Source of the DNA: Oscillibacter sp.
GTDB lineage: Bacteria; Bacillota; Clostridia; Oscillospirales; Oscillospiraceae
Direction of reading: 5' to 3'
Assembly: GCA_034933545.1 (NCBI GenBank)
Contig: JAYFNH010000013.1
Location: forward strand, 2,125-66,124
Length of the DNA: 64,000 nucleotides
Shown piece by piece: positions 1 through 64,000 of this stretch. Each line of letters starts with the position of its first letter. Position 1 is the stretch's first letter. The notes under the pieces were generated by a model. That model was given only the letters and a program-made list of their open reading frames with translations. It was not told where the DNA came from and did not search any database. A program made the position numbers and the translations under genes.

Positions 1-130
1 CACGCCGGAGCGGGTGGCCGCTGCGGTGGGAATTACCGTGGCCGACGCCAAGCAGATTCAGGCAGAGCACACCGATGAGATCAAGTCGGTTGTGGCAGAG
101 CTGGCAGGAGGTGGCTACATTGGCCAGTAA
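1..130 (+). CDS. Partial small phage protein preceding the endolysin (5' truncated)
   Basis: Frame starting at base 2 reads TPERVAAAVGITVADAKQIQAEHTDEIKSVVAELAGGGYIGQ* (TAA 128-130) and overlaps the endolysin start. Confidence 0.6.
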   Translation, partial: TPERVAAAVGITVADAKQIQAEHTDEIKSVVAELAGGGYIGQ

Positions 131-992
131 GGGCATTGATGTATCCTCCTGGCAGGGCATCATCGACTGGGATGCCGTCGAGGCATCCGGAATCCAGTTC
201 GCGATTATCCGTGCCGGATATGGCGACGAGTTGGACAATCAGTTTGCCCGCAACATCGCTGAGTGCAATCGCCTTGGAATCCCTTGCGGCGTGTACTGGT
301 TTAGCTACGCCCTGACGGCGCAGGAGGCCGCACAGGAGGCGCGTAGAGCCATGGAGGCAGTGAGGCCATACAAGATTGATCTGCCGGTGTGCTACGATCT
401 GGAGTATGATACTGTGCGTTACGCCAGGCAGTGCGGCGTGACGATTGATAAGGCGCTGGCCACGCAGATGGCCGTATCTTTCTGCGATACGGTGGCAGCC
501 GGTGGCGCTCATCCGGCAAACTACACCAATCTGGACTACAGCCGGCGCATGTTCGACATGGACGCACTTTCCGGCTTTGATCTGTGGTATGCCTGGTACA
601 ATGATACCTGCAACATCGATGATGTGGCAATCTGGCAGTATACCAGCAGCGGATCCGTTCCCGGCATTGCCGGCAATGTGGATCTGGACTACTGCAACAA
701 AGATTACACGACTGAGCCGGTGCCCGATTCGGGCACATCTGTAGGCGAGGATGAAGAAAGTGAGGGATATGACATGAGTAAACTGCCTATTTTGAAGCGC
801 GGGGACAAGAGCCCCATTGTACATGCTGCCATGGTGCTGCTCAAGGAACGGGGCTACTATGAGGGATCGTGCGATGATCGCTTTGGTCCCAAGATGGAAG
901 CTGGCGTGATTCAGGCGCAGAAAGACCACGGATATGGAGCAGATGGTGCGATCGGCTATCAGATGTGGCCGTTTCTGCTGGGCGCTGTGTAA
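120..992 (+). CDS. Phage endolysin: GH25 muramidase plus C-terminal peptidoglycan-binding domain
   Basis: KGIDVSSWQG, YDLEY, IWQYTSSG and VDLD GH25 motifs; C-terminal LKRGDKS...FGPKMEAGV..Q...G..ADG PG-binding repeat. TTG at 120 follows a GGAGGT RBS (track start 75). Confidence 0.9.
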   Translation: MASKGIDVSSWQGIIDWDAVEASGIQFAIIRAGYGDELDNQFARNIAECNRLGIPCGVYWFSYALTAQEAAQEARRAMEAVRPYKIDLPVCYDLEYDTVRYARQCGVTIDKALATQMAVSFCDTVAAGGAHPANYTNLDYSRRMFDMDALSGFDLWYAWYNDTCNIDDVAIWQYTSSGSVPGIAGNVDLDYCNKDYTTEPVPDSGTSVGEDEESEGYDMSKLPILKRGDKSPIVHAAMVLLKERGYYEGSCDDRFGPKMEAGVIQAQKDHGYGADGAIGYQMWPFLLGAV

Positions 993-1000
993 ATAAGATT

Positions 1001-1036
1001 ACAACCCCGGTAGGAATCCTACCGGGGTTGTTTTAT
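1001..1036 (+). terminator. Intrinsic terminator after endolysin
   Basis: Perfect 15-bp inverted repeat ACAACCCCGGTAGGA / TCCTACCGGGGTTGT followed by a T-rich tract. Confidence 0.85.
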
Positions 1037-1146
1037 TTCAGTGATAGAGAGGGACGCTGGATAGCCAAGATCGGCTTTAGAGGCCGGACTATCACGATCG
1101 GGGGATTATTTTTTTACAAATATTTGAAAAAATCTATAAAAATGTG

Positions 1147-1175
1147 TTGACTTTATAGCCTATATAGGCTATAAT
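1147..1175 (+). promoter_or_regulatory. Sigma-A promoter with a perfect 22-bp palindromic operator
   Basis: TTGACT (1147-1152), 17 bp, TATAAT (1170-1175); TTATAGCCTATATAGGCTATAA (1153-1174) is a perfect palindrome. Confidence 0.85.
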
Positions 1176-1226
1176 AAGACCATGGAAGAGGGAAACAAAC
1201 CAGACGGAAATTGGGAGGAAAATAAA

Positions 1227-1490
1227 ATGGAAAATCAGATGGAGCGGTTTGATGAGATCGTAAAAATGTTTGAGGCCAAGTGTGTTGGAAATGAGGAACT
1301 CCTTAAATCACTATCTGATGCAAGAATGTTTTTTGCAGAAAATTTTGACAACTGTAAAGAAGAAACTCTTGCAGCGACGCTTAGCTGCATGTGGTACTGC
1401 AATGGCGGAAATAACGGATACAATTCCCCTCTTGCCAGCGCACTCGGAGCAATCCAGAGAATCGCGAAAGGCGCAAAGTTCAAAGAGTAA
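1227..1490 (+). CDS. Hypothetical phage accessory protein (87 aa)
   Basis: ATG 1227 follows a GGGAGG RBS; the track start at 1182 lies only a few bases after the -10 with no RBS. Confidence 0.7.
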   Translation: MENQMERFDEIVKMFEAKCVGNEELLKSLSDARMFFAENFDNCKEETLAATLSCMWYCNGGNNGYNSPLASALGAIQRIAKGAKFKE

Positions 1491-1516
1491 AAATAAATTT
1501 TAAGGAGATAAACAAA

Positions 1517-1708
1517 ATGAAATTAGTTGAAAGAACATCCTATAAGGGGTACATCATCGACACAGACGAAAACGGAGCCGTCTACGCAATAAAAGAGGGA
1601 AGCGATAATCGAATCTATCTCGAGTGGCCCGCTTATTACGACCTTGATACGACAGAGCTTCAGTCGGCTATGAAAATCGTTGATGATGAGATTGCAAAGC
1701 AGATTTAA
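1517..1708 (+). CDS. Hypothetical phage accessory protein (63 aa)
   Basis: AAGGAG RBS, co-oriented within the cassette; no recognised motif. Confidence 0.7.
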   Translation: MKLVERTSYKGYIIDTDENGAVYAIKEGSDNRIYLEWPAYYDLDTTELQSAMKIVDDEIAKQI

Positions 1709-1778
1709 CCGCCGCCGCTCCTCATGGAGCCGAGCGTATCGGCCCCATCCCATCAGAAAAAACAAAGGAGGAAATAGT

Positions 1779-2255
1779 ATGAAATATACAGCACTCGAAA
1801 AAATGGAAAAGGATAATTTATCCCATGTGATCGACCTCATCTGTTTGGTGGAGCAGGGACACACAGAGGCGACAATCCAGCTGCGGGATCTGCTTGAGCA
1901 GGGTAACGGCTGGCCGGCTACCATGGGCGACACATGGGAGGCAAGGACGGAGGCTTACGACCTCATGACGCGCGGACAAAAGGATGCGTTTGACGCCCGC
2001 GCGTCCGTGTCGGCAGAGGCATGCCCAATCCCGGCGCAGGCGAGCGCAGAAAAAACCGTGTCGAAGCTGGCGACGATGCGCATCAAACGCGGCATGTCGC
2101 AGGGCGATCTTGCCAAAGCGACTGGTATCAATAAGCAGATGATATCCCGCATCGAGCGTGGGGAGCGACTGATGAAAAACACAACGCTGGAGACTTGCAT
2201 TAAGTTGGCGGACGCCCTGGGCGTCACCGATCTGCGGGATTTGATAAACGCCTAA
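1779..2255 (+). CDS. XRE-family HTH protein with an unknown N-terminal domain
   Basis: GGAGG RBS before ATG 1779; C-terminal LATMRIKRGMSQGDLAKATGINKQMISRIERG is a typical HTH_3 motif. Confidence 0.85.
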   Translation: MKYTALEKMEKDNLSHVIDLICLVEQGHTEATIQLRDLLEQGNGWPATMGDTWEARTEAYDLMTRGQKDAFDARASVSAEACPIPAQASAEKTVSKLATMRIKRGMSQGDLAKATGINKQMISRIERGERLMKNTTLETCIKLADALGVTDLRDLINA

Positions 2256-2264
2256 TAGCAAAAA

Positions 2265-2303
2265 CCCCGCAGGAGTATGTTGCTCCTGCGGGGCTGCTTT
2301 TTG
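2265..2303 (+). terminator. Intrinsic terminator of the accessory cassette
   Basis: CCCCGCAGGAG / CTCCTGCGGGG stem followed by CTGCTTTTTG. Confidence 0.75.
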
Positions 2304-2342
2304 TTTCTGATGTCTGATGTTAGATTCTGAATGGATTATGAA

Positions 2343-2366
2343 CGTTAGGAGTAGCGTTAGGAATAG
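2343..2366. repeat. Tandem 12-bp direct repeat, putative integrase arm-type sites
   Basis: CGTTAGGAGTAG CGTTAGGAATAG (one mismatch), about 130 bp from the tRNA 3' end. Confidence 0.55.
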
Positions 2367-2451
2367 CACATTTTCTTATTATATCTTTTCATACCATATC
2401 GCTTTTTGCAAAAACAATAGAATCATTTAACCTCTAAATAAAAGAAAAAAG

Positions 2452-2494
2452 AAAGTACCAGAAAACGATTAAATATCGTTATTTCTGGTACTTT
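2452..2494 (-). terminator. Hairpin directly after tRNA-Ser(GCT)
   Basis: AAAGTACCAGAAAACGAT / ATCGTTATTTCTGGTACTTT inverted repeat, followed by a T-run on the minus strand. Confidence 0.65.
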
Positions 2495-2587
2495 GGCGCA
2501 GAAGAAGGGATTTGAACCCTTGCGCGGGTTTTTAAGCCGCCTACTCCCTTAGCAGGGGAGCCCCTTCGGCCACTTGGGTACTTCTGC
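2494..2587 (-). tRNA. trnS: tRNA-Ser(GCT)
   Basis: GCAGAAG/CTTCTGC acceptor stem, CTGCTAA anticodon loop, long variable arm, GTTCAAATCC T-loop, encoded CCA. Confidence 0.95.
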
Positions 2588-2609
2588 ATGGTCGAATCGG
2601 TTTATAAGA

Positions 2610-2697
2610 TGGCGGAGAGAGTGGGATTCGAACCCACGGATGCTTTCACATCGCCGGTTTTCAAGACCGGTGCTTTCGACCACTCAGCCACCTCTCC
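2610..2697 (-). tRNA. trnS: tRNA-Ser(TGA)
   Basis: GGAGAGG acceptor, CCGGT-CTTGAAA-ACCGG anticodon arm, variable arm, GTTCGAATCC, GCCA end. Confidence 0.95.
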
Positions 2698-2733
2698 GTG
2701 TGTAAAAGCGCACTCTTTCCGGACGCAGATAAT

Positions 2734-2762
2734 ATGTTAACATAGGGGGAGCTTTTTGTCAA
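2734..2762 (-). promoter_or_regulatory. Sigma-A promoter of the tRNA-Ser pair
   Basis: Minus strand TTGACA, 17 bp, TAACAT. Confidence 0.65.
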
Positions 2763-2818
2763 CAAAATTCCGTTATCCTGTCTCTGACGAAAAAAGCAAA
2801 AATTTTATAAGTTAGGGC

Positions 2819-2847
2819 TTGCAAAATAGGGAGAACTGTGGTATCTT
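2819..2847 (+). promoter_or_regulatory. Sigma-A promoter of tRNA-Pro
   Basis: TTGCAA, 17 bp, TATCTT with an upstream TG (extended -10). Confidence 0.6.
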
Positions 2848-2878
2848 ATTAAAGCTGACTTGTGCAGTAAGTGAATAT

Positions 2879-2955
2879 CCGGGTGTGGCGAAGTTTGGTA
2901 TCGCGCTTGAATGGGGTTCAAGAGGCCTCGAGTTCGAATCTCGACACTCGGACCA
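2879..2955 (+). tRNA. trnP: tRNA-Pro(GGG)
   Basis: CCGGGTG/CACTCGG acceptor, CTTGA-ATGGGGT-TCAAG anticodon arm, GTTCGAATC T-loop, ACCA end. Confidence 0.95.
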
Positions 2956-3122
2956 TAGAAAATGTCGTGGAATGTAGCAGTTTCACGGCATTTTCCTTAT
3001 TTTTTGGCCAAAAGTGTTGCGAAACTCAAGACCTCTTGAATCTCAAATTGTTCGGATTTGCTCATATTTGTTCATATATTCTGTTGTCAAAGTGTTGTCA
3101 GAATTATGTCAACCAACCGCGG

Positions 3123-3218
3123 TTAGCCGCCAAACCGTGTGCCGTAATAGCTGTCCATCTTTTCCCGCGTGTCGGATAGCTTTTTGCGGCTGATTTCCGT
3201 ATAAATATCTTGCGTGAC
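3123..3218 (-). pseudogene. C-terminal remnant of a tyrosine integrase
   Basis: Reads VTQDIYTEISRKKLSDTREKMDSYYGTRFGG*, with an in-frame stop immediately upstream. Matches the T.DIY(catalytic Tyr)...KMD.Y integrase tail and points toward tRNA-Pro. Confidence 0.65.
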
Positions 3219-3271
3219 TTATTTCACCTTATCAATTTGTCAGCTTTTACTCTAAAACGTATCATTAAAAC

Positions 3272-3303
3272 AGGCGGGAGCATTGTTACAGATGCTCCCG
3301 CCT
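3272..3303 (-). terminator. Terminator of the B12 surface-protein operon
   Basis: AGGCGGGAGCAT / ATGCTCCCGCCT stem; T-tract on the minus strand. Confidence 0.7.
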
Positions 3304-3346
3304 TGCTTGTTATTTTTGCTGTTTTACGCTTGCGTTATTACTAGGT

Positions 3347-6300
3347 TTACAAGCGCTTTTTGCATACCACCGCGCAACTCAGCAGCGCTGACATAAGCAG
3401 CGCAATGCCCCACGCCATAACACCGGGATCTCCCGTAGCCGGAGAGGTGGGAGCGGCAGGAGCCGAGGCATCCTGATAAACCAGAGCGTAGAGGGAGAAC
3501 TGGTCGCTTTGCGCCTGGGCATAGCCGTTTTCCACAACGGTGGGCAGTAAGGAGGCCTCATTGTTATGGATTCGGCAGATGGATACCGTTTTGCCATTCA
3601 TGTTTTCATCCACTTTCAGCCGCAAAGTAAGCGGCTGGCTGACCTGGGGCAATGTTGCTAAGGTCTCGCCGTCTGCCTTGATGACAACAGAAATGTCATA
3701 AAAGGTTCCGACTGTCAGACCGGTTTTCTGAGCAAGCGTTTGTACCAAATAGAGCCCCTGAGCGGCATCTACGCGGGGCGCTTCCGTAACAACGATATCT
3801 GTTGTTACCTTTTTGCCGCTGTCGGTGGCTTGCTGTACCTTGGCAGCCAGCGCCGGGTCGTTCTGCATGGCCGCGGCCAGACTGTCGCTGAGCGTCTGCT
3901 TTGCCGTTTCATCCGTGACTATATCTGTGTTTTCTCTGATGGCTGCCTGGGCGGCTTCCTCGGCTTTTTTAGCTTCTTCAGCCTTCTTGGCGGCATCCTC
4001 CTGCTGCTGCAACAGCTGCAGAGAAGCCTCTGCGGCGGTGAGGGTAGCGTAGTTGTTGACGCAGGCCTTCTGGTTCTCTGTCAGCGCGTCATACTTTGCT
4101 CTTGCGGCCGCAATGGCGTCAGCGGAATTCAGAGAAACGGTACCGATGGTGTTGATTTGATTAATAATGGGCGCGGCCGCTGCCTGGTTCTCTTCCGCTG
4201 TCAGTTGGGCGTCGGTCTTGAGAAGATCAATGGCGGACTTGGCCTCTGCCAGCAAAGTGCTGATGGCAGTCTTGTCTGTGGCGGCGTCCATTTTCGCCTT
4301 TGCGTCGGCAAGGATGGAGGCCATTGCCTGCTGCTGTGCGGCACGGTAACTGCCCGGCTTTGCGTAGCCATCCAGCGCGGCTTTTGCATTAGTCAACGTG
4401 TCGGCCACATCCAGCACGTTGATGGTGCAGCTGGCAGTTTGGGTGGAGTTGTCCGTGGCGGCAGCTGTGATGACGGCGCTGCCTTTGGCAACCGCCGTCA
4501 CTTTGCCGGTGGTGTCCACAGTGGCTACCGCTTCATTGGAGGAGGACCATGTCACGGTCTGCATGGTGTCGTCTTCGGGATTGACAGTGGCATGAAGCTG
4601 TACGTCTTTGGTGCCGGTGGCATCCAGCGTATAGTTGGTCATATCCAGAGATACGCTGCTGACCGCCGCCTTGACCAGCAACCGCACTGCATACGATTTC
4701 ACGCTGCTTCCGTCCTCGGAGGTCACTTCTACCCGCACCTTTGCGGTTTTGGCCTTGTCAGCCGGATAGACCGCATAGCGGTTATGCCCTTGGTTGGAGC
4801 TGGTGACAGGGATGGTGCCGTCGCTGTTTGTTTCGGAGTTTTCAGCGTCCACATTGCTTACGGCGTAAACTTTGACGGTGCTGTTTGCGTCTGTGCCATC
4901 CGGCCAGATGTTGTAAAAACTTCTGCCGATGCCGGTCACATCCGCGGAATAGGTCTCGGCGCCGGGAACAAGGGAGGGTGTAAGATCCAGTTTACTGGAG
5001 CCAAAAGTATTGGAAGTGCTGACCGCCAGCGCACCCAAAGTGCCGACATTGCTCTGGCAGCGGACATGAAGCGTATAGGTCCGCTTGCACTGTGCGGACT
5101 GAGTGGCAATGGCGACGGTGGCAGTGCCGTTTTCGGCCAAAGCTACCGTGGCGCCGCCGGCATCATAGGCAGTCCCATTGACCGTGGCCGTGATGCCTGT
5201 GGGAAGTGTCAGTGTAACGTGTACAGATGTTGAGCCGAAGGGCATGACCACATTGTAGTCCGTTGTGCCTGCTGCAAATTTACCGCTCCAGCTCTTGGCA
5301 CCGTCCACTGCAATGCCGCTGAGGAAAGCGTCGTTTCTTTCCACGGCCATCAGATAGCAGCTGTCGTTTTTGTAATACATCGTGCCGTCCTTATCGGCGC
5401 AGATGGTACTGATGCAGTACTGCTGCTTTTCACTGGAAGGAATAAAAAGCTCCTGACTGCCGGCAGCGGCTGTGGTCTGATCGGGAGTGTCATAGGTATA
5501 ATAAATGCCTCCGGGAGGTGCGTTATAGGTGAAGTAGATGTATACCCGGCCGTCCGCTTTTCCGTCGTTGTTGAAGTCCTCATTTTCGTGAGCAGTGGAC
5601 AGCAGAGCTGATGCCTGAGGATAGCCCTTGATGGGGAGACTGTACATTTCTTTCATGCTGGTGCTGTTGATGACAGCAAAGCGATGGCCGCCGTCAGGAT
5701 CAAACTGACCGCCCTTACCGCAGACGCCCAGATATATTTTCCCCTTATAGACCAGAGGGGATGCCGTGGTCATGCCGCCTAGGTCACAGGTCTGGGGTGT
5801 GCCCAGAATGCCGTTTTCATCCACGGATACCTTGTAAAGAATGCCGCCCTTGGTGTTAAAGTACAAGAATCCGTTGTCGTAGACAGCGGTGCTGCGAATG
5901 TCGCCTTTGATGCCACTGACGCGGCTGATGACCGCACCGGTGGTGGGGTTGAGAGTATAGAAGCAGGCGTTGGCCGTGTAATCGCCTTCACTGGTGCCGT
6001 CATCCGTGCCAACAGCAATGTACTTAGCGCAGGCATAGGAGCCGGCCCAGTAGAAGCCTCTGTTGATATGCTGTGCTTCCTGGATCAGAGCATCGTCCTT
6101 GGTCACCGGTGTATTGGTGAATGTCAGGTTCTTCAGGATAGATGCGTCGCCGGAAGGAATGAAGCGCCACGAGGTGGGCTTTTGGCCATTTTCCACGCCG
6201 TCGTCGTTGGTGCTGACACACAAATATGCACCGTCTTTGCTCTCTGCATTCCAAGTGCCGGTATAGATATAACCGGTGTCGCCGACTTTTGCATAGGAGA

Positions 6301-6805
6301 TGGGGCAAAGAGTCTGCCCACCGATTTTTTCTGTGGACCACACGCATTTCAGCGTTTCATAGTCCACCGCCTGGATTATACCGTTGCCAACCTGCACGAA
6401 TAGTTTGCCGTCCGCGTAGAGAATGGGGTTCATGGCATAGCCCACGTTGGCGACCATAGCATCACTTTCGGCCACCTTGACGCCGTCGGCTTTGTTGAGC
6501 TTTAGAATCTTGTTGCCCACGCCGATGTAGAGATAGCCGTCCAGCAGCAGCGGGGGAGTGGGGGCCGCTGCCCAGCCGGAGCCGTATTTGACGCCCCACT
6601 TGAGGTTGGTCTCCTCCAGCAGCGTCGGCGTTGGGCGGTCTGTTACACCGTTGTTTTCCGCATTGTTTCTGAAGTTGTACCACTCCAGATTCGTTGCGTC
6701 TTTTGCGAAGACACTGACAGTGCAGAGCGAAAGGCTGATGGCCAGCGCAAGCGCCATACACAGCAAACTTCTCCACATGCCGTGTTTCGTTGATTGTGTT
6801 CTCAC
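3347..6805 (-). CDS. Cell-wall-anchored protein: PQQ-like beta-propeller, cadherin-like and Big_2 domains, helical stalk, sorting signal
   Basis: GTG 6805 after AAGGAGG; signal peptide; W.F/TP...G.LY propeller repeats; VSSVSLD...L.ATV.PED...VTWSSSNEAVATVD Big_2; C-terminal SPATGD, hydrophobic segment and KKRL. Confidence 0.8.
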   Translation of the reverse strand: MRTQSTKHGMWRSLLCMALALAISLSLCTVSVFAKDATNLEWYNFRNNAENNGVTDRPTPTLLEETNLKWGVKYGSGWAAAPTPPLLLDGYLYIGVGNKILKLNKADGVKVAESDAMVANVGYAMNPILYADGKLFVQVGNGIIQAVDYETLKCVWSTEKIGGQTLCPISYAKVGDTGYIYTGTWNAESKDGAYLCVSTNDDGVENGQKPTSWRFIPSGDASILKNLTFTNTPVTKDDALIQEAQHINRGFYWAGSYACAKYIAVGTDDGTSEGDYTANACFYTLNPTTGAVISRVSGIKGDIRSTAVYDNGFLYFNTKGGILYKVSVDENGILGTPQTCDLGGMTTASPLVYKGKIYLGVCGKGGQFDPDGGHRFAVINSTSMKEMYSLPIKGYPQASALLSTAHENEDFNNDGKADGRVYIYFTYNAPPGGIYYTYDTPDQTTAAAGSQELFIPSSEKQQYCISTICADKDGTMYYKNDSCYLMAVERNDAFLSGIAVDGAKSWSGKFAAGTTDYNVVMPFGSTSVHVTLTLPTGITATVNGTAYDAGGATVALAENGTATVAIATQSAQCKRTYTLHVRCQSNVGTLGALAVSTSNTFGSSKLDLTPSLVPGAETYSADVTGIGRSFYNIWPDGTDANSTVKVYAVSNVDAENSETNSDGTIPVTSSNQGHNRYAVYPADKAKTAKVRVEVTSEDGSSVKSYAVRLLVKAAVSSVSLDMTNYTLDATGTKDVQLHATVNPEDDTMQTVTWSSSNEAVATVDTTGKVTAVAKGSAVITAAATDNSTQTASCTINVLDVADTLTNAKAALDGYAKPGSYRAAQQQAMASILADAKAKMDAATDKTAISTLLAEAKSAIDLLKTDAQLTAEENQAAAAPIINQINTIGTVSLNSADAIAAARAKYDALTENQKACVNNYATLTAAEASLQLLQQQEDAAKKAEEAKKAEEAAQAAIRENTDIVTDETAKQTLSDSLAAAMQNDPALAAKVQQATDSGKKVTTDIVVTEAPRVDAAQGLYLVQTLAQKTGLTVGTFYDISVVIKADGETLATLPQVSQPLTLRLKVDENMNGKTVSICRIHNNEASLLPTVVENGYAQAQSDQFSLYALVYQDASAPAAPTSPATGDPGVMAWGIALLMSALLSCAVVCKKRL

Positions 6806-6837
6806 GTTTCTTCCTCCTTCAAAAATATACAACTCAT

Positions 6838-8109
6838 TTACCAGCTTCCGTTGAACCATTCGCCGTTATATTCATTGCCGTAACTCGTGGTAAATGCGAT
6901 TGTCACTGTATCACCGTCTTGCAGCGTGAAATCAGACATACCGGTGCCTGGAAAGTCACCGTTGTAAAGAAAAACCCAGCCGGAATCTTTATAAAAATCC
7001 TTTTCTGACAGACTGTTGGCGTCATGGCCCGTTTCCGTACAGCCCTCACTGTTCAGCTTCTCGGCTATGGGGTCAGGTATATGCCATCCATTGGTAATGC
7101 CAGGCTTTTTAATGCCAGCCAGATACCAGCCGGAACTCATGGAACCGGTGTGGGAATAGGCGCAGCCCGCCGCGGCAATGGCCCGGTCCACCACATAGGG
7201 GATGCTTTCCCCTTTGTAAAAATCCACGGTTTCATTGACCAGGTACCCCAGCCCCAGCGTTCTTGCCTCAATGATAATGGTTAACTTGCCGCCCACCGGT
7301 TTTTCACCGTTGGGATCGGTGCGCACGGTCACGGTCTTGATGGCTTGGTTGCCTTGGGTGTCCGTTACCGTGATAACAATGATGTTGGCGCCGTCGGTCA
7401 GATTGTCCGGTTTATAATTACCCTCGTATTCATGGTCAGTGCCGGCACCGGAGCTGTAGATCCGTGCGCCGTTGGAAGTTACCACAAAGCTGCCGCGGCT
7501 GATTTTTTGCCCCTCGTAGTCTGTAGCTGACACTGTAAAATTCAAAAAGGTACCGCTGATTAACTGATTTTCCGTCAGACTGGTCGCAATATGGGGTGCT
7601 TTGGTGTCGCCGCCGGCAGTGCCGCTGTTGCTGCCGCCGGAACCTGTTCCCTCACCCTGCCCGCCGGTGGTACCACCCTCTTGGCCGCTGCCGGAGGGGG
7701 TGTTGGTACTGCCGCCTGAGCCGGTATTCTGCATACCGCCGGAACCGGGTGTGGAATGATCGGTGTCCTTACCCGCCACGGTGTCCTCTGCCGGCGTCTC
7801 TTGTATGTTTTCCGTTTCCGGAGAAACGGCTGGCTTTCGGCTTTGGGGTTCGTCCGGTACCTCCTGAGGTGGCTGCTGTTGCTGGGCGATCTCTTGATGC
7901 TTTTCAAATTGCTGCTCCTGCTGGGTGTCCAGCGTATAGCCCGTGCCTTCCAGCAGGACCATGGAACGATTGGTGTTGAGGCCTTCGATGGGGCTGCTCC
8001 CGCGGGTGCGGATGCCCAGTGCCACGATCAGCGTCGCACAGAGAAGAAAGGCCGCCACAAAGGCGCAGGGCAGCCATATGAATTTTTTGCTTTTACAAAA
8101 TTGTTTCAT
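6838..8109 (-). CDS. Membrane-anchored DUF4430 (transcobalamin beta-domain-like) protein
   Basis: N-terminal TM helix, Gly/Ser linker, Ig-like domain, C-terminal SLSEKDF..SGWVFLYNG.FP..GMSD..LQDGD.V DUF4430 motif. Confidence 0.8.
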   Translation of the reverse strand: MKQFCKSKKFIWLPCAFVAAFLLCATLIVALGIRTRGSSPIEGLNTNRSMVLLEGTGYTLDTQQEQQFEKHQEIAQQQQPPQEVPDEPQSRKPAVSPETENIQETPAEDTVAGKDTDHSTPGSGGMQNTGSGGSTNTPSGSGQEGGTTGGQGEGTGSGGSNSGTAGGDTKAPHIATSLTENQLISGTFLNFTVSATDYEGQKISRGSFVVTSNGARIYSSGAGTDHEYEGNYKPDNLTDGANIIVITVTDTQGNQAIKTVTVRTDPNGEKPVGGKLTIIIEARTLGLGYLVNETVDFYKGESIPYVVDRAIAAAGCAYSHTGSMSSGWYLAGIKKPGITNGWHIPDPIAEKLNSEGCTETGHDANSLSEKDFYKDSGWVFLYNGDFPGTGMSDFTLQDGDTVTIAFTTSYGNEYNGEWFNGSW

Positions 8110-8116
8110 ATCTCCC

Positions 8117-9043
8117 TCATTTCGGTTGATAGAGTTTTTCTCCGCGGGTAAAGGCGGACAGCGCGTCTAAAGCCAGCAGGGCTTTTTCCTGCGGCATCTG
8201 TTCGTCGAACCCCTCCGCGCCCTTTTGATGCACATATCTTTTTCCGTTTTTAAAATGCAGCAAGCTTTCACCCAGCGAGATGCCGTTTTTGATAAAGCGA
8301 CTGTCCGTAAAGGGGTCGATGCCCTGTGCCGTAAGAGCGATAATGCACTCCGCTGTGCTCTCGCAGTTGTCAAAATCCCCTGTGGGCTGCTGTATATCAG
8401 ATAGCGCCGTCACACACAAGTCCAGAAAAGCGGCTACCTCTGGTTGCTGCTTGTAATAGGCCAGTGCCTGCATCGTCATAGCAGTGTAATCAGAAAAACG
8501 GGGATCTTTATAAATTTCCTCCTCACGGTTTTTATCCAGCAGATAGCGGATGTAATCCGCTTCGTGGGCCAGAGGGATACCTGACACCTGTGAGGCAATC
8601 AGCGCGAAACTGGCGGCATTCATTCCCTGCCGGACGACCTTGTCATAGTCGTCCAGCGGTGCAGTTATGTCGTAGCCTTCTACGTCGGTGGGATCTTTGC
8701 CGATGGCACACAAGGCAATGGTCAGTCGTGCATAGGTGGTATAGTAGCGGTCAGTCAGCTGCCCCTTGACGCCTTTGACCGATGCGCGGATACTGTCCCA
8801 GTAGGCGTTGAGGTAGTCCTCCTTCACAGTCGTGCCGCTTTTAACAAGGCCAATGACAGCCCACTCGCCGCCTACGGATCCAAGAACCGGAGCGGGGACG
8901 GTTCTCAGCACCTGCGAAGCAGCGCTCTTTACCTCGGAGGGGAGACCTTTTTGCAGGGACTCACTGCCGCAGCCGGTAAGAAGGAGGCCTATGCAGACGA
9001 TCAGACACAGCGTACGATCAATTTTGGCTTTTCTTTTTTCCAT
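8117..9043 (-). CDS. Lipoprotein with prenyltransferase/squalene-oxidase-like alpha-alpha barrel repeats
   Basis: Lipobox LLTGC; helical repeats YARL.IAL.A.G.DP, D.TAM..QALA.Y, Q...GDF.N.ESTA..I.AL...GIDP. Confidence 0.75.
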   Translation of the reverse strand: MEKRKAKIDRTLCLIVCIGLLLTGCGSESLQKGLPSEVKSAASQVLRTVPAPVLGSVGGEWAVIGLVKSGTTVKEDYLNAYWDSIRASVKGVKGQLTDRYYTTYARLTIALCAIGKDPTDVEGYDITAPLDDYDKVVRQGMNAASFALIASQVSGIPLAHEADYIRYLLDKNREEEIYKDPRFSDYTAMTMQALAYYKQQPEVAAFLDLCVTALSDIQQPTGDFDNCESTAECIIALTAQGIDPFTDSRFIKNGISLGESLLHFKNGKRYVHQKGAEGFDEQMPQEKALLALDALSAFTRGEKLYQPK

Positions 9044-11057
9044 GCCGGTGCCCCTTTTCTTTCAATTCCGCCCGCAGCTGATGCAGAAGATCGCTGCGTT
9101 CTGCCTCTGTAACAGCATAGGGGCTGTAAGCGGCTCTGTTGCCCAACTCGGCAGCAGAGACGGTGATGGGCAGACGCTGACAAAGCATATAGCCATAGAT
9201 GGCGCTGGCGGCGGTTTTCGGATCGCCTTTTCGGAAGAGATACTGCCGCCGGTAAGTTTCACGCAGCCGGCGAAAAAGGTGCAGCAGTAACTCAGCCAAA
9301 AGAAACGCGGCAAGGAGTGACAAAGCCGCAATGACAATAATGCGGATGATCTTCTCCCAGCTTCTGTTGCTGTCACCGCCCTGGTCGGGAACATTTTCCT
9401 GGCTGCTGTTGTCCGTTCCTGTTTCTCCAAAGGAGCTGTGTACCGACTCGTTGGAAATACCAATGGAGAGATCCGCTTCCTCCATGACGCCTTCATAGGA
9501 AGGACAGACCTCGATAGGAACAAAACCCACGCCGTCCACATAGATCTCCACCCAGGCGTGAGCCATGGAGCGGGGGACTTGAACCGTTTTACCGGCCATC
9601 TGCGGTGTGATGAGATAGCCCTCCACATAACGGGCGGGAATGCCGTAATAACGAAACATCATGGCCGCCGCTGTGGCGTACTGCACATCATAGCCTTTAC
9701 CGGAGGAGAGAAAATCCTGAAGAGCGGTACTGCTGGTGACAACGGCACCCCGGTTTTCCATGTAGATGAAATTTTCCGAAAAATAGGTCTTTATTTTTTC
9801 AATGGCTGCTTTGTAACCGATATGTCCCCGGCTCTGGTCGCCCTCGCTCCCAACGGCATTTGCGAGCAGCTCCCTGGTCTGTCGGGAGATGTAGGCGTAA
9901 TGGCCGTACACAAATTCGTTGTAATAACTCTCGTCCGTCAGGTAGGCGGAAAGAGCGGGGGAATCCTTGGTAAATACTTCCGAGGCAACAGTGGTCCAGT
10001 TTTTTACAGCACTGCCGCTGACCGGGTAGGAATAGCTGCCAAAACGGTGGAGCCCGGTGTTTTTTACGGCGCTGCCGGTGAGATTTTTGCCGTCTTCCAC
10101 GCCCTCTGTGCCGATTTCATAGGGGACATAGGCGTAGCGCTTGTCGGCGGTGTCAGCCCGAACGGTGACCGCATTGACTGTTGTGTTCGGTAAGGTGAGG
10201 CTGGCAGCCTGTCCCAACTGTCCCAAGGGGGAAAAGCCATCCTCCCGCAGCCAATAAAAGAGATTTTGGTTCTCATATTGCAGGCCGGGGGAGAGAGCGC
10301 TCCAGCGGGTTCCGTTGAACACCTCGCCCACGAAACCGCGCAGATACAGGGACTGAGGCTCCGCCATGGTCACAGTCAGCGCTATACCGTCGCCGGTGTC
10401 GCGCCGTCTTTCGGCCATGTTCCCGTCGCTCAGGGGCGATGTACCGTAATAGGCACCGCGCAGAGCTGTGACGGCACTTTGCCGCAGCTGCGTCAGTGCG
10501 GCGGGCTTTTGCAGCAAGCTGGAAGAGCCTGGCAGCAAAAACAGCGCCGCCAGCAGCGCCGTCGCTCCGGCGGTGAACCATATGCCCTGCCACCGAATGC
10601 CTTCCGGATTTTCTGCCAGCAGAGCGAGTCCTGCTGCGCCGAAAAGGAAACACAAAGCGGCCGTAGAGGGACGCAGTCCCAAACACAGCGGCGGAAGAAG
10701 TGCCAGCAGCACAAAGACGCACACGGCCCATTTGCGTCCCAGACGAATCACCAGATATGACAGTGCCATCAGTACCAGCAGCAATGACCATAAAAACAGA
10801 CCGTTGCCCGCACTTTCTGCCGCCAGCTTTTCCATACCCTGCCCGGAGACGCTGCCAACAGCGGCGGCGGCATTATTCCATGTTTTGGCAAGGCCGCCGC
10901 CAAAGGTTCCCATACTGCCAGATACGAGAGAACCCAGAACAAAAAAACTGCTTTCAAGCCAGAAAACAGCGGCGCCCAGTAATAAAGCGGCAACGCCCCC
11001 ATGAAACTTATTCTTCGGATAAGAAGGATGCAGGCTCGTACACATTAACCTGCCCAT
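9018..11057 (-). CDS. Membrane protein with transglutaminase-like domain (start uncertain)
   Basis: Several N-terminal TM helices; LRGFVG..F.G..W; core GYDVQYATAAAMMFRYYGIPARYVEGY and AHAWVE; C-terminal TM. Confidence 0.85.
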   Translation of the reverse strand: MGRLMCTSLHPSYPKNKFHGGVAALLLGAAVFWLESSFFVLGSLVSGSMGTFGGGLAKTWNNAAAAVGSVSGQGMEKLAAESAGNGLFLWSLLLVLMALSYLVIRLGRKWAVCVFVLLALLPPLCLGLRPSTAALCFLFGAAGLALLAENPEGIRWQGIWFTAGATALLAALFLLPGSSSLLQKPAALTQLRQSAVTALRGAYYGTSPLSDGNMAERRRDTGDGIALTVTMAEPQSLYLRGFVGEVFNGTRWSALSPGLQYENQNLFYWLREDGFSPLGQLGQAASLTLPNTTVNAVTVRADTADKRYAYVPYEIGTEGVEDGKNLTGSAVKNTGLHRFGSYSYPVSGSAVKNWTTVASEVFTKDSPALSAYLTDESYYNEFVYGHYAYISRQTRELLANAVGSEGDQSRGHIGYKAAIEKIKTYFSENFIYMENRGAVVTSSTALQDFLSSGKGYDVQYATAAAMMFRYYGIPARYVEGYLITPQMAGKTVQVPRSMAHAWVEIYVDGVGFVPIEVCPSYEGVMEEADLSIGISNESVHSSFGETGTDNSSQENVPDQGGDSNRSWEKIIRIIVIAALSLLAAFLLAELLLHLFRRLRETYRRQYLFRKGDPKTAASAIYGYMLCQRLPITVSAAELGNRAAYSPYAVTEAERSDLLHQLRAELKEKGHRHGKKKSQN

Positions 11058-12099
11058 ACTGCATCAGCCTTTCTTTATCCCTCTGAGTGTATGTGATCCA
11101 CACATAAGTCCCATAGGGTTTTTCTTCGTTTGCGGCAATCAAATGAGCCACAGTGGAGGATTCGTCTGCGGCATAGGGGGCGCAGAGTATCTCGCGGGCA
11201 CTCTCCCAAAAATCATTTTCCGAGGCCACAGGCTTTGTGACAAATTGTGAAAACCGGTAGTCATACCAACTTACACAGTGGGACAGCCCCCGCTGCCACA
11301 GCGTATAGGAAAGGGAGATCGCCAGTTCGGCGGCATTACTGCGCTGCTGCGCCGTCAACTCCTGCTCGGGCTCCATATCCCGATCCAGCAGGATCAAAAG
11401 CTTGCTATCCACGGGAAGACCGTACTCCTTCACCTGCACATCGCCCAACTTTCCCGACAGCTTCCAGTGGATGGCTTTCATACTGTCACCCGGCATATAG
11501 GAACGAATGGCAAAAATATCAGAGGGGTCATCGCCTCGGCGGGCGGCGGAATAGCGGAAGCTCTCCATGTCGTAGGCTTCAAATGCGTCATCTTGCAGGG
11601 GAAGCTGGGCAGGACGGGGAAAGCAGTAAACAGACGCCCGGGCCTGGACGGGCCGCTTTCGTGTCAGAAGACGAAAAGGATCGCCCACCCGCACTTCTTT
11701 TATGGAAAGCTCTGCGCAGCCGCAGAGTTCGTTTTGTACCGAAAAGGGGAAAACCACGGTTTTTCCTCCCCCAGCCGCAAAAGAAAATTGCTCCTCCGCA
11801 TCGTCGCCGGTGAGCAGATTACGAATGGAGAGGGTGACATCACAGGAAAAAACCGAAAATCGGCTGTCGTTTTTGATGGTGATTTTCACTTCGGCGCTCT
11901 GGCCCTTTTCCGTTCGGGAAGGCGCCGCTATGTGCCATGTCAGATGTCGCCCTCCGCCGAATGCGGCTATGGCGGCCAGCACCAACATGATAATGGCGCC
12001 GGACAGCAGAAAGGAACCTGTCTTTCCTTCGGTGGCCAGATAGAACAAAAGGAGGACCGCGGCCGTAGCCGCCATGCCGATATAATGCCGTTTTGTCAT
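11008..12099 (-). CDS. DUF58 domain protein
   Basis: N-terminal TMs; GDDPSDIFAIRSYMPGDSMKAIHWKLSGK..VKEY signature. Confidence 0.9.
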   Translation of the reverse strand: MTKRHYIGMAATAAVLLLFYLATEGKTGSFLLSGAIIMLVLAAIAAFGGGRHLTWHIAAPSRTEKGQSAEVKITIKNDSRFSVFSCDVTLSIRNLLTGDDAEEQFSFAAGGGKTVVFPFSVQNELCGCAELSIKEVRVGDPFRLLTRKRPVQARASVYCFPRPAQLPLQDDAFEAYDMESFRYSAARRGDDPSDIFAIRSYMPGDSMKAIHWKLSGKLGDVQVKEYGLPVDSKLLILLDRDMEPEQELTAQQRSNAAELAISLSYTLWQRGLSHCVSWYDYRFSQFVTKPVASENDFWESAREILCAPYAADESSTVAHLIAANEEKPYGTYVWITYTQRDKERLMQYGQVNVYEPASFLSEE

Positions 12100-13052
12100 G
12101 CTTGCCGCGCCCCGGCGCCGGACATGGTAGGCGCCGTGACGCCGGAGAGTACCTCTGCCAGTACCGTATCCACTGTCTGCTGTGAAAGTTGGGCTTTGGG
12201 CTTAAGCAAGACTCTGTGGCGGCAGACATCCGGAAATACGTCCTTTACGTCTTCGGGGATCACATACGTCCGTCCCTCCACATAGGCTTTGGCCCGAGCC
12301 ATGCCGAAAAGCGCCAAAGCGCCACGGGGGCTCAGACCCAGACGAACCACGTCGTGGGCTCTGGTGGCTTCTGCCAGCAGAGCGATATAAGTACAGATCT
12401 TTTCATCTACAAAGACCGATCTTACCTCTTCTTTCAGTTCTTCAATGTCCTCGGCGGCGGCAACACAGGCAATATGAGCCAGCGGATCGTCTTTTTCCCG
12501 GTCACGAAGGATCGTCACCTGCGTTTTGAGGTCTGGGTAACCGATGGAGAGCTGAATCATGAACCGATCCAGCTGCGCTTCCGGCAGCATTTGCGTTCCG
12601 GCTGTTCCAAGTGGATTTTGTGTTGCCATGACAATAAAAGGGGAGGGAACAGCGTGTGAAGTCCCGTCAACGGTGATTTTGCCCTCCTGCATGACCTCCA
12701 GCAGTGCCGACTGGGTTTTGCTGGACGTGCGGTTGATCTCATCGGCGAGCAGAAAGTTGCACAGTGCCGCGCCTGTCTGATACCGAAACGCTCCTGCCTG
12801 TTTGTCATACATGGAAAAGCCCGTGATGTCCGAAGGGACCACGTCGGGCGTAAACTGAACCCGGTTGAAGGTCAGCCCCATGGCTTTGCTGAAAGCCAGC
12901 GCCAGAGTTGTCTTTCCCACACCGGGAATGTCCTCCAGCAGGATATGCCCACCAGCCAAAATGGCTGTCATTACTTTTTCCACCACATCGCCTTTTCCCA
13001 CGATGGCTTTTTCCACTTCTTTTTTAATGGCCTCCACACGCTCTTGCTTCAT
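12096..13052 (-). CDS. moxR: MoxR-family AAA+ ATPase
   Basis: GGHILLEDIPGVGKT, RVQFTPD..PSDITG, LLADEINRTSSKTQSALLEVMQE, ATQNP, LPEAQLDRF. Confidence 0.95.
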   Translation of the reverse strand: MKQERVEAIKKEVEKAIVGKGDVVEKVMTAILAGGHILLEDIPGVGKTTLALAFSKAMGLTFNRVQFTPDVVPSDITGFSMYDKQAGAFRYQTGAALCNFLLADEINRTSSKTQSALLEVMQEGKITVDGTSHAVPSPFIVMATQNPLGTAGTQMLPEAQLDRFMIQLSIGYPDLKTQVTILRDREKDDPLAHIACVAAAEDIEELKEEVRSVFVDEKICTYIALLAEATRAHDVVRLGLSPRGALALFGMARAKAYVEGRTYVIPEDVKDVFPDVCRHRVLLKPKAQLSQQTVDTVLAEVLSGVTAPTMSGAGARQA

Positions 13053-13164
13053 CCCTATTTTCTCTCCTTTATCTGTGTGTCATTTTTTAAACAGCAAATA
13101 GCTGCCGCAGCCGTTTTTCCGCAAATGCAATAAACTCCGAATCCAATGTGATGCGGACGGAAAA

Positions 13165-13348
13165 ATCTACAAGCGGGTCTTCTGACTTGCGCACGATGGT
13201 TCTCATTTGCCTTCCCAAAGAATCAGTGACTGGCTTTCGCCGTGAATGAGAGCCTCCGCGCTTACAGCAGCGGTACCATACAGGATTTTCACCTGTTTTC
13301 CTGTACGCCTCTTTCCTCTGATGGCAGGAAAAGAGACACTTGAATATG
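13165..13348 (-). ncRNA. Cobalamin riboswitch (upstream of moxR operon)
   Basis: AGGAAAACAGGTGAAAATCCTGTATGGTACCGCTGCTGTAA ... GTCACTG ... TTTGGGAAGG ... AAGTCAGAAGACCCGC core motifs. Confidence 0.9.
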
Positions 13349-13365
13349 GATTCAATTCGTATTTT

Positions 13366-13414
13366 GCGGCGGCAGGGAGGGAAGCCCGTGTCATCCGGGG
13401 CTTCCCTCCGCCGC
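13366..13414. other. GC-rich hairpin between the 102-aa ORF and the second riboswitch
   Basis: GGAGGGAAGCCC / GGGCTTCCCTCC stem extended by GCGGC arms; T-run only on the plus strand, so not a clear terminator in the sense direction. Confidence 0.55.
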
Positions 13415-13454
13415 TTTATCATGGAAGGCAGATATGCTGCCGGGACTTGCTAAG

Positions 13455-13763
13455 TCAGCAGGGCTGATTTCCTTCCGCCTGCGGCCAAAAGAGCACATAG
13501 CATTCGGCCATTTCACCCATATAAAAGAAAATATTTTCGCCCATTTCAATATGCCTGCCAAAGGTGAGATCCGGAATAAAAAGCCTCGCACTGGTGCGCT
13601 TGTGGCCCTTGATCGTCAGTCCCTCCGGCGTGGGCGCGTCACGCAGCTGCCGTGCCGCTTCCGCCAGACCCGGGAACTTCAGATTTTGTTCCAGACGGGT
13701 CAGATCCTTTTCGGCGTTGACGTACACCAGATGGTCCTGGTCCATAAACCAATTCATGTTCAT
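13455..13763 (-). CDS. Hypothetical protein (102 aa) under a cobalamin riboswitch
   Basis: AAGGAG RBS before ATG 13763 (MNMNWFMDQD...); the longer track start lies inside the riboswitch leader. Confidence 0.75.
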   Translation of the reverse strand: MNMNWFMDQDHLVYVNAEKDLTRLEQNLKFPGLAEAARQLRDAPTPEGLTIKGHKRTSARLFIPDLTFGRHIEMGENIFFYMGEMAECYVLFWPQAEGNQPC

Positions 13764-13805
13764 AGCCAATCTCCTTTTCACATCTTGATGAGTTGCAAAA
13801 GCATA

Positions 13806-13833
13806 AAAAAACTGCGGCAGCCAAAAGCTGCCG
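13806..13833 (-). terminator. Riboswitch attenuator terminator
   Basis: Minus strand GGCTGCGGCAGC-TTTT-GGCTGCCGCAG-TTTTTTT between the aptamer and the RBS. Confidence 0.75.
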
Positions 13834-13888
13834 CAGCCGATATTTCTGCGCCACAAAACTCCCTGCCCGTCACGCGCGGTCGGAGCAA

Positions 13889-14071
13889 CATTCAAGCAGG
13901 TCTTCTGACTGGCGCTTCTTCAGTTCCCTCGCGGCCTTCCCAATTTCTCAGTGGCTTACTTTCGTCATGCGAGGGGACCTCCACGCTTACAGCGGCGGTA
14001 CCGTACAGGGTTTTCACCTGTTTCACTATTCTCCTGTGCAGCCTGATACGGCAACGCAGGCACTTGAATGA
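13889..14071 (-). ncRNA. Cobalamin riboswitch (upstream of the 102-aa ORF)
   Basis: P1 CATTCAAG/CTTGAATG; GAAACAGGTGAAAACCCTGTACGGTACCGCCGCTGTAA, GCCACTG, TGGGAAGG, CCAGTCAGAAGACCTGC. Confidence 0.92.
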
Positions 14072-14095
14072 TTTCTTAAATATTTTATTGTTTTT

Positions 14096-14124
14096 ATATT
14101 AACAGCATTACCTGCCTTTGTCAA
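14096..14124 (-). promoter_or_regulatory. Sigma-A promoter of the leftward B12 transcript
   Basis: TTGACA, 17 bp, TAATAT on the minus strand. Confidence 0.75.
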
Positions 14125-14184
14125 GAAGACGCGGCCAAAGACACAAAACTGACCGAAGAGAGGGACTTGATTTTCAAATGGGGC

Positions 14185-14213
14185 TTTACAAATGGGGAGG
14201 AACCATTTATACT
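14185..14213 (+). promoter_or_regulatory. Sigma-A promoter of the rightward B12 transcript
   Basis: TTTACA, 17 bp, TATACT. Confidence 0.75.
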
Positions 14214-14245
14214 AGCATTAATTTAACAAAAGAAGGAATATTTAG

Positions 14246-14351
14246 CAAACAGTTTCGTTTGACGAATAAAAGGGAAACCCGGTGTGATTCCGGTGCAACC
14301 ACCATTGCCGTATTTGGGATGTCGCCCATAAGCCGGAGGACTTACTGTTTG
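14246..14351 (+). ncRNA. Short (class II-like) cobalamin riboswitch
   Basis: P1 CAAACAGT/ACTGTTTG; AAAAGGGAAACCCGGTGTGATTCCGGTGCAACC...GCCGTA; AAGCCGGAGGAC; lacks the long P8-P12 extension. Confidence 0.85.
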
Positions 14352-14504
14352 TGATGGTCATCTTACACTTTTGGGTGAAGGAAAAGTGCAGCCGTAGAAC
14401 GCTTGGCACTTTTTCCGGAAAATGTCAGGTTTCTTCTGTTGCACGTTAGCGCCTCTCGCTGAAAAGTGAGGGGCGCTTTATTGCTGAAAAGGGGGAAACA
14501 CCGT

Positions 14505-14798
14505 ATGGCTTCAAATCTGACAAAAGAGGATATGATAGCGCTGCTGCAGGCAAAAGCGGCGACATTGGGATGCCTTCCCCAAAAATCTGATTTTTCTGAA
14601 TATGAAGTCTCAATGATCAAGGCCTATTTCGGCCCTTGGCCCCGAGCACTGGAGGCGGCTGGCATCAAGGAGATCAGTCAAAACTATCTGCGCAAGAAAA
14701 AAAGCCATAAAAAGAAACGGATCGAGTCCAAGGTTCGTAAGCGGGTCTACAAAGCCACACGAAATAACACAATTGAAGATAAGGATAAAGTTCGGTGA
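14505..14798 (+). CDS. Homing-endonuclease-associated repeat (HNH_repeat-like) protein, 97 aa
   Basis: KEDMIALLQAKAATLGCLPQKSDF...IKAYFGPWPRALEAAG motif and a very basic C-terminus. Confidence 0.75.
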   Translation: MASNLTKEDMIALLQAKAATLGCLPQKSDFSEYEVSMIKAYFGPWPRALEAAGIKEISQNYLRKKKSHKKKRIESKVRKRVYKATRNNTIEDKDKVR

Positions 14799-14857
14799 AA
14801 TTCCGTCACAACCGCCATTTCCGTGTTTGAGCATGGCTCATCAGTCGGAAACATCCT
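14782..14857 (+). ncRNA. Degenerate short cobalamin-riboswitch-like element overlapping the upstream stop codon
   Basis: TTCGGTGAAATTCCGTCACAACCGCCATTTCCGTG...AGTCGGAAAC parallels the 14246 aptamer; AGGAT/ATCCT closing stem; no AGGGAA. Confidence 0.45.
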
Positions 14858-14885
14858 GCTACAGCACTTTGGGAAGATAAAACGG

Positions 14886-14930
14886 AGGGTGCTCGGCTGC
14901 CTGCCAAGGCAGTCGGGCACCTTCTTTTTT
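14886..14930 (+). terminator. Leader terminator before the DUF4430 surface protein
   Basis: AGGGTGCTCGGCTGCCT / AGGCAGTCGGGCACCTT then TTTTTT, upstream of the AGGAGG RBS. Confidence 0.75.
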
Positions 14931-14956
14931 ATAAAAAATTGAATTAGGAGGACGAG

Positions 14957-16783
14957 ATGAAAATTCCAAAAACAGTTTTACGGCTACTGGCATGCCTGTG
15001 CATAATTGCTTACCTGCTTCCCTCTATGTGCATTGCTGCAAAAGCCGCAGAATCAGGTGCATCGATTACCGCCACGCTGGTAGATCACTCTGAGCAAAAG
15101 GGCAGCAAAAAGACTTTTGACGTGATAGCCCGCGATTCTGCCGGCAAAAAAATCGCTTGCACGGTCACGCTCAATGAGACAGAAATTCCTTATAACTGGG
15201 ACGATGCCAACAAAACCAGTTATACATTGCTGTTTACCCAGGAAGGGGACAACGTCATTGTTGTTACAGCGGGTGACGCCAGCAAAACCTATCATATTAT
15301 CTATCAGAAAGCCAAGTCCGGCGACCCAATCGGCTACGCCACCTGGTCAATCGAAGCCACCACCATTGGGTATGGCTTTATCATTGAACCAATGCGTGTA
15401 CCCATTTACGAAGGCGAAAACGCCGCGCAGATGCTGGATCGTATCCTGACGGAAAACGGTTTCTCTTACTCCTACACCGGGAACCTGACCGGGGGCTTTT
15501 ATATCTCTGCTCTGGGGCCTGGCGGCGTTTTTACCCACGGCAGCAGTGCACCTTTTGGCGGCGGTGCGGCATTTAATCCTCTTGAGAAGTTGACCGAATC
15601 AAGCGTTCCCGCCGTTCTGATGAACGTTTTGACCAAAGAGGGAACGTCGCTGGATACCGGCTGGGGCAACAGCCGCAAAGGCCCGAATTTGGGCGAATTC
15701 GACTATACTTATATGTCCGGATGGATGTACGAAGTCAACAACATTTTCCCCAATGTTGGCTTTGCCGACTCCTATCTGTCAGATGGTGATGTACTGCGCA
15801 CTTGCTTTACCCTTTATGGATACGGCGCCGATTTGGGGGGCGGCTATTCTATGGGTGGCGGTGATACCACCGATTTTTACAAGGTGGCCGATAAAGACAC
15901 ACTGTACCGTGGCATTGGCCTCATCAATTCTGATAAACAGAAAGCGGATCTGCTCAAAGACAGTGCCCTAAAAAGCGCCTATGACCAGGCAAACAAACTG
16001 GCTGTCCAACTGGATGCGCCGCAGGACGCTGTTACTACTGCGGCTGATGCGCTGGACGCTGCTTCAGCGGCGGCTATTGCCGCCCGCGACAAGGCTGCCG
16101 TGGACGCGGTGGACACCAAGATCGCGGCCATCGGCACCGTGACGCTAAGCAGCGAAAGCGCCATCACTGACGCCAGAACCGTTTACAACGGGCTGAGCGC
16201 GGAACTTCAGGCGAAGGTGGCCCACTACGATACGCTGACTGTGGCTGAAAAGGCACTGCACGATTTAAAGACCGTACCTGTTACAGCAAAAGACCTCACG
16301 ACCGATGTGGTAATTATTCTCGATCCTACGGCTATTCCCACGGATACGTCGGTCGCTATTCAGCAGGTTGCATCCGAACACCATTTGCGCAGTTTTACTG
16401 ACAACGCACTGGCTTCCTTTAACGGACGCTACGTAGCCTATGAGATTCAACTGACCAGAGACGGAATGACAGTAGAGCCCAATGGTTCGCTGACGGTTCG
16501 GTTCCCTGTTCCTGCCGGTTTTGATACCTCCGCCATTGAAGTCGTCAAAGTCCTGGAGGATGGCTCCTTGAAGAGATATGACTGTATCGTAAAAGACGGG
16601 TATGCATCCTTTGAGGCAGACAGTTTTAGTATATATGCTCTGGTGCAGGCGGAATCGGCCGCACAGTCAATACAGAAAACAGCTCCAGATACCGGAGATG
16701 CGTTTACAGCATATACGGGTATTGTAATGGCGCTCAGTTTCTTAGGGATCATTGATCAGATACGCAGAAAACGCTACCAGTAA
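14957..16783 (+). CDS. Cell-wall-anchored DUF4430 protein
   Basis: Signal peptide; LGEFDYTYMSGWMYEVNNIFPNVGFADSYLSDGDVLR DUF4430 motif; helical stalk; APDTGD, TM and RRKR sorting signal. Confidence 0.85.
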   Translation: MKIPKTVLRLLACLCIIAYLLPSMCIAAKAAESGASITATLVDHSEQKGSKKTFDVIARDSAGKKIACTVTLNETEIPYNWDDANKTSYTLLFTQEGDNVIVVTAGDASKTYHIIYQKAKSGDPIGYATWSIEATTIGYGFIIEPMRVPIYEGENAAQMLDRILTENGFSYSYTGNLTGGFYISALGPGGVFTHGSSAPFGGGAAFNPLEKLTESSVPAVLMNVLTKEGTSLDTGWGNSRKGPNLGEFDYTYMSGWMYEVNNIFPNVGFADSYLSDGDVLRTCFTLYGYGADLGGGYSMGGGDTTDFYKVADKDTLYRGIGLINSDKQKADLLKDSALKSAYDQANKLAVQLDAPQDAVTTAADALDAASAAAIAARDKAAVDAVDTKIAAIGTVTLSSESAITDARTVYNGLSAELQAKVAHYDTLTVAEKALHDLKTVPVTAKDLTTDVVIILDPTAIPTDTSVAIQQVASEHHLRSFTDNALASFNGRYVAYEIQLTRDGMTVEPNGSLTVRFPVPAGFDTSAIEVVKVLEDGSLKRYDCIVKDGYASFEADSFSIYALVQAESAAQSIQKTAPDTGDAFTAYTGIVMALSFLGIIDQIRRKRYQ

Positions 16784-16838
16784 AATATTTTGACTAATTT
16801 TCCTCGCTATTTACGTAATTGTTTTTAAAATATCGCAG

Positions 16839-16880
16839 AATACCGTTCCCAACGACAGGCAAGCCGCTGGGAACGGTATT
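16839..16880. terminator. Hairpin between convergent B12 operons
   Basis: AATACCGTTCCCA / TGGGAACGGTATT inverted repeat. Confidence 0.6.
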
Positions 16881-16881
16881 T

Positions 16882-19506
16882 TTATTCCACGAGACCGTAT
16901 TTGACTTTTATTCGGTCCAGTTTCTCAAGCATCGGCTCCGCGCCAAACCAGAGAAACAGCCATGTCGCCCCCGCGCGGACGCAGTCCACAGGGAAACCGG
17001 AGACATAGTAGGCCAGAAGCATTTTTACATCCAGCGTGCGTGCCCAAATCAGGGCGGACACAGGATTCATAATACCGCCGTAGATAACAATGGAGCAGAA
17101 TGCGCCGAACACACAGAGCGCCGACCTGCTGCGCCGCAGCAGGCCCTTGCGAAACAGCACGCCTGCAAGAAATCCGATGATGCCCATGGCAAACATCTGA
17201 AAAGGTGTCCACTGTCCTTGCCCAAACAGTACATTGGAGAGAAGCATCGTCATGCTGCCCACAAGAAAGCCTGTCTCGCCGCCGAAGGCCACGCCGGAAA
17301 TGATTGTGATCGCAACCACCGGCTTAAATTCCGGCAGTGCGAAAAACGCCGCACGGCCCGCCACACCCAGCGCACAGAGCACCGCAATGACGATTAGTTC
17401 CCGCGCCTGAGGCTTCCGCCCCTCGAACACGAGAAAAAATGGGAGCATCGTTTCCAGGAGGATGAGCAACGCAATAAAATAATATTTTTTTCCGCCCAGG
17501 ACGGCCACGCCGAAATAGAGCGTCAGGGGAATCAGCAGTAAAATCAGCCCTCCGGCCACAATGGTGCGCCGGGACAGTTTTCGCTTTTCCAGCGACGTCT
17601 GACGGAGATAGTCCGGCCGGTTGGAGCGTCGCGTGACGCAGGTCGCAAAAACGAACAGGGCTGCGAGAAACAATGCATAGAGCCGGAGTTGGACCGTGCC
17701 CATGGTCGTGGTTCCGGCGGAACCGATCAGCTTGGTGAGATCGGTTACGCCCATGGCCTTCCAGAATAAATAGAGCGAAAGGCCACCGGAGAGTGCAGCT
17801 CCGGCGATTCGCCACCAAGGCAGCGGTTTTGGTTTCCAGTCCGCGGAGGTCTCTGCGGGTTGCGGCAGCGGTGAGAAATCGTCCTCCAGTGTTGGCACGG
17901 GCGGGATATTGCCGCCGCAGGCGGCAATCAGGTCGGTGGCTGTGACGGCGTTGGGCAGAAAGCCCCGGGCCATACGGCTTCCTGCGGTTGTGTAAAAGCT
18001 ATTGCCGGAAAAAAACAACCGGGGCGTGTTTTCCGTCACAATGGCGCCATCGAAAAACAGGGCGCAGCGATCTGCGTATTCCGCACAGAACTCCACATCG
18101 TGGCTGACCATGAACACGGTCACGCCGTGGAGCCGGAGCACCCGCAAAATCTCCGCCAGAACTTGCTTGAATTCCGCGTCAAGCCCTTTGGTCGGCTCGT
18201 CCAGAAGCAAAATTTCCGGTTCAAGCAGAAGTACCTTGCACAGGGCGGCCCGCTGCTGTTCGCCGCCGGAGAGGTCGTAAGGATGCCGGTCAAGCAGCGT
18301 CTCGAGGCGGCAGAGCCGCACGGCACGCGCCACCTTTGCCTCACGGTCAGAGCCCTTCGGCAATATTTCAAACAGATCCTCCCGGACGGTCTTTTTTACA
18401 AAAATCGTCTGCGGATTTTGCGGCAGAAAGCCCACTTTGCCGTTTACGGTCACCTTGCCCCGATAGGGCTTGCGGAGTCCCGCCAAAATAGAGAGTGTCG
18501 TGGTCTTTCCGGTGCCGTTTCCGCCAAGCAGCGCAAAGAACGAGCCCTTGGGAACACGGAGGTTGAGATCCTTGACCACATCAGGTGAATCCTCCGTATA
18601 TTTGAACCATACATTTTCCAGCATCGCCGCCGATGGTGCCTCTGTCACGGTGGGAGCTTGAGGAACCGGTTGAAAGTCCTGGAATCCGGCAAGCCAGCGG
18701 CGGCCGTCCCTCACTGTGACGGGGCAGGAAGCGTTGCTGTCCGTGGCGGCCCAGACGCGCATGGCTGTTGGCATGGCGAGAAACATCGCGTGTCCGATTT
18801 TTCGAAGCTGTTCGCCCACTGCCTGCGGTGTTCCGTCGGCAATTCGCATGCCGCTGTCCATCACCAGCACACGATCGGATAGCGGAAGAACCTCCTCAAG
18901 GCGGTGCTCTGTGATCAGGACCGTTGTGCCCAGTTCTCGGTTGATTTTCCCCAGCGTGGCAAGAAAATCAGAGGCCGCAATGGGGTCGAGCTGGCTGGTG
19001 GGCTCATCGAGTACCAGTACGCTGGGCTGCATTGTCATGACAGCCGCCAGATTGAGAAGCTGTTTCTGGCCGCCGGAAAGCTCAGTCACATTTTTGTAAA
19101 ACCAGGTTTGAATGCCAAAAAAATTTGCCATCTCCGCTACGCGCCCGCGAATTGTCTTTGTGTCGCAGCCGAGGCTTTCCAAGCCGAAGGCCAGTTCGTG
19201 CCAGACCTTGTCCGTCACAATCTGGTTTTCCGGCGACTGCTGCACGAACCCAATGCCCGTGCTTTGCGTCCGCAGATCCAGATCGTCCAGGGATTTTCCT
19301 TCAAAGAAAATTTTTCCAGTCCGCCTGCCGTGCGGGGCCAGCACGGATTTAAGCTGCCGCAGCAGCGTGGATTTTCCGCATCCGGATGGGCCGCAGATCG
19401 TCACAAACTCGCCGGGCTGCACCGAAAAAGACAGATTTTGAATAGCCGGTTTTGGCTGTCCCGGATAGAAAAAGGTCAAATCTTCCAGTTCAAAGCAGGC
19501 GGGCAT
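16882..19506 (-). CDS. ECF transporter fusion: two ATPase domains plus a CbrT-like S component
   Basis: GPSGCGKST/LSGGQ/VLDEP and GGNGTGKTT/LSGGE/LLDEP; C-terminal multi-TM domain with ARE...IAVL.AL..AGR...P.FKP...I.IISG S-component pattern. Confidence 0.9.
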   Translation of the reverse strand: MPACFELEDLTFFYPGQPKPAIQNLSFSVQPGEFVTICGPSGCGKSTLLRQLKSVLAPHGRRTGKIFFEGKSLDDLDLRTQSTGIGFVQQSPENQIVTDKVWHELAFGLESLGCDTKTIRGRVAEMANFFGIQTWFYKNVTELSGGQKQLLNLAAVMTMQPSVLVLDEPTSQLDPIAASDFLATLGKINRELGTTVLITEHRLEEVLPLSDRVLVMDSGMRIADGTPQAVGEQLRKIGHAMFLAMPTAMRVWAATDSNASCPVTVRDGRRWLAGFQDFQPVPQAPTVTEAPSAAMLENVWFKYTEDSPDVVKDLNLRVPKGSFFALLGGNGTGKTTTLSILAGLRKPYRGKVTVNGKVGFLPQNPQTIFVKKTVREDLFEILPKGSDREAKVARAVRLCRLETLLDRHPYDLSGGEQQRAALCKVLLLEPEILLLDEPTKGLDAEFKQVLAEILRVLRLHGVTVFMVSHDVEFCAEYADRCALFFDGAIVTENTPRLFFSGNSFYTTAGSRMARGFLPNAVTATDLIAACGGNIPPVPTLEDDFSPLPQPAETSADWKPKPLPWWRIAGAALSGGLSLYLFWKAMGVTDLTKLIGSAGTTTMGTVQLRLYALFLAALFVFATCVTRRSNRPDYLRQTSLEKRKLSRRTIVAGGLILLLIPLTLYFGVAVLGGKKYYFIALLILLETMLPFFLVFEGRKPQARELIVIAVLCALGVAGRAAFFALPEFKPVVAITIISGVAFGGETGFLVGSMTMLLSNVLFGQGQWTPFQMFAMGIIGFLAGVLFRKGLLRRSRSALCVFGAFCSIVIYGGIMNPVSALIWARTLDVKMLLAYYVSGFPVDCVRAGATWLFLWFGAEPMLEKLDRIKVKYGLVE

Positions 19507-19553
19507 AGGTTCCCCTTCCTGCTGCTGCGCCGCTGCGGACGCTCGTGTCGCTG

Positions 19554-20540
19554 TTATTCTTCATAGAAATTGCCTTTCTGAAGCGTTCCTCTCTGCAGGC
19601 GCACAGAAGATGCCCGCTCCGCTCTGTTTTTGCAGGAAAGTTCATGAGTCAGATAAGCCGGCTGAATCCGCCGAAGCACTGAGACGATTCTTGGATCTGT
19701 CCAGGGCTGATGCCGGTCGATCTGTAGAATATGATTGTAACTCTGCTCGAACCGTGCAAGATAGCCATCGGATTTCCACACTGGAATCATTCCCGTGTGG
19801 CCTTTGACATAGGCACCTGACAACGACTGATGGAGATGTACACCGCGAATCATCCCACACAGGCTGCCATAGCGGTCCAGCATCGTATGCAGGTATTGAA
19901 TGCCATCCGCCTCCGACCGAAGCGCAGGATTGGTATTCATCAAGTGACCCGTGTCTAGCATGATGCCCTTCTTTTCCGTCCGGATGCCGCGCAAAAGATA
20001 GTCCGTCTCAGAAGGATCCAAAAATGTGAAACCGGGCCACCACTGATTTTCCACCAAAATCTCAAAGCAGTAGCTGCGGTCCTCCAACAGCAGATTCAAA
20101 AGTTCCAGGGAGGCGTCCAGAACGGCGCGGTTTCCGTGCAGCCACCGGTAGGTATACGCTTCCTCCAACGAAACATCCGACACATGAAACACCACATAGC
20201 GCACTTGCAGTAGTTCGGCTCGGCGCAGATCCTCACGGTATCGGGCGACAAATTGCGCTCTGTTCTCCGCACCGTAAAAGGATGTCCATGCCGCGCGGCT
20301 GCCAAATTTTTGAAGGAGTGCCCCTTCGCTGCCATTCCAGAAATCGACCCAGTCGGGATAGAACATCAGGTGATAGCCGACCACCAGCCCGACGAGCAGC
20401 TGAGAGAGCGCATCGTCTCCGCCCCAGACCGCCTCGATTCCGTCGCAATCCTGGGCACGACAGGCAGCGGAAAGCGCTTCGGCGCTGCCGTACTCCGCCA
20501 CACTTTCCCGGTAGACCGGGAAGCTGATCGTTTCAAGCAT
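19554..20540 (-). CDS. AP-endonuclease-2 / xylose-isomerase-like TIM-barrel protein (CbiR-like candidate)
   Basis: Metal-ligand motifs GYHL, YVVFHV, VENQWW, LDTGHL, VHLHQS; embedded in a cobalamin-riboswitch ECF operon. Confidence 0.75.
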   Translation of the reverse strand: MLETISFPVYRESVAEYGSAEALSAACRAQDCDGIEAVWGGDDALSQLLVGLVVGYHLMFYPDWVDFWNGSEGALLQKFGSRAAWTSFYGAENRAQFVARYREDLRRAELLQVRYVVFHVSDVSLEEAYTYRWLHGNRAVLDASLELLNLLLEDRSYCFEILVENQWWPGFTFLDPSETDYLLRGIRTEKKGIMLDTGHLMNTNPALRSEADGIQYLHTMLDRYGSLCGMIRGVHLHQSLSGAYVKGHTGMIPVWKSDGYLARFEQSYNHILQIDRHQPWTDPRIVSVLRRIQPAYLTHELSCKNRAERASSVRLQRGTLQKGNFYEE

Positions 20541-21438
20541 TGCTCTGTCCTCCTGCCTGCGTAGCCTTCCAACTGCGCTGCGCCGCGCCGTCCATCAGAA
20601 CCGGCATAAGGCAGAGCAGGAGATAGACTGCGAAAAAGCTGGCGGAAAACGGTGTGAAACGCCCATAATCGACATAGGGATAATACTGAAAATACGCGCC
20701 GCCCGCCGCCCAGCCGGCAAACAAATAGGTACTGCAGAACCCAAGGCAGCAGAGGGCCAGCTTGTCCCGACGATCAAAATGATAGATAGAAAAAGCGGTT
20801 CTGCCCGGAAGACCGTAACCGCGGCTGCGCATGCTGTCAGCCGTCTCAATTGCGTTTTCCAGGCTCCAGGTAATCATAATCGAAAAAATTTTGATACCGT
20901 TTTTTGCCAGTGCGCCCATACTCCGCCCCGTGGTTTCCCGCCCGACAGCGCGCTGTGCCTCGCGCACGACACGCATCTGCGCCTGAAACCGCGGCACAAA
21001 ACGCAGCGACATGCTGAGCACCAGACTAAGGGAGGGAATGACCCGACCGAAGAGAAAGACAAATTTGTCGGAGGTCATTACCCCGTTGTAGCAGGAAAAC
21101 CAGAGCACTACCGCGGAAAGCATGGCCGCGGCGGCCAGACCGTACCAGATGCTCTCCAGTGTCAGAGGGTTGCCGCTGGGCAGATACGTCAGGATGGTCA
21201 TGCCCGCGTGGGTGAGCAGAGGATTCAGGACTGCGGTCAGCGTCATCAGCGGCAGGAGAAAGCGCAGCGATTTCTTTTGCTTTGCCGCATAGACCGCGGC
21301 AGAACAGAGCGAGATCAGCAGGCAGACAGGGTGCATCAGGCACATGGAAAACATGATGACAAGCGCGAAAAACAAAAAATTCACCAACGGATGACAGCCG
21401 GCAAAGGTATCCTGCCGCGAGACGGTGTTTTTCACCAT
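20533..21438 (-). CDS. ECF transporter transmembrane T component
   Basis: HP.VNF start; SMSLRFVPRF and ENAIETADSMRSRGYG conserved Arg motifs. Confidence 0.92.
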   Translation of the reverse strand: MVKNTVSRQDTFAGCHPLVNFLFFALVIMFSMCLMHPVCLLISLCSAAVYAAKQKKSLRFLLPLMTLTAVLNPLLTHAGMTILTYLPSGNPLTLESIWYGLAAAAMLSAVVLWFSCYNGVMTSDKFVFLFGRVIPSLSLVLSMSLRFVPRFQAQMRVVREAQRAVGRETTGRSMGALAKNGIKIFSIMITWSLENAIETADSMRSRGYGLPGRTAFSIYHFDRRDKLALCCLGFCSTYLFAGWAAGGAYFQYYPYVDYGRFTPFSASFFAVYLLLCLMPVLMDGAAQRSWKATQAGGQSNA

Positions 21439-21439
21439 T

Positions 21440-22192
21440 TCACCTCACCGCGCTTCCGCCGCCGACATCGTTTCCCTGGTCACAGGTGTATACAAAGTCA
21501 ATTGTATTCCCACTTTTGACACAATAGCGAGAACAGCCGTAGTTGGGGAACCAACCATTTACTTTGTACATCCAGCCGGAGTTTTCACCGACATCAAAAT
21601 CATAGAGGTTATCAATGCCCTCGATATAGGCGCTGTTGTATATAGGCACCCATTTGGATTCCATTTGAATACCCTTCTGCTGGCAAACACGCTGCAAAAT
21701 GTCAAACACTGACTCGCCCTCCGTAAACGGCACCGCAGTGCTGTTTAGGATCCACCCATCTTCCGGTACGATTTTAGCTTTTGCCGGGTCACAAAGAGAC
21801 ATATTGTCTAAAATTGTTTTACAGGAAATGGAGATGGTGCAAGTCAGCCCCGTCTCCGCAGAAGCCGTTGGATTCACTGCTTCCGCGCCTGTTTCACCGC
21901 CGTTTTGTGGCTCTACCGGGGCTGGCTTACCTGCCGGCGTGGGGTCTGTTAAATAGGCATCCTTTGCAGTTTCCGGAACTTCATCTTCTGCTGACGTTTG
22001 GGCCTGGGGCGTTTTGGATGAATGCGGTTCCCCAACAGCTTCTGTCTCCGTGGTTGTTGTGTTCCGCGGCATGACCGACCAGCCTCGTGCCCCTGGCGCA
22101 CTGCCGCCGTACCAGAAAGAAAACGCCAGCATTGCCAGGACGAAAACCGAAACAATCACCGTCCATTTGTTTTTCTTAAACCATTTCTTCAT
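21440..22192 (-). CDS. Membrane-anchored DUF4430 protein (ECF-associated B12-binding candidate)
   Basis: ATG 22192 after GGAG; N-terminal TM; CTISISC.TIL; YIEGIDNLYDFD.GENSGWMYKVNGWFPNYGCS.Y. Confidence 0.88.
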   Translation of the reverse strand: MKKWFKKNKWTVIVSVFVLAMLAFSFWYGGSAPGARGWSVMPRNTTTTETEAVGEPHSSKTPQAQTSAEDEVPETAKDAYLTDPTPAGKPAPVEPQNGGETGAEAVNPTASAETGLTCTISISCKTILDNMSLCDPAKAKIVPEDGWILNSTAVPFTEGESVFDILQRVCQQKGIQMESKWVPIYNSAYIEGIDNLYDFDVGENSGWMYKVNGWFPNYGCSRYCVKSGNTIDFVYTCDQGNDVGGGSAVR

Positions 22193-22428
22193 GTTATCTC
22201 CCTGAGCCGAAACTTCATCGGAATATGCACTATTTTTCCCAAGCACAGCAGCTGCCGCTATCGCAGTGCCGCCACGGTTTGGACCATCAAATTGACCTTG
22301 TCAAGGGTTCGCTTGGCATTCATGCCTTCCATTATCCTTGCGTATATATGGCAAATATCGTCTGCGGATTCGCTGTCAAAAGCCGCAATGCGGCAGAGAA
22401 AAAGAGAATGCGGGCGGTGGCTTTTGAT

Positions 22429-22463
22429 AAAAAAATCGCTGATTTTCCAAAGAAAATCAGCGA
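22429..22463 (-). terminator. Riboswitch attenuator terminator
   Basis: TCGCTGATTTTC-TTTG-GAAAATCAGCGA-TTTTTTT on the minus strand. Confidence 0.8.
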
Positions 22464-22516
22464 ACGCATTTCAAAACACGCATGCGGAGAAAACGCCCGC
22501 TGTTTCCGGTCCATCT

Positions 22517-22745
22517 GTTGTGCAATTCTCCTGGCTTGCGTTCTGGGAAAATATTCCCGCGTATGCTTCCTACCTTCTCACAGATTTCTCTGCAATGGCG
22601 GACTTTCGTCCAGGCGGCATTTCACCGCTTTGGGGCATTCTCACGCTCACAGTGCCGGTCGCGCCGGGTTTCAAACCCGTTTCCTTTTGACTGCTGCCTA
22701 ACCCATTCGGGTTGTTACGGCAAACAGCCACACCACATGCTATCG
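22517..22745 (-). ncRNA. Cobalamin riboswitch (upstream of the ECF operon)
   Basis: AAAAGGAAACGGGTTTGAAACCCGGCGCGACCGGCACTGTGA, GCCATTG, GAGAAGG, AAGCCAGGAGAATTGC. Confidence 0.88.
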
Positions 22746-22777
22746 GACCAAATATTTAATTTTCAGAAAGAAAATTA

Positions 22778-22825
22778 TGATAAATCTTTATTTATCAGTA
22801 TAACTGCGGACTGGGACAATGTCAA
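22778..22825 (-). promoter_or_regulatory. Sigma-A promoter plus palindromic operator
   Basis: TTGACA (22820-22825), 17 bp, TATACT (22797-22802); TGATAAAT-CTTT-ATTTATCA at 22778-22797. Confidence 0.75.
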
Positions 22826-22886
22826 TCTTGATAAATCGCTGAATTCATAGGTGCAAGGTGTGAAATTTTCAGCAGCGATAGCAAAT

Positions 22887-22920
22887 AAAAAGCCGCCTGT
22901 GGAAAGACAGGCGGCTTTTT
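22887..22920 (-). terminator. Intrinsic terminator after the two small ORFs
   Basis: AAAAAGCCGCCTGT / ACAGGCGGCTTTTT. Confidence 0.8.
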
Positions 22921-22921
22921 A

Positions 22922-23056
22922 TTACACATCGTTACACGCGACAGAGTGCTTTTTCTTATTCCTGTTTTGATTTTGGTTTTCTCTGGTGAGGGGAGTCTTA
23001 CCGTCAGCTTTTTCCTCCCGCACACCTTTGGGGTCCGGCTGGCTGTCCTTTGGCAT
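22922..23056 (-). CDS. Small hydrophilic protein (44 aa), not in the ORF track
   Basis: AAGGAG RBS; MPKDSQPDPKGVREEKADGKTPLTRENQNQNRNKKKHSVACNDV*. Confidence 0.55.
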   Translation of the reverse strand: MPKDSQPDPKGVREEKADGKTPLTRENQNQNRNKKKHSVACNDV

Positions 23057-23068
23057 ATACGCGTCTCC

Positions 23069-23197
23069 TTATCGCTTGGTATTGGGCCCGAGGGCCTGCT
23101 TTTTGATGTTGTGGTGCTGGTTGGGATTTTCGTTTTTGAGCAGTTCCTGCCCGGAAATTTTCTTTGTTGCTTCTGAGCGGACTTCTTTTTCAGACAT
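23069..23197 (-). CDS. Small hydrophilic protein (42 aa), not in the ORF track
   Basis: AGGAGG RBS; MSEKEVRSEATKKISGQELLKNENPNQHHNIKKQALGPNTKR*. Confidence 0.65.
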   Translation of the reverse strand: MSEKEVRSEATKKISGQELLKNENPNQHHNIKKQALGPNTKR

Positions 23198-23547
23198 GAA
23201 AGTTCCTCCTACATTAAGTGATTACCCAATGTTGAATCCGCGGCTTGACGTAACTCTGGGGATGATACCCAGTTCGCGCTTGGCCTTTTGGCTGTTGTGT
23301 TTCCCCTCAACATTGGTCACGGTGCAATAAAAGCTTGCTTTTGACAAGCAGATTACCTCTGCCTTAGTATGCACCAATCAAATGATTTTATATCCGCCGC
23401 TGGAACATAAACGGAAAAGAGAAGACCTCGGAATACCATGAGGCGGCAAATGCAAAAAACTTTATAAATTGTTCACAAAAAAATAATATAAAGCGGCTGT
23501 ATGCGAAAACAAGAGAAAAAAATACAGAAATTTGCAGATCTTTCCTA

Positions 23548-23585
23548 TTGACAAACGTATAACAATTATGTTATTATTTTAACAA
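23548..23585 (+). promoter_or_regulatory. Sigma-A promoter overlapped by two Rex-like boxes
   Basis: TTGACA 23548 and TG-T-TATTAT; TTGACAA-ACGT-ATAACAA and ATGTTAT-TATT-TTAACAA versus clostridial TTGTTAA-N4-TTAACAA. Confidence 0.55.
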
Positions 23586-23662
23586 GCCGAGAGGGAGGCC
23601 GTTTTGGTACGGCCCTTTCGCAACTGAAAATTTTGTTAAAATATATAACAGGGGGTTTTCGT

Positions 23663-24880
23663 ATGGCAAGATTTACATTACCCAGAGACTTATATCACGG
23701 CAAGGGCGCGCTGGAAGCGCTGAAAACACTGGAGGGCAAGCGGGCCATCGTGTGCGTGGGCGGCGGCAGCATGAAGCGCGGCGGCTTTCTTGACCGTTCC
23801 GTTTCCTACCTGAAGGAAGCCGGCATGGAAGTGGAGTTGATCGAGGGCATTGAATCCGATCCTTCCGTTGAGACTGTCATGAAGGGCGCCGAGGTCATGC
23901 TGAAGTTCCAGCCCGACTGGATCGTTGCCATAGGCGGCGGCTCTCCCATCGACGCCGCCAAGGCCATGTGGATCAAGTACGAATACCCAGAGACCACCTT
24001 TGCGGATATGTGCAAGGTCTTCGGCCTGCCCAAGCTGCGCCGCAAGGCGCACTTCTGCGCCGTTTCCTCCACCTCCGGCACGGCCACTGAGGTGACGGCC
24101 TTCTCCATTATCACCGATTATGAAAAGGGCATCAAGTATCCCATCGCTGACTTTGAGATCACCCCGGACGTGGCCATTGTCGACCCCGATCTGGCGGAGA
24201 CCATGCCCAAGAAGCTGGTGGCCCACACCGGCATGGACGCCATGACCCACGCCGTTGAGGCCTATGTCTCCACCGCCAACAGCGACTTTACCGATCCCCT
24301 TGCCATCTTCGCCATCACCATGATCCAGCACGATCTGGTGGACTCCTACAACGGCGATATGGCCAAGCGGGACGCCATGCACAACGCGCAGTGCCTGGCC
24401 GGCATGGCGTTTTCCAACGCGCTGCTGGGCATTGTTCACTCCATGGCCCATAAGACCGGCGCTGTGTTTGCCGACTGCGGCGCGCATATCGTCCACGGCG
24501 CGGCCAACGCCATGTACCTGCCCAAGGTCATCGCCTTCAACGCCAAGGACCCCACCGCCAAAAAGCGCTACGGCGTGATCGCCGACTTCATGGGTCTTGG
24601 CGGCAGCAGCGACGATGAGAAGGTGCGCCTGCTCATCGACTATCTGCGGGGCATGAACGACGCGCTGAACATTCCCCACTGCATCAGCCACTACGGCTTG
24701 GACGGCATGCCCGCCCAGCATGGCTTCGTTCCCGAGGAAGTCTTTTTGGCAAGACTGCCCGAGATCGCCAAAAATGCCATTGCCGACGCCTGCACCGGTT
24801 CCAACCCCCGTCAGCCCAGCCAGAAGGAAATGGAAGAACTGCTCAAGTGCTGCTACTACGACACCGAGGTGGACTTCTAA
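23663..24880 (+). CDS. Iron-containing alcohol (butanol) dehydrogenase
   Basis: GGGSPIDAAK, TTSGTATEVT-like STSGTATEVT, GMDAMTHAVEAY, LGIVHSMAH, HGAANA; ATG 23663. Confidence 0.93.
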   Translation: MARFTLPRDLYHGKGALEALKTLEGKRAIVCVGGGSMKRGGFLDRSVSYLKEAGMEVELIEGIESDPSVETVMKGAEVMLKFQPDWIVAIGGGSPIDAAKAMWIKYEYPETTFADMCKVFGLPKLRRKAHFCAVSSTSGTATEVTAFSIITDYEKGIKYPIADFEITPDVAIVDPDLAETMPKKLVAHTGMDAMTHAVEAYVSTANSDFTDPLAIFAITMIQHDLVDSYNGDMAKRDAMHNAQCLAGMAFSNALLGIVHSMAHKTGAVFADCGAHIVHGAANAMYLPKVIAFNAKDPTAKKRYGVIADFMGLGGSSDDEKVRLLIDYLRGMNDALNIPHCISHYGLDGMPAQHGFVPEEVFLARLPEIAKNAIADACTGSNPRQPSQKEMEELLKCCYYDTEVDF

Positions 24881-24906
24881 GGCGCCTTCCCGCTCCCTAT
24901 ACAAGA

Positions 24907-24937
24907 CCCGGAGGGCGTTTGCCCTCCGGGCCTTTTC
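24907..24937 (+). terminator. Intrinsic terminator after ADH
   Basis: CCCGGAGGGC / GCCCTCCGGG then CCTTTT. Confidence 0.7.
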
Positions 24938-25039
24938 CGTCCGCTCCCGGCGGGATCCTATTGCGACGTGTGAATGCAGCCAAACACCGACAGGATCTGC
25001 CTTTTCACAGCTAAATAGCCAGCGCTGACACGGGACGGG

Positions 25040-25145
25040 GCAGCGGTCCCGTGAAACGGGCAGGCGAGTGCCGTCTGTCAGCTCCGCCTCCATGGGGCGC
25101 AGGGTCCGCCGGAAAGGGAGCATGGCAGCATATGACTGCCGGCCG
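25040..25145 (-). pseudogene. Possible remnant of a LytTR DNA-binding domain
   Basis: Frame reads GRQSYAAML...MEAELTDGTRLPVSRDR, resembling the HRSYIVNL...L.DG..LPVSR LytTR tail; no intact start. Confidence 0.35.
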
Positions 25146-25521
25146 GCTTCAGCCCATTGAGCACGGCTTGCTTTTCCATAAAAGACTGACCGCCGCCCCG
25201 CCGATCCAGCTGGCGTTGTCGTCCGGAACGGTCTTCACCGGCTCGGTATCCAGTGCGTACCACCGCTCCATGATCCGCTGCCAGTGTGTAGATCTACTGT
25301 GATCCAACAAAATCCCTTTTCAACAGACCGTCTGTGAAAGATAAGAACAAATCTGCAAAAGTAAAATTTGCAGGGAAATGGCGATTTTTCCCGCCGATAT
25401 GCCTCTGAAAAAGGTGTTGTCCGCTGCCGGGAATCGCCCTGGTCTTTTTGCAAAAAACGATGATGGGGCCTTTGCTCCCGACAAAAGACAGATGCGCCGA
25501 ACATGGCGCATCTGTCTTTTG

Positions 25522-25821
25522 TTACAGGTATTTTTGAATGGCTTTTTTAAATTCTTCAATGGCCTCCATGTCCCCATCTTCCACCGCGTGGGCGATGCAG
25601 TGGGTAATATGCTCGTTAATGATCTCCTTGCCAAGGCCGTTGAGAGCGGACCTTGCGGCGGAGATCTGCATCAGGACCGCGGCACAGTCCTCGTCGTTTT
25701 CGATCATCTTCTTGACGTATTGCAGATGTCCGATGACACGAGAAAGACGGTTCAGCTCCCGCTGTTTTTCCTGCGGATTATGAAAATGCCCGTGTTCATG
25801 GTGGCTTAGCTGATGATCCAC
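25522..25821 (-). CDS. CsoR/RcnR-family metal-sensing repressor (InrS-like)
   Basis: GTG 25821 after GGAGG; His-rich N-terminus HHEHGHFH; NRLSRVIGHL...C..VLMQISA.R.AL....HITHC. Confidence 0.88.
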   Translation of the reverse strand: MDHQLSHHEHGHFHNPQEKQRELNRLSRVIGHLQYVKKMIENDEDCAAVLMQISAARSALNGLGKEIINEHITHCIAHAVEDGDMEAIEEFKKAIQKYL

Positions 25822-26047
25822 AAACCGTCCTCCTTGTTCTCCGCGTCTGCCTTCTGCGCCTGGGTGAGATGGGCAGCTTTCTGAATTTAATACAGTATAG
25901 CATAAAAACTGGCACAATAAAAGAATTTTAGAGCGGGAAAACACGAAACGCAGGCAAAAAAGGAGCGGGAAAGAGGCTTGCCGCCTGTGAATGCTCCGCA
26001 GACGGCAAGCCCTTATCCGATCATCCCGGCGATCTGTTCGCTGCGCT

Positions 26048-26632
26048 TTACAGCAGTACGCCGGAGACAATATATTTTTCCTCATCCGATATCACGGTGT
26101 CCACCTTGTACCACTGTCCCATCAGCGCCGCCAACTGATCTTCGGCCATCAGACCCATGGAGACCTTGCTGGCGCTTCCGTGATGGTGCGTGTCGATCCT
26201 GGCCCGGCTCATGCCGTGGGCCACGGTGAGACGCCCCCCCGGCGCCATACAGCCGGCCAGGTGGGAGAGCAGCCCCGCAGGGTCGGGAAAGTGGGGAAAG
26301 GCGTTGTAGATCATCACGCAGTCAAATCTTTCGGGAAAGGTAAGCTCCTGCACGTCGGCGCACCGCACCTGGATACGGGCATCGTCATATTTTCCCGCGG
26401 CGATATGGGCCATGACCGGAGAGATATCCACGCCCACCACAGATGCTACGTCGCGGGCCAGATAATCGGGGAAGAGGACGCCCGTGCCGCAGGCCACGTC
26501 CAGCACCCGCTTCCCGGAGGAAATGCCGCCGCGGTCCAAAATGGTATGGATGATCCGGTCGCTGCGGACCAGGGCTGCATCCCAGGTGGGCGCGAGGGTA
26601 TCAAAAAAGGCGATCACATCGGAACGTTCCAT
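26048..26632 (-). CDS. Class I SAM-dependent methyltransferase
   Basis: VLDVACGTG, VDISP, FD.VMIYNAFPHF motifs. Confidence 0.9.
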   Translation of the reverse strand: MERSDVIAFFDTLAPTWDAALVRSDRIIHTILDRGGISSGKRVLDVACGTGVLFPDYLARDVASVVGVDISPVMAHIAAGKYDDARIQVRCADVQELTFPERFDCVMIYNAFPHFPDPAGLLSHLAGCMAPGGRLTVAHGMSRARIDTHHHGSASKVSMGLMAEDQLAALMGQWYKVDTVISDEEKYIVSGVLL

Positions 26633-26667
26633 GGTAGAGTCCTCCTGTTCTGGTTCACTATGAGGCG

Positions 26668-27840
26668 TCAGCAGAAAAAGGAGGCGGTGTCCACCTGCTG
26701 ATATCCGCCAAAGCTGGCGGGGGCCCCGAAAATTTCACGGGAGAGCGCTTTGCCCAGAAATGCCTGGGTGATCTCGTCAGTCTTGGCCGCCATGTCCACG
26801 TCCGTAAAGCGATCCGGATAGGCGGTCTTTGCCATGAACCATGTGTTCATCAGGGCCGTTTCATAGTTTGTATAGTAGGCGTTGTAGGCCATCTGGAGAT
26901 AAACACGGCCGGTCTGCCATGCCTTGCAGGAATCGAACAGGGAGCTGTCCGCCTGGTACAGGGGCTTGATATTCTTGACGGCGGCCGCATCCATGATGAT
27001 GATGTCTATGTCCTTGCCAAGAGCGGTGAACTTTTCCTGCTCGATGGGCCCGATACCATCCTTTGCCAGATCGTTCACCACGTTTTTCACGTTGGCAATG
27101 CGGCAGGGAATATAGTTCTGAGCGGTCATCAGGTGGTTGGTGGTACCCCAGTTGCCAAGGCCGCAGACATAGACGCCGGGTTTGTCCGCGTCGGCAATAC
27201 CGGCGGTCCTGACGGTAATATCGGCCGTCTGGGCGTCAATAAAGGAGATCAGCGTCCGGGCTTTTTCCTCTTTGCCGAAAAGGGTGCCCAGCAGGGTCAT
27301 GGAGTTTTTGAACGCGTCGTCAAAGACGCCGCCCGGGCCTGCCTTCAGCGTGACCACGGGAACGCCCAGCTGCTCTTGCAGGGCATTTTCTTTTTCCACG
27401 TCTTCGTATTCGGAGATCACAATATCCGGGGCGCAGGCAAGGATCTTTTCCGCTTCCGCCGCCTGAGCGTTGGGGCCTCCTACGCCGCAGGAGGGCAGCT
27501 GGGAAAAGACGTCGCCAAAGGCCAAAACATAGGGCCGCGCCACGGAGTCGAACATCTTGGGCCGGTTTTCCAGCGTGGGGTTGTCGATGTCCTCCACGCC
27601 GCACAGCAGCGCCGTATCGCCGATATAGCTGTACATCCGCAGCGCGCCGGCGCCGATGCAGGCCACCTTTTGATACTGACCGGGGGTGACACTTACCTCC
27701 CGGCCGATGAGATCGGTGATGGTGACCTCCTCCTCCTTCCCGCCGGCGGTGCTTTCGGTCTGGCTGGATCGTCCGCAGGCGAACAAAGCAACGGTCATCA
27801 TAAGGGCCAGGATAAGGGCAAGTCCTCTTTTAACTTTCAT
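26668..27840 (-). CDS. Iron/cobalamin-chelate-type ABC transporter substrate-binding lipoprotein
   Basis: Lipobox LFACG; [10 protein letters not shown]; EKIL..APDIVI; GRVY; ATG 27840. Confidence 0.88.
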
Positions 27841-28600
27841 AACGGTTTCTCCCAATAATCATTTTTTGATTTTCTATGGTAACGATCCTGACGCTGACGC
27901 CGAAAACGTCCTGGATGACGCTTTCGCTAATGCACTCCGCGCCGCCGGAATATTTGATGGCGCCGTCCTTGATAAGAAAAAATTTGTCGCCGAAATGCAT
28001 GGCCTGGTTCAGATCGTGCAGCGAGCTGAGAATGCCGATGCCCCGGTTCCGGGTCAGCTTCTTCGCTTCTTCCATCATCAGCTGTTCATTGGCTACGTCC
28101 AGATTGCCTGTGGGTTCGTCAAAGATCAGCAGACGCGGCTCCTGGGCCATCGCCCGGGCGATGGCGATCTTCTGCCGTTCGCCGCCGGAAAGCTCCTGCA
28201 CGTTTCGGGCGGCAAAGGGAGCAAGACACATATCATCCATAATCTTCTCCACGGCTGCGTAGTCCTCGGGCTGTGCCTTCAGGCCGAAATAGGACACACG
28301 CCCCATGAGAATGGAGTCAAACACGCTCAGGGAGCCAAAGCGGATATCCTGGGGCACATAGGCCACTTTGCGAGCCCGCTCTTTTCGCGGCATCCGCAGA
28401 AGATCCTCGCCGTCAAAGCGGATGGAGCCGCTGTCCGGCGTGTGGACCCCCAGTATGTTTTTAAAAAGCGTGGTCTTTCCCGAACCGTTTTTGCCCAGGA
28501 GGATCCCGATCTCCCCGTCCTTTAGCTGCAAACTGAAGTCGTTGAGAACAGGCAGCGTCCGCCGGGTGTACTGGAAGGACAGATGATCAATATGCAGCAT
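27830..28600 (-). CDS. ABC transporter ATP-binding protein (FepC/BtuD-like)
   Basis: [28 protein letters not shown]; ATG 28600. Confidence 0.92.
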
Positions 28601-29660
28601 CGCCTGCTCCCCCTTTTTGAAAGATGATGAAAATAAAGAACGGCGCCCCCAGCAGAGAGGTGATGGCGCCCACCGGCAGGGCGGAGCCGCTGCCCATGCT
28701 TCTGGAAAGCGTGTCGGCGATGAGCAGCAGGAGACTGCCGCTGAGGGCCGACACAGGAATGGAAAGCCGGTGATCCTGCCCCAGCAGCTTCTTTGTGATG
28801 TGCGGGCAGATGATCCCCACAAACCCGATAACGCCCAGAAAGGAGACACAGACGGCTGTGATCAGCGACGCGAGCAGCAAGGAGAAAAAACGCAGCAGAT
28901 CCACATTGATGCCCATGCTCCTGGCCGTTATCTCGCCGCTGAGCAGGGCGTTGTACCGCCATGCCATCAGCATAAAGAAGACAAGACCCGCAAGCACCAC
29001 CGCCAGCATGAGAGCATCGGTGCGGTAGGTGGCTCTGCCCAGATCCCCAAAATTCCAGATGACGGCGGCGGATAAACCCACATCGGTGGCGTAAAACTGC
29101 AAAATGGTGGTGGCCGCCGTCCAGATGGAGCCAACGGCAATACCGGCCAGCACCACCACATTGGGGGAAAAGGCACGGAGGCGGCAAAGCCCCAGTATCA
29201 GCAAAATAGACACGGTGGAAAAAAGAAAGGCCATGAAACTGGTGGCGTAAGGATTGGCGCCCACGGCGAAGTTGGACACATTGTGCCCGGTGGACAAAAA
29301 ACCGCCGGCAAAGGCGATGATGGAAAGGTTGGCGCCGAACACCGCCGCGTTGGAAACGCCCAGGGTGGAGGGCGAGGCCATGAAGTTGCTCAGCGTGGTC
29401 TGCATGATAAGGCCGGCGACTGACAGGCCCGCTCCGGCGATCAGTGCCGCCAGAAGACGGGGAATGCGGATATGCCAGATGATGCGTATATGGGCGGCGG
29501 TGCCGGCTTTGGCAAGCGCCGCAGCGACCTCCCCAACGGACATCCCCGAAGAGCCCACAAAAAGGCAGACAAACGCCATCACCACCACGGCGGCGACCAT
29601 CACAAGAAGAATGGCGATATGCTTTTTGTTGGTATGACTCAATGTTTTGGCAGTTCTCAT
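28587..29660 (-). CDS. FecCD/BtuC-family ABC permease
   Basis: [16 protein letters not shown]...Q....[10 protein letters not shown]; [12 protein letters not shown]. Confidence 0.92.
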
Positions 29661-29851
29661 AGTGATGGATGTATCTCCAATTTTTCATTTTTACCCTTAA
29701 AAATATAACATAAAGCGGGAAACCGCGGAAGCCCCCAGGGGGGATGCCCGGCGCGCGTTCTTGCCGATAAGGGAGATACAATGTGGGGCGGCTTTACAAA
29801 CGGCGTCGAAAATGGTATGTTGGTAGTAAAGATTTTGATGGAGGCGTTGCT

Positions 29852-31087
29852 ATGAAAGAAAGAATGGGGCGGCCCTATGAGCGGCTGATACGCTATACAA
29901 AATTTGAGACCGTATCCCGTGAGGGCGTGGAGACCAGCCCGTCCACACCGGAGCAGACCGTCTTTGGCCGGGCGCTGGTGGACGAGCTCAGGGCCATCGG
30001 TGTGGCCGACGCTGGCATGGACGAAAACGGCTATGTGTATGGCACCATTCCGGCCAATGTGCCGGACTTCAAGGGCCAGGTGGTGGCGTTTCTCAGCCAT
30101 ATGGACGTGGCCTCCGCATCCCCCTGCAAAGGGGTGAAACCCCGTGTGGTGGCGTATCAGGGCGGCGACGTGGAGCTGGGCGACGGCGTTACATTGCGGG
30201 GTGCCGACTTCCCTCAGCTCAAAAGCTATATTGGCAAATCCCTGGTGGTGACGGACGGCTCCACCCTCCTGGGCGCGGACGACAAGGCCGGTATCGCCGA
30301 GATTATGACCATGGCCGAGACGCTGCTCTCCGACGGTTCCATTCCCCATGGCACCATAAAGGTCTGCTTTACCCCCGATGAAGAAATCGGCAGCGGCGCC
30401 GGACTGCTGGATCTGGAGCGGCTGGGGGCGGATGTGGCGTTCACGCTGGATGGCGACGAGTTTGGCGCGGTGGAGTATGAAACCTTCAACGCCGCCGATG
30501 TGGTGGCCACCTTTACCGGCGTCAGTGTGCATCCGGGCTCTGCCAAGGGTATTTTGAAAAACGCGGTACTGATGGCCACGGAGTTCATTGCGGCCCTGCC
30601 GGAAGCGGAGCGGCCGGAGACAACCGAGGGACACGAGGGCTACTTCTTTGCCGAAAGCGTCACCGGCGAGGTGGAGCGTGCCAGCGTTCACTGCCTCATC
30701 CGTGACCACGACAAGGAGTGTTATGCCCGCCGCAAAGAAACACTGCGTAAGATCATCGCCTCCATCAACGAAACATATGGCCCGGGCGCGGCGGCCATAC
30801 AGATCGAGGACAGCTACCATAACATGATGGAAAAGGTATTGCCAGACCACAAGGACATGATCGACGCGGCTTACGCCGCCGTGAAAGCCGCGGGCGGCAC
30901 GCCGGTGACGAACCCCATCCGGGGGGGTACGGATGGCGCGGCGCTGTCCTTCCGGGGCTTGCCGTGCCCCAATCTGGGCGTGGGCGGCGGCAATTTCCAC
31001 AGCCGGCTGGAATACGCCTGCTGCGAAGATATGGACAGCATTGTTAAAGAGCTGCTCTTCATTGCGGAACACTACGCAAAAGCATAA
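29852..31087 (+). CDS. pepT: Peptidase T (M20 tripeptide aminopeptidase)
   Basis: SHMD, LGADDKAGIA, FTPDEEIG, GVSVHPGSAKG, PIRGGTDG, NFHS; ATG 29852. Confidence 0.93.
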   Translation: MKERMGRPYERLIRYTKFETVSREGVETSPSTPEQTVFGRALVDELRAIGVADAGMDENGYVYGTIPANVPDFKGQVVAFLSHMDVASASPCKGVKPRVVAYQGGDVELGDGVTLRGADFPQLKSYIGKSLVVTDGSTLLGADDKAGIAEIMTMAETLLSDGSIPHGTIKVCFTPDEEIGSGAGLLDLERLGADVAFTLDGDEFGAVEYETFNAADVVATFTGVSVHPGSAKGILKNAVLMATEFIAALPEAERPETTEGHEGYFFAESVTGEVERASVHCLIRDHDKECYARRKETLRKIIASINETYGPGAAAIQIEDSYHNMMEKVLPDHKDMIDAAYAAVKAAGGTPVTNPIRGGTDGAALSFRGLPCPNLGVGGGNFHSRLEYACCEDMDSIVKELLFIAEHYAKA

Positions 31088-31091
31088 AGAA

Positions 31092-31167
31092 AAAGGCACG
31101 CCGGTTCGATCTGAACCGGCGTGCCTTTCTTGATGAAAAAAGAGACCGCCAGAAGGCGGTCTCTTTT
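31092..31167. terminator. Two hairpins between convergent pepT and oppA
   Basis: AAAGGCACGCCGGTTC/GAACCGGCGTGCCTTT and AAAAGAGACCGCC/GGCGGTCTCTTTT. Confidence 0.8.
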
Positions 31168-31186
31168 CAAATGCTGTCAAAACAGA

Positions 31187-32830
31187 TCAGGCGGTGATGT
31201 CGGCATACTGGAAGTACCAGTAACCATAGGGGGAGTGCCAGTAACCGGTGACCTTGTCGCTGCACAGATAAAAGTCATTGTAATAAGCGACGGGGATGCA
31301 GGCGGCATCAGACATCAGCAGATCCTCTGCCTGATGCAGATAACCGAAGCGGGTCTGAGGATCGGCTTCAGCGGCAGCCTTCTCCATCAGAGCGTCATAG
31401 GCGGGGTTGTTGTACTTACTGTCGTTGTTACCGTTGGTGGAAACCAGCACATCCAGCATGTTGGAAGGATCGTTATAGTCGAACAGCCAGCCGTTACGGG
31501 AGATCTCAAAGTCACCGGCGCGGCGCAGGGGAGTAAAGGAAGCCCACTCGACCACATCGACCTTCAGAGTGACACCCAGCTGGGCCCATGCCTGCTGCAG
31601 GTACTGCGCGAGGACTTTATGATAACTGGCGTCGTTGGTGGAGTAAGTCAGCGTGGGCAGACCCTTGCCGTCGGGATAGCCGGCCTCAGAGAGGAGCTGC
31701 TTGGCCTTGGCCAGGTTGGCGGCGTTATCCTTGCTGATGTAGCTCTGGCCACCGTTGGCGTTGGCCATGAAGGCGCTGCCGTCCCAGTCAGTGATGCCGG
31801 TGCCCACGAAGTTGTAGGCGGGAGTGTAAACGCCCTGCATCAGCGTGTTGGCCACATAGTCACGGTCGATGGCCAGGGACAGAGCCTGACGCAACTTGGC
31901 GTTGGTAAAAGGCGCCTTGGCATCGTTCATGCAGACGTAATAGGTACCCATGTCAGGATCCACATGGAAGTTGGGATTGCTGCGCAGGTTGGGGATCTCG
32001 GCAGTGGGAACGTCCTTGATCATCATAGCCTCGCCGGTGTTGTAGGCGGCATAGGAGGCGTTGGAATCTTCCATGAGCAGCAGCTTGATGGAATCAAGCT
32101 TGATGGAAGAAGCGTCACGATAGTTGGGGTTCTTGGTGAACACAATGTAGGAGCTGGGGACCCACTCGCTGATGTAGAAGGGGCCGTTGCAGATGTAAGA
32201 CTCAGGCTTGGTGGCCCAGGAGTCACCATTCTTTTCAATGGTGGTCTTGTTCACGGGGCTGAGGGTGGCAAAAGCAGCCAGCTTATCGAAATAGGAACAA
32301 GGAGCGGACAGCTTCACGACGAAGGTCTGATCGTCGGAAGCGGAGACGGCCAGAGCGTCCACGTCGCCGGCTTGAGCCTTGTCAAAGCCGTCGACCATGC
32401 CCAGAACCGTTTTAGCATAAGGGGCGGCGGTCTTGGGATCAGCCACGCGCTTCCAGCTGTATACGAAGTCCTTGGCAGTCAGAGCGGAACCGTCGGACCA
32501 CTTCAGATCCTTGCGCAGGTGGAAGGTCCAGGTGAGACCGTCAGAAGAGGGTCCCCACTTTTCGGCCGCGCCGGCAATGATGTTGTTGTTCTTGTCCACG
32601 TTGAGCAGGCAGTCAAATGCCAAAATCAGCATATTGCCGCCGTCAACTGCGCTGTTCAGAGCGGGGTCAATGGTCTCGGGGTTGGGGCCGATTTCGGCGA
32701 CCAACTGCTTCGTACCGGTGGTGGCGGTAGTGCCGCCGCTGGTGTTGGACTTGCTGCCGCAGCCAGCCAGCAGCGACAGAGCCATTACCAGAGCGAACAC
32801 AAGCGATAGTGTTCTCTTCATGTTTTTCAT
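31187..32830 (-). CDS. oppA: Oligopeptide ABC transporter substrate-binding lipoprotein
   Basis: Lipobox LLAGC; PETIDPA; WTFHLR..LKWSDG..LTAKDFVYSWKR; NGPF; LRQALSLAIDR. Confidence 0.92.
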   Translation of the reverse strand: MKNMKRTLSLVFALVMALSLLAGCGSKSNTSGGTTATTGTKQLVAEIGPNPETIDPALNSAVDGGNMLILAFDCLLNVDKNNNIIAGAAEKWGPSSDGLTWTFHLRKDLKWSDGSALTAKDFVYSWKRVADPKTAAPYAKTVLGMVDGFDKAQAGDVDALAVSASDDQTFVVKLSAPCSYFDKLAAFATLSPVNKTTIEKNGDSWATKPESYICNGPFYISEWVPSSYIVFTKNPNYRDASSIKLDSIKLLLMEDSNASYAAYNTGEAMMIKDVPTAEIPNLRSNPNFHVDPDMGTYYVCMNDAKAPFTNAKLRQALSLAIDRDYVANTLMQGVYTPAYNFVGTGITDWDGSAFMANANGGQSYISKDNAANLAKAKQLLSEAGYPDGKGLPTLTYSTNDASYHKVLAQYLQQAWAQLGVTLKVDVVEWASFTPLRRAGDFEISRNGWLFDYNDPSNMLDVLVSTNGNNDSKYNNPAYDALMEKAAAEADPQTRFGYLHQAEDLLMSDAACIPVAYYNDFYLCSDKVTGYWHSPYGYWYFQYADITA

Positions 32831-32965
32831 TCTCCTCCTTGAAATTTTAGTTTTTGCAAGAAACATACAAAGCCCGAGGGCTTGGTATTCCCATACTATA
32901 CACGCAACCTTTGCCAATGTAAAGAGTAAAATGGCACTTAAAAGGGAAATGTACGCGTGCAGAGA

Positions 32966-33943
32966 TCACTTAACCCGATCAAGATGGTGGCAGGCGGCGA
33001 AATGGCCGGGCGAGACCTCTTTAAATTCGGGCTCTTCCTGAGAACAGTACTCATCGGCGTAAGGACAGCGCGTGCGGAAATGACAGCCGGAGGGAGGATT
33101 CACAGGGGAGGGGACATCGCCTTCCAGGACGATGCGCCGGGCGGCGCGGTTCTCGGCGGGGTCGGCGATGGGGATGGCGGAGATCAGGCTGCGAGTGTAA
33201 GGATGGACGCTGTGGAAGGTCAGCTCATAGCTGTCTGCCAGCTCCACCAGCTTGCCCAGATACATCACGCCGATGCGGTTGGAAATATGCTTCACCACAC
33301 TAAGGTTGTGGGCAATAAACAGATAGGTAAGCCCCATCCTTTCCTGCAGGTCTTCAAACATATTCACCACCTGGGCCTGAATAGACACGTCCAGAGCAGA
33401 AATAGGTTCGTCGCAGACAATAAATTCGGGATTCACCGCCAGGGCTCTGGCGATACCGACGCGCTGGCGCTGGCCGCCGGAAAATTCGTGGGGATAGCGG
33501 TTGGCGTGCTCGGAGTTGAGCCCCACCAGAGACAGCAGTTCAATGATGCGGTTCCGCCGATCCTTTTCGTTTTTGGCCAGCTTGTGAATGTCGATGGCCT
33601 CGCCCACGATATCACCCACAGTCATGCGGGGATCCAGACTCGCGTAGGGGTCCTGGAACACGATCTGCATCTTGCGGCGATAGGGGAGCATCTTGGCATG
33701 GGTGATATCCACGCCGTCATAGAAGATCTTGCCGTCGGTGGGCTCGTGCAGGCGCAGGAGGGTCCGTCCGGTGGTGGTCTTGCCGCAGCCGGATTCACCC
33801 ACAAGGCCCAGTGTCTCTCCTTTATTAATATAGAACGAAACATCGTCCACGGCCTTGACGACCTTCTTTTCAAACAGCTTGCCGCCTTTTACGGGGAAGT
33901 ACTGCTGAAGGTGCTGGACCTCAATGAGTTTCTTCTCTTCCAT
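32966..33943 (-). CDS. oppF: Oligopeptide ABC transporter ATPase
   Basis: [32 protein letters not shown]-terminal GCHFRTRC. Confidence 0.92.
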
Positions 33944-35010
33944 TATGCCTTCTCCTCTCTCTGACGCTCAAACTCGGCCTTATCCAGCAGCCAGCAGGCG
34001 CTGTAATGGGAGTCCGTCAGATGTGTGTATTCCGGCATATGCTGCAGGCACACCTTCATGCAGGAGTGGCAGCGGGGCGCAAAGGGACAGCCTGCCGGAG
34101 GATTGAGCATATCCACAGGGAAGCCTTCGATGGGGACCAGGCGTTTGTGCTCCGTATCCTTCAGATTGGGGATGCTGGCAATAAGCCCCTTGGTGTACTC
34201 ATGGGCGGGATGGTAGAAAATGTCGTCCGTCGGGCCGCTTTCCACCACCTTGCCGGCGTACATCACGGCGATGCGGTCGCAGGTACCGGCCACCACGCCC
34301 AGGTCATGGGTGATGAGGATGACGGCCATGCCAAGACGCTTTTTCAGATCCATGATCAGTTCCAGAATCTGCGCTTGAATGGTCACGTCCAAAGCGGTGG
34401 TGGGTTCGTCGGCAATCAGCAGCTTCGGCTCGCAGGCCAGGGCGATGGCGATCATCACACGCTGGCGCATACCGCCGGAGAGCTCGTGAGGGTACTGCTT
34501 GAGCCGCTTGTCGGGCTCGTTGATGCCCACCAGCGTCAGCAGCTCACGGGCACGGTCGTTGGCTTCCTTCTGGGTCTTGTCGGTGTGCAGCAAAATGACC
34601 TCGGTAATCTGATTGCCGATGGTATAAACTGGGTTCAGACTGGTCATGGGGTCCTGGAAAATAATGGACACCTCGTTGCCGCGCATTTTGCGCATTTCGG
34701 ACTCCGTCATGTCGTTGATATGGTGGCCGCTGAACCAGATATCGCCGCCGATGAGACGGCCGGGGTGAGCGGTGAGGCCCATCAAACTGTAAGCCGTCAC
34801 GGATTTGCCGGAGCCGGATTCACCCACGATGCCCAGCACCTCGCCGGGTCGCACGTACAGCGACACGTCGTTGAGGGCTTTCACTTCACCGGCGGGGGTG
34901 AAGAAAGAGAGACGTTCATGCTGGATATCCACCAAATACTCGGGGTTGTACACGTTTTTGGTTGCGTTATTTTCTGTTTCGGCCGCCACCGAAGCGTTTT
35001 CCTTTTTCAT
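33943..35010 (-). CDS. oppD: Oligopeptide ABC transporter ATPase
   Basis: [42 protein letters not shown]. Confidence 0.92.
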
Positions 35011-35026
35011 GTTGTTCCTCCTGCCG

Positions 35027-36070
35027 TCAGCTCTTCATCTTCGGGTCGAACGCGTCGCGCAGACCGTCGCCGAAGAGGTTGAAGCTCAGAATAATGAGGC
35101 CGATGAGCAACGCCGGAGCAAGCAGCAGATGCGGATACGAGCTAAGGCCGTTGAGTCCGTCGCTTGCCAGAGAGCCCAAAGACGGCATCGGGACCGCGAC
35201 ACCCAGACCCAGGAAGCTCAAAAAGCTCTCAGTAAAGATGGAAGAAGGGATCTGGAGCGTGGTGGTGACGATCAGAGTACCGATGCAGTTGGTCAGAAGA
35301 TGCTTTTTAATGATGCGCTTGTTGGACGCGCCCAGCGCGCGGGCGGCGGTGACGTATTCGCTCTGCTTGAGGGTCAGCACCTGGCCGCGGACGATACGCG
35401 CCATGCCAACCCAATAGAGAAGGGCGAACACGATAAAGATACTGATGAGGTTGACGCCTATGGTTTCTACCCAGCCCCACCCGGGCCTGGCGGACAACGC
35501 GTCAAGGGGATCCTGCAGCGACATGGACAGCAGGATGATCAGCAGAATATCGGGCACGGTGTAGATGATATCCACGATCCGCATCATGATAAGGTCGGTG
35601 CGTCCGCCGAAGAAGCCGGAAACGGAGCCGTAAATGGAGCCGATGAGCAAAATAATGGCGGAAGCAATGATACCCACCAGAAGAGAGACGCGGCTGCCAA
35701 TCATCACGCGGATGGCGTAGTCACGGCCCAGATTGTCCGTACCGAGGATATGGGGAAAGATCTTTTCGCCGGCGGCGATGCGGGCCTGTTCATCCAAGGA
35801 ATAAGTCATGGGCTTGAGATACAGTGCGCCTTTGATTTGCTGCTCATAGCTGTAAGGGTAGAAAGAGGGGACCACAAACGCCAGCAAAATGATGACGATG
35901 ATGACGATGAGGCTGATCATAGCCACTTTGTTTTTGCGAAGACGGCGCATGGCGTCTTTGAAAAAGCTTACGCTGGGGCGAAGCTGAGCAAGGCTCAGAC
36001 GTTCCTCTTCCGTGGCAGGCAGAAAATCGTCCACCTTCAGCTGAAAACTCAGCGGGTTTTTCTTTATCAT
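35027..36070 (-). CDS. oppC: Oligopeptide ABC transporter permease
   Basis: ILGTDNLGRD; EYV.AARALGAS..RII.KH; ATG 36070. Confidence 0.92.
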   Translation of the reverse strand: MIKKNPLSFQLKVDDFLPATEEERLSLAQLRPSVSFFKDAMRRLRKNKVAMISLIVIIVIILLAFVVPSFYPYSYEQQIKGALYLKPMTYSLDEQARIAAGEKIFPHILGTDNLGRDYAIRVMIGSRVSLLVGIIASAIILLIGSIYGSVSGFFGGRTDLIMMRIVDIIYTVPDILLIILLSMSLQDPLDALSARPGWGWVETIGVNLISIFIVFALLYWVGMARIVRGQVLTLKQSEYVTAARALGASNKRIIKKHLLTNCIGTLIVTTTLQIPSSIFTESFLSFLGLGVAVPMPSLGSLASDGLNGLSSYPHLLLAPALLIGLIILSFNLFGDGLRDAFDPKMKS

Positions 36071-36083
36071 TTCAATATCCTCC

Positions 36084-37001
36084 TCACTGCAGCTGGATGC
36101 GCGGGTCAATGATCTTATAGACGATATCGACCAGCACGTTCATCATAATGATCAGCGTGGCAAGGAAGATGGTGGTGCCCATAATGACCGTATAGTCGCG
36201 GTTGGTGATGGAACTGACGAACTGACCGCCCAGCCCGGGGATTACAAAGATTTTTTCCACGATAAAGCTGCCCGTGATGGTGTAGGCCATCATGGGGCCC
36301 ACATAGGTCACGACGGGCAAAATGGCGTTGCGCAGGGCGTGCTTGAACAGGCACACCGTGCTGGAGAGGCCCTTGGCCTTGGCTGTGCGCATGTAATCCT
36401 GGCCGATCACGTCCAGCATGGATGAACGCATCAGTCGGGTGATGTACGACATGGGATAAAACGATAGCGCGAATACCGGCAGAATATAGTGTGCCGCTGA
36501 CGTCAGGCCAAAGGTGGGCAGCCACCCCAGATTGACGCCGAAAAGATACATGCCGACGGTACATACCACGAAGCTGGGAAACGCGATACCGCAGGTGGCG
36601 ATGACAATGATGAGATTGTCCGCCCACTTGCCGCGGTTGAGCGCCGCGATACTACCCATGGGAATGCCGATCACCAGCGCCAGAAGCACCGCCAGACCGC
36701 CGATGCGGGCGGAAACGGGGAAACGGCTGGAGATGATATCCGCCACTGCCCAGCCGCGCTGCTTGAGGCTGAGGCTGAAATCACCGTGGAGAATACCCAG
36801 CATATAGTTTTTGTACTGCACCATAATGGGTTTGTCCATGCCGAACTTGGCATTGAGCGCGGCCTGAGCCTGCGCGCTGATGGATTTTTCGGCCACGAAA
36901 GGGCCGCCTGGGACAAGGTGCATCAGAAAAAACGTGATGGTAGCGACGAGGAAGATCGTCAGCACCGCCAGAAGCACTCTCTTTATAATATACTTTGCCA
37001 T
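36084..37001 (-). CDS. oppB: Oligopeptide ABC transporter permease
   Basis: KYIIKR..., PGGPF, DYMRTAKAKGL, RDY..IMG; ATG 37001. Confidence 0.92.
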   Translation of the reverse strand: MAKYIIKRVLLAVLTIFLVATITFFLMHLVPGGPFVAEKSISAQAQAALNAKFGMDKPIMVQYKNYMLGILHGDFSLSLKQRGWAVADIISSRFPVSARIGGLAVLLALVIGIPMGSIAALNRGKWADNLIIVIATCGIAFPSFVVCTVGMYLFGVNLGWLPTFGLTSAAHYILPVFALSFYPMSYITRLMRSSMLDVIGQDYMRTAKAKGLSSTVCLFKHALRNAILPVVTYVGPMMAYTITGSFIVEKIFVIPGLGGQFVSSITNRDYTVIMGTTIFLATLIIMMNVLVDIVYKIIDPRIQLQ

Positions 37002-37280
37002 TTCGTTGTTTACTCCCCCTATTACTGACTGCCGCAAACACGACTGTCACTTTTATCTTAGTATCATAACAACTTGGGGGGGATTTGTCAATTTAATGTG
37101 CGCCCCAAAATATATTTTAGAAAAGGTAAAAAAAGGGAGAACAAGAGGATAAGTTGTGCAGGATCAGAAGAAAACAGCGCAAAATGGTCGGGAAAAAGTA
37201 TCTCAGCCCGCCAAAGAAAAGGCCTCGGGCAGGCTGAGATGGGCTGTTTTATTTGCTTTTTTAAGGAGAAAGCGCTTGCT

Positions 37281-39827
37281 TTATGGGGCAGAGCGCTCCT
37301 TTTTTGTACCCCGGCACCATTTTTTCACCAGCTTGACGCCCTCGTACCAGAGAACGGACGCGCCCGCCAGCCCAAACGCCGTCAGCAGTTGCCCGGCGGA
37401 AAGGGGCGCCAGCTTCAGATAGACCGATAAAGGGGAGTAGAGGATGACGCCCAGCAGGGCCAGCGTGCCCAGATTCACCGCCCACATGACCCCGTCCTTT
37501 ATCAGGCGCCGGACGGAATGATATGCGAAGTCGCGGTCGGAGCTGTTGACCTGCACCAAAAACAGATTGGCCAGCATAATAACTCCAAGGCCCATGGCGC
37601 GGGCGACGGGGGCGTTGGCAGGATCGCCGGAGAGCACCGCGAAATAAGAGCCGAAGGATGCCGCGAAAACGATAAGCCCCTGCAAAAGGCTCTTTCCCAG
37701 CAGCGCCCCTGTGAGCAGGTGCACCTGAGGGTCGCGGGGGCGGCGGCTCATGATGTCCCGCTCCGCCGGCTGGCGCTCGAGCACAATGGAGCAGGTGGGA
37801 TCGATCAGCACCTCCAGCAAAACCACGTGCAGCGGCAGAAGCAGCAGCGCCGTGGGCGCGATCCCCAGAAACGGCGCCAGCAGGGAGGACAGGGCGATGG
37901 GTATATGGATGGTGAACACATAGCCCACGGCTTTGCGAATGTTGTCATAGATACGGCGGCCGTCGCGCACGGTTTCCACGATGGTGGTGAAGTTGTCATC
38001 CATGAGGATGAGATCCGCGGCCTCCCGGGAGACCTCGCTGCCCCGCTTGCCCATGGCGATGCCGATGTCCGCGTATTTGAGGGCGGGGGCGTCGTTGACG
38101 CCGTCGCCGGTCATGGCCACGATCTCTCCGCTTTCCTTAAACGCTTTGACAATGCGCATCTTGTGCGCCGGAATGACGCGGGAGAAGATGGAAACGGTTT
38201 TCACCGCTTCCCGCAGCGCTTCGTCGCTCATGGCCTCCAGCTGTTCGCCGGTGATGATGTGGTCGCTGCCGGGGATTCCGATCTTCCCGGCGATGGCGGA
38301 GGCGGTGATGCCGTTGTCGCCGGTGATCATCACCACACGGATGCCCGCGCGATTGCAGACGGCGATGTCCTCTTTCACATGGGCCCGTGGAGGATCGGCC
38401 AGCCCCACGATGCCCAGCAGCGTCAGACGGCAGTCGGTAAGGGCTGGGGGAACGTCCGCCTCGCTCTCCGGATAGCCGGCGGCCACGGCGATGACCCGCA
38501 GGCCCTCTGAGGAAAGGGCGCCGATTTGCCGTTCTGCCTCCCGGCGCGCTTCGTCGCTGAGGCGGCAAACGGTCAGGATGCGTTCGGGGCTTCCCTTGGC
38601 GGCAATGACCAGCTGGCCGTTTTGACGCCAGACGTGGCCCATCATCTTCAGTTCATTGGTAAAGGCGTATTCCGTGATAAATTCATTTTGAAAAAGCTGC
38701 CGGGGGGAGATGCCGTGCGCCTCGCAGCAGCGCAGCATGGCTTTTTCCATGGGGTCGTAGGCGTCGGTTTCGCAGCCCAGCCCCATGATCTCCACCAGCG
38801 TCTCCTCGCTGCCCTGGGCCACCCATGTTTTTTGCACGCTCATCTCGTTTTTGGTGATGGTGCCCGTTTTGTCCACGCACAGCACCGACACCGCGCCCAG
38901 GGTCTCCACACTGGGCAACCGGCGCACAAGCGAGTGCTTTTTCGCCAGACGCCACGCGCCCATGGAGAGAAATACCGTCAGGATCACGGGGAACTCCTCC
39001 GGGATCATGGCCATGGCCAGCGTCACGCCGGAGAGGATGCTTTCAATCAGCCGGGGGACAAGGGCGTGATCGGGAATGTTGAACCAGGTGAAAACGCCCA
39101 CCAGCACGAACAAAAGACCTGCGATCACGGCGCAGGTCTTTACCAGTCGGCCGGTCTGCTTTTGCAGCGGCGTGTCCTCCTGGGGGGCCGCCGCCACGCC
39201 CAGCCCGATCTTGCCGTATTCCGTCTGGGCGCCGATGCGCTCCACCCGCACCACGGCGGTGCCCTGGGTCACCAGCGTGCCGGCGTAGCAGAAGTCTTTG
39301 CGCCAGTAGTCGGCGGCGGGCGGGGCGGCTTCTTCCGTCACCTTCCAGACGCCTTCGGCCTCCCCGGTGAGGGAGGATTCGTCCACGCACAGGTCGGCAC
39401 AGTGGATCACTGCGCCGTCTGCCGGGATCTTGACGCCCTCGCAGATCATCATCAGATCCCCCGGCACCAGATCGGCGCTGGCGATGGACTGCTCTTTCCC
39501 GTCCCGCAATACCGTGACCTGCGGCGCGGAAAGATCCTTGAGGGCAGCGAGGGTCTTGTCGGTCTTCCACTCCTGGATGACGTCGATGCTGATGATGCCC
39601 ACCACGAAAATGAGCATGATGGCGCCGTCCCGGGGCTCGCCCAGGAGAAAATAGATCACGGCGGCCACGATGAGCAGAAGAAACATGGGCTCGCACAGGA
39701 TATGGATGACTTCTGCGAAGAAGCTTTCTTTTTTCTGGGGTAACAGCTCGTTTTTGCCGTACCGGCTTTGCAGTTCCTTTGCCTGAGAGGAGCTCAGGCC
39801 TGTCATGCGCGATGAATTGGCTGTCAT
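37281..39827 (-). CDS. P2-type cation-transporting P-type ATPase
   Basis: IPEEFP, DKTGT, KGSPE, DPPR, MITGD, GDGVNDAPAL; ATG 39827 after GGAGG. Confidence 0.93.
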   Translation of the reverse strand: MTANSSRMTGLSSSQAKELQSRYGKNELLPQKKESFFAEVIHILCEPMFLLLIVAAVIYFLLGEPRDGAIMLIFVVGIISIDVIQEWKTDKTLAALKDLSAPQVTVLRDGKEQSIASADLVPGDLMMICEGVKIPADGAVIHCADLCVDESSLTGEAEGVWKVTEEAAPPAADYWRKDFCYAGTLVTQGTAVVRVERIGAQTEYGKIGLGVAAAPQEDTPLQKQTGRLVKTCAVIAGLLFVLVGVFTWFNIPDHALVPRLIESILSGVTLAMAMIPEEFPVILTVFLSMGAWRLAKKHSLVRRLPSVETLGAVSVLCVDKTGTITKNEMSVQKTWVAQGSEETLVEIMGLGCETDAYDPMEKAMLRCCEAHGISPRQLFQNEFITEYAFTNELKMMGHVWRQNGQLVIAAKGSPERILTVCRLSDEARREAERQIGALSSEGLRVIAVAAGYPESEADVPPALTDCRLTLLGIVGLADPPRAHVKEDIAVCNRAGIRVVMITGDNGITASAIAGKIGIPGSDHIITGEQLEAMSDEALREAVKTVSIFSRVIPAHKMRIVKAFKESGEIVAMTGDGVNDAPALKYADIGIAMGKRGSEVSREAADLILMDDNFTTIVETVRDGRRIYDNIRKAVGYVFTIHIPIALSSLLAPFLGIAPTALLLLPLHVVLLEVLIDPTCSIVLERQPAERDIMSRRPRDPQVHLLTGALLGKSLLQGLIVFAASFGSYFAVLSGDPANAPVARAMGLGVIMLANLFLVQVNSSDRDFAYHSVRRLIKDGVMWAVNLGTLALLGVILYSPLSVYLKLAPLSAGQLLTAFGLAGASVLWYEGVKLVKKWCRGTKKERSAP

Positions 39828-39916
39828 AAAAGAATCCTCCGTTGCCCGCTTTTGAACGGTGTGATGATATCTCCTATGGCACTCCATTTGAGGTCGTTTG
39901 TTCCCCGTCAGCGCGC

Positions 39917-40042
39917 AAAAAAAGCACACCCGTGGAACATACAACTGTCCCACAGATGCGCGAAGAGCACACTCTGCTGCCGTTTTCCAAACGGCCCGGC
40001 CCCACGCCCGTGTCCGGGCATCGCCTGCTCAGTTTGTACTGT
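39917..40042 (-). ncRNA. NiCo (czcD) riboswitch with terminator
   Basis: AACTGAGCAGGCGATG...GGGCCGGGCCG...CGGCAGCAGA...CATCTGTGGGACAGTT aptamer; alternative stem with TTCCACGGGTGTGC followed by T7. Confidence 0.88.
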
Positions 40043-40096
40043 TGATCTCGCATCCCGGCAAGCCGGCATGTAATGCAGTGCAAAGAGGTTATGTGT

Positions 40097-40126
40097 ATTA
40101 TAGGCGCCGCCCCCGCCGTTAGTCAA
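40097..40126 (-). promoter_or_regulatory. Sigma-A promoter of the NiCo leader
   Basis: TTGACT, 18 bp, TATAAT. Confidence 0.75.
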
Positions 40127-40235
40127 GCGCAACAGTTCGACGGCATTCGCCGCCCTGCGCCACACGGCCGGTTTGCCGGATGAAGAGGGCTTCATATGGA
40201 AAGGTCCCGGGCATTTGCCCGGGGCTACTGCTGCA

Positions 40236-40820
40236 TTATGCTTTGGCGCGGAGGCGATAGATTTGGCAGTAGAAGTTTTCGCCCAGCAGGAAATTCAGTT
40301 CTTTGGAAAAACCTTCCACGGCAAAAAGAGCGGCGGCTTCTTTGGCGCCCAGGCGGTGGGCGGGCGGCGGCCCCATGGGGGTGCGGGCTTTCTGAAACTC
40401 GATGAGGCAGACCCTGCCGCCGGTTTTCAGAAGCCGGCGTATTTCAGAAAAAAGAGCGCTTTTTTCTTCGATCTCATGGAGTACAGTCACCAGCAGGACC
40501 CAATCGGCGCACCGGGGCGCAAGAGGAGAGAAACCGCCATCGGCCCAGACGGTTTGCAGGTTTGGTACAGCGGCGGCTCGGCTCCGCAGGTCTTCCAAAA
40601 TAGCGTCGTCGGTGTCCAAAGCCCACACGGTCCGCACCCCCAGACGGGCGGCCGCCAGGCTGAACAGGCCGCTGCCGGCGCCGATGTCGCAAAGTGTCTG
40701 GCCCGGGCGAACGCCGATCTGGCGGAGCGTCTCTTCCGGCTTCAGCTCCGCCACACGGGCCGGGTTCTCCAGTTTTTCACGCTTTCGCGCTTTTCCCAGG
40801 ATACCGTTATCTTCATGCAT
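40236..40820 (-). CDS. Class I SAM-dependent methyltransferase
   Basis: LCDIGAGSGLFS, D.VLLVTVLHE, LK.GGR...IEF. Confidence 0.88.
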   Translation of the reverse strand: MHEDNGILGKARKREKLENPARVAELKPEETLRQIGVRPGQTLCDIGAGSGLFSLAAARLGVRTVWALDTDDAILEDLRSRAAAVPNLQTVWADGGFSPLAPRCADWVLLVTVLHEIEEKSALFSEIRRLLKTGGRVCLIEFQKARTPMGPPPAHRLGAKEAAALFAVEGFSKELNFLLGENFYCQIYRLRAKA

Positions 40821-41171
40821 TTGTTTTCATCCTTTCCGCTTTTGTCTTGCACATCAGCCGCGTGGCGTAGCCCATGGGGCTAAAGACACACCGGGAGCAA
40901 GGCTTGCAGAGCGCCATGGCAATGACGCCCGGTAAAGTTGAAGTGAGCATCAAAGAGTAAAATCCAAAGGGGACCGGGTCACCCGGCGGGGGAGAAGGGT
41001 GACCTGGTCAGCCCGGTGTCAAAGCAGGCAAAGCGTCCGCCGCCCGTGCGACGCGGCTTTTTCCCCGCTGCGCAGCTGCTCCGGAATAAAGATCCGCCTA
41101 GGGCCGGCCGGCACTTTGAACATGGCGGCGTTTTGCCCGTAAACCGATGCCATGCTTGCACAACGTATCGT

Positions 41172-41197
41172 AATATATTGATACAATATATTGATAC
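41172..41197. repeat. Exact 13-bp tandem repeat, possible operator
   Basis: AATATATTGATAC x2 in an AT-rich intergenic patch. Confidence 0.6.
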
Positions 41198-41319
41198 ATT
41201 AACCGTACACCTTTGGAAATCAGCTGTCAATAGAGCGCCGCAAAAGGGGACAGACGGTCAGGAGGCCGGCGATTTCAGCGCCGGCCTCCTGGCATATATA
41301 GAGTAGATGAGAACACAAA

Positions 41320-41688
41320 TTACTTGACGGCGATGGCCTCGATCTCGCACAGCACACCCTTGGGCAGCGCCTTCACCGCCACGCAGCTGCGGGCGGGCTT
41401 GGAGATGAAGTACCGGGCGTACACCTCGTTGAAGGAGGCAAAGTCACCCATATCCGCCAGGAAGCAGGTGGTTTTGATGACGCGATCATAGCCGCTGCCG
41501 GCGGCGGCAAGGATGGCGCCCACGTTGCGGCAACTCTGCTCCGCCTGGGCGGCAATGCTCTCCGGCACATCGCCGGTGGCGGGGTCCACGGGGATCTGGC
41601 CGGAAGTAAAGAGAAAGCCGCCGGCTTCATAGCCCTGGGAGTAAGGGCCGATGGCGCCGGGCGCGTTTTTGGTTTCCAATATCTGCAT
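41320..41688 (-). CDS. ridA: RidA/YjgF family enamine-imine deaminase
   Basis: APGAIGPYSQG, SGQIP, KTTCFL.DM.DF...N.VY, PARSCVAV..LP....EIEAIA. Confidence 0.92.
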   Translation of the reverse strand: MQILETKNAPGAIGPYSQGYEAGGFLFTSGQIPVDPATGDVPESIAAQAEQSCRNVGAILAAAGSGYDRVIKTTCFLADMGDFASFNEVYARYFISKPARSCVAVKALPKGVLCEIEAIAVK

Positions 41689-41737
41689 GGTGTTTCTTTC
41701 CTTTCAACTTTTAAAATGTAAGGGTCATAAAAGCCGC

Positions 41738-42907
41738 TTACAGTGCCTTGACGGCCACTTCCAGCTGCGCCATGGCTTTTTCCAGAACGCTTCTGGGACA
41801 GGCGGCGTTGAGACGCATATAGCCGCTGAGCCGGGGGCCGAAGGAACAGCCGTCGTTGAGCCCCAGCCCGGCCTTTTGAATCATGAAGTCGTGGAGCTGC
41901 TCATTGGTCAGGCCCAGTCCCTGACAGTCCAGCCACATGAGGTAGGTGGCGTCGGGAGCGTAGGTTTTGATCTGGGGAATGTGCTTTTGGCAGTAATCCA
42001 CCACATAGTCGAAGTTGGCGCTGATATAGGGCAGCAGCTGCTCCAGCCACTCCTTGCCCGCGTTGAAAGCCGCCTCCATGGCGATGAGGGAGAAGGCGTT
42101 GTTGCGGTGGATGTCCATGTTCATCCAGAAGCGGTCAAAGACCTGCTTCATGTGGGCGTTGGGGAACACCACGGTGCTGGCCTGCAAACCGGCCAGGTTA
42201 AAGGTCTTGGTGCCGGAGATACCGGTGACCACATTGGCGGCGATGGCGGGCGACAGCGTGGCGGCGGGGATGTGGCGGCAGCCGTGGAAGATCAGGTCGG
42301 AGTGGATCTCGTCGGAGAGCACCAGAACGCCGTGCTTGAGACACAGCTCCATCATCCGGCGCAGATCGCTTTCGCTCCACACGATGCCAAGGGGGTTGTG
42401 GGGGTTGCACAGCACGAATAGATCCGCCTGATCCAGCTTTTCCTCAAAGTCGGCCCAGTCGATGACCCACTTGCCGTTTTCCTTCACCAGATAGTTTTCC
42501 ACCACGGTGCGGCCGGCGAACTCGGCCATGTCATAAAATTCGGAATACACCGGCGCCTGAATGAGCACGCTGCCGCAAGAGGGGGTGTAAAGCTGAATCA
42601 TGGCGCTGATGGTCTGCACCACGCCGGGGCTGAAGCTCATGAGGGAGCGGTCAATGTCCCAGTGGTTGCGGCGCTTCTGCCAGTCGGCAATAGAGGCAAA
42701 ATAGCTGTCCGGCCGGGCGGTGTAGCCCCAGATGCCCTCCTGTGCCCGGGCGGTGAGAGCGTCGATGATAGGCTGGGCCGTGCGGAAATCCATGTCCGCG
42801 ATCCACAAAGGGATGACCTGATCCGTCCCAAATTTCTTCACACGCTCGTCGTATTTGGCGGAATGGTTGCCGGAGCGGTCGATCACCGTATTAAAATCAT
42901 ATGTCAT
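41738..42907 (-). CDS. malY: MalY/PatB-family PLP-dependent C-S lyase
   Basis: PLWIADMDF, LCNPHNPLG, SDEIHSDL, SGTKTFNLAG; ATG 42907. Confidence 0.9.
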   Translation of the reverse strand: MTYDFNTVIDRSGNHSAKYDERVKKFGTDQVIPLWIADMDFRTAQPIIDALTARAQEGIWGYTARPDSYFASIADWQKRRNHWDIDRSLMSFSPGVVQTISAMIQLYTPSCGSVLIQAPVYSEFYDMAEFAGRTVVENYLVKENGKWVIDWADFEEKLDQADLFVLCNPHNPLGIVWSESDLRRMMELCLKHGVLVLSDEIHSDLIFHGCRHIPAATLSPAIAANVVTGISGTKTFNLAGLQASTVVFPNAHMKQVFDRFWMNMDIHRNNAFSLIAMEAAFNAGKEWLEQLLPYISANFDYVVDYCQKHIPQIKTYAPDATYLMWLDCQGLGLTNEQLHDFMIQKAGLGLNDGCSFGPRLSGYMRLNAACPRSVLEKAMAQLEVAVKAL

Positions 42908-42960
42908 AGCTGTCAGTTCCTTTCTGTTGCCATATAAACGGCTTGATTTACGTCTATATG

Positions 42961-42976
42961 AGCAAATCCTGTGCCA
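42961..42976 (-). promoter_or_regulatory. Sigma-54 (-24/-12) promoter
   Basis: TGGCAC-AGGAT-TTGCT, about 55 bp upstream of malY. Confidence 0.88.
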
Positions 42977-43160
42977 AAAAAGAAATCTTTCCGCTATGAC
43001 GGACAAAAACAGCACAATAAACAAATAAATTACTCTTGTTTTGGCAGAACACACAAAATTGGAGGGCGCCATTATGAAAATAAAAAAAGAATGAAAATAA
43101 AAGGGGAGAAACGAAAGGGATTTGAGACGCGGGGGAATCCGCTAATTGGTCAAGAGAAAC

Positions 43161-45266
43161 CTATTTTTGACCGGTTTCCCAAAGCTGACGCCCGGCAGGC
43201 GTCAGCTGACTGCCGCCCCGGCCCCGGCTCACCCGCACCAGCCCCTGTTCCGCCATCCGGTGCAAAAGTGCGCGGACCTCCTGCTGGGACAGGGGAAAGT
43301 GGGCCTCTCTGGCCTTTTGCAGCAGCGCATCCCGCCCCATGGAGCGCTGGTTCTGGGACGCCTGATACAGCTGGCCCAGTACAAAACGGAAAGCGTCCGA
43401 GTCCCCGGCGCTGCCGGAAAGCTCTGCCGCCGTCCCCAATGGAGTCGCTGCCGAAGACCCCGACGGCGCTGCCGTCGGGGACGGAGAAACGGATGGCTCT
43501 GCCCGGCCGGCCAAACAGACGGTGGGTGGCAGATCGGTCATCTCAATGACGGGGTGGCCGGTATAGATAAAGTATTCCACCATGTTCCGCAGCTCCCGGA
43601 TATTGCCGGGCCAGGCGTAGGCGTGTAAAAAGGTCCGCACCGCCGGGGAGAGGGCAAAGCGGCCGCCCAGTTCCTCCCGAAAGCGTTCCAACAGCAAAAA
43701 GAGGTCGTCGCCCCGCTGGGACAGCGTTGGCAGCACCGCCGGCAGCGTACAAAGGCGGTAGTACAGATCCCGGCGGAAGGTGCCGTCGGCCACTCTTTGC
43801 TCCAGCGCCTCGTTGGTGGCAGCCACGATCCGCACATCCACATGAATGATCTGGTTGCCGCCCACCCGCATGACCTCCCGCTCCTGCAAGACGCGCAGCA
43901 ACTTGACCTGCAAAGCAGGACTCATGCCCTCCACCTCGTCGAGAAAAAGGGTGCCCTTGTGGGAAAGCTCAAAAAGACCCGGTCGTCCGCCTTTTTTGGC
44001 GCCGGTAAAGGCGCCCTCTTCATAGCCGAAGAGCTCGCTTTCCAGCAGGTTTTCCGGAAAGGCCGCTACATTGATGGCCACAAAGGGGCCGTCGGCGCGG
44101 CGGGAGGCTCTGTGGATAGCGTGGGCAAAGAGCTCCTTGCCGGTGCCGGTCTCGCCGATGAGAAGAATAGGGCTCTCGCTGCCTGCCATTTTCCGCAGAA
44201 CCTCCTTGGCCCGGAGGATGGCGGGGGAGGCGCCGATGATGTCTTCAAAGCCGTACTTGGCGTAGTAGCCCTTTTGAAACAGCTGACGGCGCAATTTGTT
44301 TTGCCGGGCCTCCACATCGTTGAATTTCTGGAGAATGGCAAAGGCGCCGATGCAGGCGTTCTGCCGGATCACCGGCACCACCTCCACGCTGATGTTGGCG
44401 TCGTTGATGCGGCTGACCCGGGCGGGAATGCGCTCCCGGCTCTGCAAACAGGCGGAAAAGGGCAGGTAGGGAAAGACCGCCGCGCCGCTTTTCCCCAGAA
44501 TGAGATCGGCGCTGGCGCGGGTGATCTCTTCGGCCCGGTGGTTGCAGGCAAAGACCTCGTCTTTTTCGTTGACGCCGATGACGCCGTCTTCAAGGCTTTC
44601 CATCAGAATATGGAACTGGCTCTCCAGGCGGATGGAGCGGGAAAACATCCGGTCAAAGCTGTAATTGTTGGCGGCAATGGACTGGAAATAATGTTGAAAC
44701 GGCTGGGTTTCCAATAGATGCTCCAGCCCCAGCCGCAGAGCGATCTCAATCATCATACCGGAGGTGCACACCCGCTGGCCCAGGTCAATGACCGTTTCGA
44801 TGCCCGCCGGCACATAGCGCATCTCGTCGGGCGTCACGGCAATGTGTACGTCCTCCGGCAGCGCCGCGCCGGGGTAGTAGGGAAGCCACTGCACCTGATT
44901 GATGCCGAACTGCTCCAGCTGGGCAATGGCCTCCCGGGCCATGATCTCGGTGAGGTTCACAAATAGCACACGGCTCCCCGGGGGCAGCTCCTTGAGTCCC
45001 CGCAGCTCCTGCCAGCGGAAGGAAACTTCGATGCCCATGGTCTGACTGCCGATGGGGACGTGACGGGCCAGCTCCTCGGCGGAGCCGTAGGCGTCCGTGG
45101 AGGCGGCGAAAAGATCCGCCGGCGGCAGAGCCCCGGTGGCCGAGCCGTCCAGCACGGAGTACATGACGATGTCCGCCACGCCGCCGAACAGGCGCCCCAC
45201 GTCCTGTTGATAGGAACGCCCTGCCCGGGGGTCCAGCGCAATCAGCGCGATTTTTTTTCGATCCAT
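43161..45266 (-). CDS. Sigma-54-interacting enhancer-binding protein with PAS domain
   Basis: GETGTGKE, ESELFGYEEGAFTGA, LFLDEV, AATN, DLYYRL, WPGNIREL. Confidence 0.92.
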   Translation of the reverse strand: MDRKKIALIALDPRAGRSYQQDVGRLFGGVADIVMYSVLDGSATGALPPADLFAASTDAYGSAEELARHVPIGSQTMGIEVSFRWQELRGLKELPPGSRVLFVNLTEIMAREAIAQLEQFGINQVQWLPYYPGAALPEDVHIAVTPDEMRYVPAGIETVIDLGQRVCTSGMMIEIALRLGLEHLLETQPFQHYFQSIAANNYSFDRMFSRSIRLESQFHILMESLEDGVIGVNEKDEVFACNHRAEEITRASADLILGKSGAAVFPYLPFSACLQSRERIPARVSRINDANISVEVVPVIRQNACIGAFAILQKFNDVEARQNKLRRQLFQKGYYAKYGFEDIIGASPAILRAKEVLRKMAGSESPILLIGETGTGKELFAHAIHRASRRADGPFVAINVAAFPENLLESELFGYEEGAFTGAKKGGRPGLFELSHKGTLFLDEVEGMSPALQVKLLRVLQEREVMRVGGNQIIHVDVRIVAATNEALEQRVADGTFRRDLYYRLCTLPAVLPTLSQRGDDLFLLLERFREELGGRFALSPAVRTFLHAYAWPGNIRELRNMVEYFIYTGHPVIEMTDLPPTVCLAGRAEPSVSPSPTAAPSGSSAATPLGTAAELSGSAGDSDAFRFVLGQLYQASQNQRSMGRDALLQKAREAHFPLSQQEVRALLHRMAEQGLVRVSRGRGGSQLTPAGRQLWETGQK

Positions 45267-45412
45267 AACGCCCCACCTCTTTAACCAATTACTTTAACCA
45301 GTTTTACACATTTCCTTGTATTTGGCAAGTTCTTTTTTCGGAAAAAGAAGGGAAAAAAGATGAAAAAAAGTGGAAAAGAGAAGATATTTTCCGCGGCTTT
45401 TGAAAAAAACCG

Positions 45413-45988
45413 CTATTTTGTGTGGAACCGTTTTTTTACATCCCGGAGGAAATCCGGCCCCAGCGTGGCTACGCAGCCCACCAGAAGCGAAAAAGCCACG
45501 GCACCCATCACGGCCATGGCCCAGCGGGTCTCCTCGTGCCACACCGAAAGCCCGATGACAGAGCCAAGAAGCGAACCGACGGTCAAAAGCATCATAGGGA
45601 ACATATTCTGCTTCTGGCGTTGCAGATCCGTGAAAAAGAGGACGCCGGAGGCGGCCAGCCCGGAAAAGCACACAATGGGAACGGTTTCCATCGCCCAGCC
45701 GGGCGCCAGCAGCCAGTCGATGAGAATCAGGAGCACGCAGGCGTTGACGATGGACTTAATGGACTGGCTGATGCGGTTGTATTCCACCAAAGAGGGGGAA
45801 ACGGCACCCGACCAGACCATCCACAGCGACCAGACCACCACGGCGCTCCAGGCCTTGCCGCCCACCACCGCGTTGATAACAGGGCAGATAAACGCGGCGA
45901 AGAGAAAGGGCCACCGCAGCGCGGCAATAAAATGCCGGCGCAGCGCCTGCTCTTTTCCCGGTTGGGGATAGGTGATGTTAATCTTCAC
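45413..45988 (-). CDS. DUF6320-like membrane protein
   Basis: GTG 45988 overlaps the upstream stop; several TM helices; ends KKRFH. Family call from recall. Confidence 0.65.
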   Translation of the reverse strand: MKINITYPQPGKEQALRRHFIAALRWPFLFAAFICPVINAVVGGKAWSAVVVWSLWMVWSGAVSPSLVEYNRISQSIKSIVNACVLLILIDWLLAPGWAMETVPIVCFSGLAASGVLFFTDLQRQKQNMFPMMLLTVGSLLGSVIGLSVWHEETRWAMAVMGAVAFSLLVGCVATLGPDFLRDVKKRFHTK

Positions 45989-47483
45989 AAGGGGCACTCC
46001 CTTCCACAGTGATGTCGATGCCGTCGGCTTGCAGCAGGTCATAGAGCCGCTCTTCAAAGGAGGGGTCGGCGGTCATTTTGGCGATGGACAGCGTGGCCGT
46101 ATGGCCAAAGGTGACAAGAGAGCAACCGGCGCGGTTGGTCAGCGCCGTGCCCAGCACAAAATCCATGCTGTCAATATACCCGTCCAGCGGGGCTGGCAGC
46201 TGCACCACCCCCAGATTGGACAGCGTGTTGCTGAAGATCTTGTCCCCCAGAAAGCCGTAGACCATGCGGGCGGCGGGCGCCTTGATAAAGAGGGGGATAA
46301 ACCGCAGCGCGCCCACCATTTTCCGCGTGGCGTTCATCATCTCGCTCATGGCCTGGCGGGAGGCTTTTTCCTCCAGCTGGCGGGAGATCTCGGGGAGGAT
46401 GTCCTCCGCCTTTGTAATGCGCTGGAGGGGCAGGCGGACACCGCAGTACATGGCAAAATTGCGGACCGTCTTCGAGGGGTAGAACTTCCGCATGTTCACG
46501 GGCACCTGAATGCTCATCTCGCCTTGCAGCTCGTCGGTGGCATAGCGTCCCGCCAAAAAAAGCTGGGAGAGCAGATAGGAGGTCACGGTGCTGCTTTTCC
46601 CTTTGGCGGCCGCTTTGAGGGCGTCGCTGTCCATCTTGAAATGCAGCACCCGGTAGGGCCGGGCCCGGGAGAGGCTGCCGCTCATTTGCAAGGCGGATTT
46701 CTCCATGAAGCCGGCACTTTTTTCCGTTTGATCCGCCCGGTCGAACTCGTTGGCGGTTTCCTCGGCGTCGGGAACGGCATCCAGATCCGGCACGCTGCCG
46801 GGCTCCGCCAGCTCCACCCCCAGAAGCCGCAGGTATTCGGCGGTGAGCGCCTTGAGAAAGACCATACCGCCGGTGCCGTCGGTGAGGATGTGAAAAAATT
46901 CGACGCTGACCCGTTTATGGAAATACATGACCCGGAAGGACTGGGAGCCGCTGCGCCCGACCTTCAGCGGCCGGCAGGGATAGCCGGTGTCCGGCTCGAT
47001 GACAAAGCGCCGCTTGGCGGTGTCCAGATAGTGCCAGAAGAATCCTTTTTTCACCGTGGTGGCAAAGCTGGGGAACCGCTTGATGGTGAAGGTCAGTGCC
47101 ATCTGCAAAAGCGCCGGCACCACGTCTTCTTTGAAATAAACGGACAGCCGGAACACGGCCATCTGCCCCTGTTTCATGGAAAGGGGATAAATTTTGGCGG
47201 CGTCGTCCAGAGGGTACCACAAGACGGCGGGCCGGGCGTAAAACCCGCCCAGATGCCTGACGCCCATCCGCGCCAGGGCGGCGCCCACCGGCACGCCCAA
47301 AGCGGCGAAGGCCAGCAGGGCGCTTTCATAATCCGCCCGGAGCCGCAGCTTCTCCTTTTTGGACAGGGTGCAGTGGCTGTCCACCTCTTCCCAAAAAGAG
47401 GAGAGGGCCGTCAGTTCCGGGGTGGAGAGGGTATGCAGATATAGGTCATAGGGACTCATGGAGATTTTTTTCTTCTGCTTCAT
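45978..47483 (-). CDS. Alcohol acetyltransferase / condensation-domain-like acyltransferase
   Basis: WYPLDDAAKIYP, KKGFFWHYL, HxxxD motif FHILTDG, SNLG. Confidence 0.8.
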   Translation of the reverse strand: MKQKKKISMSPYDLYLHTLSTPELTALSSFWEEVDSHCTLSKKEKLRLRADYESALLAFAALGVPVGAALARMGVRHLGGFYARPAVLWYPLDDAAKIYPLSMKQGQMAVFRLSVYFKEDVVPALLQMALTFTIKRFPSFATTVKKGFFWHYLDTAKRRFVIEPDTGYPCRPLKVGRSGSQSFRVMYFHKRVSVEFFHILTDGTGGMVFLKALTAEYLRLLGVELAEPGSVPDLDAVPDAEETANEFDRADQTEKSAGFMEKSALQMSGSLSRARPYRVLHFKMDSDALKAAAKGKSSTVTSYLLSQLFLAGRYATDELQGEMSIQVPVNMRKFYPSKTVRNFAMYCGVRLPLQRITKAEDILPEISRQLEEKASRQAMSEMMNATRKMVGALRFIPLFIKAPAARMVYGFLGDKIFSNTLSNLGVVQLPAPLDGYIDSMDFVLGTALTNRAGCSLVTFGHTATLSIAKMTADPSFEERLYDLLQADGIDITVEGSAPCED

Positions 47484-47602
47484 GGGGACGCTTCACCTAC
47501 TTTAAAGAAGTTTCTTTTTCTAAAGCATACCACCATTTCATCAAAAAGCAAACCCGGCTCCCTCTGCCCGTTTCCTTTTTCACCGCCCCTCCCCGCCCAT
47601 GG

Positions 47603-47654
47603 TTGACAGACGGAGATAGATGCAGTATCATCCAAGTAGTTGATACTGCATCTA
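47603..47654 (+). promoter_or_regulatory. Sigma-A promoter overlapped by a 14-bp inverted repeat (MarR operator candidate)
   Basis: TTGACA, 17 bp, TATCAT; TAGATGCAGTATCA-N10-TGATACTGCATCTA. Confidence 0.8.
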
Positions 47655-47675
47655 ATAACGGAGGGAACAGAAACG

Positions 47676-48158
47676 ATGGATACGACAAAGCGGCAGATCA
47701 CCAAGATTGCCAGAGAGGTGAACAAGTTCACGGTGCGGGTGCTCAAGGGGGAGGGCGTGGGCACGGCGGAGTATGATTTCATTCATGTGGTGCGGAAAAA
47801 CCCCGGGATCACACAGGCCGCCCTGCGGGACGTCCTGTCTCTGGACAAGGGGGCTGCCGCCCGGCGGGCTGTGCGTCTGGAGGCCAAGGGCTATCTGGTG
47901 CGAAAGCCCAATCCTGCGGATGGCCGCAGTCAGCTGCTGTACGCCACGGAAAAGGCGGACAGCCTGAAAAATTCCAAGGTCTCCGTGGAGTCGCTGTATT
48001 ACGAGTGGCTGGAAGAAGCGCTGTCGCCGGAGGAGAACAGGACCTTCTGCCGCCTTTTGAACGTGCTCTACGAGCGGTCGAAAGCGGAGAGCAAGGCAGG
48101 GTTTTCCACGCTGACCCGCCGTTTTTGGGAGGAAAAGGATGCATCGTCAGAGGAGTAA
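47676..48158 (+). CDS. MarR-family transcriptional regulator
   Basis: GITQ..L...L.LDKGA.AR....LE.KGYL.R..NP.DGR; ATG 47676. Confidence 0.92.
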   Translation: MDTTKRQITKIAREVNKFTVRVLKGEGVGTAEYDFIHVVRKNPGITQAALRDVLSLDKGAAARRAVRLEAKGYLVRKPNPADGRSQLLYATEKADSLKNSKVSVESLYYEWLEEALSPEENRTFCRLLNVLYERSKAESKAGFSTLTRRFWEEKDASSEE

Positions 48159-49899
48159 AGAGGCCTCGCGGCCCGATGAGATCCGGTACTACTTCCGGGC
48201 GGAGACAAAACCGCTGGCGGTGGTGACGGTTTCGGGCATCGTTTATAACGTGGGCTTGGCGGCCGGGCCCTACTTTGAAGGGCAGCTGGCCCAGTGCCTG
48301 TTTGACATCATGCAGGGCAGAAAAACGGCGTCCGCCATGGTGTCGCTGGCGGCGGTGTATCTGGGAGTCATTTTGCTGGTGCAGGTCATGCGCGCGGTGA
48401 AACGCTTCGGCGTGCGCCGCTTCGCCAACGACACCAGCCGCCGAATGAGGGGAATTTTGTACGCCAGACTGGTGCGTATGTCTCGGGCGGAGCTGGAGCG
48501 GGAAGAGTTGGGCGCCTTGATGACAAAGGCCGTGGCCGATGTGGACGCCTGCGCGGAGGGGATGCGGAAGTTCACCACCGAGGTGTTCGACACCGGAGTT
48601 GTGCTGGCGGCGTACATGGCCCTGCTCTTTTCTTACGACTGGCGTCTGGCGCTGATGGCCTGCGCCTTTACGCCCTTTGCCTATCTCATGGCGGGGCGGC
48701 TGAAGGGGCGGGTGGCCCAAAGCAGCGCCGCCTATAAAAAAAGCGCCGGGCAGCTCAGCGGCGCTACCATGGACCGCCTTGCCAACGCCCTTACATACAG
48801 GGTGTACGGCTGCGAGGAAAACCGGGACGCGGCCTATGAAAAACGCCTGAGCGATTATGAAAAGTGGGCGGTGGCGGCCAACCTGTGGGAGAACACCATG
48901 CCGCCCCTTTACAACATCATTGCCACCTGCGGGGCGGTGCTGGTGCTGTATTTCGGCGCGCGGAACGTGCTGGGCACCGGCTGGAAAAGCTGGGATATCG
49001 CGGCCTTTACCACGTTTATCTCCTGTTTCACCAAAATGGCCATGAAATCCTCCAAAGCGGCCAAGCTCTTCAACGCCGTGCAAAAGGCCCGTGTGTCCTG
49101 GAGGCGGATCAAGCCGTTAATGCAAACCGTCCCGGCGCCGGAGGAACTGCCGGATATAAAAGCGCCCGTCGCCGGCGAGGTGCGGGCTGAGAAGATCTCC
49201 GTGGCCTGGCCGGGGAGCGAGCCAGTCCTCCGGGAAATTTCCTTTGCCGCCCGTCCGGGGCAGATCATCGGGATAACGGGGCCGGTGGCCTGCGGCAAAT
49301 CCACGCTGGGAAAGGTGTTTATCGGGGAGGCGGCCTATGAGGGCAGCCTTCTCATCGGCGGGGAGGAGCTGCGGGACCTGGACGACGCCCGGCGCAGCGG
49401 GCGCGTCTCCTACATGGGCCATGAGCCGGAGCTGATGAACGACACGCTGGCGGAAAACATCCGTCTGGGAAAACCCGGCGATGTGGAGCCCTGCCTGCGG
49501 GCCGTGTGCCTTTGGGAGGAGGTCTGCCGGATGCCCCAGGGGATCGACACCGTGGTGGGCAGCGGCGGTGTGCGTCTTTCCGGCGGGCAGCAGGCCCGGC
49601 TGGCGCTGGCCCGGACACTTTACAACGCCCGGGATGTCCTGGTGCTGGATGACCCCTTTTCGGCGGTGGACCGGGCCACGGAGCACCTGATACTCCAACA
49701 CCTGCGGGAGGCGGCGGGAGACAGGACGGTGTTTCTCATTTCCCACCGGCTGTATCAGTTCCCCTCCTTTGATGGCGTGTTGTTTTTATCCGACGGCGGA
49801 GGCATTTTTTCCACCCATGCGGTGCTGATGCGCCGGGAGGAGACCTATGCCCGGCTCTATGAAGAGCAGGCGAAAGGAGGCACGGCCGATGAAACGTGA
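48139..49899 (+). CDS. ABC exporter half-transporter (TMD+NBD)
   Basis: TM domain; GPVACGKST, LSGGQQ, Walker B VLDDP (degenerate). Confidence 0.9.
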   Translation: MHRQRSKEASRPDEIRYYFRAETKPLAVVTVSGIVYNVGLAAGPYFEGQLAQCLFDIMQGRKTASAMVSLAAVYLGVILLVQVMRAVKRFGVRRFANDTSRRMRGILYARLVRMSRAELEREELGALMTKAVADVDACAEGMRKFTTEVFDTGVVLAAYMALLFSYDWRLALMACAFTPFAYLMAGRLKGRVAQSSAAYKKSAGQLSGATMDRLANALTYRVYGCEENRDAAYEKRLSDYEKWAVAANLWENTMPPLYNIIATCGAVLVLYFGARNVLGTGWKSWDIAAFTTFISCFTKMAMKSSKAAKLFNAVQKARVSWRRIKPLMQTVPAPEELPDIKAPVAGEVRAEKISVAWPGSEPVLREISFAARPGQIIGITGPVACGKSTLGKVFIGEAAYEGSLLIGGEELRDLDDARRSGRVSYMGHEPELMNDTLAENIRLGKPGDVEPCLRAVCLWEEVCRMPQGIDTVVGSGGVRLSGGQQARLALARTLYNARDVLVLDDPFSAVDRATEHLILQHLREAAGDRTVFLISHRLYQFPSFDGVLFLSDGGGIFSTHAVLMRREETYARLYEEQAKGGTADET

Positions 49900-51544
49900 A
49901 AGAAATCTGGGCGCCGTGGTGCGCCGTGTCCTGGCCGCCTCCCCGTGGATCACCCTTTTGACGGGGGCGGTGATTTTGCTGTCCGTGGCGGCGGCGCTGT
50001 TCCCGCCTTTGATGCTGGAGCGGGCGGTGAACGATCTCACCGCCGGGCGGGGCGTCTCCCTTGGGCTGGCGTTTGCCTATCTGGGCCTTGTGGCGCTGGC
50101 GGGCGTGCTGGAGTCGGGGCAGAACGTGATGATCACCGTGCTGGGCCAGAAGGTGACCCACGGGCTGCGAAGCGCGCTTTGCGCCAAGCTGCGCCATCTG
50201 CCGGCCTCCTATTACACGTCCCATTCGGCGGGGGAAACGGATTCCCGCTTCGTCAACGACGTGGATACGGTGGACGCCCTTTTTACCAACGGTATCGTCA
50301 GTATGTTCGCCGACGCCTGCAAGGTCATCAGCATTTTGGCGGTGATCTGGGATAAAAGCATGGGACTGGGCCTTTTGATGGTTTTGGTGACGCCGGTGCT
50401 GTTTGTGATGACGCGGCTGTTCCAAAAGCGGATGCTGAAAGCCCAGATGGAAAACCGCGCGGCCATCGGCAAGGTGAACCACCATGTGCCGGAGACCATC
50501 GCCAACATCCGCATGATCCATGTGCTGCGGCGGGAGACCTATATGGAACGCCGCTATGACACCTATATCAAAGAGAGCTACCGGGCCACCGACCGCACCA
50601 ATCTCTACGACTCCATCTACTCGCCCATCGTGATCTTCATCAGCTCCTGCGTCATCTCCGTGATGATGGTCTGCGCCGCCATGGGCGGCGGCGTTCGGGC
50701 GTTTTTCGGCATCAGCGTGGGCACGGCGGTGGCCATGATCGCCTATGTGGGCAAGGTGTTCGGACCGTTGGAGAGCATCGGCATGGAGATCCAGAACATT
50801 CAGTCCGCCGTGGCGGGCGTCAAGCGCATCGAGGCGTTTCTGGCCGAGACGGAACGGGAGGAGCCCGCTAATGTCCCGGAGGGGGAAGAGCGGAAAGAGG
50901 AAGAAGCGCTGCTCCGCTTCGACGGCGTGCGCTTTGGCTACGGCGGGGAGGGCGACGTGCTGCAGGATCTGTGCTTCTCTGTCAAAAAAGGCGAAACAGT
51001 CACCTTTGTGGGCCGCACCGGCGCGGGAAAGAGCACGGTGTTCCGCCTGCTTTTGGGGATCTACCGACCGGACGCGGGGCAGGTCACGGTGAAGGGCATC
51101 CCTGCCGCCGACATACCCGACGTGGAGAAGCGCCGCCTCTTCGGCTATGTGGAACAGTCCTTTCATCTGGTGGAGGGAACGGTGGCGGAGCAGATCTCCC
51201 TCTTTGACCCCGCCGTGGGGCGCAAAGAGGTGGAGGACGCCGCCCGGCTGGTGGGGCTGCACGAGAGTATTCTGGCGCTGCCGGAGGGTTACGACACCCC
51301 CGCCGCCCAGACCTCCTTTTCCCAGGGTCAGCTGCAGCTGCTTTCCATCGCCCGGGCCGTGGCGGCTTCCCCGGAGATCCTGCTGCTCGATGAGATCACC
51401 GCCAATCTGGACAGCGACACCGAGCGCCGTGTCCTGCAAGCCCTTGACCGTGCCGCCCGGGGACGAACGGTCCTCTCCGTCTCTCACCGCCTGGGACAGA
51501 CAGTGTCCAGCGGGCGGCTCCTTGCCATCGGAAGCGATCTGTGA
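49889..51544 (+). CDS. ABC exporter half-transporter (TMD+NBD)
   Basis: ATG 49889 after AAGGAGG; GRTGAGKST, FSQGQ, LLLDE. Confidence 0.9.
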   Translation: MKRERNLGAVVRRVLAASPWITLLTGAVILLSVAAALFPPLMLERAVNDLTAGRGVSLGLAFAYLGLVALAGVLESGQNVMITVLGQKVTHGLRSALCAKLRHLPASYYTSHSAGETDSRFVNDVDTVDALFTNGIVSMFADACKVISILAVIWDKSMGLGLLMVLVTPVLFVMTRLFQKRMLKAQMENRAAIGKVNHHVPETIANIRMIHVLRRETYMERRYDTYIKESYRATDRTNLYDSIYSPIVIFISSCVISVMMVCAAMGGGVRAFFGISVGTAVAMIAYVGKVFGPLESIGMEIQNIQSAVAGVKRIEAFLAETEREEPANVPEGEERKEEEALLRFDGVRFGYGGEGDVLQDLCFSVKKGETVTFVGRTGAGKSTVFRLLLGIYRPDAGQVTVKGIPAADIPDVEKRRLFGYVEQSFHLVEGTVAEQISLFDPAVGRKEVEDAARLVGLHESILALPEGYDTPAAQTSFSQGQLQLLSIARAVAASPEILLLDEITANLDSDTERRVLQALDRAARGRTVLSVSHRLGQTVSSGRLLAIGSDL

Positions 51545-51697
51545 GAGAATGAAACGCCCCGGCGTGCCCCTTCGCTCTTTGTTTTTGGAAAATTTTGCAG
51601 AAAAAACAGCCCAAAGGGCGATATAAACGACAGGCTTCTGCCTGTTTCGCCCACAGGTCAGGCTATAATGGGAGCATCTGAAAAAGGGGGCGGTTAT

Positions 51698-51925
51698 GTG
51701 GCAAGAGGCGTGAAGGCGCTGGTCGATTACGACGCGCAGATCAATACCATTGACAGCAAGATCGAAAGGCACACCCAGAATATCGCGGCGCTCAAAGAGA
51801 AGAAGCAGGAGCTTTTGTCCAAAAAGCGGTCGGAGGACATGGCGGCGCTGCAAGGCTATATGGCCAGTAAAGGGCTGACATCGGCCCAGGTCCTGTCGGT
51901 GCTGGAAGCAAAGGCCGGCCAATGA
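51698..51925 (+). CDS. Small coiled-coil hypothetical protein (75 aa)
   Basis: GTG 51698 downstream of TATAAT (51664); heptad-like charged helix; followed by a terminator. Confidence 0.65.
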   Translation: MARGVKALVDYDAQINTIDSKIERHTQNIAALKEKKQELLSKKRSEDMAALQGYMASKGLTSAQVLSVLEAKAGQ

Positions 51926-51933
51926 CTCCGCGC

Positions 51934-51978
51934 AAAAAGCCCCCTTTTGTACAAATGGGTACAAAAGGGGGCTTTTTT
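51934..51978. terminator. Bidirectional terminator
   Basis: AAAAAGCCCCCTTTTGTAC / GTACAAAAGGGGGCTTTTT. Confidence 0.85.
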
Positions 51979-52160
51979 ATATGGCCGCAAGGAAAGAGCG
52001 CCTCCTGCCTGCGGGGCCGGACAAACTGGAGGGACGTCAGCACAAGGCACACGGCCCTCACGGCGAAAAAAACCATGACGCTGGCACGGCAGGAGACGGT
52101 CTCGCCCCGCAGGTAAAAAGAACGCTCATGCACCCTCCCCGGACACAGACCGTGCCGCCA

Positions 52161-52634
52161 TCAGCGATTGAGCTGCCATACCATAAAGTTAAGATACCCG
52201 GCAAAGGTGACCCAGAGGAGATAGGGGATCTGGAGCAGCGCCGCCTTTCGATCCGTTCTGGCAAAAGAGAGGATCATCATCAGCAGCAGCGCCCACAAAA
52301 GCACCAGCCATATAAACGCCAGACCAAAGGCCTGACGGTTAAAAAACAGCAGGCTCCAGAAAAAGTTTACCGCCAGCTGCACGGCAAAGAGCCAAAGGCT
52401 CCGCGTCCGCGCGGCGGAGGGCGGGGCCAGATAGACACGGGCGGCGCCAATGCCCATCAGCGCGTAGAGAATGACCCAGACCACGGGGAACACAATGTCC
52501 GGCGGCGTCAGAGGCGATTTTAAAAGCACGTCGTAGGACGCCATGGCGTCTTTTGTCAAAAAGCCTGCCAGCGCGCCCACGGCCTCCGCCAGCAGCACAA
52601 ACACCAGATACGGTTTCCATACAGTTGTTTTCAC
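52161..52634 (-). CDS. tspO: TspO/MBR tryptophan-rich sensory protein
   Basis: L.K..LTPP..VFP.VW.ILY.LMG; QLAVNFFWS.LFF; PYL.WVTFA.YLN. Confidence 0.92.
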   Translation of the reverse strand: MKTTVWKPYLVFVLLAEAVGALAGFLTKDAMASYDVLLKSPLTPPDIVFPVVWVILYALMGIGAARVYLAPPSAARTRSLWLFAVQLAVNFFWSLLFFNRQAFGLAFIWLVLLWALLLMMILSFARTDRKAALLQIPYLLWVTFAGYLNFMVWQLNR

Positions 52635-52748
52635 ATCACATCACCCGTATTTTATATGCGCCCCGTATGCCTTTTATACCCAGGCGGAGAGCGGGAAAAG
52701 CAAACGCCTCCCCCTGCCTGCGGGGGGTGAAGCGGTAGCAGAAAAGTG

Positions 52749-52787
52749 AAAAAGGCGGCTTATCCAGTGGGATAAGCCGCCTTTTTT
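52749..52787 (-). terminator. Terminator after the 1538-aa surface protein
   Basis: AAAAAGGCGGCTTATCC / GGATAAGCCGCCTTTTT. Confidence 0.8.
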
Positions 52788-52818
52788 CATGTTTTCAGAT
52801 GCGGGATCCAAACGTGTT

Positions 52819-55800
52819 TTATTTTTCGGCGGAATGCTTCTTTCTGCCCCACACATAGGCGCATCCGCAAGCACCGCTGACCGCCGCCGCCGTTATCCAG
52901 AACAGAATCCCGGCGGTATCACCGGTAGAGGGAGAAGCGGCGGCAGGCCCCGTGGGCTGAGCGTCGGGCACGGAAGGCGTGACGGGCGCCGCGGGCGTGG
53001 AAACAGCCGTCTCATAGCTGATGGCATAGGTGGAGAATTTCTGGGTAAAAAGATGAATCTGCTGCGCGGCGGTATCCACATAGCAGGTGCCGTCCGCGCC
53101 GCTGCGGGTGTTGTCCGGCGTAAAGACCCGCACGCCTTCTCCCTCATGGTATTGGAGAACGCAGATATTCTCTTTGCCGGTGGTGTCATAGGGGATCACG
53201 ATCTCCAGCACATGAGAGGTGGTGCCCATCCGGGAGGAGGTCGTGTTACCCGCGGGAGTGGTGATGATCTTGGTCACGGAGATATCCAGGAACTCGAAGG
53301 ACAACTGCTTGTCAGGGGCAGCGGTGAGACTGCTCTTGATGGCGTCCAGCGCCGCTTTGACTTCAGGCACGCTGAGCAGATCGGACTCCGTCTTTTTCTC
53401 CACGGTCATTTTTACCACCACGGAGGCGGTGGGATCTGCCTGCTGTGCCGCTACGACACCCGCTTCTGCGTCAAGACCCGTGACGGTCACAGGCGGGGTG
53501 GCGGGGCCTGTGACTTCCACAAGGGAATCGGCGGTGACGTTGGCTGTCCACTTGGCATAAAGAGTGAGATCCTTGGCCACGGTGTCGGAGGCAAATTGCC
53601 AGAGCTGTGTAAGCGCTTCGTCCGCGTACCAGCCGGTGAAGGTGTAGCCCTGACGGGTGGGAGCGGCGGGTGAAGTCACCTTGCCGCTGTTGTTTGCCCG
53701 GACGCTTGCAACGGCAGAGCCACCGTTGCTGTTAAAGGTTACAACGGGCCGGGCGAGGATGGTCAGAAAGCCGCCTATATAGGAAATGGTATAGTTTTTG
53801 CCCGCGTCGGCGCCGGAGACCTTGATGGCCACCGTGCCGGCAACGGTCATGTCGGGAACGGCGGCATAGGACAGCGTGGGAAGGACGATCAGCTTTTGCC
53901 CGGACAAAAGACCGGACACGGTATAGTCGGTGAGACTGGGAACACTGTCGCCGGCCCAGGCGGTCTGATCGGACGCGGAAATGGTCACAGACGCGGGAGA
54001 GATGGACGCGATGGCCACGGTCTGTGTGCCAGAGGACAGCCGGTAGTTGCCGGCATCTTCCCCGGTGAGGTCAATATGCAGGGAAACGGTTTTGTCTTGG
54101 CCTGCCTCCGCACTGTCGAAAGCACCGGAAACAGTCAGTGACAGGCTGTCTGCGGACAATTTGCCGTCCAGTACGGCGCTGTCCGTGCGCAGCGCGGCCG
54201 CGGTTTTGCCGTCATAGGCCTTATCGGCGGCGGTGATGCCGGACACAGCGACATTCTTTGCCGTAATGGCGGCGGGCACAGAAACGGTGACGGAGGAGAG
54301 CTGATAGTTGCCCAGCGTGTCGCCCGAGAGGCTTACAGGCAGATCAAGCGGGACATTGGAAACCACTCCCTTGGCGGCATAGGCGGGAACGGCGCCCGGC
54401 TGGACGCTGACACCGCTGTCAGACGGCAGAAGGCCGCTGACAGACAGCGTGCCGGAGAGGGCGCCCGCACCGGAGGTGCCGTCATAGACTTTGCTGATTT
54501 GGGCGCTGCCGGCAGAAGCGGTGATCTTTGCCGGGGCGATGGTGAAAGGAACGAAAGCACTGCCGGTAAAGTCGGTGTTGCTTTTGGGAACGGAAACCGT
54601 CAGCTGATAGGTACCGGCGTTTGTGGGGGCATCGGCAGAGGGGCCGTAAACGGTGGAGTCTGTGCCGGTATAGGTATAGACCAGCGTACTGTCAAGCAAC
54701 GGCTGGCCCACCGCCGCGGGGGTGCCAAACACGCTGCCGGAGACCGGAGCGCCGCTGTAAGACAGGCTGGCGGGGGCCGTCAGGCCGGAAATGGTCACGA
54801 CTGTCTTGGGCGTCGACTCAAAGACAAGGGTCGCGGTAAGGTCTTGATAATTGCGGCTGGCAATGGTGACGGTGTAAGTGTCGCTGGCGACGATGCCGTC
54901 GGGATTGTCTTTGCTGGTGTAATCCAGCTGGCCGGCGTCAGAGCTGTTGATCGCCACGGTATCCATCACGGTGGCGCTGGCGGGAGCGGTGACAGAGGTG
55001 AAAGCGGCGTCAGCGGGAACCGACGAAAAGAGCTCCGACAGCTTCACCGATCCCGAGCGGACCGCACCCACCATCACGGGGACGGTGTGCTCCGACAGGG
55101 GAGCGTAAGAGGCCTTGCTGACGGTGAATTTGACCACAGCCGCCGCCGGCGTCTTTCCGCTGTCAGCGTCGGAGGTGATCTTGATATAGTAATCGCCCGC
55201 ATCCGCCGAGGGATCGGTGGAGAAGGTAACGGGCAGATTGCCGGTCTGAGCGTCGTAGGTGCCCACAGTGAGGTTAATGCCGGCGGCGGGAGCTCCGGCG
55301 GTGGTGCCGTCGGAAGCACACCAGGCGGCGCTCACATTCTGAGGCGCAAGGGCGTATTCGGAGAAGGAAGCGGTATAGGTTTTGACGGCAGAAGCCTCGC
55401 CGTATGTGCTGTCCGCGTCAGAAGAAGAGGCGGCCTGAACGGAAATGGTGGGGGTCATCTCGACCTCACCGGCCATCACCAGACCGGAATTGCCCGTAAA
55501 CAGCACATAGCCATTAGCGGAAGATGTGGCATAGGGCATCATTTTACCAAAATCAACGGAGCTCAAGCTCCAGGAAGTGCCAAGATCCTGGGAAGAAGCC
55601 GCGCAGTAGCTGCTGGAAACGGTACCGCCGGCGCGGCCGAGCACGTAGAGATGATTCCCCAGAACACCCAGCTTGCCGCCGATGCTGCCGGTATAATAGC
55701 AGCCGGTTTCCGAGGCGTCGGACCAGGTGGACAGATCGCTGCTGGTTCTGGTAAAGAGCGATTTGGGAGCGGCGGAACGGTATCCCAAAAGAACGTACGT

Positions 55801-57435
55801 TTCGCCTGTATATACAAGATCCAGCGGCACTTCACCGGTGGCGGTATAGCCGGCGGAGCGGTCCGTCCAGGTAATGCCGTCGGGAGATGTCCAGATAAGA
55901 CCGCTGCCCAGAGCCACAAACTGGCCGTTGGCATAGGTCACGGAGAGAATGAGCGTGGCGGAGGTGGCTGGCAGCGTGGGGACGGTCCAGGTGACGCCGT
56001 CCGTGCTGGTCCTCAAAGCAGCCTTGGAAGAATTGGTGCCCACGGCCACAAAGAGACCGTTGCCGAAGGCCACATCACGCATCAAACCGGTCTGTGTGTT
56101 CACGGTGGTCCAGTTGAAGCCGTCTGAAGAAGTGGCCAGGGCGGAAACGCTGTTGTTGTTCGTGTTGGCTCCCACGGCAACGTACTTGCCGTTTCCGGCG
56201 GCTGCTGCATAGAAGTAGGAGGTGCGCGCGGACAGACTTGCCTGGGTCCAGTTGGTCAGATCCGCGGACGTCCAGATAGCGCCGTCGCCGCCTATTTTAC
56301 CGGCGGCTACATATTTGCCGCCGTCATAGATCACGTCGTAATAGGTGTTGCCCCATGTGTTTTTCCAGTTGATGCCGTCAGAAGAAACAAGGAGCCCCTC
56401 GTTGCCGGCGCAGAAATAAAGACCGTTGAGATATTGGGAATTCTGAGCGGTAAAGTAGTGCGTATACGGCTGCATGGTCCAGTTGACAAAGTCAGTGGAG
56501 GTGTAGACCGTCAAATAAGACTGAGGTTTCTGGAAACCGAAGAGATAATAGGTGCCGTTGGCATACATGGCAGTAAACATCTGGTTGTCGAAGTCGGCGG
56601 AATTCTCCTTGAACGGAGCGCCCACCTGCGTGAAGCTTGTCAGATCCACTGAGGTCCATATGTAGCCGAAAGGATCGGACAGGACATAGCGGTCGTTGAC
56701 CCAGGTGACATAATTGATGCTGGACACCATCTGGCTGTCCGGAGTAAGGAGCGTGGGGGAGAAGGTCCAGGTGCCGTCTGTGGAGGAGATGATGCGGCCT
56801 TCGCCCCAGCCGTTGGAGGTATCGCACATAGAGATGACCAGCCGCGTCCCGTTGTTGCCAACGGATATATCAGTGGGCGCGCTTTGGGACGTCATCCCGG
56901 TGGGGAGCATCATCGACCAGGAAAAGCCGTCCTCGGATGTGAGATAGCCGCCCTGGGTAAGCGCGTAAAAGGCACCGACCCCGTTCCATGTGAGATACTT
57001 GACATCTGTAATGGACTGGGTAACAGGCGACAAGGTCGGCGTCCAGGTCAGCCCGTCAAAAGAGGTCAGGATCACGCCACAGTCGCCGACGGCGACAAAT
57101 ACGCCGTTTCCGAAAGCAGTACCCCAAAAAACAAAGGTGTTGCTGCCGTCGAGATAATTGCTGGTGATCCCCGGATAGGAGGGAACATCCGCTTTGTCTT
57201 TGATGCTTGACCAGTTTTGCCCGTCTGTGGAACGGACGATGGCGCCGTAATAGCCCACGGAAACATAGGCGTCGTCTCCGAAAGCAACGCTATTCATCTG
57301 ACTTGTGGGCATGGAGGTTCCGCTTTTCAGCGAGAAAGTGTCCTGCCCCGCCGCAAACGCGGGAAGAGCCAGGGAGGGAAGAAGGGAGACCACCAGGCAA
57401 AGGCTCAGCAGAACGCTTAAGACTCGTTTTTTCAT
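52819..57435 (-). CDS. Large cell-wall-anchored protein: Asp-box beta-propellers, YDG/MBG-like repeats, InlB B-repeat
   Basis: Signal peptide; many S.DG..W repeats; KVYDG and KAYDGK; TFNSNGGS...PTRQGYTFTGWY; SPSTGD, TM and basic tail. Confidence 0.85.
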   Translation of the reverse strand: MKKRVLSVLLSLCLVVSLLPSLALPAFAAGQDTFSLKSGTSMPTSQMNSVAFGDDAYVSVGYYGAIVRSTDGQNWSSIKDKADVPSYPGITSNYLDGSNTFVFWGTAFGNGVFVAVGDCGVILTSFDGLTWTPTLSPVTQSITDVKYLTWNGVGAFYALTQGGYLTSEDGFSWSMMLPTGMTSQSAPTDISVGNNGTRLVISMCDTSNGWGEGRIISSTDGTWTFSPTLLTPDSQMVSSINYVTWVNDRYVLSDPFGYIWTSVDLTSFTQVGAPFKENSADFDNQMFTAMYANGTYYLFGFQKPQSYLTVYTSTDFVNWTMQPYTHYFTAQNSQYLNGLYFCAGNEGLLVSSDGINWKNTWGNTYYDVIYDGGKYVAAGKIGGDGAIWTSADLTNWTQASLSARTSYFYAAAAGNGKYVAVGANTNNNSVSALATSSDGFNWTTVNTQTGLMRDVAFGNGLFVAVGTNSSKAALRTSTDGVTWTVPTLPATSATLILSVTYANGQFVALGSGLIWTSPDGITWTDRSAGYTATGEVPLDLVYTGETYVLLGYRSAAPKSLFTRTSSDLSTWSDASETGCYYTGSIGGKLGVLGNHLYVLGRAGGTVSSSYCAASSQDLGTSWSLSSVDFGKMMPYATSSANGYVLFTGNSGLVMAGEVEMTPTISVQAASSSDADSTYGEASAVKTYTASFSEYALAPQNVSAAWCASDGTTAGAPAAGINLTVGTYDAQTGNLPVTFSTDPSADAGDYYIKITSDADSGKTPAAAVVKFTVSKASYAPLSEHTVPVMVGAVRSGSVKLSELFSSVPADAAFTSVTAPASATVMDTVAINSSDAGQLDYTSKDNPDGIVASDTYTVTIASRNYQDLTATLVFESTPKTVVTISGLTAPASLSYSGAPVSGSVFGTPAAVGQPLLDSTLVYTYTGTDSTVYGPSADAPTNAGTYQLTVSVPKSNTDFTGSAFVPFTIAPAKITASAGSAQISKVYDGTSGAGALSGTLSVSGLLPSDSGVSVQPGAVPAYAAKGVVSNVPLDLPVSLSGDTLGNYQLSSVTVSVPAAITAKNVAVSGITAADKAYDGKTAAALRTDSAVLDGKLSADSLSLTVSGAFDSAEAGQDKTVSLHIDLTGEDAGNYRLSSGTQTVAIASISPASVTISASDQTAWAGDSVPSLTDYTVSGLLSGQKLIVLPTLSYAAVPDMTVAGTVAIKVSGADAGKNYTISYIGGFLTILARPVVTFNSNGGSAVASVRANNSGKVTSPAAPTRQGYTFTGWYADEALTQLWQFASDTVAKDLTLYAKWTANVTADSLVEVTGPATPPVTVTGLDAEAGVVAAQQADPTASVVVKMTVEKKTESDLLSVPEVKAALDAIKSSLTAAPDKQLSFEFLDISVTKIITTPAGNTTSSRMGTTSHVLEIVIPYDTTGKENICVLQYHEGEGVRVFTPDNTRSGADGTCYVDTAAQQIHLFTQKFSTYAISYETAVSTPAAPVTPSVPDAQPTGPAAASPSTGDTAGILFWITAAAVSGACGCAYVWGRKKHSAEK

Positions 57436-57546
57436 GTTTACTACCTCTCGATTCCTTATTTTGGTTCAAATGGGAATGACTTTTTGGGGGGAGGCGGACC
57501 GGGAAGATGATGTGGCTGAAATGACCGCGTAAATCACATAAGGGCT

Positions 57547-57579
57547 GCTGATGTAAAGCTGATGTAAAGCTGATGTAAA
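57547..57579. repeat. Three exact 11-bp tandem repeats
   Basis: GCTGATGTAAA x3 (TTTACATCAGC on minus), immediately after a minus-strand TGGTATAAT (57580-57588). Confidence 0.85.
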
Positions 57580-57905
57580 ATTATACCATAAAACTTCCCT
57601 GTCGAAAAGAAAAAAATTTTACTTTAGGTGAACTTTTTGACACATGTTCTATGTGTGACGCCTGTATCTTGGCAGAGACGACAATATGCCGCTTTTCAGC
57701 AAAAAAAGCGGATAATGTTGAAAAAGAAAATGAATGGGATTATGATAAAAGCAAAACAAATGGCCAAGAGAAAAATACTTTTCCAACCGCGGCGGGGCGG
57801 GCCTGAAAGGGCCGCGCAGACCGTGAGAGCTGGCGCCCGGAGGGCTTTTGCCCCCGGCTGTGAAAAACGGCGCTCTCCCGCCCGCGAAATAAAGGGATTA
57901 ACTGT

Positions 57906-58572
57906 ATGGAAAGAGAAACGACCACGAGGCTCGTGGTGGAGGACCAGAAGATCAATCGTGAGATCCTGTGCAGCATCCTCCGGCCGGAGTATGCCGTTCT
58001 GGAGGCGGGAAACGGTGCCGAGGCGCTGGACCTGGGGGCCTGGGACTTTGTGACAAAACCCTGCCGTCCCCAGACGCTGCTCGGATGCCTGAAAACGTGA
58101 TCGTGCGCAGCCGGTACTATCTGATGGACCGCATGAAGCACGCCTGTGCCCACGTACCTGGATTCGGAAAATTTGGAGCGGGTGAACAAAACCATCTGGA
58201 CCTCCACCCTCCGGACCGAGCTGCAACAGTATGCAGCAGCCCGCCGCCGTCTGCGAGGTGGAAAATAACCACTTTCGCGCGCTTTTGGAAAATCCACGCT
58301 TTTGGGAATTTGTGGACTACAGGCCACGCATCGACAGCCGCATTCCCGCCACCTGCGAAAAACGGCTGACCCCGGCGTTCCGCGAGGTTGTTCTGCACAC
58401 GTTTTTGGAAGCCGCCCGCCTCCGCCGGGACGGCACGCAGGCAGAGGTGCGGATGTATGTGCAGTCCTGGGGCAAAAACAACCCGCGCAGGTATTGTTCG
58501 CTCAGTTTTCCCCGGCCGACGGCCCCATCCAATGACAGCTCCGGGGCTGGAGAGAAACAGAAAAAGGATTGA
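57906..58572 (+). pseudogene. Fragmented receiver/PAS signalling gene
   Basis: LVVEDQKINREILCSILRPEYAVLEAGNGAEAL joined directly to GAWDFVTKP (REC domain with its middle deleted); further fragments in other frames. Confidence 0.6.
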
Positions 58573-58599
58573 ATTTCATCAGGAAAGGCGGAAACGATC

Positions 58600-61500
58600 A
58601 TGCACTTTGACGAGACGATTCTCACGGCCATTGCCCAGGCGAATCCCGGAGATTTTGCCATCTATCGGATCCGACAGGGCAAGCTGATCCTGTTTGCCGG
58701 ATCCCCCAGCCTTCCTGCCCTTTCCGGCATGACGGAGGAGGAATATACCGCTCTTGCGGCCTCCGATGCCGCCCGGATCATACTGGAAAAAGACCGCCTT
58801 CATGTGACGCAGCTGGTAAAGCAGATCCTTTCCGACGGAAAAGACATTGATGTTACCTGCCGCATTATCCACAAGACAAAAGGTGCGGTGTGGATCCGCG
58901 CCAAGTCCCGGCTGCTGGGATACCTGGACGGCGATGCGGTTTTGATGACGTCTTTCCTGAGCACATCCTTTGAGCCGGAGAAGCACGCGCAGCTGCTGAA
59001 CTACATCCCCGCCGTCACCTATGTGGTGGAGAAAAACACCTATAAGATACTTTACGCCAACGAACCCGCCCTGCGCCAGTGGGGCCGGGAAAACTTCAAC
59101 GGGCAGCCCTGCTATGCTTTTATTGGAGGTCGGAAGGCACCCTGTCCCTGGTGCGCCATTCCTCTGCCGGAGGAGGGGAGCCTGCATCAAAAGGTGTGCT
59201 ATTCCCCCGCTGATGACAAATGGTTCCGCATTGACTGCCAGGAGATCAACTGGTACGGCCGGGAGGCCGTGGCGGTGTGCGCCGTGGACATCACCGACGA
59301 AAAAAAGCGGCAGGAACATCTGGAGGTGGATAAAAACAGTCTGGAGACTGTCGTCAACAACATTCCGGTGGGCGTGGGCGTGGGCGAGATCAGAGACGGA
59401 CGGATCTGCGTCTCTTCCGTCAACCATCAGATCACCCGGATGCTGGGCGTGTCGGAGAACTATTTTTTTCGGCCCGACAAGAAACTGCGGGACAGGATCC
59501 ATCCGGAGGACCAACCTGTGGTGAAAGCCTCCATGGCCCGTGTCGCCCATGCGGAGGAGAACGTTCGCTTTGAGTTTCGCTTCAAAGATAAGGACGATGG
59601 CGAATACCGCTGGTACCGTGCTGCGGTTTCGAATGTGTCCCAGGGCGGGAGCCGGATGGTCTTTGTCTGCATGTGGGATGTGACGGAAGGAAAAGCCGTC
59701 CAGACAGAGATTCAGAAGAGAAGACAGATGTATGAAGCGGTGGTGGAGGAAGCGCACCTCACCGTCTGGGAGTATGATATGGCGGCCCACCGTATCACCG
59801 TGGCGGACAACCCCCATACGGAAGCGGGCCATCATACGGCGGGAATGCCCCGAACACTGGACAACGTCCCACTCTCCATGGCCGAATACCTTGAGCCAAA
59901 AAGTATGCCCCAGCTGCTGGAGATGTTCCGCGCCATCGAAAGCGGTGCGCCCCGGGCCAGCTGCGACGTCTGGTTCAAGCAGCGCCCCGGCCAGGACCCC
60001 CGGTGCGAGCATCTGTGCTGCCTGTCCACGCTGGACGAGAACGGAAGACTCATCCGCTCCTATGGCTTCGGACAAAACATCACCTCCCAGAAGCTGGAGG
60101 AGGAAAAGTATGCCCGTGCTTACCGGCAGCAGGCCGCCGCGCATCCCTATACGCTGGGCAGCTTTCATCTGAATCTGACCAAGAATCGGTGCACCAACGG
60201 GGAAAGTCCCCTGTCTTTCGTGCTGAAGCAGCAGGAATCTGGCACGGCAGACGGGTATTTTCTGGAATTTTCCAAGCTCATCGCCGACCCGGAGATCAAA
60301 GAGACATTTTTCCACCTCTTTGACCGGCAGCGTCTTCTCAAAGAGTTTACCCGGGGACACACGCAGATGTCCATCGAATACCCCATCATCTATCCCGACG
60401 GACAGCTTTACTGGCGGGAGGGCGACCTTTTCATGATCCAGAATCCCAAGACCGGGGATGTGGAGGCGGTCACCTATGCGCTGGACATCAACGAACGCAA
60501 GAAAAACGAGGAGATCATCAAGCAGCTGATCTCCAAAAAATTCGATTTGATTGCGCTCATTAACCTGCCCTGCCAGACCATTGAGTTTCGCAACAAGCGC
60601 CCGGACATCATCTTCGGCAAAATACAGGAGCGGGCGGGCTATGAAGACTGGCGCACCTATATCCGGAGCAATTTTGTGCCGGAAGAGGGCCGGAAGCGGT
60701 ACATGGCGGGAACAGAGCTGAAAACCATCGCCAGGGAACTCTCCCAAAACGAGGAATATTTGTTTACGTTTCCGCTGCGTGAGGGGGACAGACTCACACA
60801 GCGGCAGATGCAGTACAGCTGGCTGGACCGGGCCCGGAAAGTGGTGCTGGTGGTTCGGGCGGATATTACTGCCACCTATGCCCAGGAGCAGCGGCAGCTG
60901 GCCTTTGTCAAAAAAGCACTGCAGCGGGAAGAGGAGGCCAACCGGGCCAAAACGGAGTTTGTCTCCCGCATCAGCCATGATATCCGCACCCCCATCAGCA
61001 TCATCCAGAGCATGACCGTCTTTGCCCAGGAGGATCTGGACGACCGAAAGAAACTCCAGGACGACCTGCGGAAGATCGAAGCCTCCAACACCTTCTTGCT
61101 CAGTCTCATCAACGACGTGCTGGACATTTCCAAGATCGACAGCGGAAAGATCGAGCTGCGGCCGGAGCCCTATCGCTACGACGATTACATTGCCAATATC
61201 TGCAATATGTTTGAGCCCCTCTGCCGGCAAAAGGAAATCCGTTTTGTGTTGGAGACGGGACAGGGCGCCGGAACGCTTCTGGTCGATCACATCCGGCTGA
61301 ATCAGATCACGCTGAACCTGCTGTCAAACGCCGTAAAATATACCCCCGAGGGGGGCACGGTGACATTTTCCGCTGTCACGAAAAAGCAGCCTGACGGAAA
61401 ACTGCTTTGTGAGATCCGCATCCGGGATACGGGCATTGGCATGAGTCCGGCGTTTCAAAACCAGATGTTCGAGCCGTTTTCGCAGGAGTATGACAATCCC

Positions 61501-62109
61501 AACCGACCCAAAGCCGGCAGCGGCACCGGGCTGGGCCTTTCCATCGTGAAGCGCCTGGTGGATCTGGTGGGCGGCACCATCAGCGTCGAAAGCGCGCTTG
61601 GAAAGGGAACGGATATCCGGGTCTGCTTTGCTGCGCCGGAGGCCGCCCAGAGCCGGAAGGCGGAGTGCGCCGGCGCCTGCCGGGGAAAAACGCCCCTGGC
61701 AGGTAAGATCCTTCTGGCGGAGGACAACGAGATCAACACGGACATTGCCGTGCGCCTTCTCACGGCCTTCGGTCTGGAGGTGGAAACGACGGAAAACGGG
61801 CGCCGTGCCGTGGCGCTTTTCTCGGCCTCGAAACCCTGGGAGTACAACGCCGTTTTGATGGATATCCAGATGCCGCTGCTCAACGGCTTTGAAGCCACGG
61901 CCCAGATCCGTGCCCTGCCAAGGAGCGATGCGGCGGCTGTGCCCATCATCGCCATGACCGCTGACGCCTTTTCCGCCGCGCAGGAGGAAAGCCGCCGGGT
62001 GGGCATGGATGGCTACATCACAAAACCGCTTGTCCCGGAGATTTTGCGGGATGTGATGGAAAAAGCCATCCGGACAAAACACGGCGCCGCCCAAAGCGAG
62101 CCGCTGTAA
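58600..62109 (+). CDS. Cytoplasmic multi-PAS hybrid histidine kinase
   Basis: PAS-like repeats; SRISHDIRTP; NLLSNAVKYT; DTGIGM; GTGLGL; REC LLAEDN...MDIQMP...KP; no clear TM. Confidence 0.92.
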   Translation: MHFDETILTAIAQANPGDFAIYRIRQGKLILFAGSPSLPALSGMTEEEYTALAASDAARIILEKDRLHVTQLVKQILSDGKDIDVTCRIIHKTKGAVWIRAKSRLLGYLDGDAVLMTSFLSTSFEPEKHAQLLNYIPAVTYVVEKNTYKILYANEPALRQWGRENFNGQPCYAFIGGRKAPCPWCAIPLPEEGSLHQKVCYSPADDKWFRIDCQEINWYGREAVAVCAVDITDEKKRQEHLEVDKNSLETVVNNIPVGVGVGEIRDGRICVSSVNHQITRMLGVSENYFFRPDKKLRDRIHPEDQPVVKASMARVAHAEENVRFEFRFKDKDDGEYRWYRAAVSNVSQGGSRMVFVCMWDVTEGKAVQTEIQKRRQMYEAVVEEAHLTVWEYDMAAHRITVADNPHTEAGHHTAGMPRTLDNVPLSMAEYLEPKSMPQLLEMFRAIESGAPRASCDVWFKQRPGQDPRCEHLCCLSTLDENGRLIRSYGFGQNITSQKLEEEKYARAYRQQAAAHPYTLGSFHLNLTKNRCTNGESPLSFVLKQQESGTADGYFLEFSKLIADPEIKETFFHLFDRQRLLKEFTRGHTQMSIEYPIIYPDGQLYWREGDLFMIQNPKTGDVEAVTYALDINERKKNEEIIKQLISKKFDLIALINLPCQTIEFRNKRPDIIFGKIQERAGYEDWRTYIRSNFVPEEGRKRYMAGTELKTIARELSQNEEYLFTFPLREGDRLTQRQMQYSWLDRARKVVLVVRADITATYAQEQRQLAFVKKALQREEEANRAKTEFVSRISHDIRTPISIIQSMTVFAQEDLDDRKKLQDDLRKIEASNTFLLSLINDVLDISKIDSGKIELRPEPYRYDDYIANICNMFEPLCRQKEIRFVLETGQGAGTLLVDHIRLNQITLNLLSNAVKYTPEGGTVTFSAVTKKQPDGKLLCEIRIRDTGIGMSPAFQNQMFEPFSQEYDNPNRPKAGSGTGLGLSIVKRLVDLVGGTISVESALGKGTDIRVCFAAPEAAQSRKAECAGACRGKTPLAGKILLAEDNEINTDIAVRLLTAFGLEVETTENGRRAVALFSASKPWEYNAVLMDIQMPLLNGFEATAQIRALPRSDAAAVPIIAMTADAFSAAQEESRRVGMDGYITKPLVPEILRDVMEKAIRTKHGAAQSEPL

Positions 62110-62209
62110 GGCCGAGGACACGCTCCCGCCCTGTGGGCAAAGCACCGCTCCCGCCATGGGGATCTCACAATACCGCGGCGTCTGCCGCAGAAAAAGGAAC
62201 GGTCACATC

Positions 62210-64000
62210 ATGATCCGACAAGTCAAACAATTTTTTGCCGTACTACTGCTCAGCTGTACGCTGACCGTGCTTTTCACACCCGGCGTGCTGGCGGCAGAGG
62301 ATGAAAAACCTTGCATACGGGTGGGCATCATTGCGTCCGCCGAATATGCCCGGCAAAATGCCGACGGCCGCCTTTCCGGCGTGAATGTGGAATACGCATA
62401 CCGGATCGCCCAGTACGCCAACATCAATATCCGGGTGACGCTGCTCGACAGCGGCAAGAAAGCCCTGCAAATGCTGGACGACGGGCAGATCGACATGATG
62501 TGCGACGTCATGAAGACGCCGGATCGGGAGGAGAAATACCTGTTTTCTCAGCACGAAGTGGGGGAGATCTCCATGTGCGTATACACCGCCGAAGACGACC
62601 GACGCTTTACCTACAACAACTTGGAGCAACTCAAGACCATGACCTTCGGCGCGGAGGAAGTCAGCAAGGTGCGGGATATTTTCACCGCCTGGTGCCGTCA
62701 GCACGGCTTCGAGCCGCAGATCCGCGTGTATCAGATTTCGGACGAGATCAAGGCGGCGATCAAGGACGGCACAGTGGACGCCGGGCTGTACGGTTCCGCC
62801 GCCATGGACGGTTTTCGCACCATTCAGAAATTCGCCGCCCAGCCCTACTACTTTCTGTTCCGTAAAACCGACGGGGAGCTCAAAAGCAAAGTGGACGACG
62901 CCATGAGCAATATCCTGTCCGAAGACACCCTCTATTTCGACAAGCTGATCCAGAAATACACCGCCAATATCAAATACGAAATGGAGGCGCTGTCCGCAGA
63001 GGAGATGGCCTATGTGCAGGCGCATCCGCTTCTGACGGTGGCGGTGGTGGAGGGTGACGCGCCCTATTATGACGTGAATAAAAACGGGAACGCCGGCGGC
63101 ATCCTGCCCGATTTTTACGCCAAGATCGCGGGGCTGACGGGGCTGCAATTTTTCTACCGCGCCTACGCCACACAGGAGGCGGCGGTGGAGGCCGTCAAAT
63201 CCGGACAGGCCGACGTGCTGGGCCTTTTCAGCGATGGGCAGATCACGGCCAACGACCAGGGCCTGCGGATCACACGGGCCTACTCCTATGTGGATACCGT
63301 GCTTCTCACCCGCTCGGAAAACGCGGATAAAAAAATCAAAACGTTCGCGGCCAGAAAGCAAAGTCTGGACACCATCCGCTCTGTTGTGAATCAGATCTAT
63401 CAGGCGGATTTCGTGGGATATGACACCGTGTCCGACTGCTTTACCGCCCTCAGACGGGGCGAGGTGGACGCCATCATCTGCGGTCTGCCCAGCGCCACCT
63501 GGCTCATCAACCAGAACCTGGCGTCGGCTTACAACATCCGCACCATCTCTTCCGGCTCTCTGGCGCTTTGCAGCGCCACCGCCTACGACAACAGCGTGCT
63601 TTCCTGCCTTCTGGGGAAGGCCATCCGCACGGCCTCTTACAGCTTCAACGAGATCGAAATGAACAACACGCTGCCCCAGGACAATCTGGAGACCGCCATC
63701 TCCCGGGTCCCGCCGCTGCGGCTGGCCATTGTCTTTGGAGCGATCCTGCTGGTAATGTTCCTTTGCGGCTGGGCCATTCTGACGCTGCAAAGACGCCAGA
63801 AGGACAAAGCGGTGGTGCTGGCGCAAAGAGCCGAAAACGCCCGCCGTGAAAATGAGATCGCCGTCATGGAAAAAGCGGCGGCGTCAAAAAACCAGTTCTT
63901 CTCCGGCATCAGCCACGATATGCGCACGCCGCTCAACGCCATCCTGGGTTTTTCCGCCCTGGCACAGGAGACGGCTACGTCCCCCCAGACCAGGGACTAT
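62210..64000 (+). CDS. Membrane sensor histidine kinase with two extracellular solute-binding domains (3' truncated)
   Basis: ATG 62210 (MIRQVKQFF...), open to the window end; SBP_bac_3-like repeats; TM; KNQFFSGISHDMRTPLNAILG HisKA. Confidence 0.88.
   Translation, partial: MIRQVKQFFAVLLLSCTLTVLFTPGVLAAEDEKPCIRVGIIASAEYARQNADGRLSGVNVEYAYRIAQYANINIRVTLLDSGKKALQMLDDGQIDMMCDVMKTPDREEKYLFSQHEVGEISMCVYTAEDDRRFTYNNLEQLKTMTFGAEEVSKVRDIFTAWCRQHGFEPQIRVYQISDEIKAAIKDGTVDAGLYGSAAMDGFRTIQKFAAQPYYFLFRKTDGELKSKVDDAMSNILSEDTLYFDKLIQKYTANIKYEMEALSAEEMAYVQAHPLLTVAVVEGDAPYYDVNKNGNAGGILPDFYAKIAGLTGLQFFYRAYATQEAAVEAVKSGQADVLGLFSDGQITANDQGLRITRAYSYVDTVLLTRSENADKKIKTFAARKQSLDTIRSVVNQIYQADFVGYDTVSDCFTALRRGEVDAIICGLPSATWLINQNLASAYNIRTISSGSLALCSATAYDNSVLSCLLGKAIRTASYSFNEIEMNNTLPQDNLETAISRVPPLRLAIVFGAILLVMFLCGWAILTLQRRQKDKAVVLAQRAENARRENEIAVMEKAAASKNQFFSGISHDMRTPLNAILGFSALAQETATSPQTRDY

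Follow-up and report, generated by a model that had tools for sequence, protein, structure and literature searches.

An AP_endonuc_2 barrel family related to endonuclease IV and CbiR in a B12 importer operon of Oscillibacter sp., with a candidate role in opening imported cobamides

The window analyzed here, a stretch of 64,000 nucleotides from Oscillibacter sp., encodes within a cobalamin (B12) importer operon a TIM barrel protein of a separate, unnamed AP_endonuc_2 family, which is found mostly in gut Clostridia and is related to, yet distinct from, both endonuclease IV and CbiR. A literature search retrieved no paper describing this family, and its members are annotated as 'TIM barrel protein' or, in some sources, as 'sugar phosphate isomerase/epimerase'. 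As the best reading, we give an even chance to the proposal that the barrel is a cytoplasmic metallo-phosphodiesterase opening the nucleotide loop of imported cobamides. The coupling of import to lower-ligand removal is the best functional hypothesis, as the family has metal ligands of the endonuclease IV type, turns up repeatedly in B12 contexts and co-occurs with CobS. A precedent for cobamide cleavage in this superfamily is CbiR (Amuc_1679), the cobamide remodelling phosphodiesterase of Akkermansia muciniphila (PMC7733943).

The operon starts with a B12 riboswitch, followed by genes for a DUF4430 protein, EcfT, the barrel and an EcfA-EcfA'-CbrT-like S fusion (Table 1). The barrel gene has a ribosome-binding site (GGAGGA) 7 nt 5' of its ATG and overlaps the EcfT gene by 8 nt in ATGCTTGA, with the ATG at 20540-20538 and the EcfT stop TGA at 20535-20533, while 47 nt separate its TAA from the start of the fusion gene. 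An earlier, sequence-only reading of the window had placed it between the T and ATPase genes, overlapping the T stop, which these coordinates confirm; the "ATPase gene" is a triple fusion of two ECF ATPase domains and a C-terminal S component. The barrel gene is real: a first database returned 1716 homologues at E ≤ 1e-3, and a second yielded 485 clusters at 50% identity. The EcfT gene gave no match in a Pfam search, and its product matched the PDB EcfT chains 5d3m_D (E = 3.8e-8), 4hzu_T and 4huq_T. In the fusion protein, the ATPase domains scored 326.6 bits on TIGR04520 and 304.9 bits on TIGR04521, residues 701-854 matched PF07155 and PF12822, and the best solved relative of residues 625-874 was the CbrT chain 6fnp_A (E = 4.1e-8) of the ECF-CbrT structure PDB 6FNP (PMC5997447). 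With a CbrT-like S component, EcfT, two EcfA ATPases and an RF00174 aptamer upstream, the operon has the composition of an ECF-CbrT-type importer, and such transport is predicted. The translated 268-aa DUF4430 protein begins with a hydrophobic segment. The gene for the 608-aa DUF4430 protein is convergent with the operon and is a member of the same scavenging region outside it. The operon aptamer covers the full length of the RF00174 model and was recovered again in a whole-genome search, and the hairpin that follows it probably serves as expression platform, making this an OFF switch.

Table 1. Positions of the barrel operon, its control elements and neighboring features in the window
Feature	Position	Strand	Details
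Barrel gene, candidate cobamide phosphodiesterase	19554..20540	-	328 aa; ATG start at 20540; cytoplasmic TIM barrel, AP_endonuc_2 family
EcfT transmembrane coupling subunit	20533..21438	-	301 aa; PDB EcfT chains
DUF4430 protein, membrane-anchored, candidate extracellular corrinoid catcher	21440..22246	-	268 aa; PF14478, E = 7.7e-17
EcfA-EcfA'-S fusion, CbrT-like cobalamin S component	16882..19506	-	874 aa; TIGR04520, TIGR04521
608-aa DUF4430 surface protein	14957..16783	+	PF14478
Promoter-like site TTGACA-17-TATACT at operon head	22797..22825	-	11/12 consensus matches; consensus match only
Cobalamin riboswitch aptamer, weak-scoring variant	22504..22750	-	RF00174, 35.2 bits vs gathering 31.5
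Terminator-like hairpin and T-run between aptamer and first gene	22436..22463	-	12-pair stem, then TTTTTTTATC
Cobalamin riboswitch of the 608-aa DUF4430 gene	14233-14363	+	RF00174, 49.1 bits

In Pfam, the only match of the barrel was PF01261 (AP_endonuc_2), with 31.6 bits for a threshold of 31.1, and precomputed PF01261 assignments are present on its homologues. Despite this marginal score, the xylose-isomerase-like barrel fold is secure, since the AlphaFold2 model (116 homologues) is an eight-stranded beta/alpha barrel (mean pLDDT 97.6, pTM 0.94) and every top Foldseek match in the PDB belongs to the AP_endonuc_2 superfamily, led by endonuclease IV structures (E = 3.6e-8). Both the Pfam gathering score and the (beta/alpha)8 fold thus place the barrel in this superfamily. 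A PDB search with the single sequence returned nothing significant (best, parathion hydrolases with E about 0.3), and endonuclease IV was reached only with the family profile. The protein carries no signal peptide, and beta-strand 1 begins at residue 2 of the model. Ten residues (E36, H57, H119, E164, D196, H199, H235, D275, H277, E300) are kept in at least 90% of the 116 homologues, and an invariant or nearly invariant pattern, H-H-E-D-H-H-D-x-H-E, runs along the C-terminal ends of beta-strands 3 to 8 throughout the family. Based on their strand positions, the nine ligand residues are predicted to cluster as one metal site. The aromatic motifs PxWLDFW and ENLWWPG are specific to the family. 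Hence, the sequence-only reading was right to describe an AP-endonuclease-2-type TIM barrel with His/Glu/Asp ligands that shares its superfamily with CbiR.

The same reading had also called the barrel CbiR-like and had named low similarity to CbiR as the finding that would speak against this. CbiR cuts cobamides into cobinamide-phosphate and an alpha-riboside, is oxygen-sensitive and EDTA-inhibited, and is encoded next to cobamide biosynthesis genes in 80% and next to transport genes in 25% of cases; it has been defined by BLAST against A. muciniphila CbiR (E < 1e-3, or E < 1e-14 for the tree clade) (PMC7733943). When we ran the alignment, BLASTP gave E = 1.4 between the barrel and a cobU-adjacent Akkermansia sp. 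orthologue (L033), the reference being a protein from one Akkermansiaceae MAG and not the A. muciniphila type protein ACD05497.1. The CbiR equivalog model NF041277 was the sole NCBIfam match of the barrel, at 12.8 bits (E = 0.063) for a curated cut-off of 105 bits, while the controls, an Akkermansia-type orthologue and Bilophila CbiR, scored 232.5 and 264.4 bits. Profile-profile comparison of the barrel family with CbiR reached a probability of 78%. Since similarity is this low, the claim of CbiR membership fails and, by these scores, the barrel is outside the CbiR family, resembling it at the superfamily level only. What the two have in common is an AP_endonuc_2 barrel with His/Asp/Glu ligands and a location beside cobamide genes, which for the barrel means the importer operon, with no biosynthesis gene adjacent. 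A global profile alignment paired seven conserved positions (H57/H73, H119/H111, E164/E154, D196/D178, H199/H181, H235-H237/H204-H206 and E300/E243), and the D-x-H pair of the barrel sits in an insertion that has no CbiR counterpart. The top structural neighbors of a CbiR model were MJ1311 and xylose isomerases, with endonuclease IV not among them; as the nearest solved structures differ, there is no specific structural tie between the barrel and CbiR. Among the 282 published CbiR homologues, Firmicutes are few, with no name matching 'Clostridi', 'Ruminococc', 'Oscillo' or 'Flavonifractor'.

Grouping the homologues into lineages (clusters at ≥80% identity) and scoring a B12 link within 3-8 kb, we found about 21 of 31 sampled lineages next to riboswitches, ECF-CbrT, BtuFCD-type or other importers, or DUF4430 proteins. 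Most ECF-type loci with the barrel also encode a DUF4430 homologue, other ECF arrangements occur (L035, L061), and a query with a 24-sequence alignment located the gene on many contigs from human-gut metagenomes, within importers repressed by B12. Distant members (25-40% identity) are likewise preceded by B12 riboswitches, next to transporters of other classes or with none adjacent: an SBP_bac_5 ABC system (L037, 100.8 bits), BtuF-FecCD-ATPase (L052), a riboswitch with DUF4430 giants (L051) and two further loci (L129, L122). In about a third of the lineages, including a common gut lineage represented by 21 contigs, the gene stands alone with no riboswitch or transporter near, and relaxed Rfam searches around five such copies found no hidden riboswitch. 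Apparent domain fusions in two homologues (P0135, P0246) were a GyrA chimera and a mis-called start and were not informative. CobS was present in all 13 carrier genomes examined, against 131 of 399 (33%) in the class sample (hypergeometric p = 3e-7; 9e-6 by genus), and true CbiR was absent from all 13.

The window had been reported to contain no cobinamide-salvage genes, and indeed cobU and cobS are absent from its whole contig. Their expected location elsewhere proved correct when the genome was searched: contig C26 carries a cobT-cobU-cobS-cobC cassette, headed by a second, more CbiR-like barrel that is translationally coupled to cobT and scores 35.2 bits on NF041277. No riboswitch was found on this contig. 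By profile, the family of this second barrel matched CbiR with 96.4% and the window barrel family with 97% probability (E = 1.2e-10), and in two other genomes (L053, L054) a gene of the C26 type immediately precedes, and overlaps, one of the window family. The host genome also has a corrin-ring operon and probably makes corrinoids de novo, so that cobamide remodelling would not be obligatory for it.

What the barrel acts on, which bond it cuts, what it releases and how it is coupled to import are inferred. Its gene would share a transcript with the ECF-CbrT-type cobamide importer, under repression by B12. At low cobamide levels, the riboswitch would let transcription past its terminator, corrinoids would be caught by the DUF4430 protein together with the CbrT-like S domain, and the EcfT/EcfA-A' module would import them. 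A predicted three-metal center (H57, H119, E164, D196, H199, H235, D275, H277, E300) would then hydrolyze the phosphodiester of the nucleotide loop, yielding, as with CbiR, cobinamide-phosphate and the alpha-riboside of the unwanted lower base. Finally, CobU, CobT, CobC and CobS from contig C26 would reassemble the loop, now carrying the organism's own base.

Several observations count against loop opening by the window barrel: its resemblance to CbiR is at the superfamily level, with endonuclease IV equally close; about a third of the lineages stand alone; the host probably makes its own corrinoids; and the cobTUSC cluster already encodes a barrel nearer to CbiR. The two host barrels may not be redundant, and this pair, with the adjacent pairs in two other genomes, suggests that each catalyzes a reaction of its own, perhaps one after the other. 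It is possible, though not what we expect, that the window barrel is a corrinoid-pathway phosphoesterase with a reaction other than that of CbiR. It could cut on the other side of the phosphate to give cobinamide and alpha-ribazole-3'-phosphate, hydrolyze GDP-cobinamide, dephosphorylate cobinamide-phosphate, cobamide-5'-phosphate or alpha-ribazole-phosphate, or handle one cobamide class while the second barrel handles another. The B12 context and the metal site speak for such a reaction as much as for loop opening, and two endonuclease-IV-like barrels in one host, with adjacent and overlapping genes in the two other genomes, fit complementary steps. However, late biosynthetic phosphatases are rare in import operons, CobC is already encoded on contig C26, and it counts against the alternative cleavages that we know of no pathway that needs them.

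The best solved relative of the barrel-family profile is E. coli endonuclease IV (E = 7e-4), with E164/E145, D196/D179, H199/H182 and H235/H216 of Nfo aligned. The nine-residue ligand set of endonuclease IV is found in the barrel, five of the nine being matched by order and strand position only; in endonuclease IV, these nine residues are the zinc ligands (Hosfield 1999, cited in PMC7733943). Across 116 family members, the NCBIfam models for CbiR and nfo were the only ones to match repeatedly, with 41 (best 7.3e-6) and 40 (best 6.4e-9) members, respectively, and sugar-enzyme models matched at most 7. By these profile scores, the curated families closest to the barrel are endonuclease IV and CbiR, equally near, and not sugar isomerases. 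The barrel itself had no match to the nfo models (TIGR00587 / PRK01060) at E ≤ 10, and the best family members stay below their cut-offs; global hhalign of the family against single endonuclease IV and epimerase sequences produced no meaningful alignments. This kinship, together with the third of lineages lacking B12 neighbors, would suit an endonuclease-IV paralogue in DNA repair, or another non-B12 enzyme riding in the operon, but the genome has a canonical nfo (contig C5, 175 bits on PF01261), co-occurrence with CobS is perfect, and the B12-riboswitch link recurs with non-ECF transporters and in several gene orders, which makes this reading quite improbable. The epimerase ligand set consists of four residues, E-D-H-E. 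An isomerase or epimerase of sugars or sugar phosphates, perhaps with a ribose-derived substrate, has a very small likelihood: some homologues carry that name and Foldseek separates the folds of the superfamily poorly, but all nine His/Asp/Glu positions are kept instead of the epimerase four, profile comparison with the genome's epimerase-like barrels gave 0.4-2.9%, and few members match sugar-enzyme models. Equally small is the likelihood of a non-catalytic corrinoid-binding or hand-over protein taking B12 from the transporter; translational coupling to EcfT would agree with it, and the aromatic motifs could line a large pocket, but a metal-ligand set so complete and so strictly conserved points to catalysis. 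That the barrel is a true, merely diverged CbiR orthologue is hardly credible, because its shared superfamily, aligned ligands and sole NCBIfam match are outweighed by scores already under the family threshold, insertions of about 40 residues, the scarcity of Firmicutes among published CbiR proteins and an equally near endonuclease IV.

Corrinoids in the human gut are mostly B12 analogues, and who can use them depends on which bacteria can convert them. The only enzymes known to initiate remodelling are, to our knowledge, CbiZ, some CobS enzymes and CbiR. If loop opening by the barrel is true, its family would add a widespread route for B12-analogue conversion, and genome-based predictions of cobamide dependence and sharing would change; its operon offers a case in which the coupling of an enzyme to an ECF transporter can be tested directly. 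A wider reading, which we regard as unlikely, is that at least two non-orthologous endonuclease-IV-like families besides CbiR open cobamides in gut Clostridia. The one built into importers of several classes would make uptake and loop cleavage a single vectorial step, trapping the imported cofactor as charged cobinamide-phosphate, and the importer-linked and cobT-linked enzymes would each take on certain substrate classes or one of the bonds to be cut. Riboswitch-controlled remodelling of the lower ligand would then be common among the Oscillospiraceae of the human gut and their relatives.

Among known systems, endonuclease IV (TIGR00587; PDB 1QTW, 4K1G) is the best solved relative by both sequence profile and fold and shares the nine-position ligand pattern, including the D-R-H motif (IDRHQPW in the barrel). 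The barrel differs from it in its extra helical insertions, scores below all nfo cut-offs and a context of B12 uptake instead of DNA repair, in a genome with its own canonical nfo. The S domain, EcfT and ATPases match the subunits of ECF-CbrT from Lactobacillus delbrueckii, a cobalamin/cobinamide importer (PDB 6FNP; PMC5997447), but here ATPases and S component form one fused chain, the module is dedicated and riboswitch-controlled, and a DUF4430 protein and the barrel enzyme are encoded in addition. CbiZ (adenosylcobinamide amidohydrolase, PF01955), likewise a cobamide remodelling enzyme, whose gene in some cases lies with genes for B12 transport or is fused to them (PMC7733943), has an unrelated fold, cuts an amide bond instead of a phosphodiester, and was not found in the host genome. 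The C26-type barrel, of an unnamed family in gut Clostridia, shares endonuclease-IV-type ligand motifs, B12 context and genome with the window barrel, but is shorter (about 257 aa), nearer CbiR and coupled to cobT instead of a transporter. As for CbiR, both proteins are cytoplasmic AP_endonuc_2 TIM barrels with aligned His/Asp/Glu positions, encoded in cobamide loci and predicted to feed CobU and CobS. The window barrel is about 60 residues longer, with its insertions between strands 3 and 4 and after strand 7, and its family is found in Clostridia, a class with hardly any published CbiR homologues, and lies mostly in importer operons, not beside cobTSU.

The 328-aa barrel gene is the third of four genes in a single compact transcription unit that runs on the minus strand from 22825 to 16882. 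Its ATG follows a GGAGGA site 7 nt upstream, with an 8-nt overlap with the EcfT stop codon, and 47 nt separate its stop from the start of the EcfA-EcfA'-S fusion gene. The sequence-only reading, which had the barrel between the T and ATPase genes and overlapping the T stop, was right in ORF, overlap and neighbours; beyond what it stated, the "ATPase gene" additionally encodes the substrate-binding subunit. The two ATPase domains of the fusion scored 326.6 bits (TIGR04520) and 304.9 bits (TIGR04521), and the closest solved structure to its S component was 6FNP chain A (E=4.1e-8), which is ECF-CbrT, an importer of cobalamin and cobinamide (PMC5997447). Near this operon, the genes at 26048-31180 are predicted to form a second, BtuFCD-type uptake system. 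Elsewhere in the window, tandem cobalamin riboswitches are followed by unassigned ORFs and by genes for a MoxR AAA ATPase, a TgpA-like transglutaminase protein and a Big_2/cadherin-like surface protein of 1170 aa, a cargo that is unusual in a B12 regulon. The 890-aa ORF behind a NiCo (nickel/cobalt) riboswitch probably serves metal efflux or uptake, which bears on cobalt supply for corrin synthesis.

Features of the window, of other host contigs (C) and of loci from other genomes and metagenomes (L); unlabelled positions are those of the window
Feature	Position	Strand	Remarks
Promoter-like site	22825-22797	-	11/12 consensus matches
Cobalamin riboswitch aptamer	22750-22504	-	RF00174, 35.2 bits vs gathering score 31.5
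Hairpin, 12 pairs, with T-run	22463-22436	-	3' of aptamer, before the four genes
Gene 1, DUF4430 protein, 268 aa		-	N-terminal membrane segment; DUF4430 E=7.7e-17
Gene 2, EcfT-like membrane protein, 301 aa		-	no Pfam match; solved EcfT chains match (5d3m_D, E=3.8e-8)
Gene 3, barrel ORF, 328 aa	19554-20540	-	
Gene 4, fusion, 874 aa	16882-19506	-	two ECF ATPase domains, C-terminal S component
Small SAM methyltransferase	26048-26632	-	
Peripla_BP_2 protein, BtuF-like	26668-27855	-	
FecCD permease	28587-29660	-	
507-aa ORF	29657-31180	-	no Pfam match
Tandem cobalamin riboswitches	13878-14082, 13155-13358	-	with cargo, 3347-14082
NiCo riboswitch	39943-40042	-	74.7 bits; upstream of 890-aa ORF 37281-39953
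Second TIM barrel and cob cluster	C26, ~56285-61396	+	
Long operon with CbiC and CbiB	C18, ~4500-22100	-	
Divergent cobalamin riboswitch	C18, 16579-16758	+	
L035			fused ATPases, CbrT-like S component, barrel
L037			cobalamin riboswitch (100.8 bits), barrel, SBP_bac_5 ABC transporter
L051			riboswitch, barrel, DUF4430 proteins (one 1757 aa)
L052			riboswitch, BtuF-like protein, FecCD, ATPase, barrel, DUF6847
L056-L058			barrel amid DUF4430 giants and CbrT-like S component
L061			barrel, DUF4430, EcfT, fused ATPases, S component
L053	5310-8984		folD, Amidohydro_1 protein, 259-aa barrel, window-family barrel in a row
L054	7998-11829		same row as L053
L129	2698-5014		cobalamin riboswitch (108 bits), barrel, ANTAR response regulator

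The window protein matched Pfam marginally (PF01261, 31.6 vs 31.1 bits), and a PDB search with its single sequence found no match. One search returned 1716 relatives, and 485 clusters at 50% identity were present among 1.8 billion representatives. An AlphaFold2 model built with 116 homologues gave an eight-stranded beta/alpha barrel (pLDDT 97.6), in which the residues shared by 90% or more of family members (E36, H57, H119, E164, N165, D196, H199, H235, D275, H277, E300) lie at C-terminal strand ends, on strands 2 to 8. Without E36 and N165, their order is H-H-E-D-H-H-D-x-H-E, which we take to be the ligand set of the endonuclease IV three-metal centre, reportedly described by Hosfield in 1999 as H69, H109, E145, D179, H182, H216, D229, H231 and E261. 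From their strand positions, these nine residues would be expected to cluster in space. The best match of the family profile among solved structures was E. coli endonuclease IV (E=7e-4), with E164/E145, D196/D179, H199/H182 and H235/H216 paired in the alignment, and the top eight Foldseek matches of the barrel model were all endonuclease IV structures. The D-R-H motif (IDRHQPW) also matches KDRHEKI of the host genome's own Nfo (endonuclease IV).

The label "CbiR-like", for which an alignment check had been suggested, did not hold up as an assignment to CbiR, the cobamide remodelling phosphodiesterase of Akkermansia. On NF041277, "cobamide remodeling phosphodiesterase CbiR" (cut-off 105 bits), an Akkermansiaceae orthologue lying directly upstream of and overlapping cobU scored 232.5 bits, and the window protein 12.8 bits (E=0.063); BLASTP between the two proteins found no similarity (E=1.4). 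On our reading, the window protein is not a CbiR. Profile-profile comparison of the window family (116 sequences) with CbiR (65) aligned the ligand motifs with one another within a match of 166 columns (78% probability, E=1.8e-5), and in a global alignment seven conserved positions of the family fell on conserved ones of CbiR. Among solved structures, a control model of CbiR was closest to MJ1311 and xylose isomerases rather than to endonuclease IV. Firmicutes are almost absent from the 282 CbiR homologues published in 2020, and a search of their table for "Clostridi", "Ruminococc", "Oscillo" and "Flavonifractor" found none. Judged from these comparisons, the window family is a separate family within the phosphodiesterase part of the superfamily, and appears about as distant from endonuclease IV as from CbiR. 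As a side observation, an Akkermansia-specific 16S primer sequence occurred on MAG contigs (L001-L029) whose labels include Collinsella, Bacteroidales, Muribaculaceae and Mailhella; these are most likely 16S fragments put into wrong MAGs by binning.

The barrel gene is accessory, because in a sample of 399 genomes from the host's class only 13 (11 genera; one copy a pseudogene) carry it, and none of the 14 others from the host's own order does. CobS was present in 13/13 carriers vs 131/399 in the class sample (hypergeometric p=3e-7; 9e-6 by genus; uncorrected for phylogeny), and none of the carriers had a protein above the CbiR cut-off. Among 80 metagenome loci, mostly from human gut, 44 repeated the order DUF4430-EcfT-barrel-fusion and three further ones had a riboswitch adjoining the barrel gene. 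Members with 25-40% identity to the window protein occupied a variety of B12 settings (L035, L037, L051, L052, L056-L058 and L061 in the table). At 80% identity grouping, about 21 of 31 lineages were B12-linked within 3-8 kb, counts that are not phylogenetically independent. In the other lineages the gene stood alone, and at five such loci a relaxed Rfam search found no riboswitch. One of these lineages, common in the gut, occurs on 21 contigs (L106 and 20 similar human-gut contigs); its barrel gene lies between an unassigned divergent ORF and a tRNA/NrdR region, the gap upstream measuring 520 nt, and no riboswitch was detected. At L129, the barrel is followed by an ANTAR response regulator; regulators of this type control ethanolamine utilisation, a B12-dependent pathway.

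The loop-assembly partners expected outside the window were indeed found in the host genome (2.52 Mb, 98% complete), where cobT (401.5 bits), cobU, cobS, a 116-aa CobU-like ORF and a cobC-aldo-keto-reductase fusion follow a second barrel on contig C26. CbiZ was not found in this genome. The C18 operon looks like an anaerobic corrin pathway, its genes other than CbiB and CbiC being putatively identified from N-terminal motifs; divergent from it, a cobalamin riboswitch precedes a CbiK-resembling lipoprotein and a BtuF/FecCD/ATPase set. The host probably makes corrinoids de novo and scavenges them as well. Four of its six cobalamin riboswitches lie within the window, and the genome-wide search found none on C26.

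On the most economical reading, to which we give an even chance, the barrel would be a cytoplasmic three-metal phosphodiesterase whose substrate is the importer's cargo. The importer would bring in a cobamide, the barrel would cut the phosphodiester of its nucleotide loop, which is the sole phosphodiester in a cobamide, and CobU, CobT, CobC and CobS would then rebuild the cofactor.

The main rival, another kind of phosphoester reaction within corrinoid metabolism, seems rather unlikely and deserves attention because the host has two distinct barrels, which in other genomes lie side by side. The C26 barrel (~257 aa) heads the cob cluster, its stop overlapping the cobT start, and carries endonuclease IV-type motifs; its best NCBIfam match was CbiR (35.2 bits, E=9e-9), below the cut-off. 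Its 2155 relatives are very abundant in gut metagenomes, some clusters having thousands of members, and by profile this family matched both the window family (97%, E=1.2e-10) and CbiR (96.4%, E=1.1e-9). At L053 and L054, from two genomes that belong to a different family of Clostridia, a 259-aa CbiR-like barrel directly precedes and overlaps the window-family gene, with a THF riboswitch upstream of the row and a cobalamin riboswitch immediately downstream; the Amidohydro_1 protein there adjoins two candidate cobamide esterases. The remaining readings (a DNA-repair function, sugar chemistry, a role without catalysis, true orthology to CbiR) are doubtful even taken together. Relatives, from sources including Pseudoflavonifractor, Faecousia, Butyricicoccus and Acidaminobacterium, are named, where at all, "TIM barrel protein" or "sugar phosphate isomerase/epimerase", and among 116 members the sole recurrent NCBIfam models were CbiR (41 members) and deoxyribonuclease IV (TIGR00587, 40 members), sugar-enzyme models matching at most seven.

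Our literature search found no paper describing the window family. For cleavage of imported cobamides, the preferred reading, the nearest known system is CbiR, an AP_endonuc_2 superfamily enzyme that cuts the cobamide loop to cobinamide-phosphate and an alpha-riboside, and whose authors already suggested that hydrolysis might be coupled to uptake (PMC7733943). The idea of uptake-coupled cleavage is not new; what is new is the window family and the way it is systematically built into importers, where a role like that of CbiR may be played by a family that is not CbiR.
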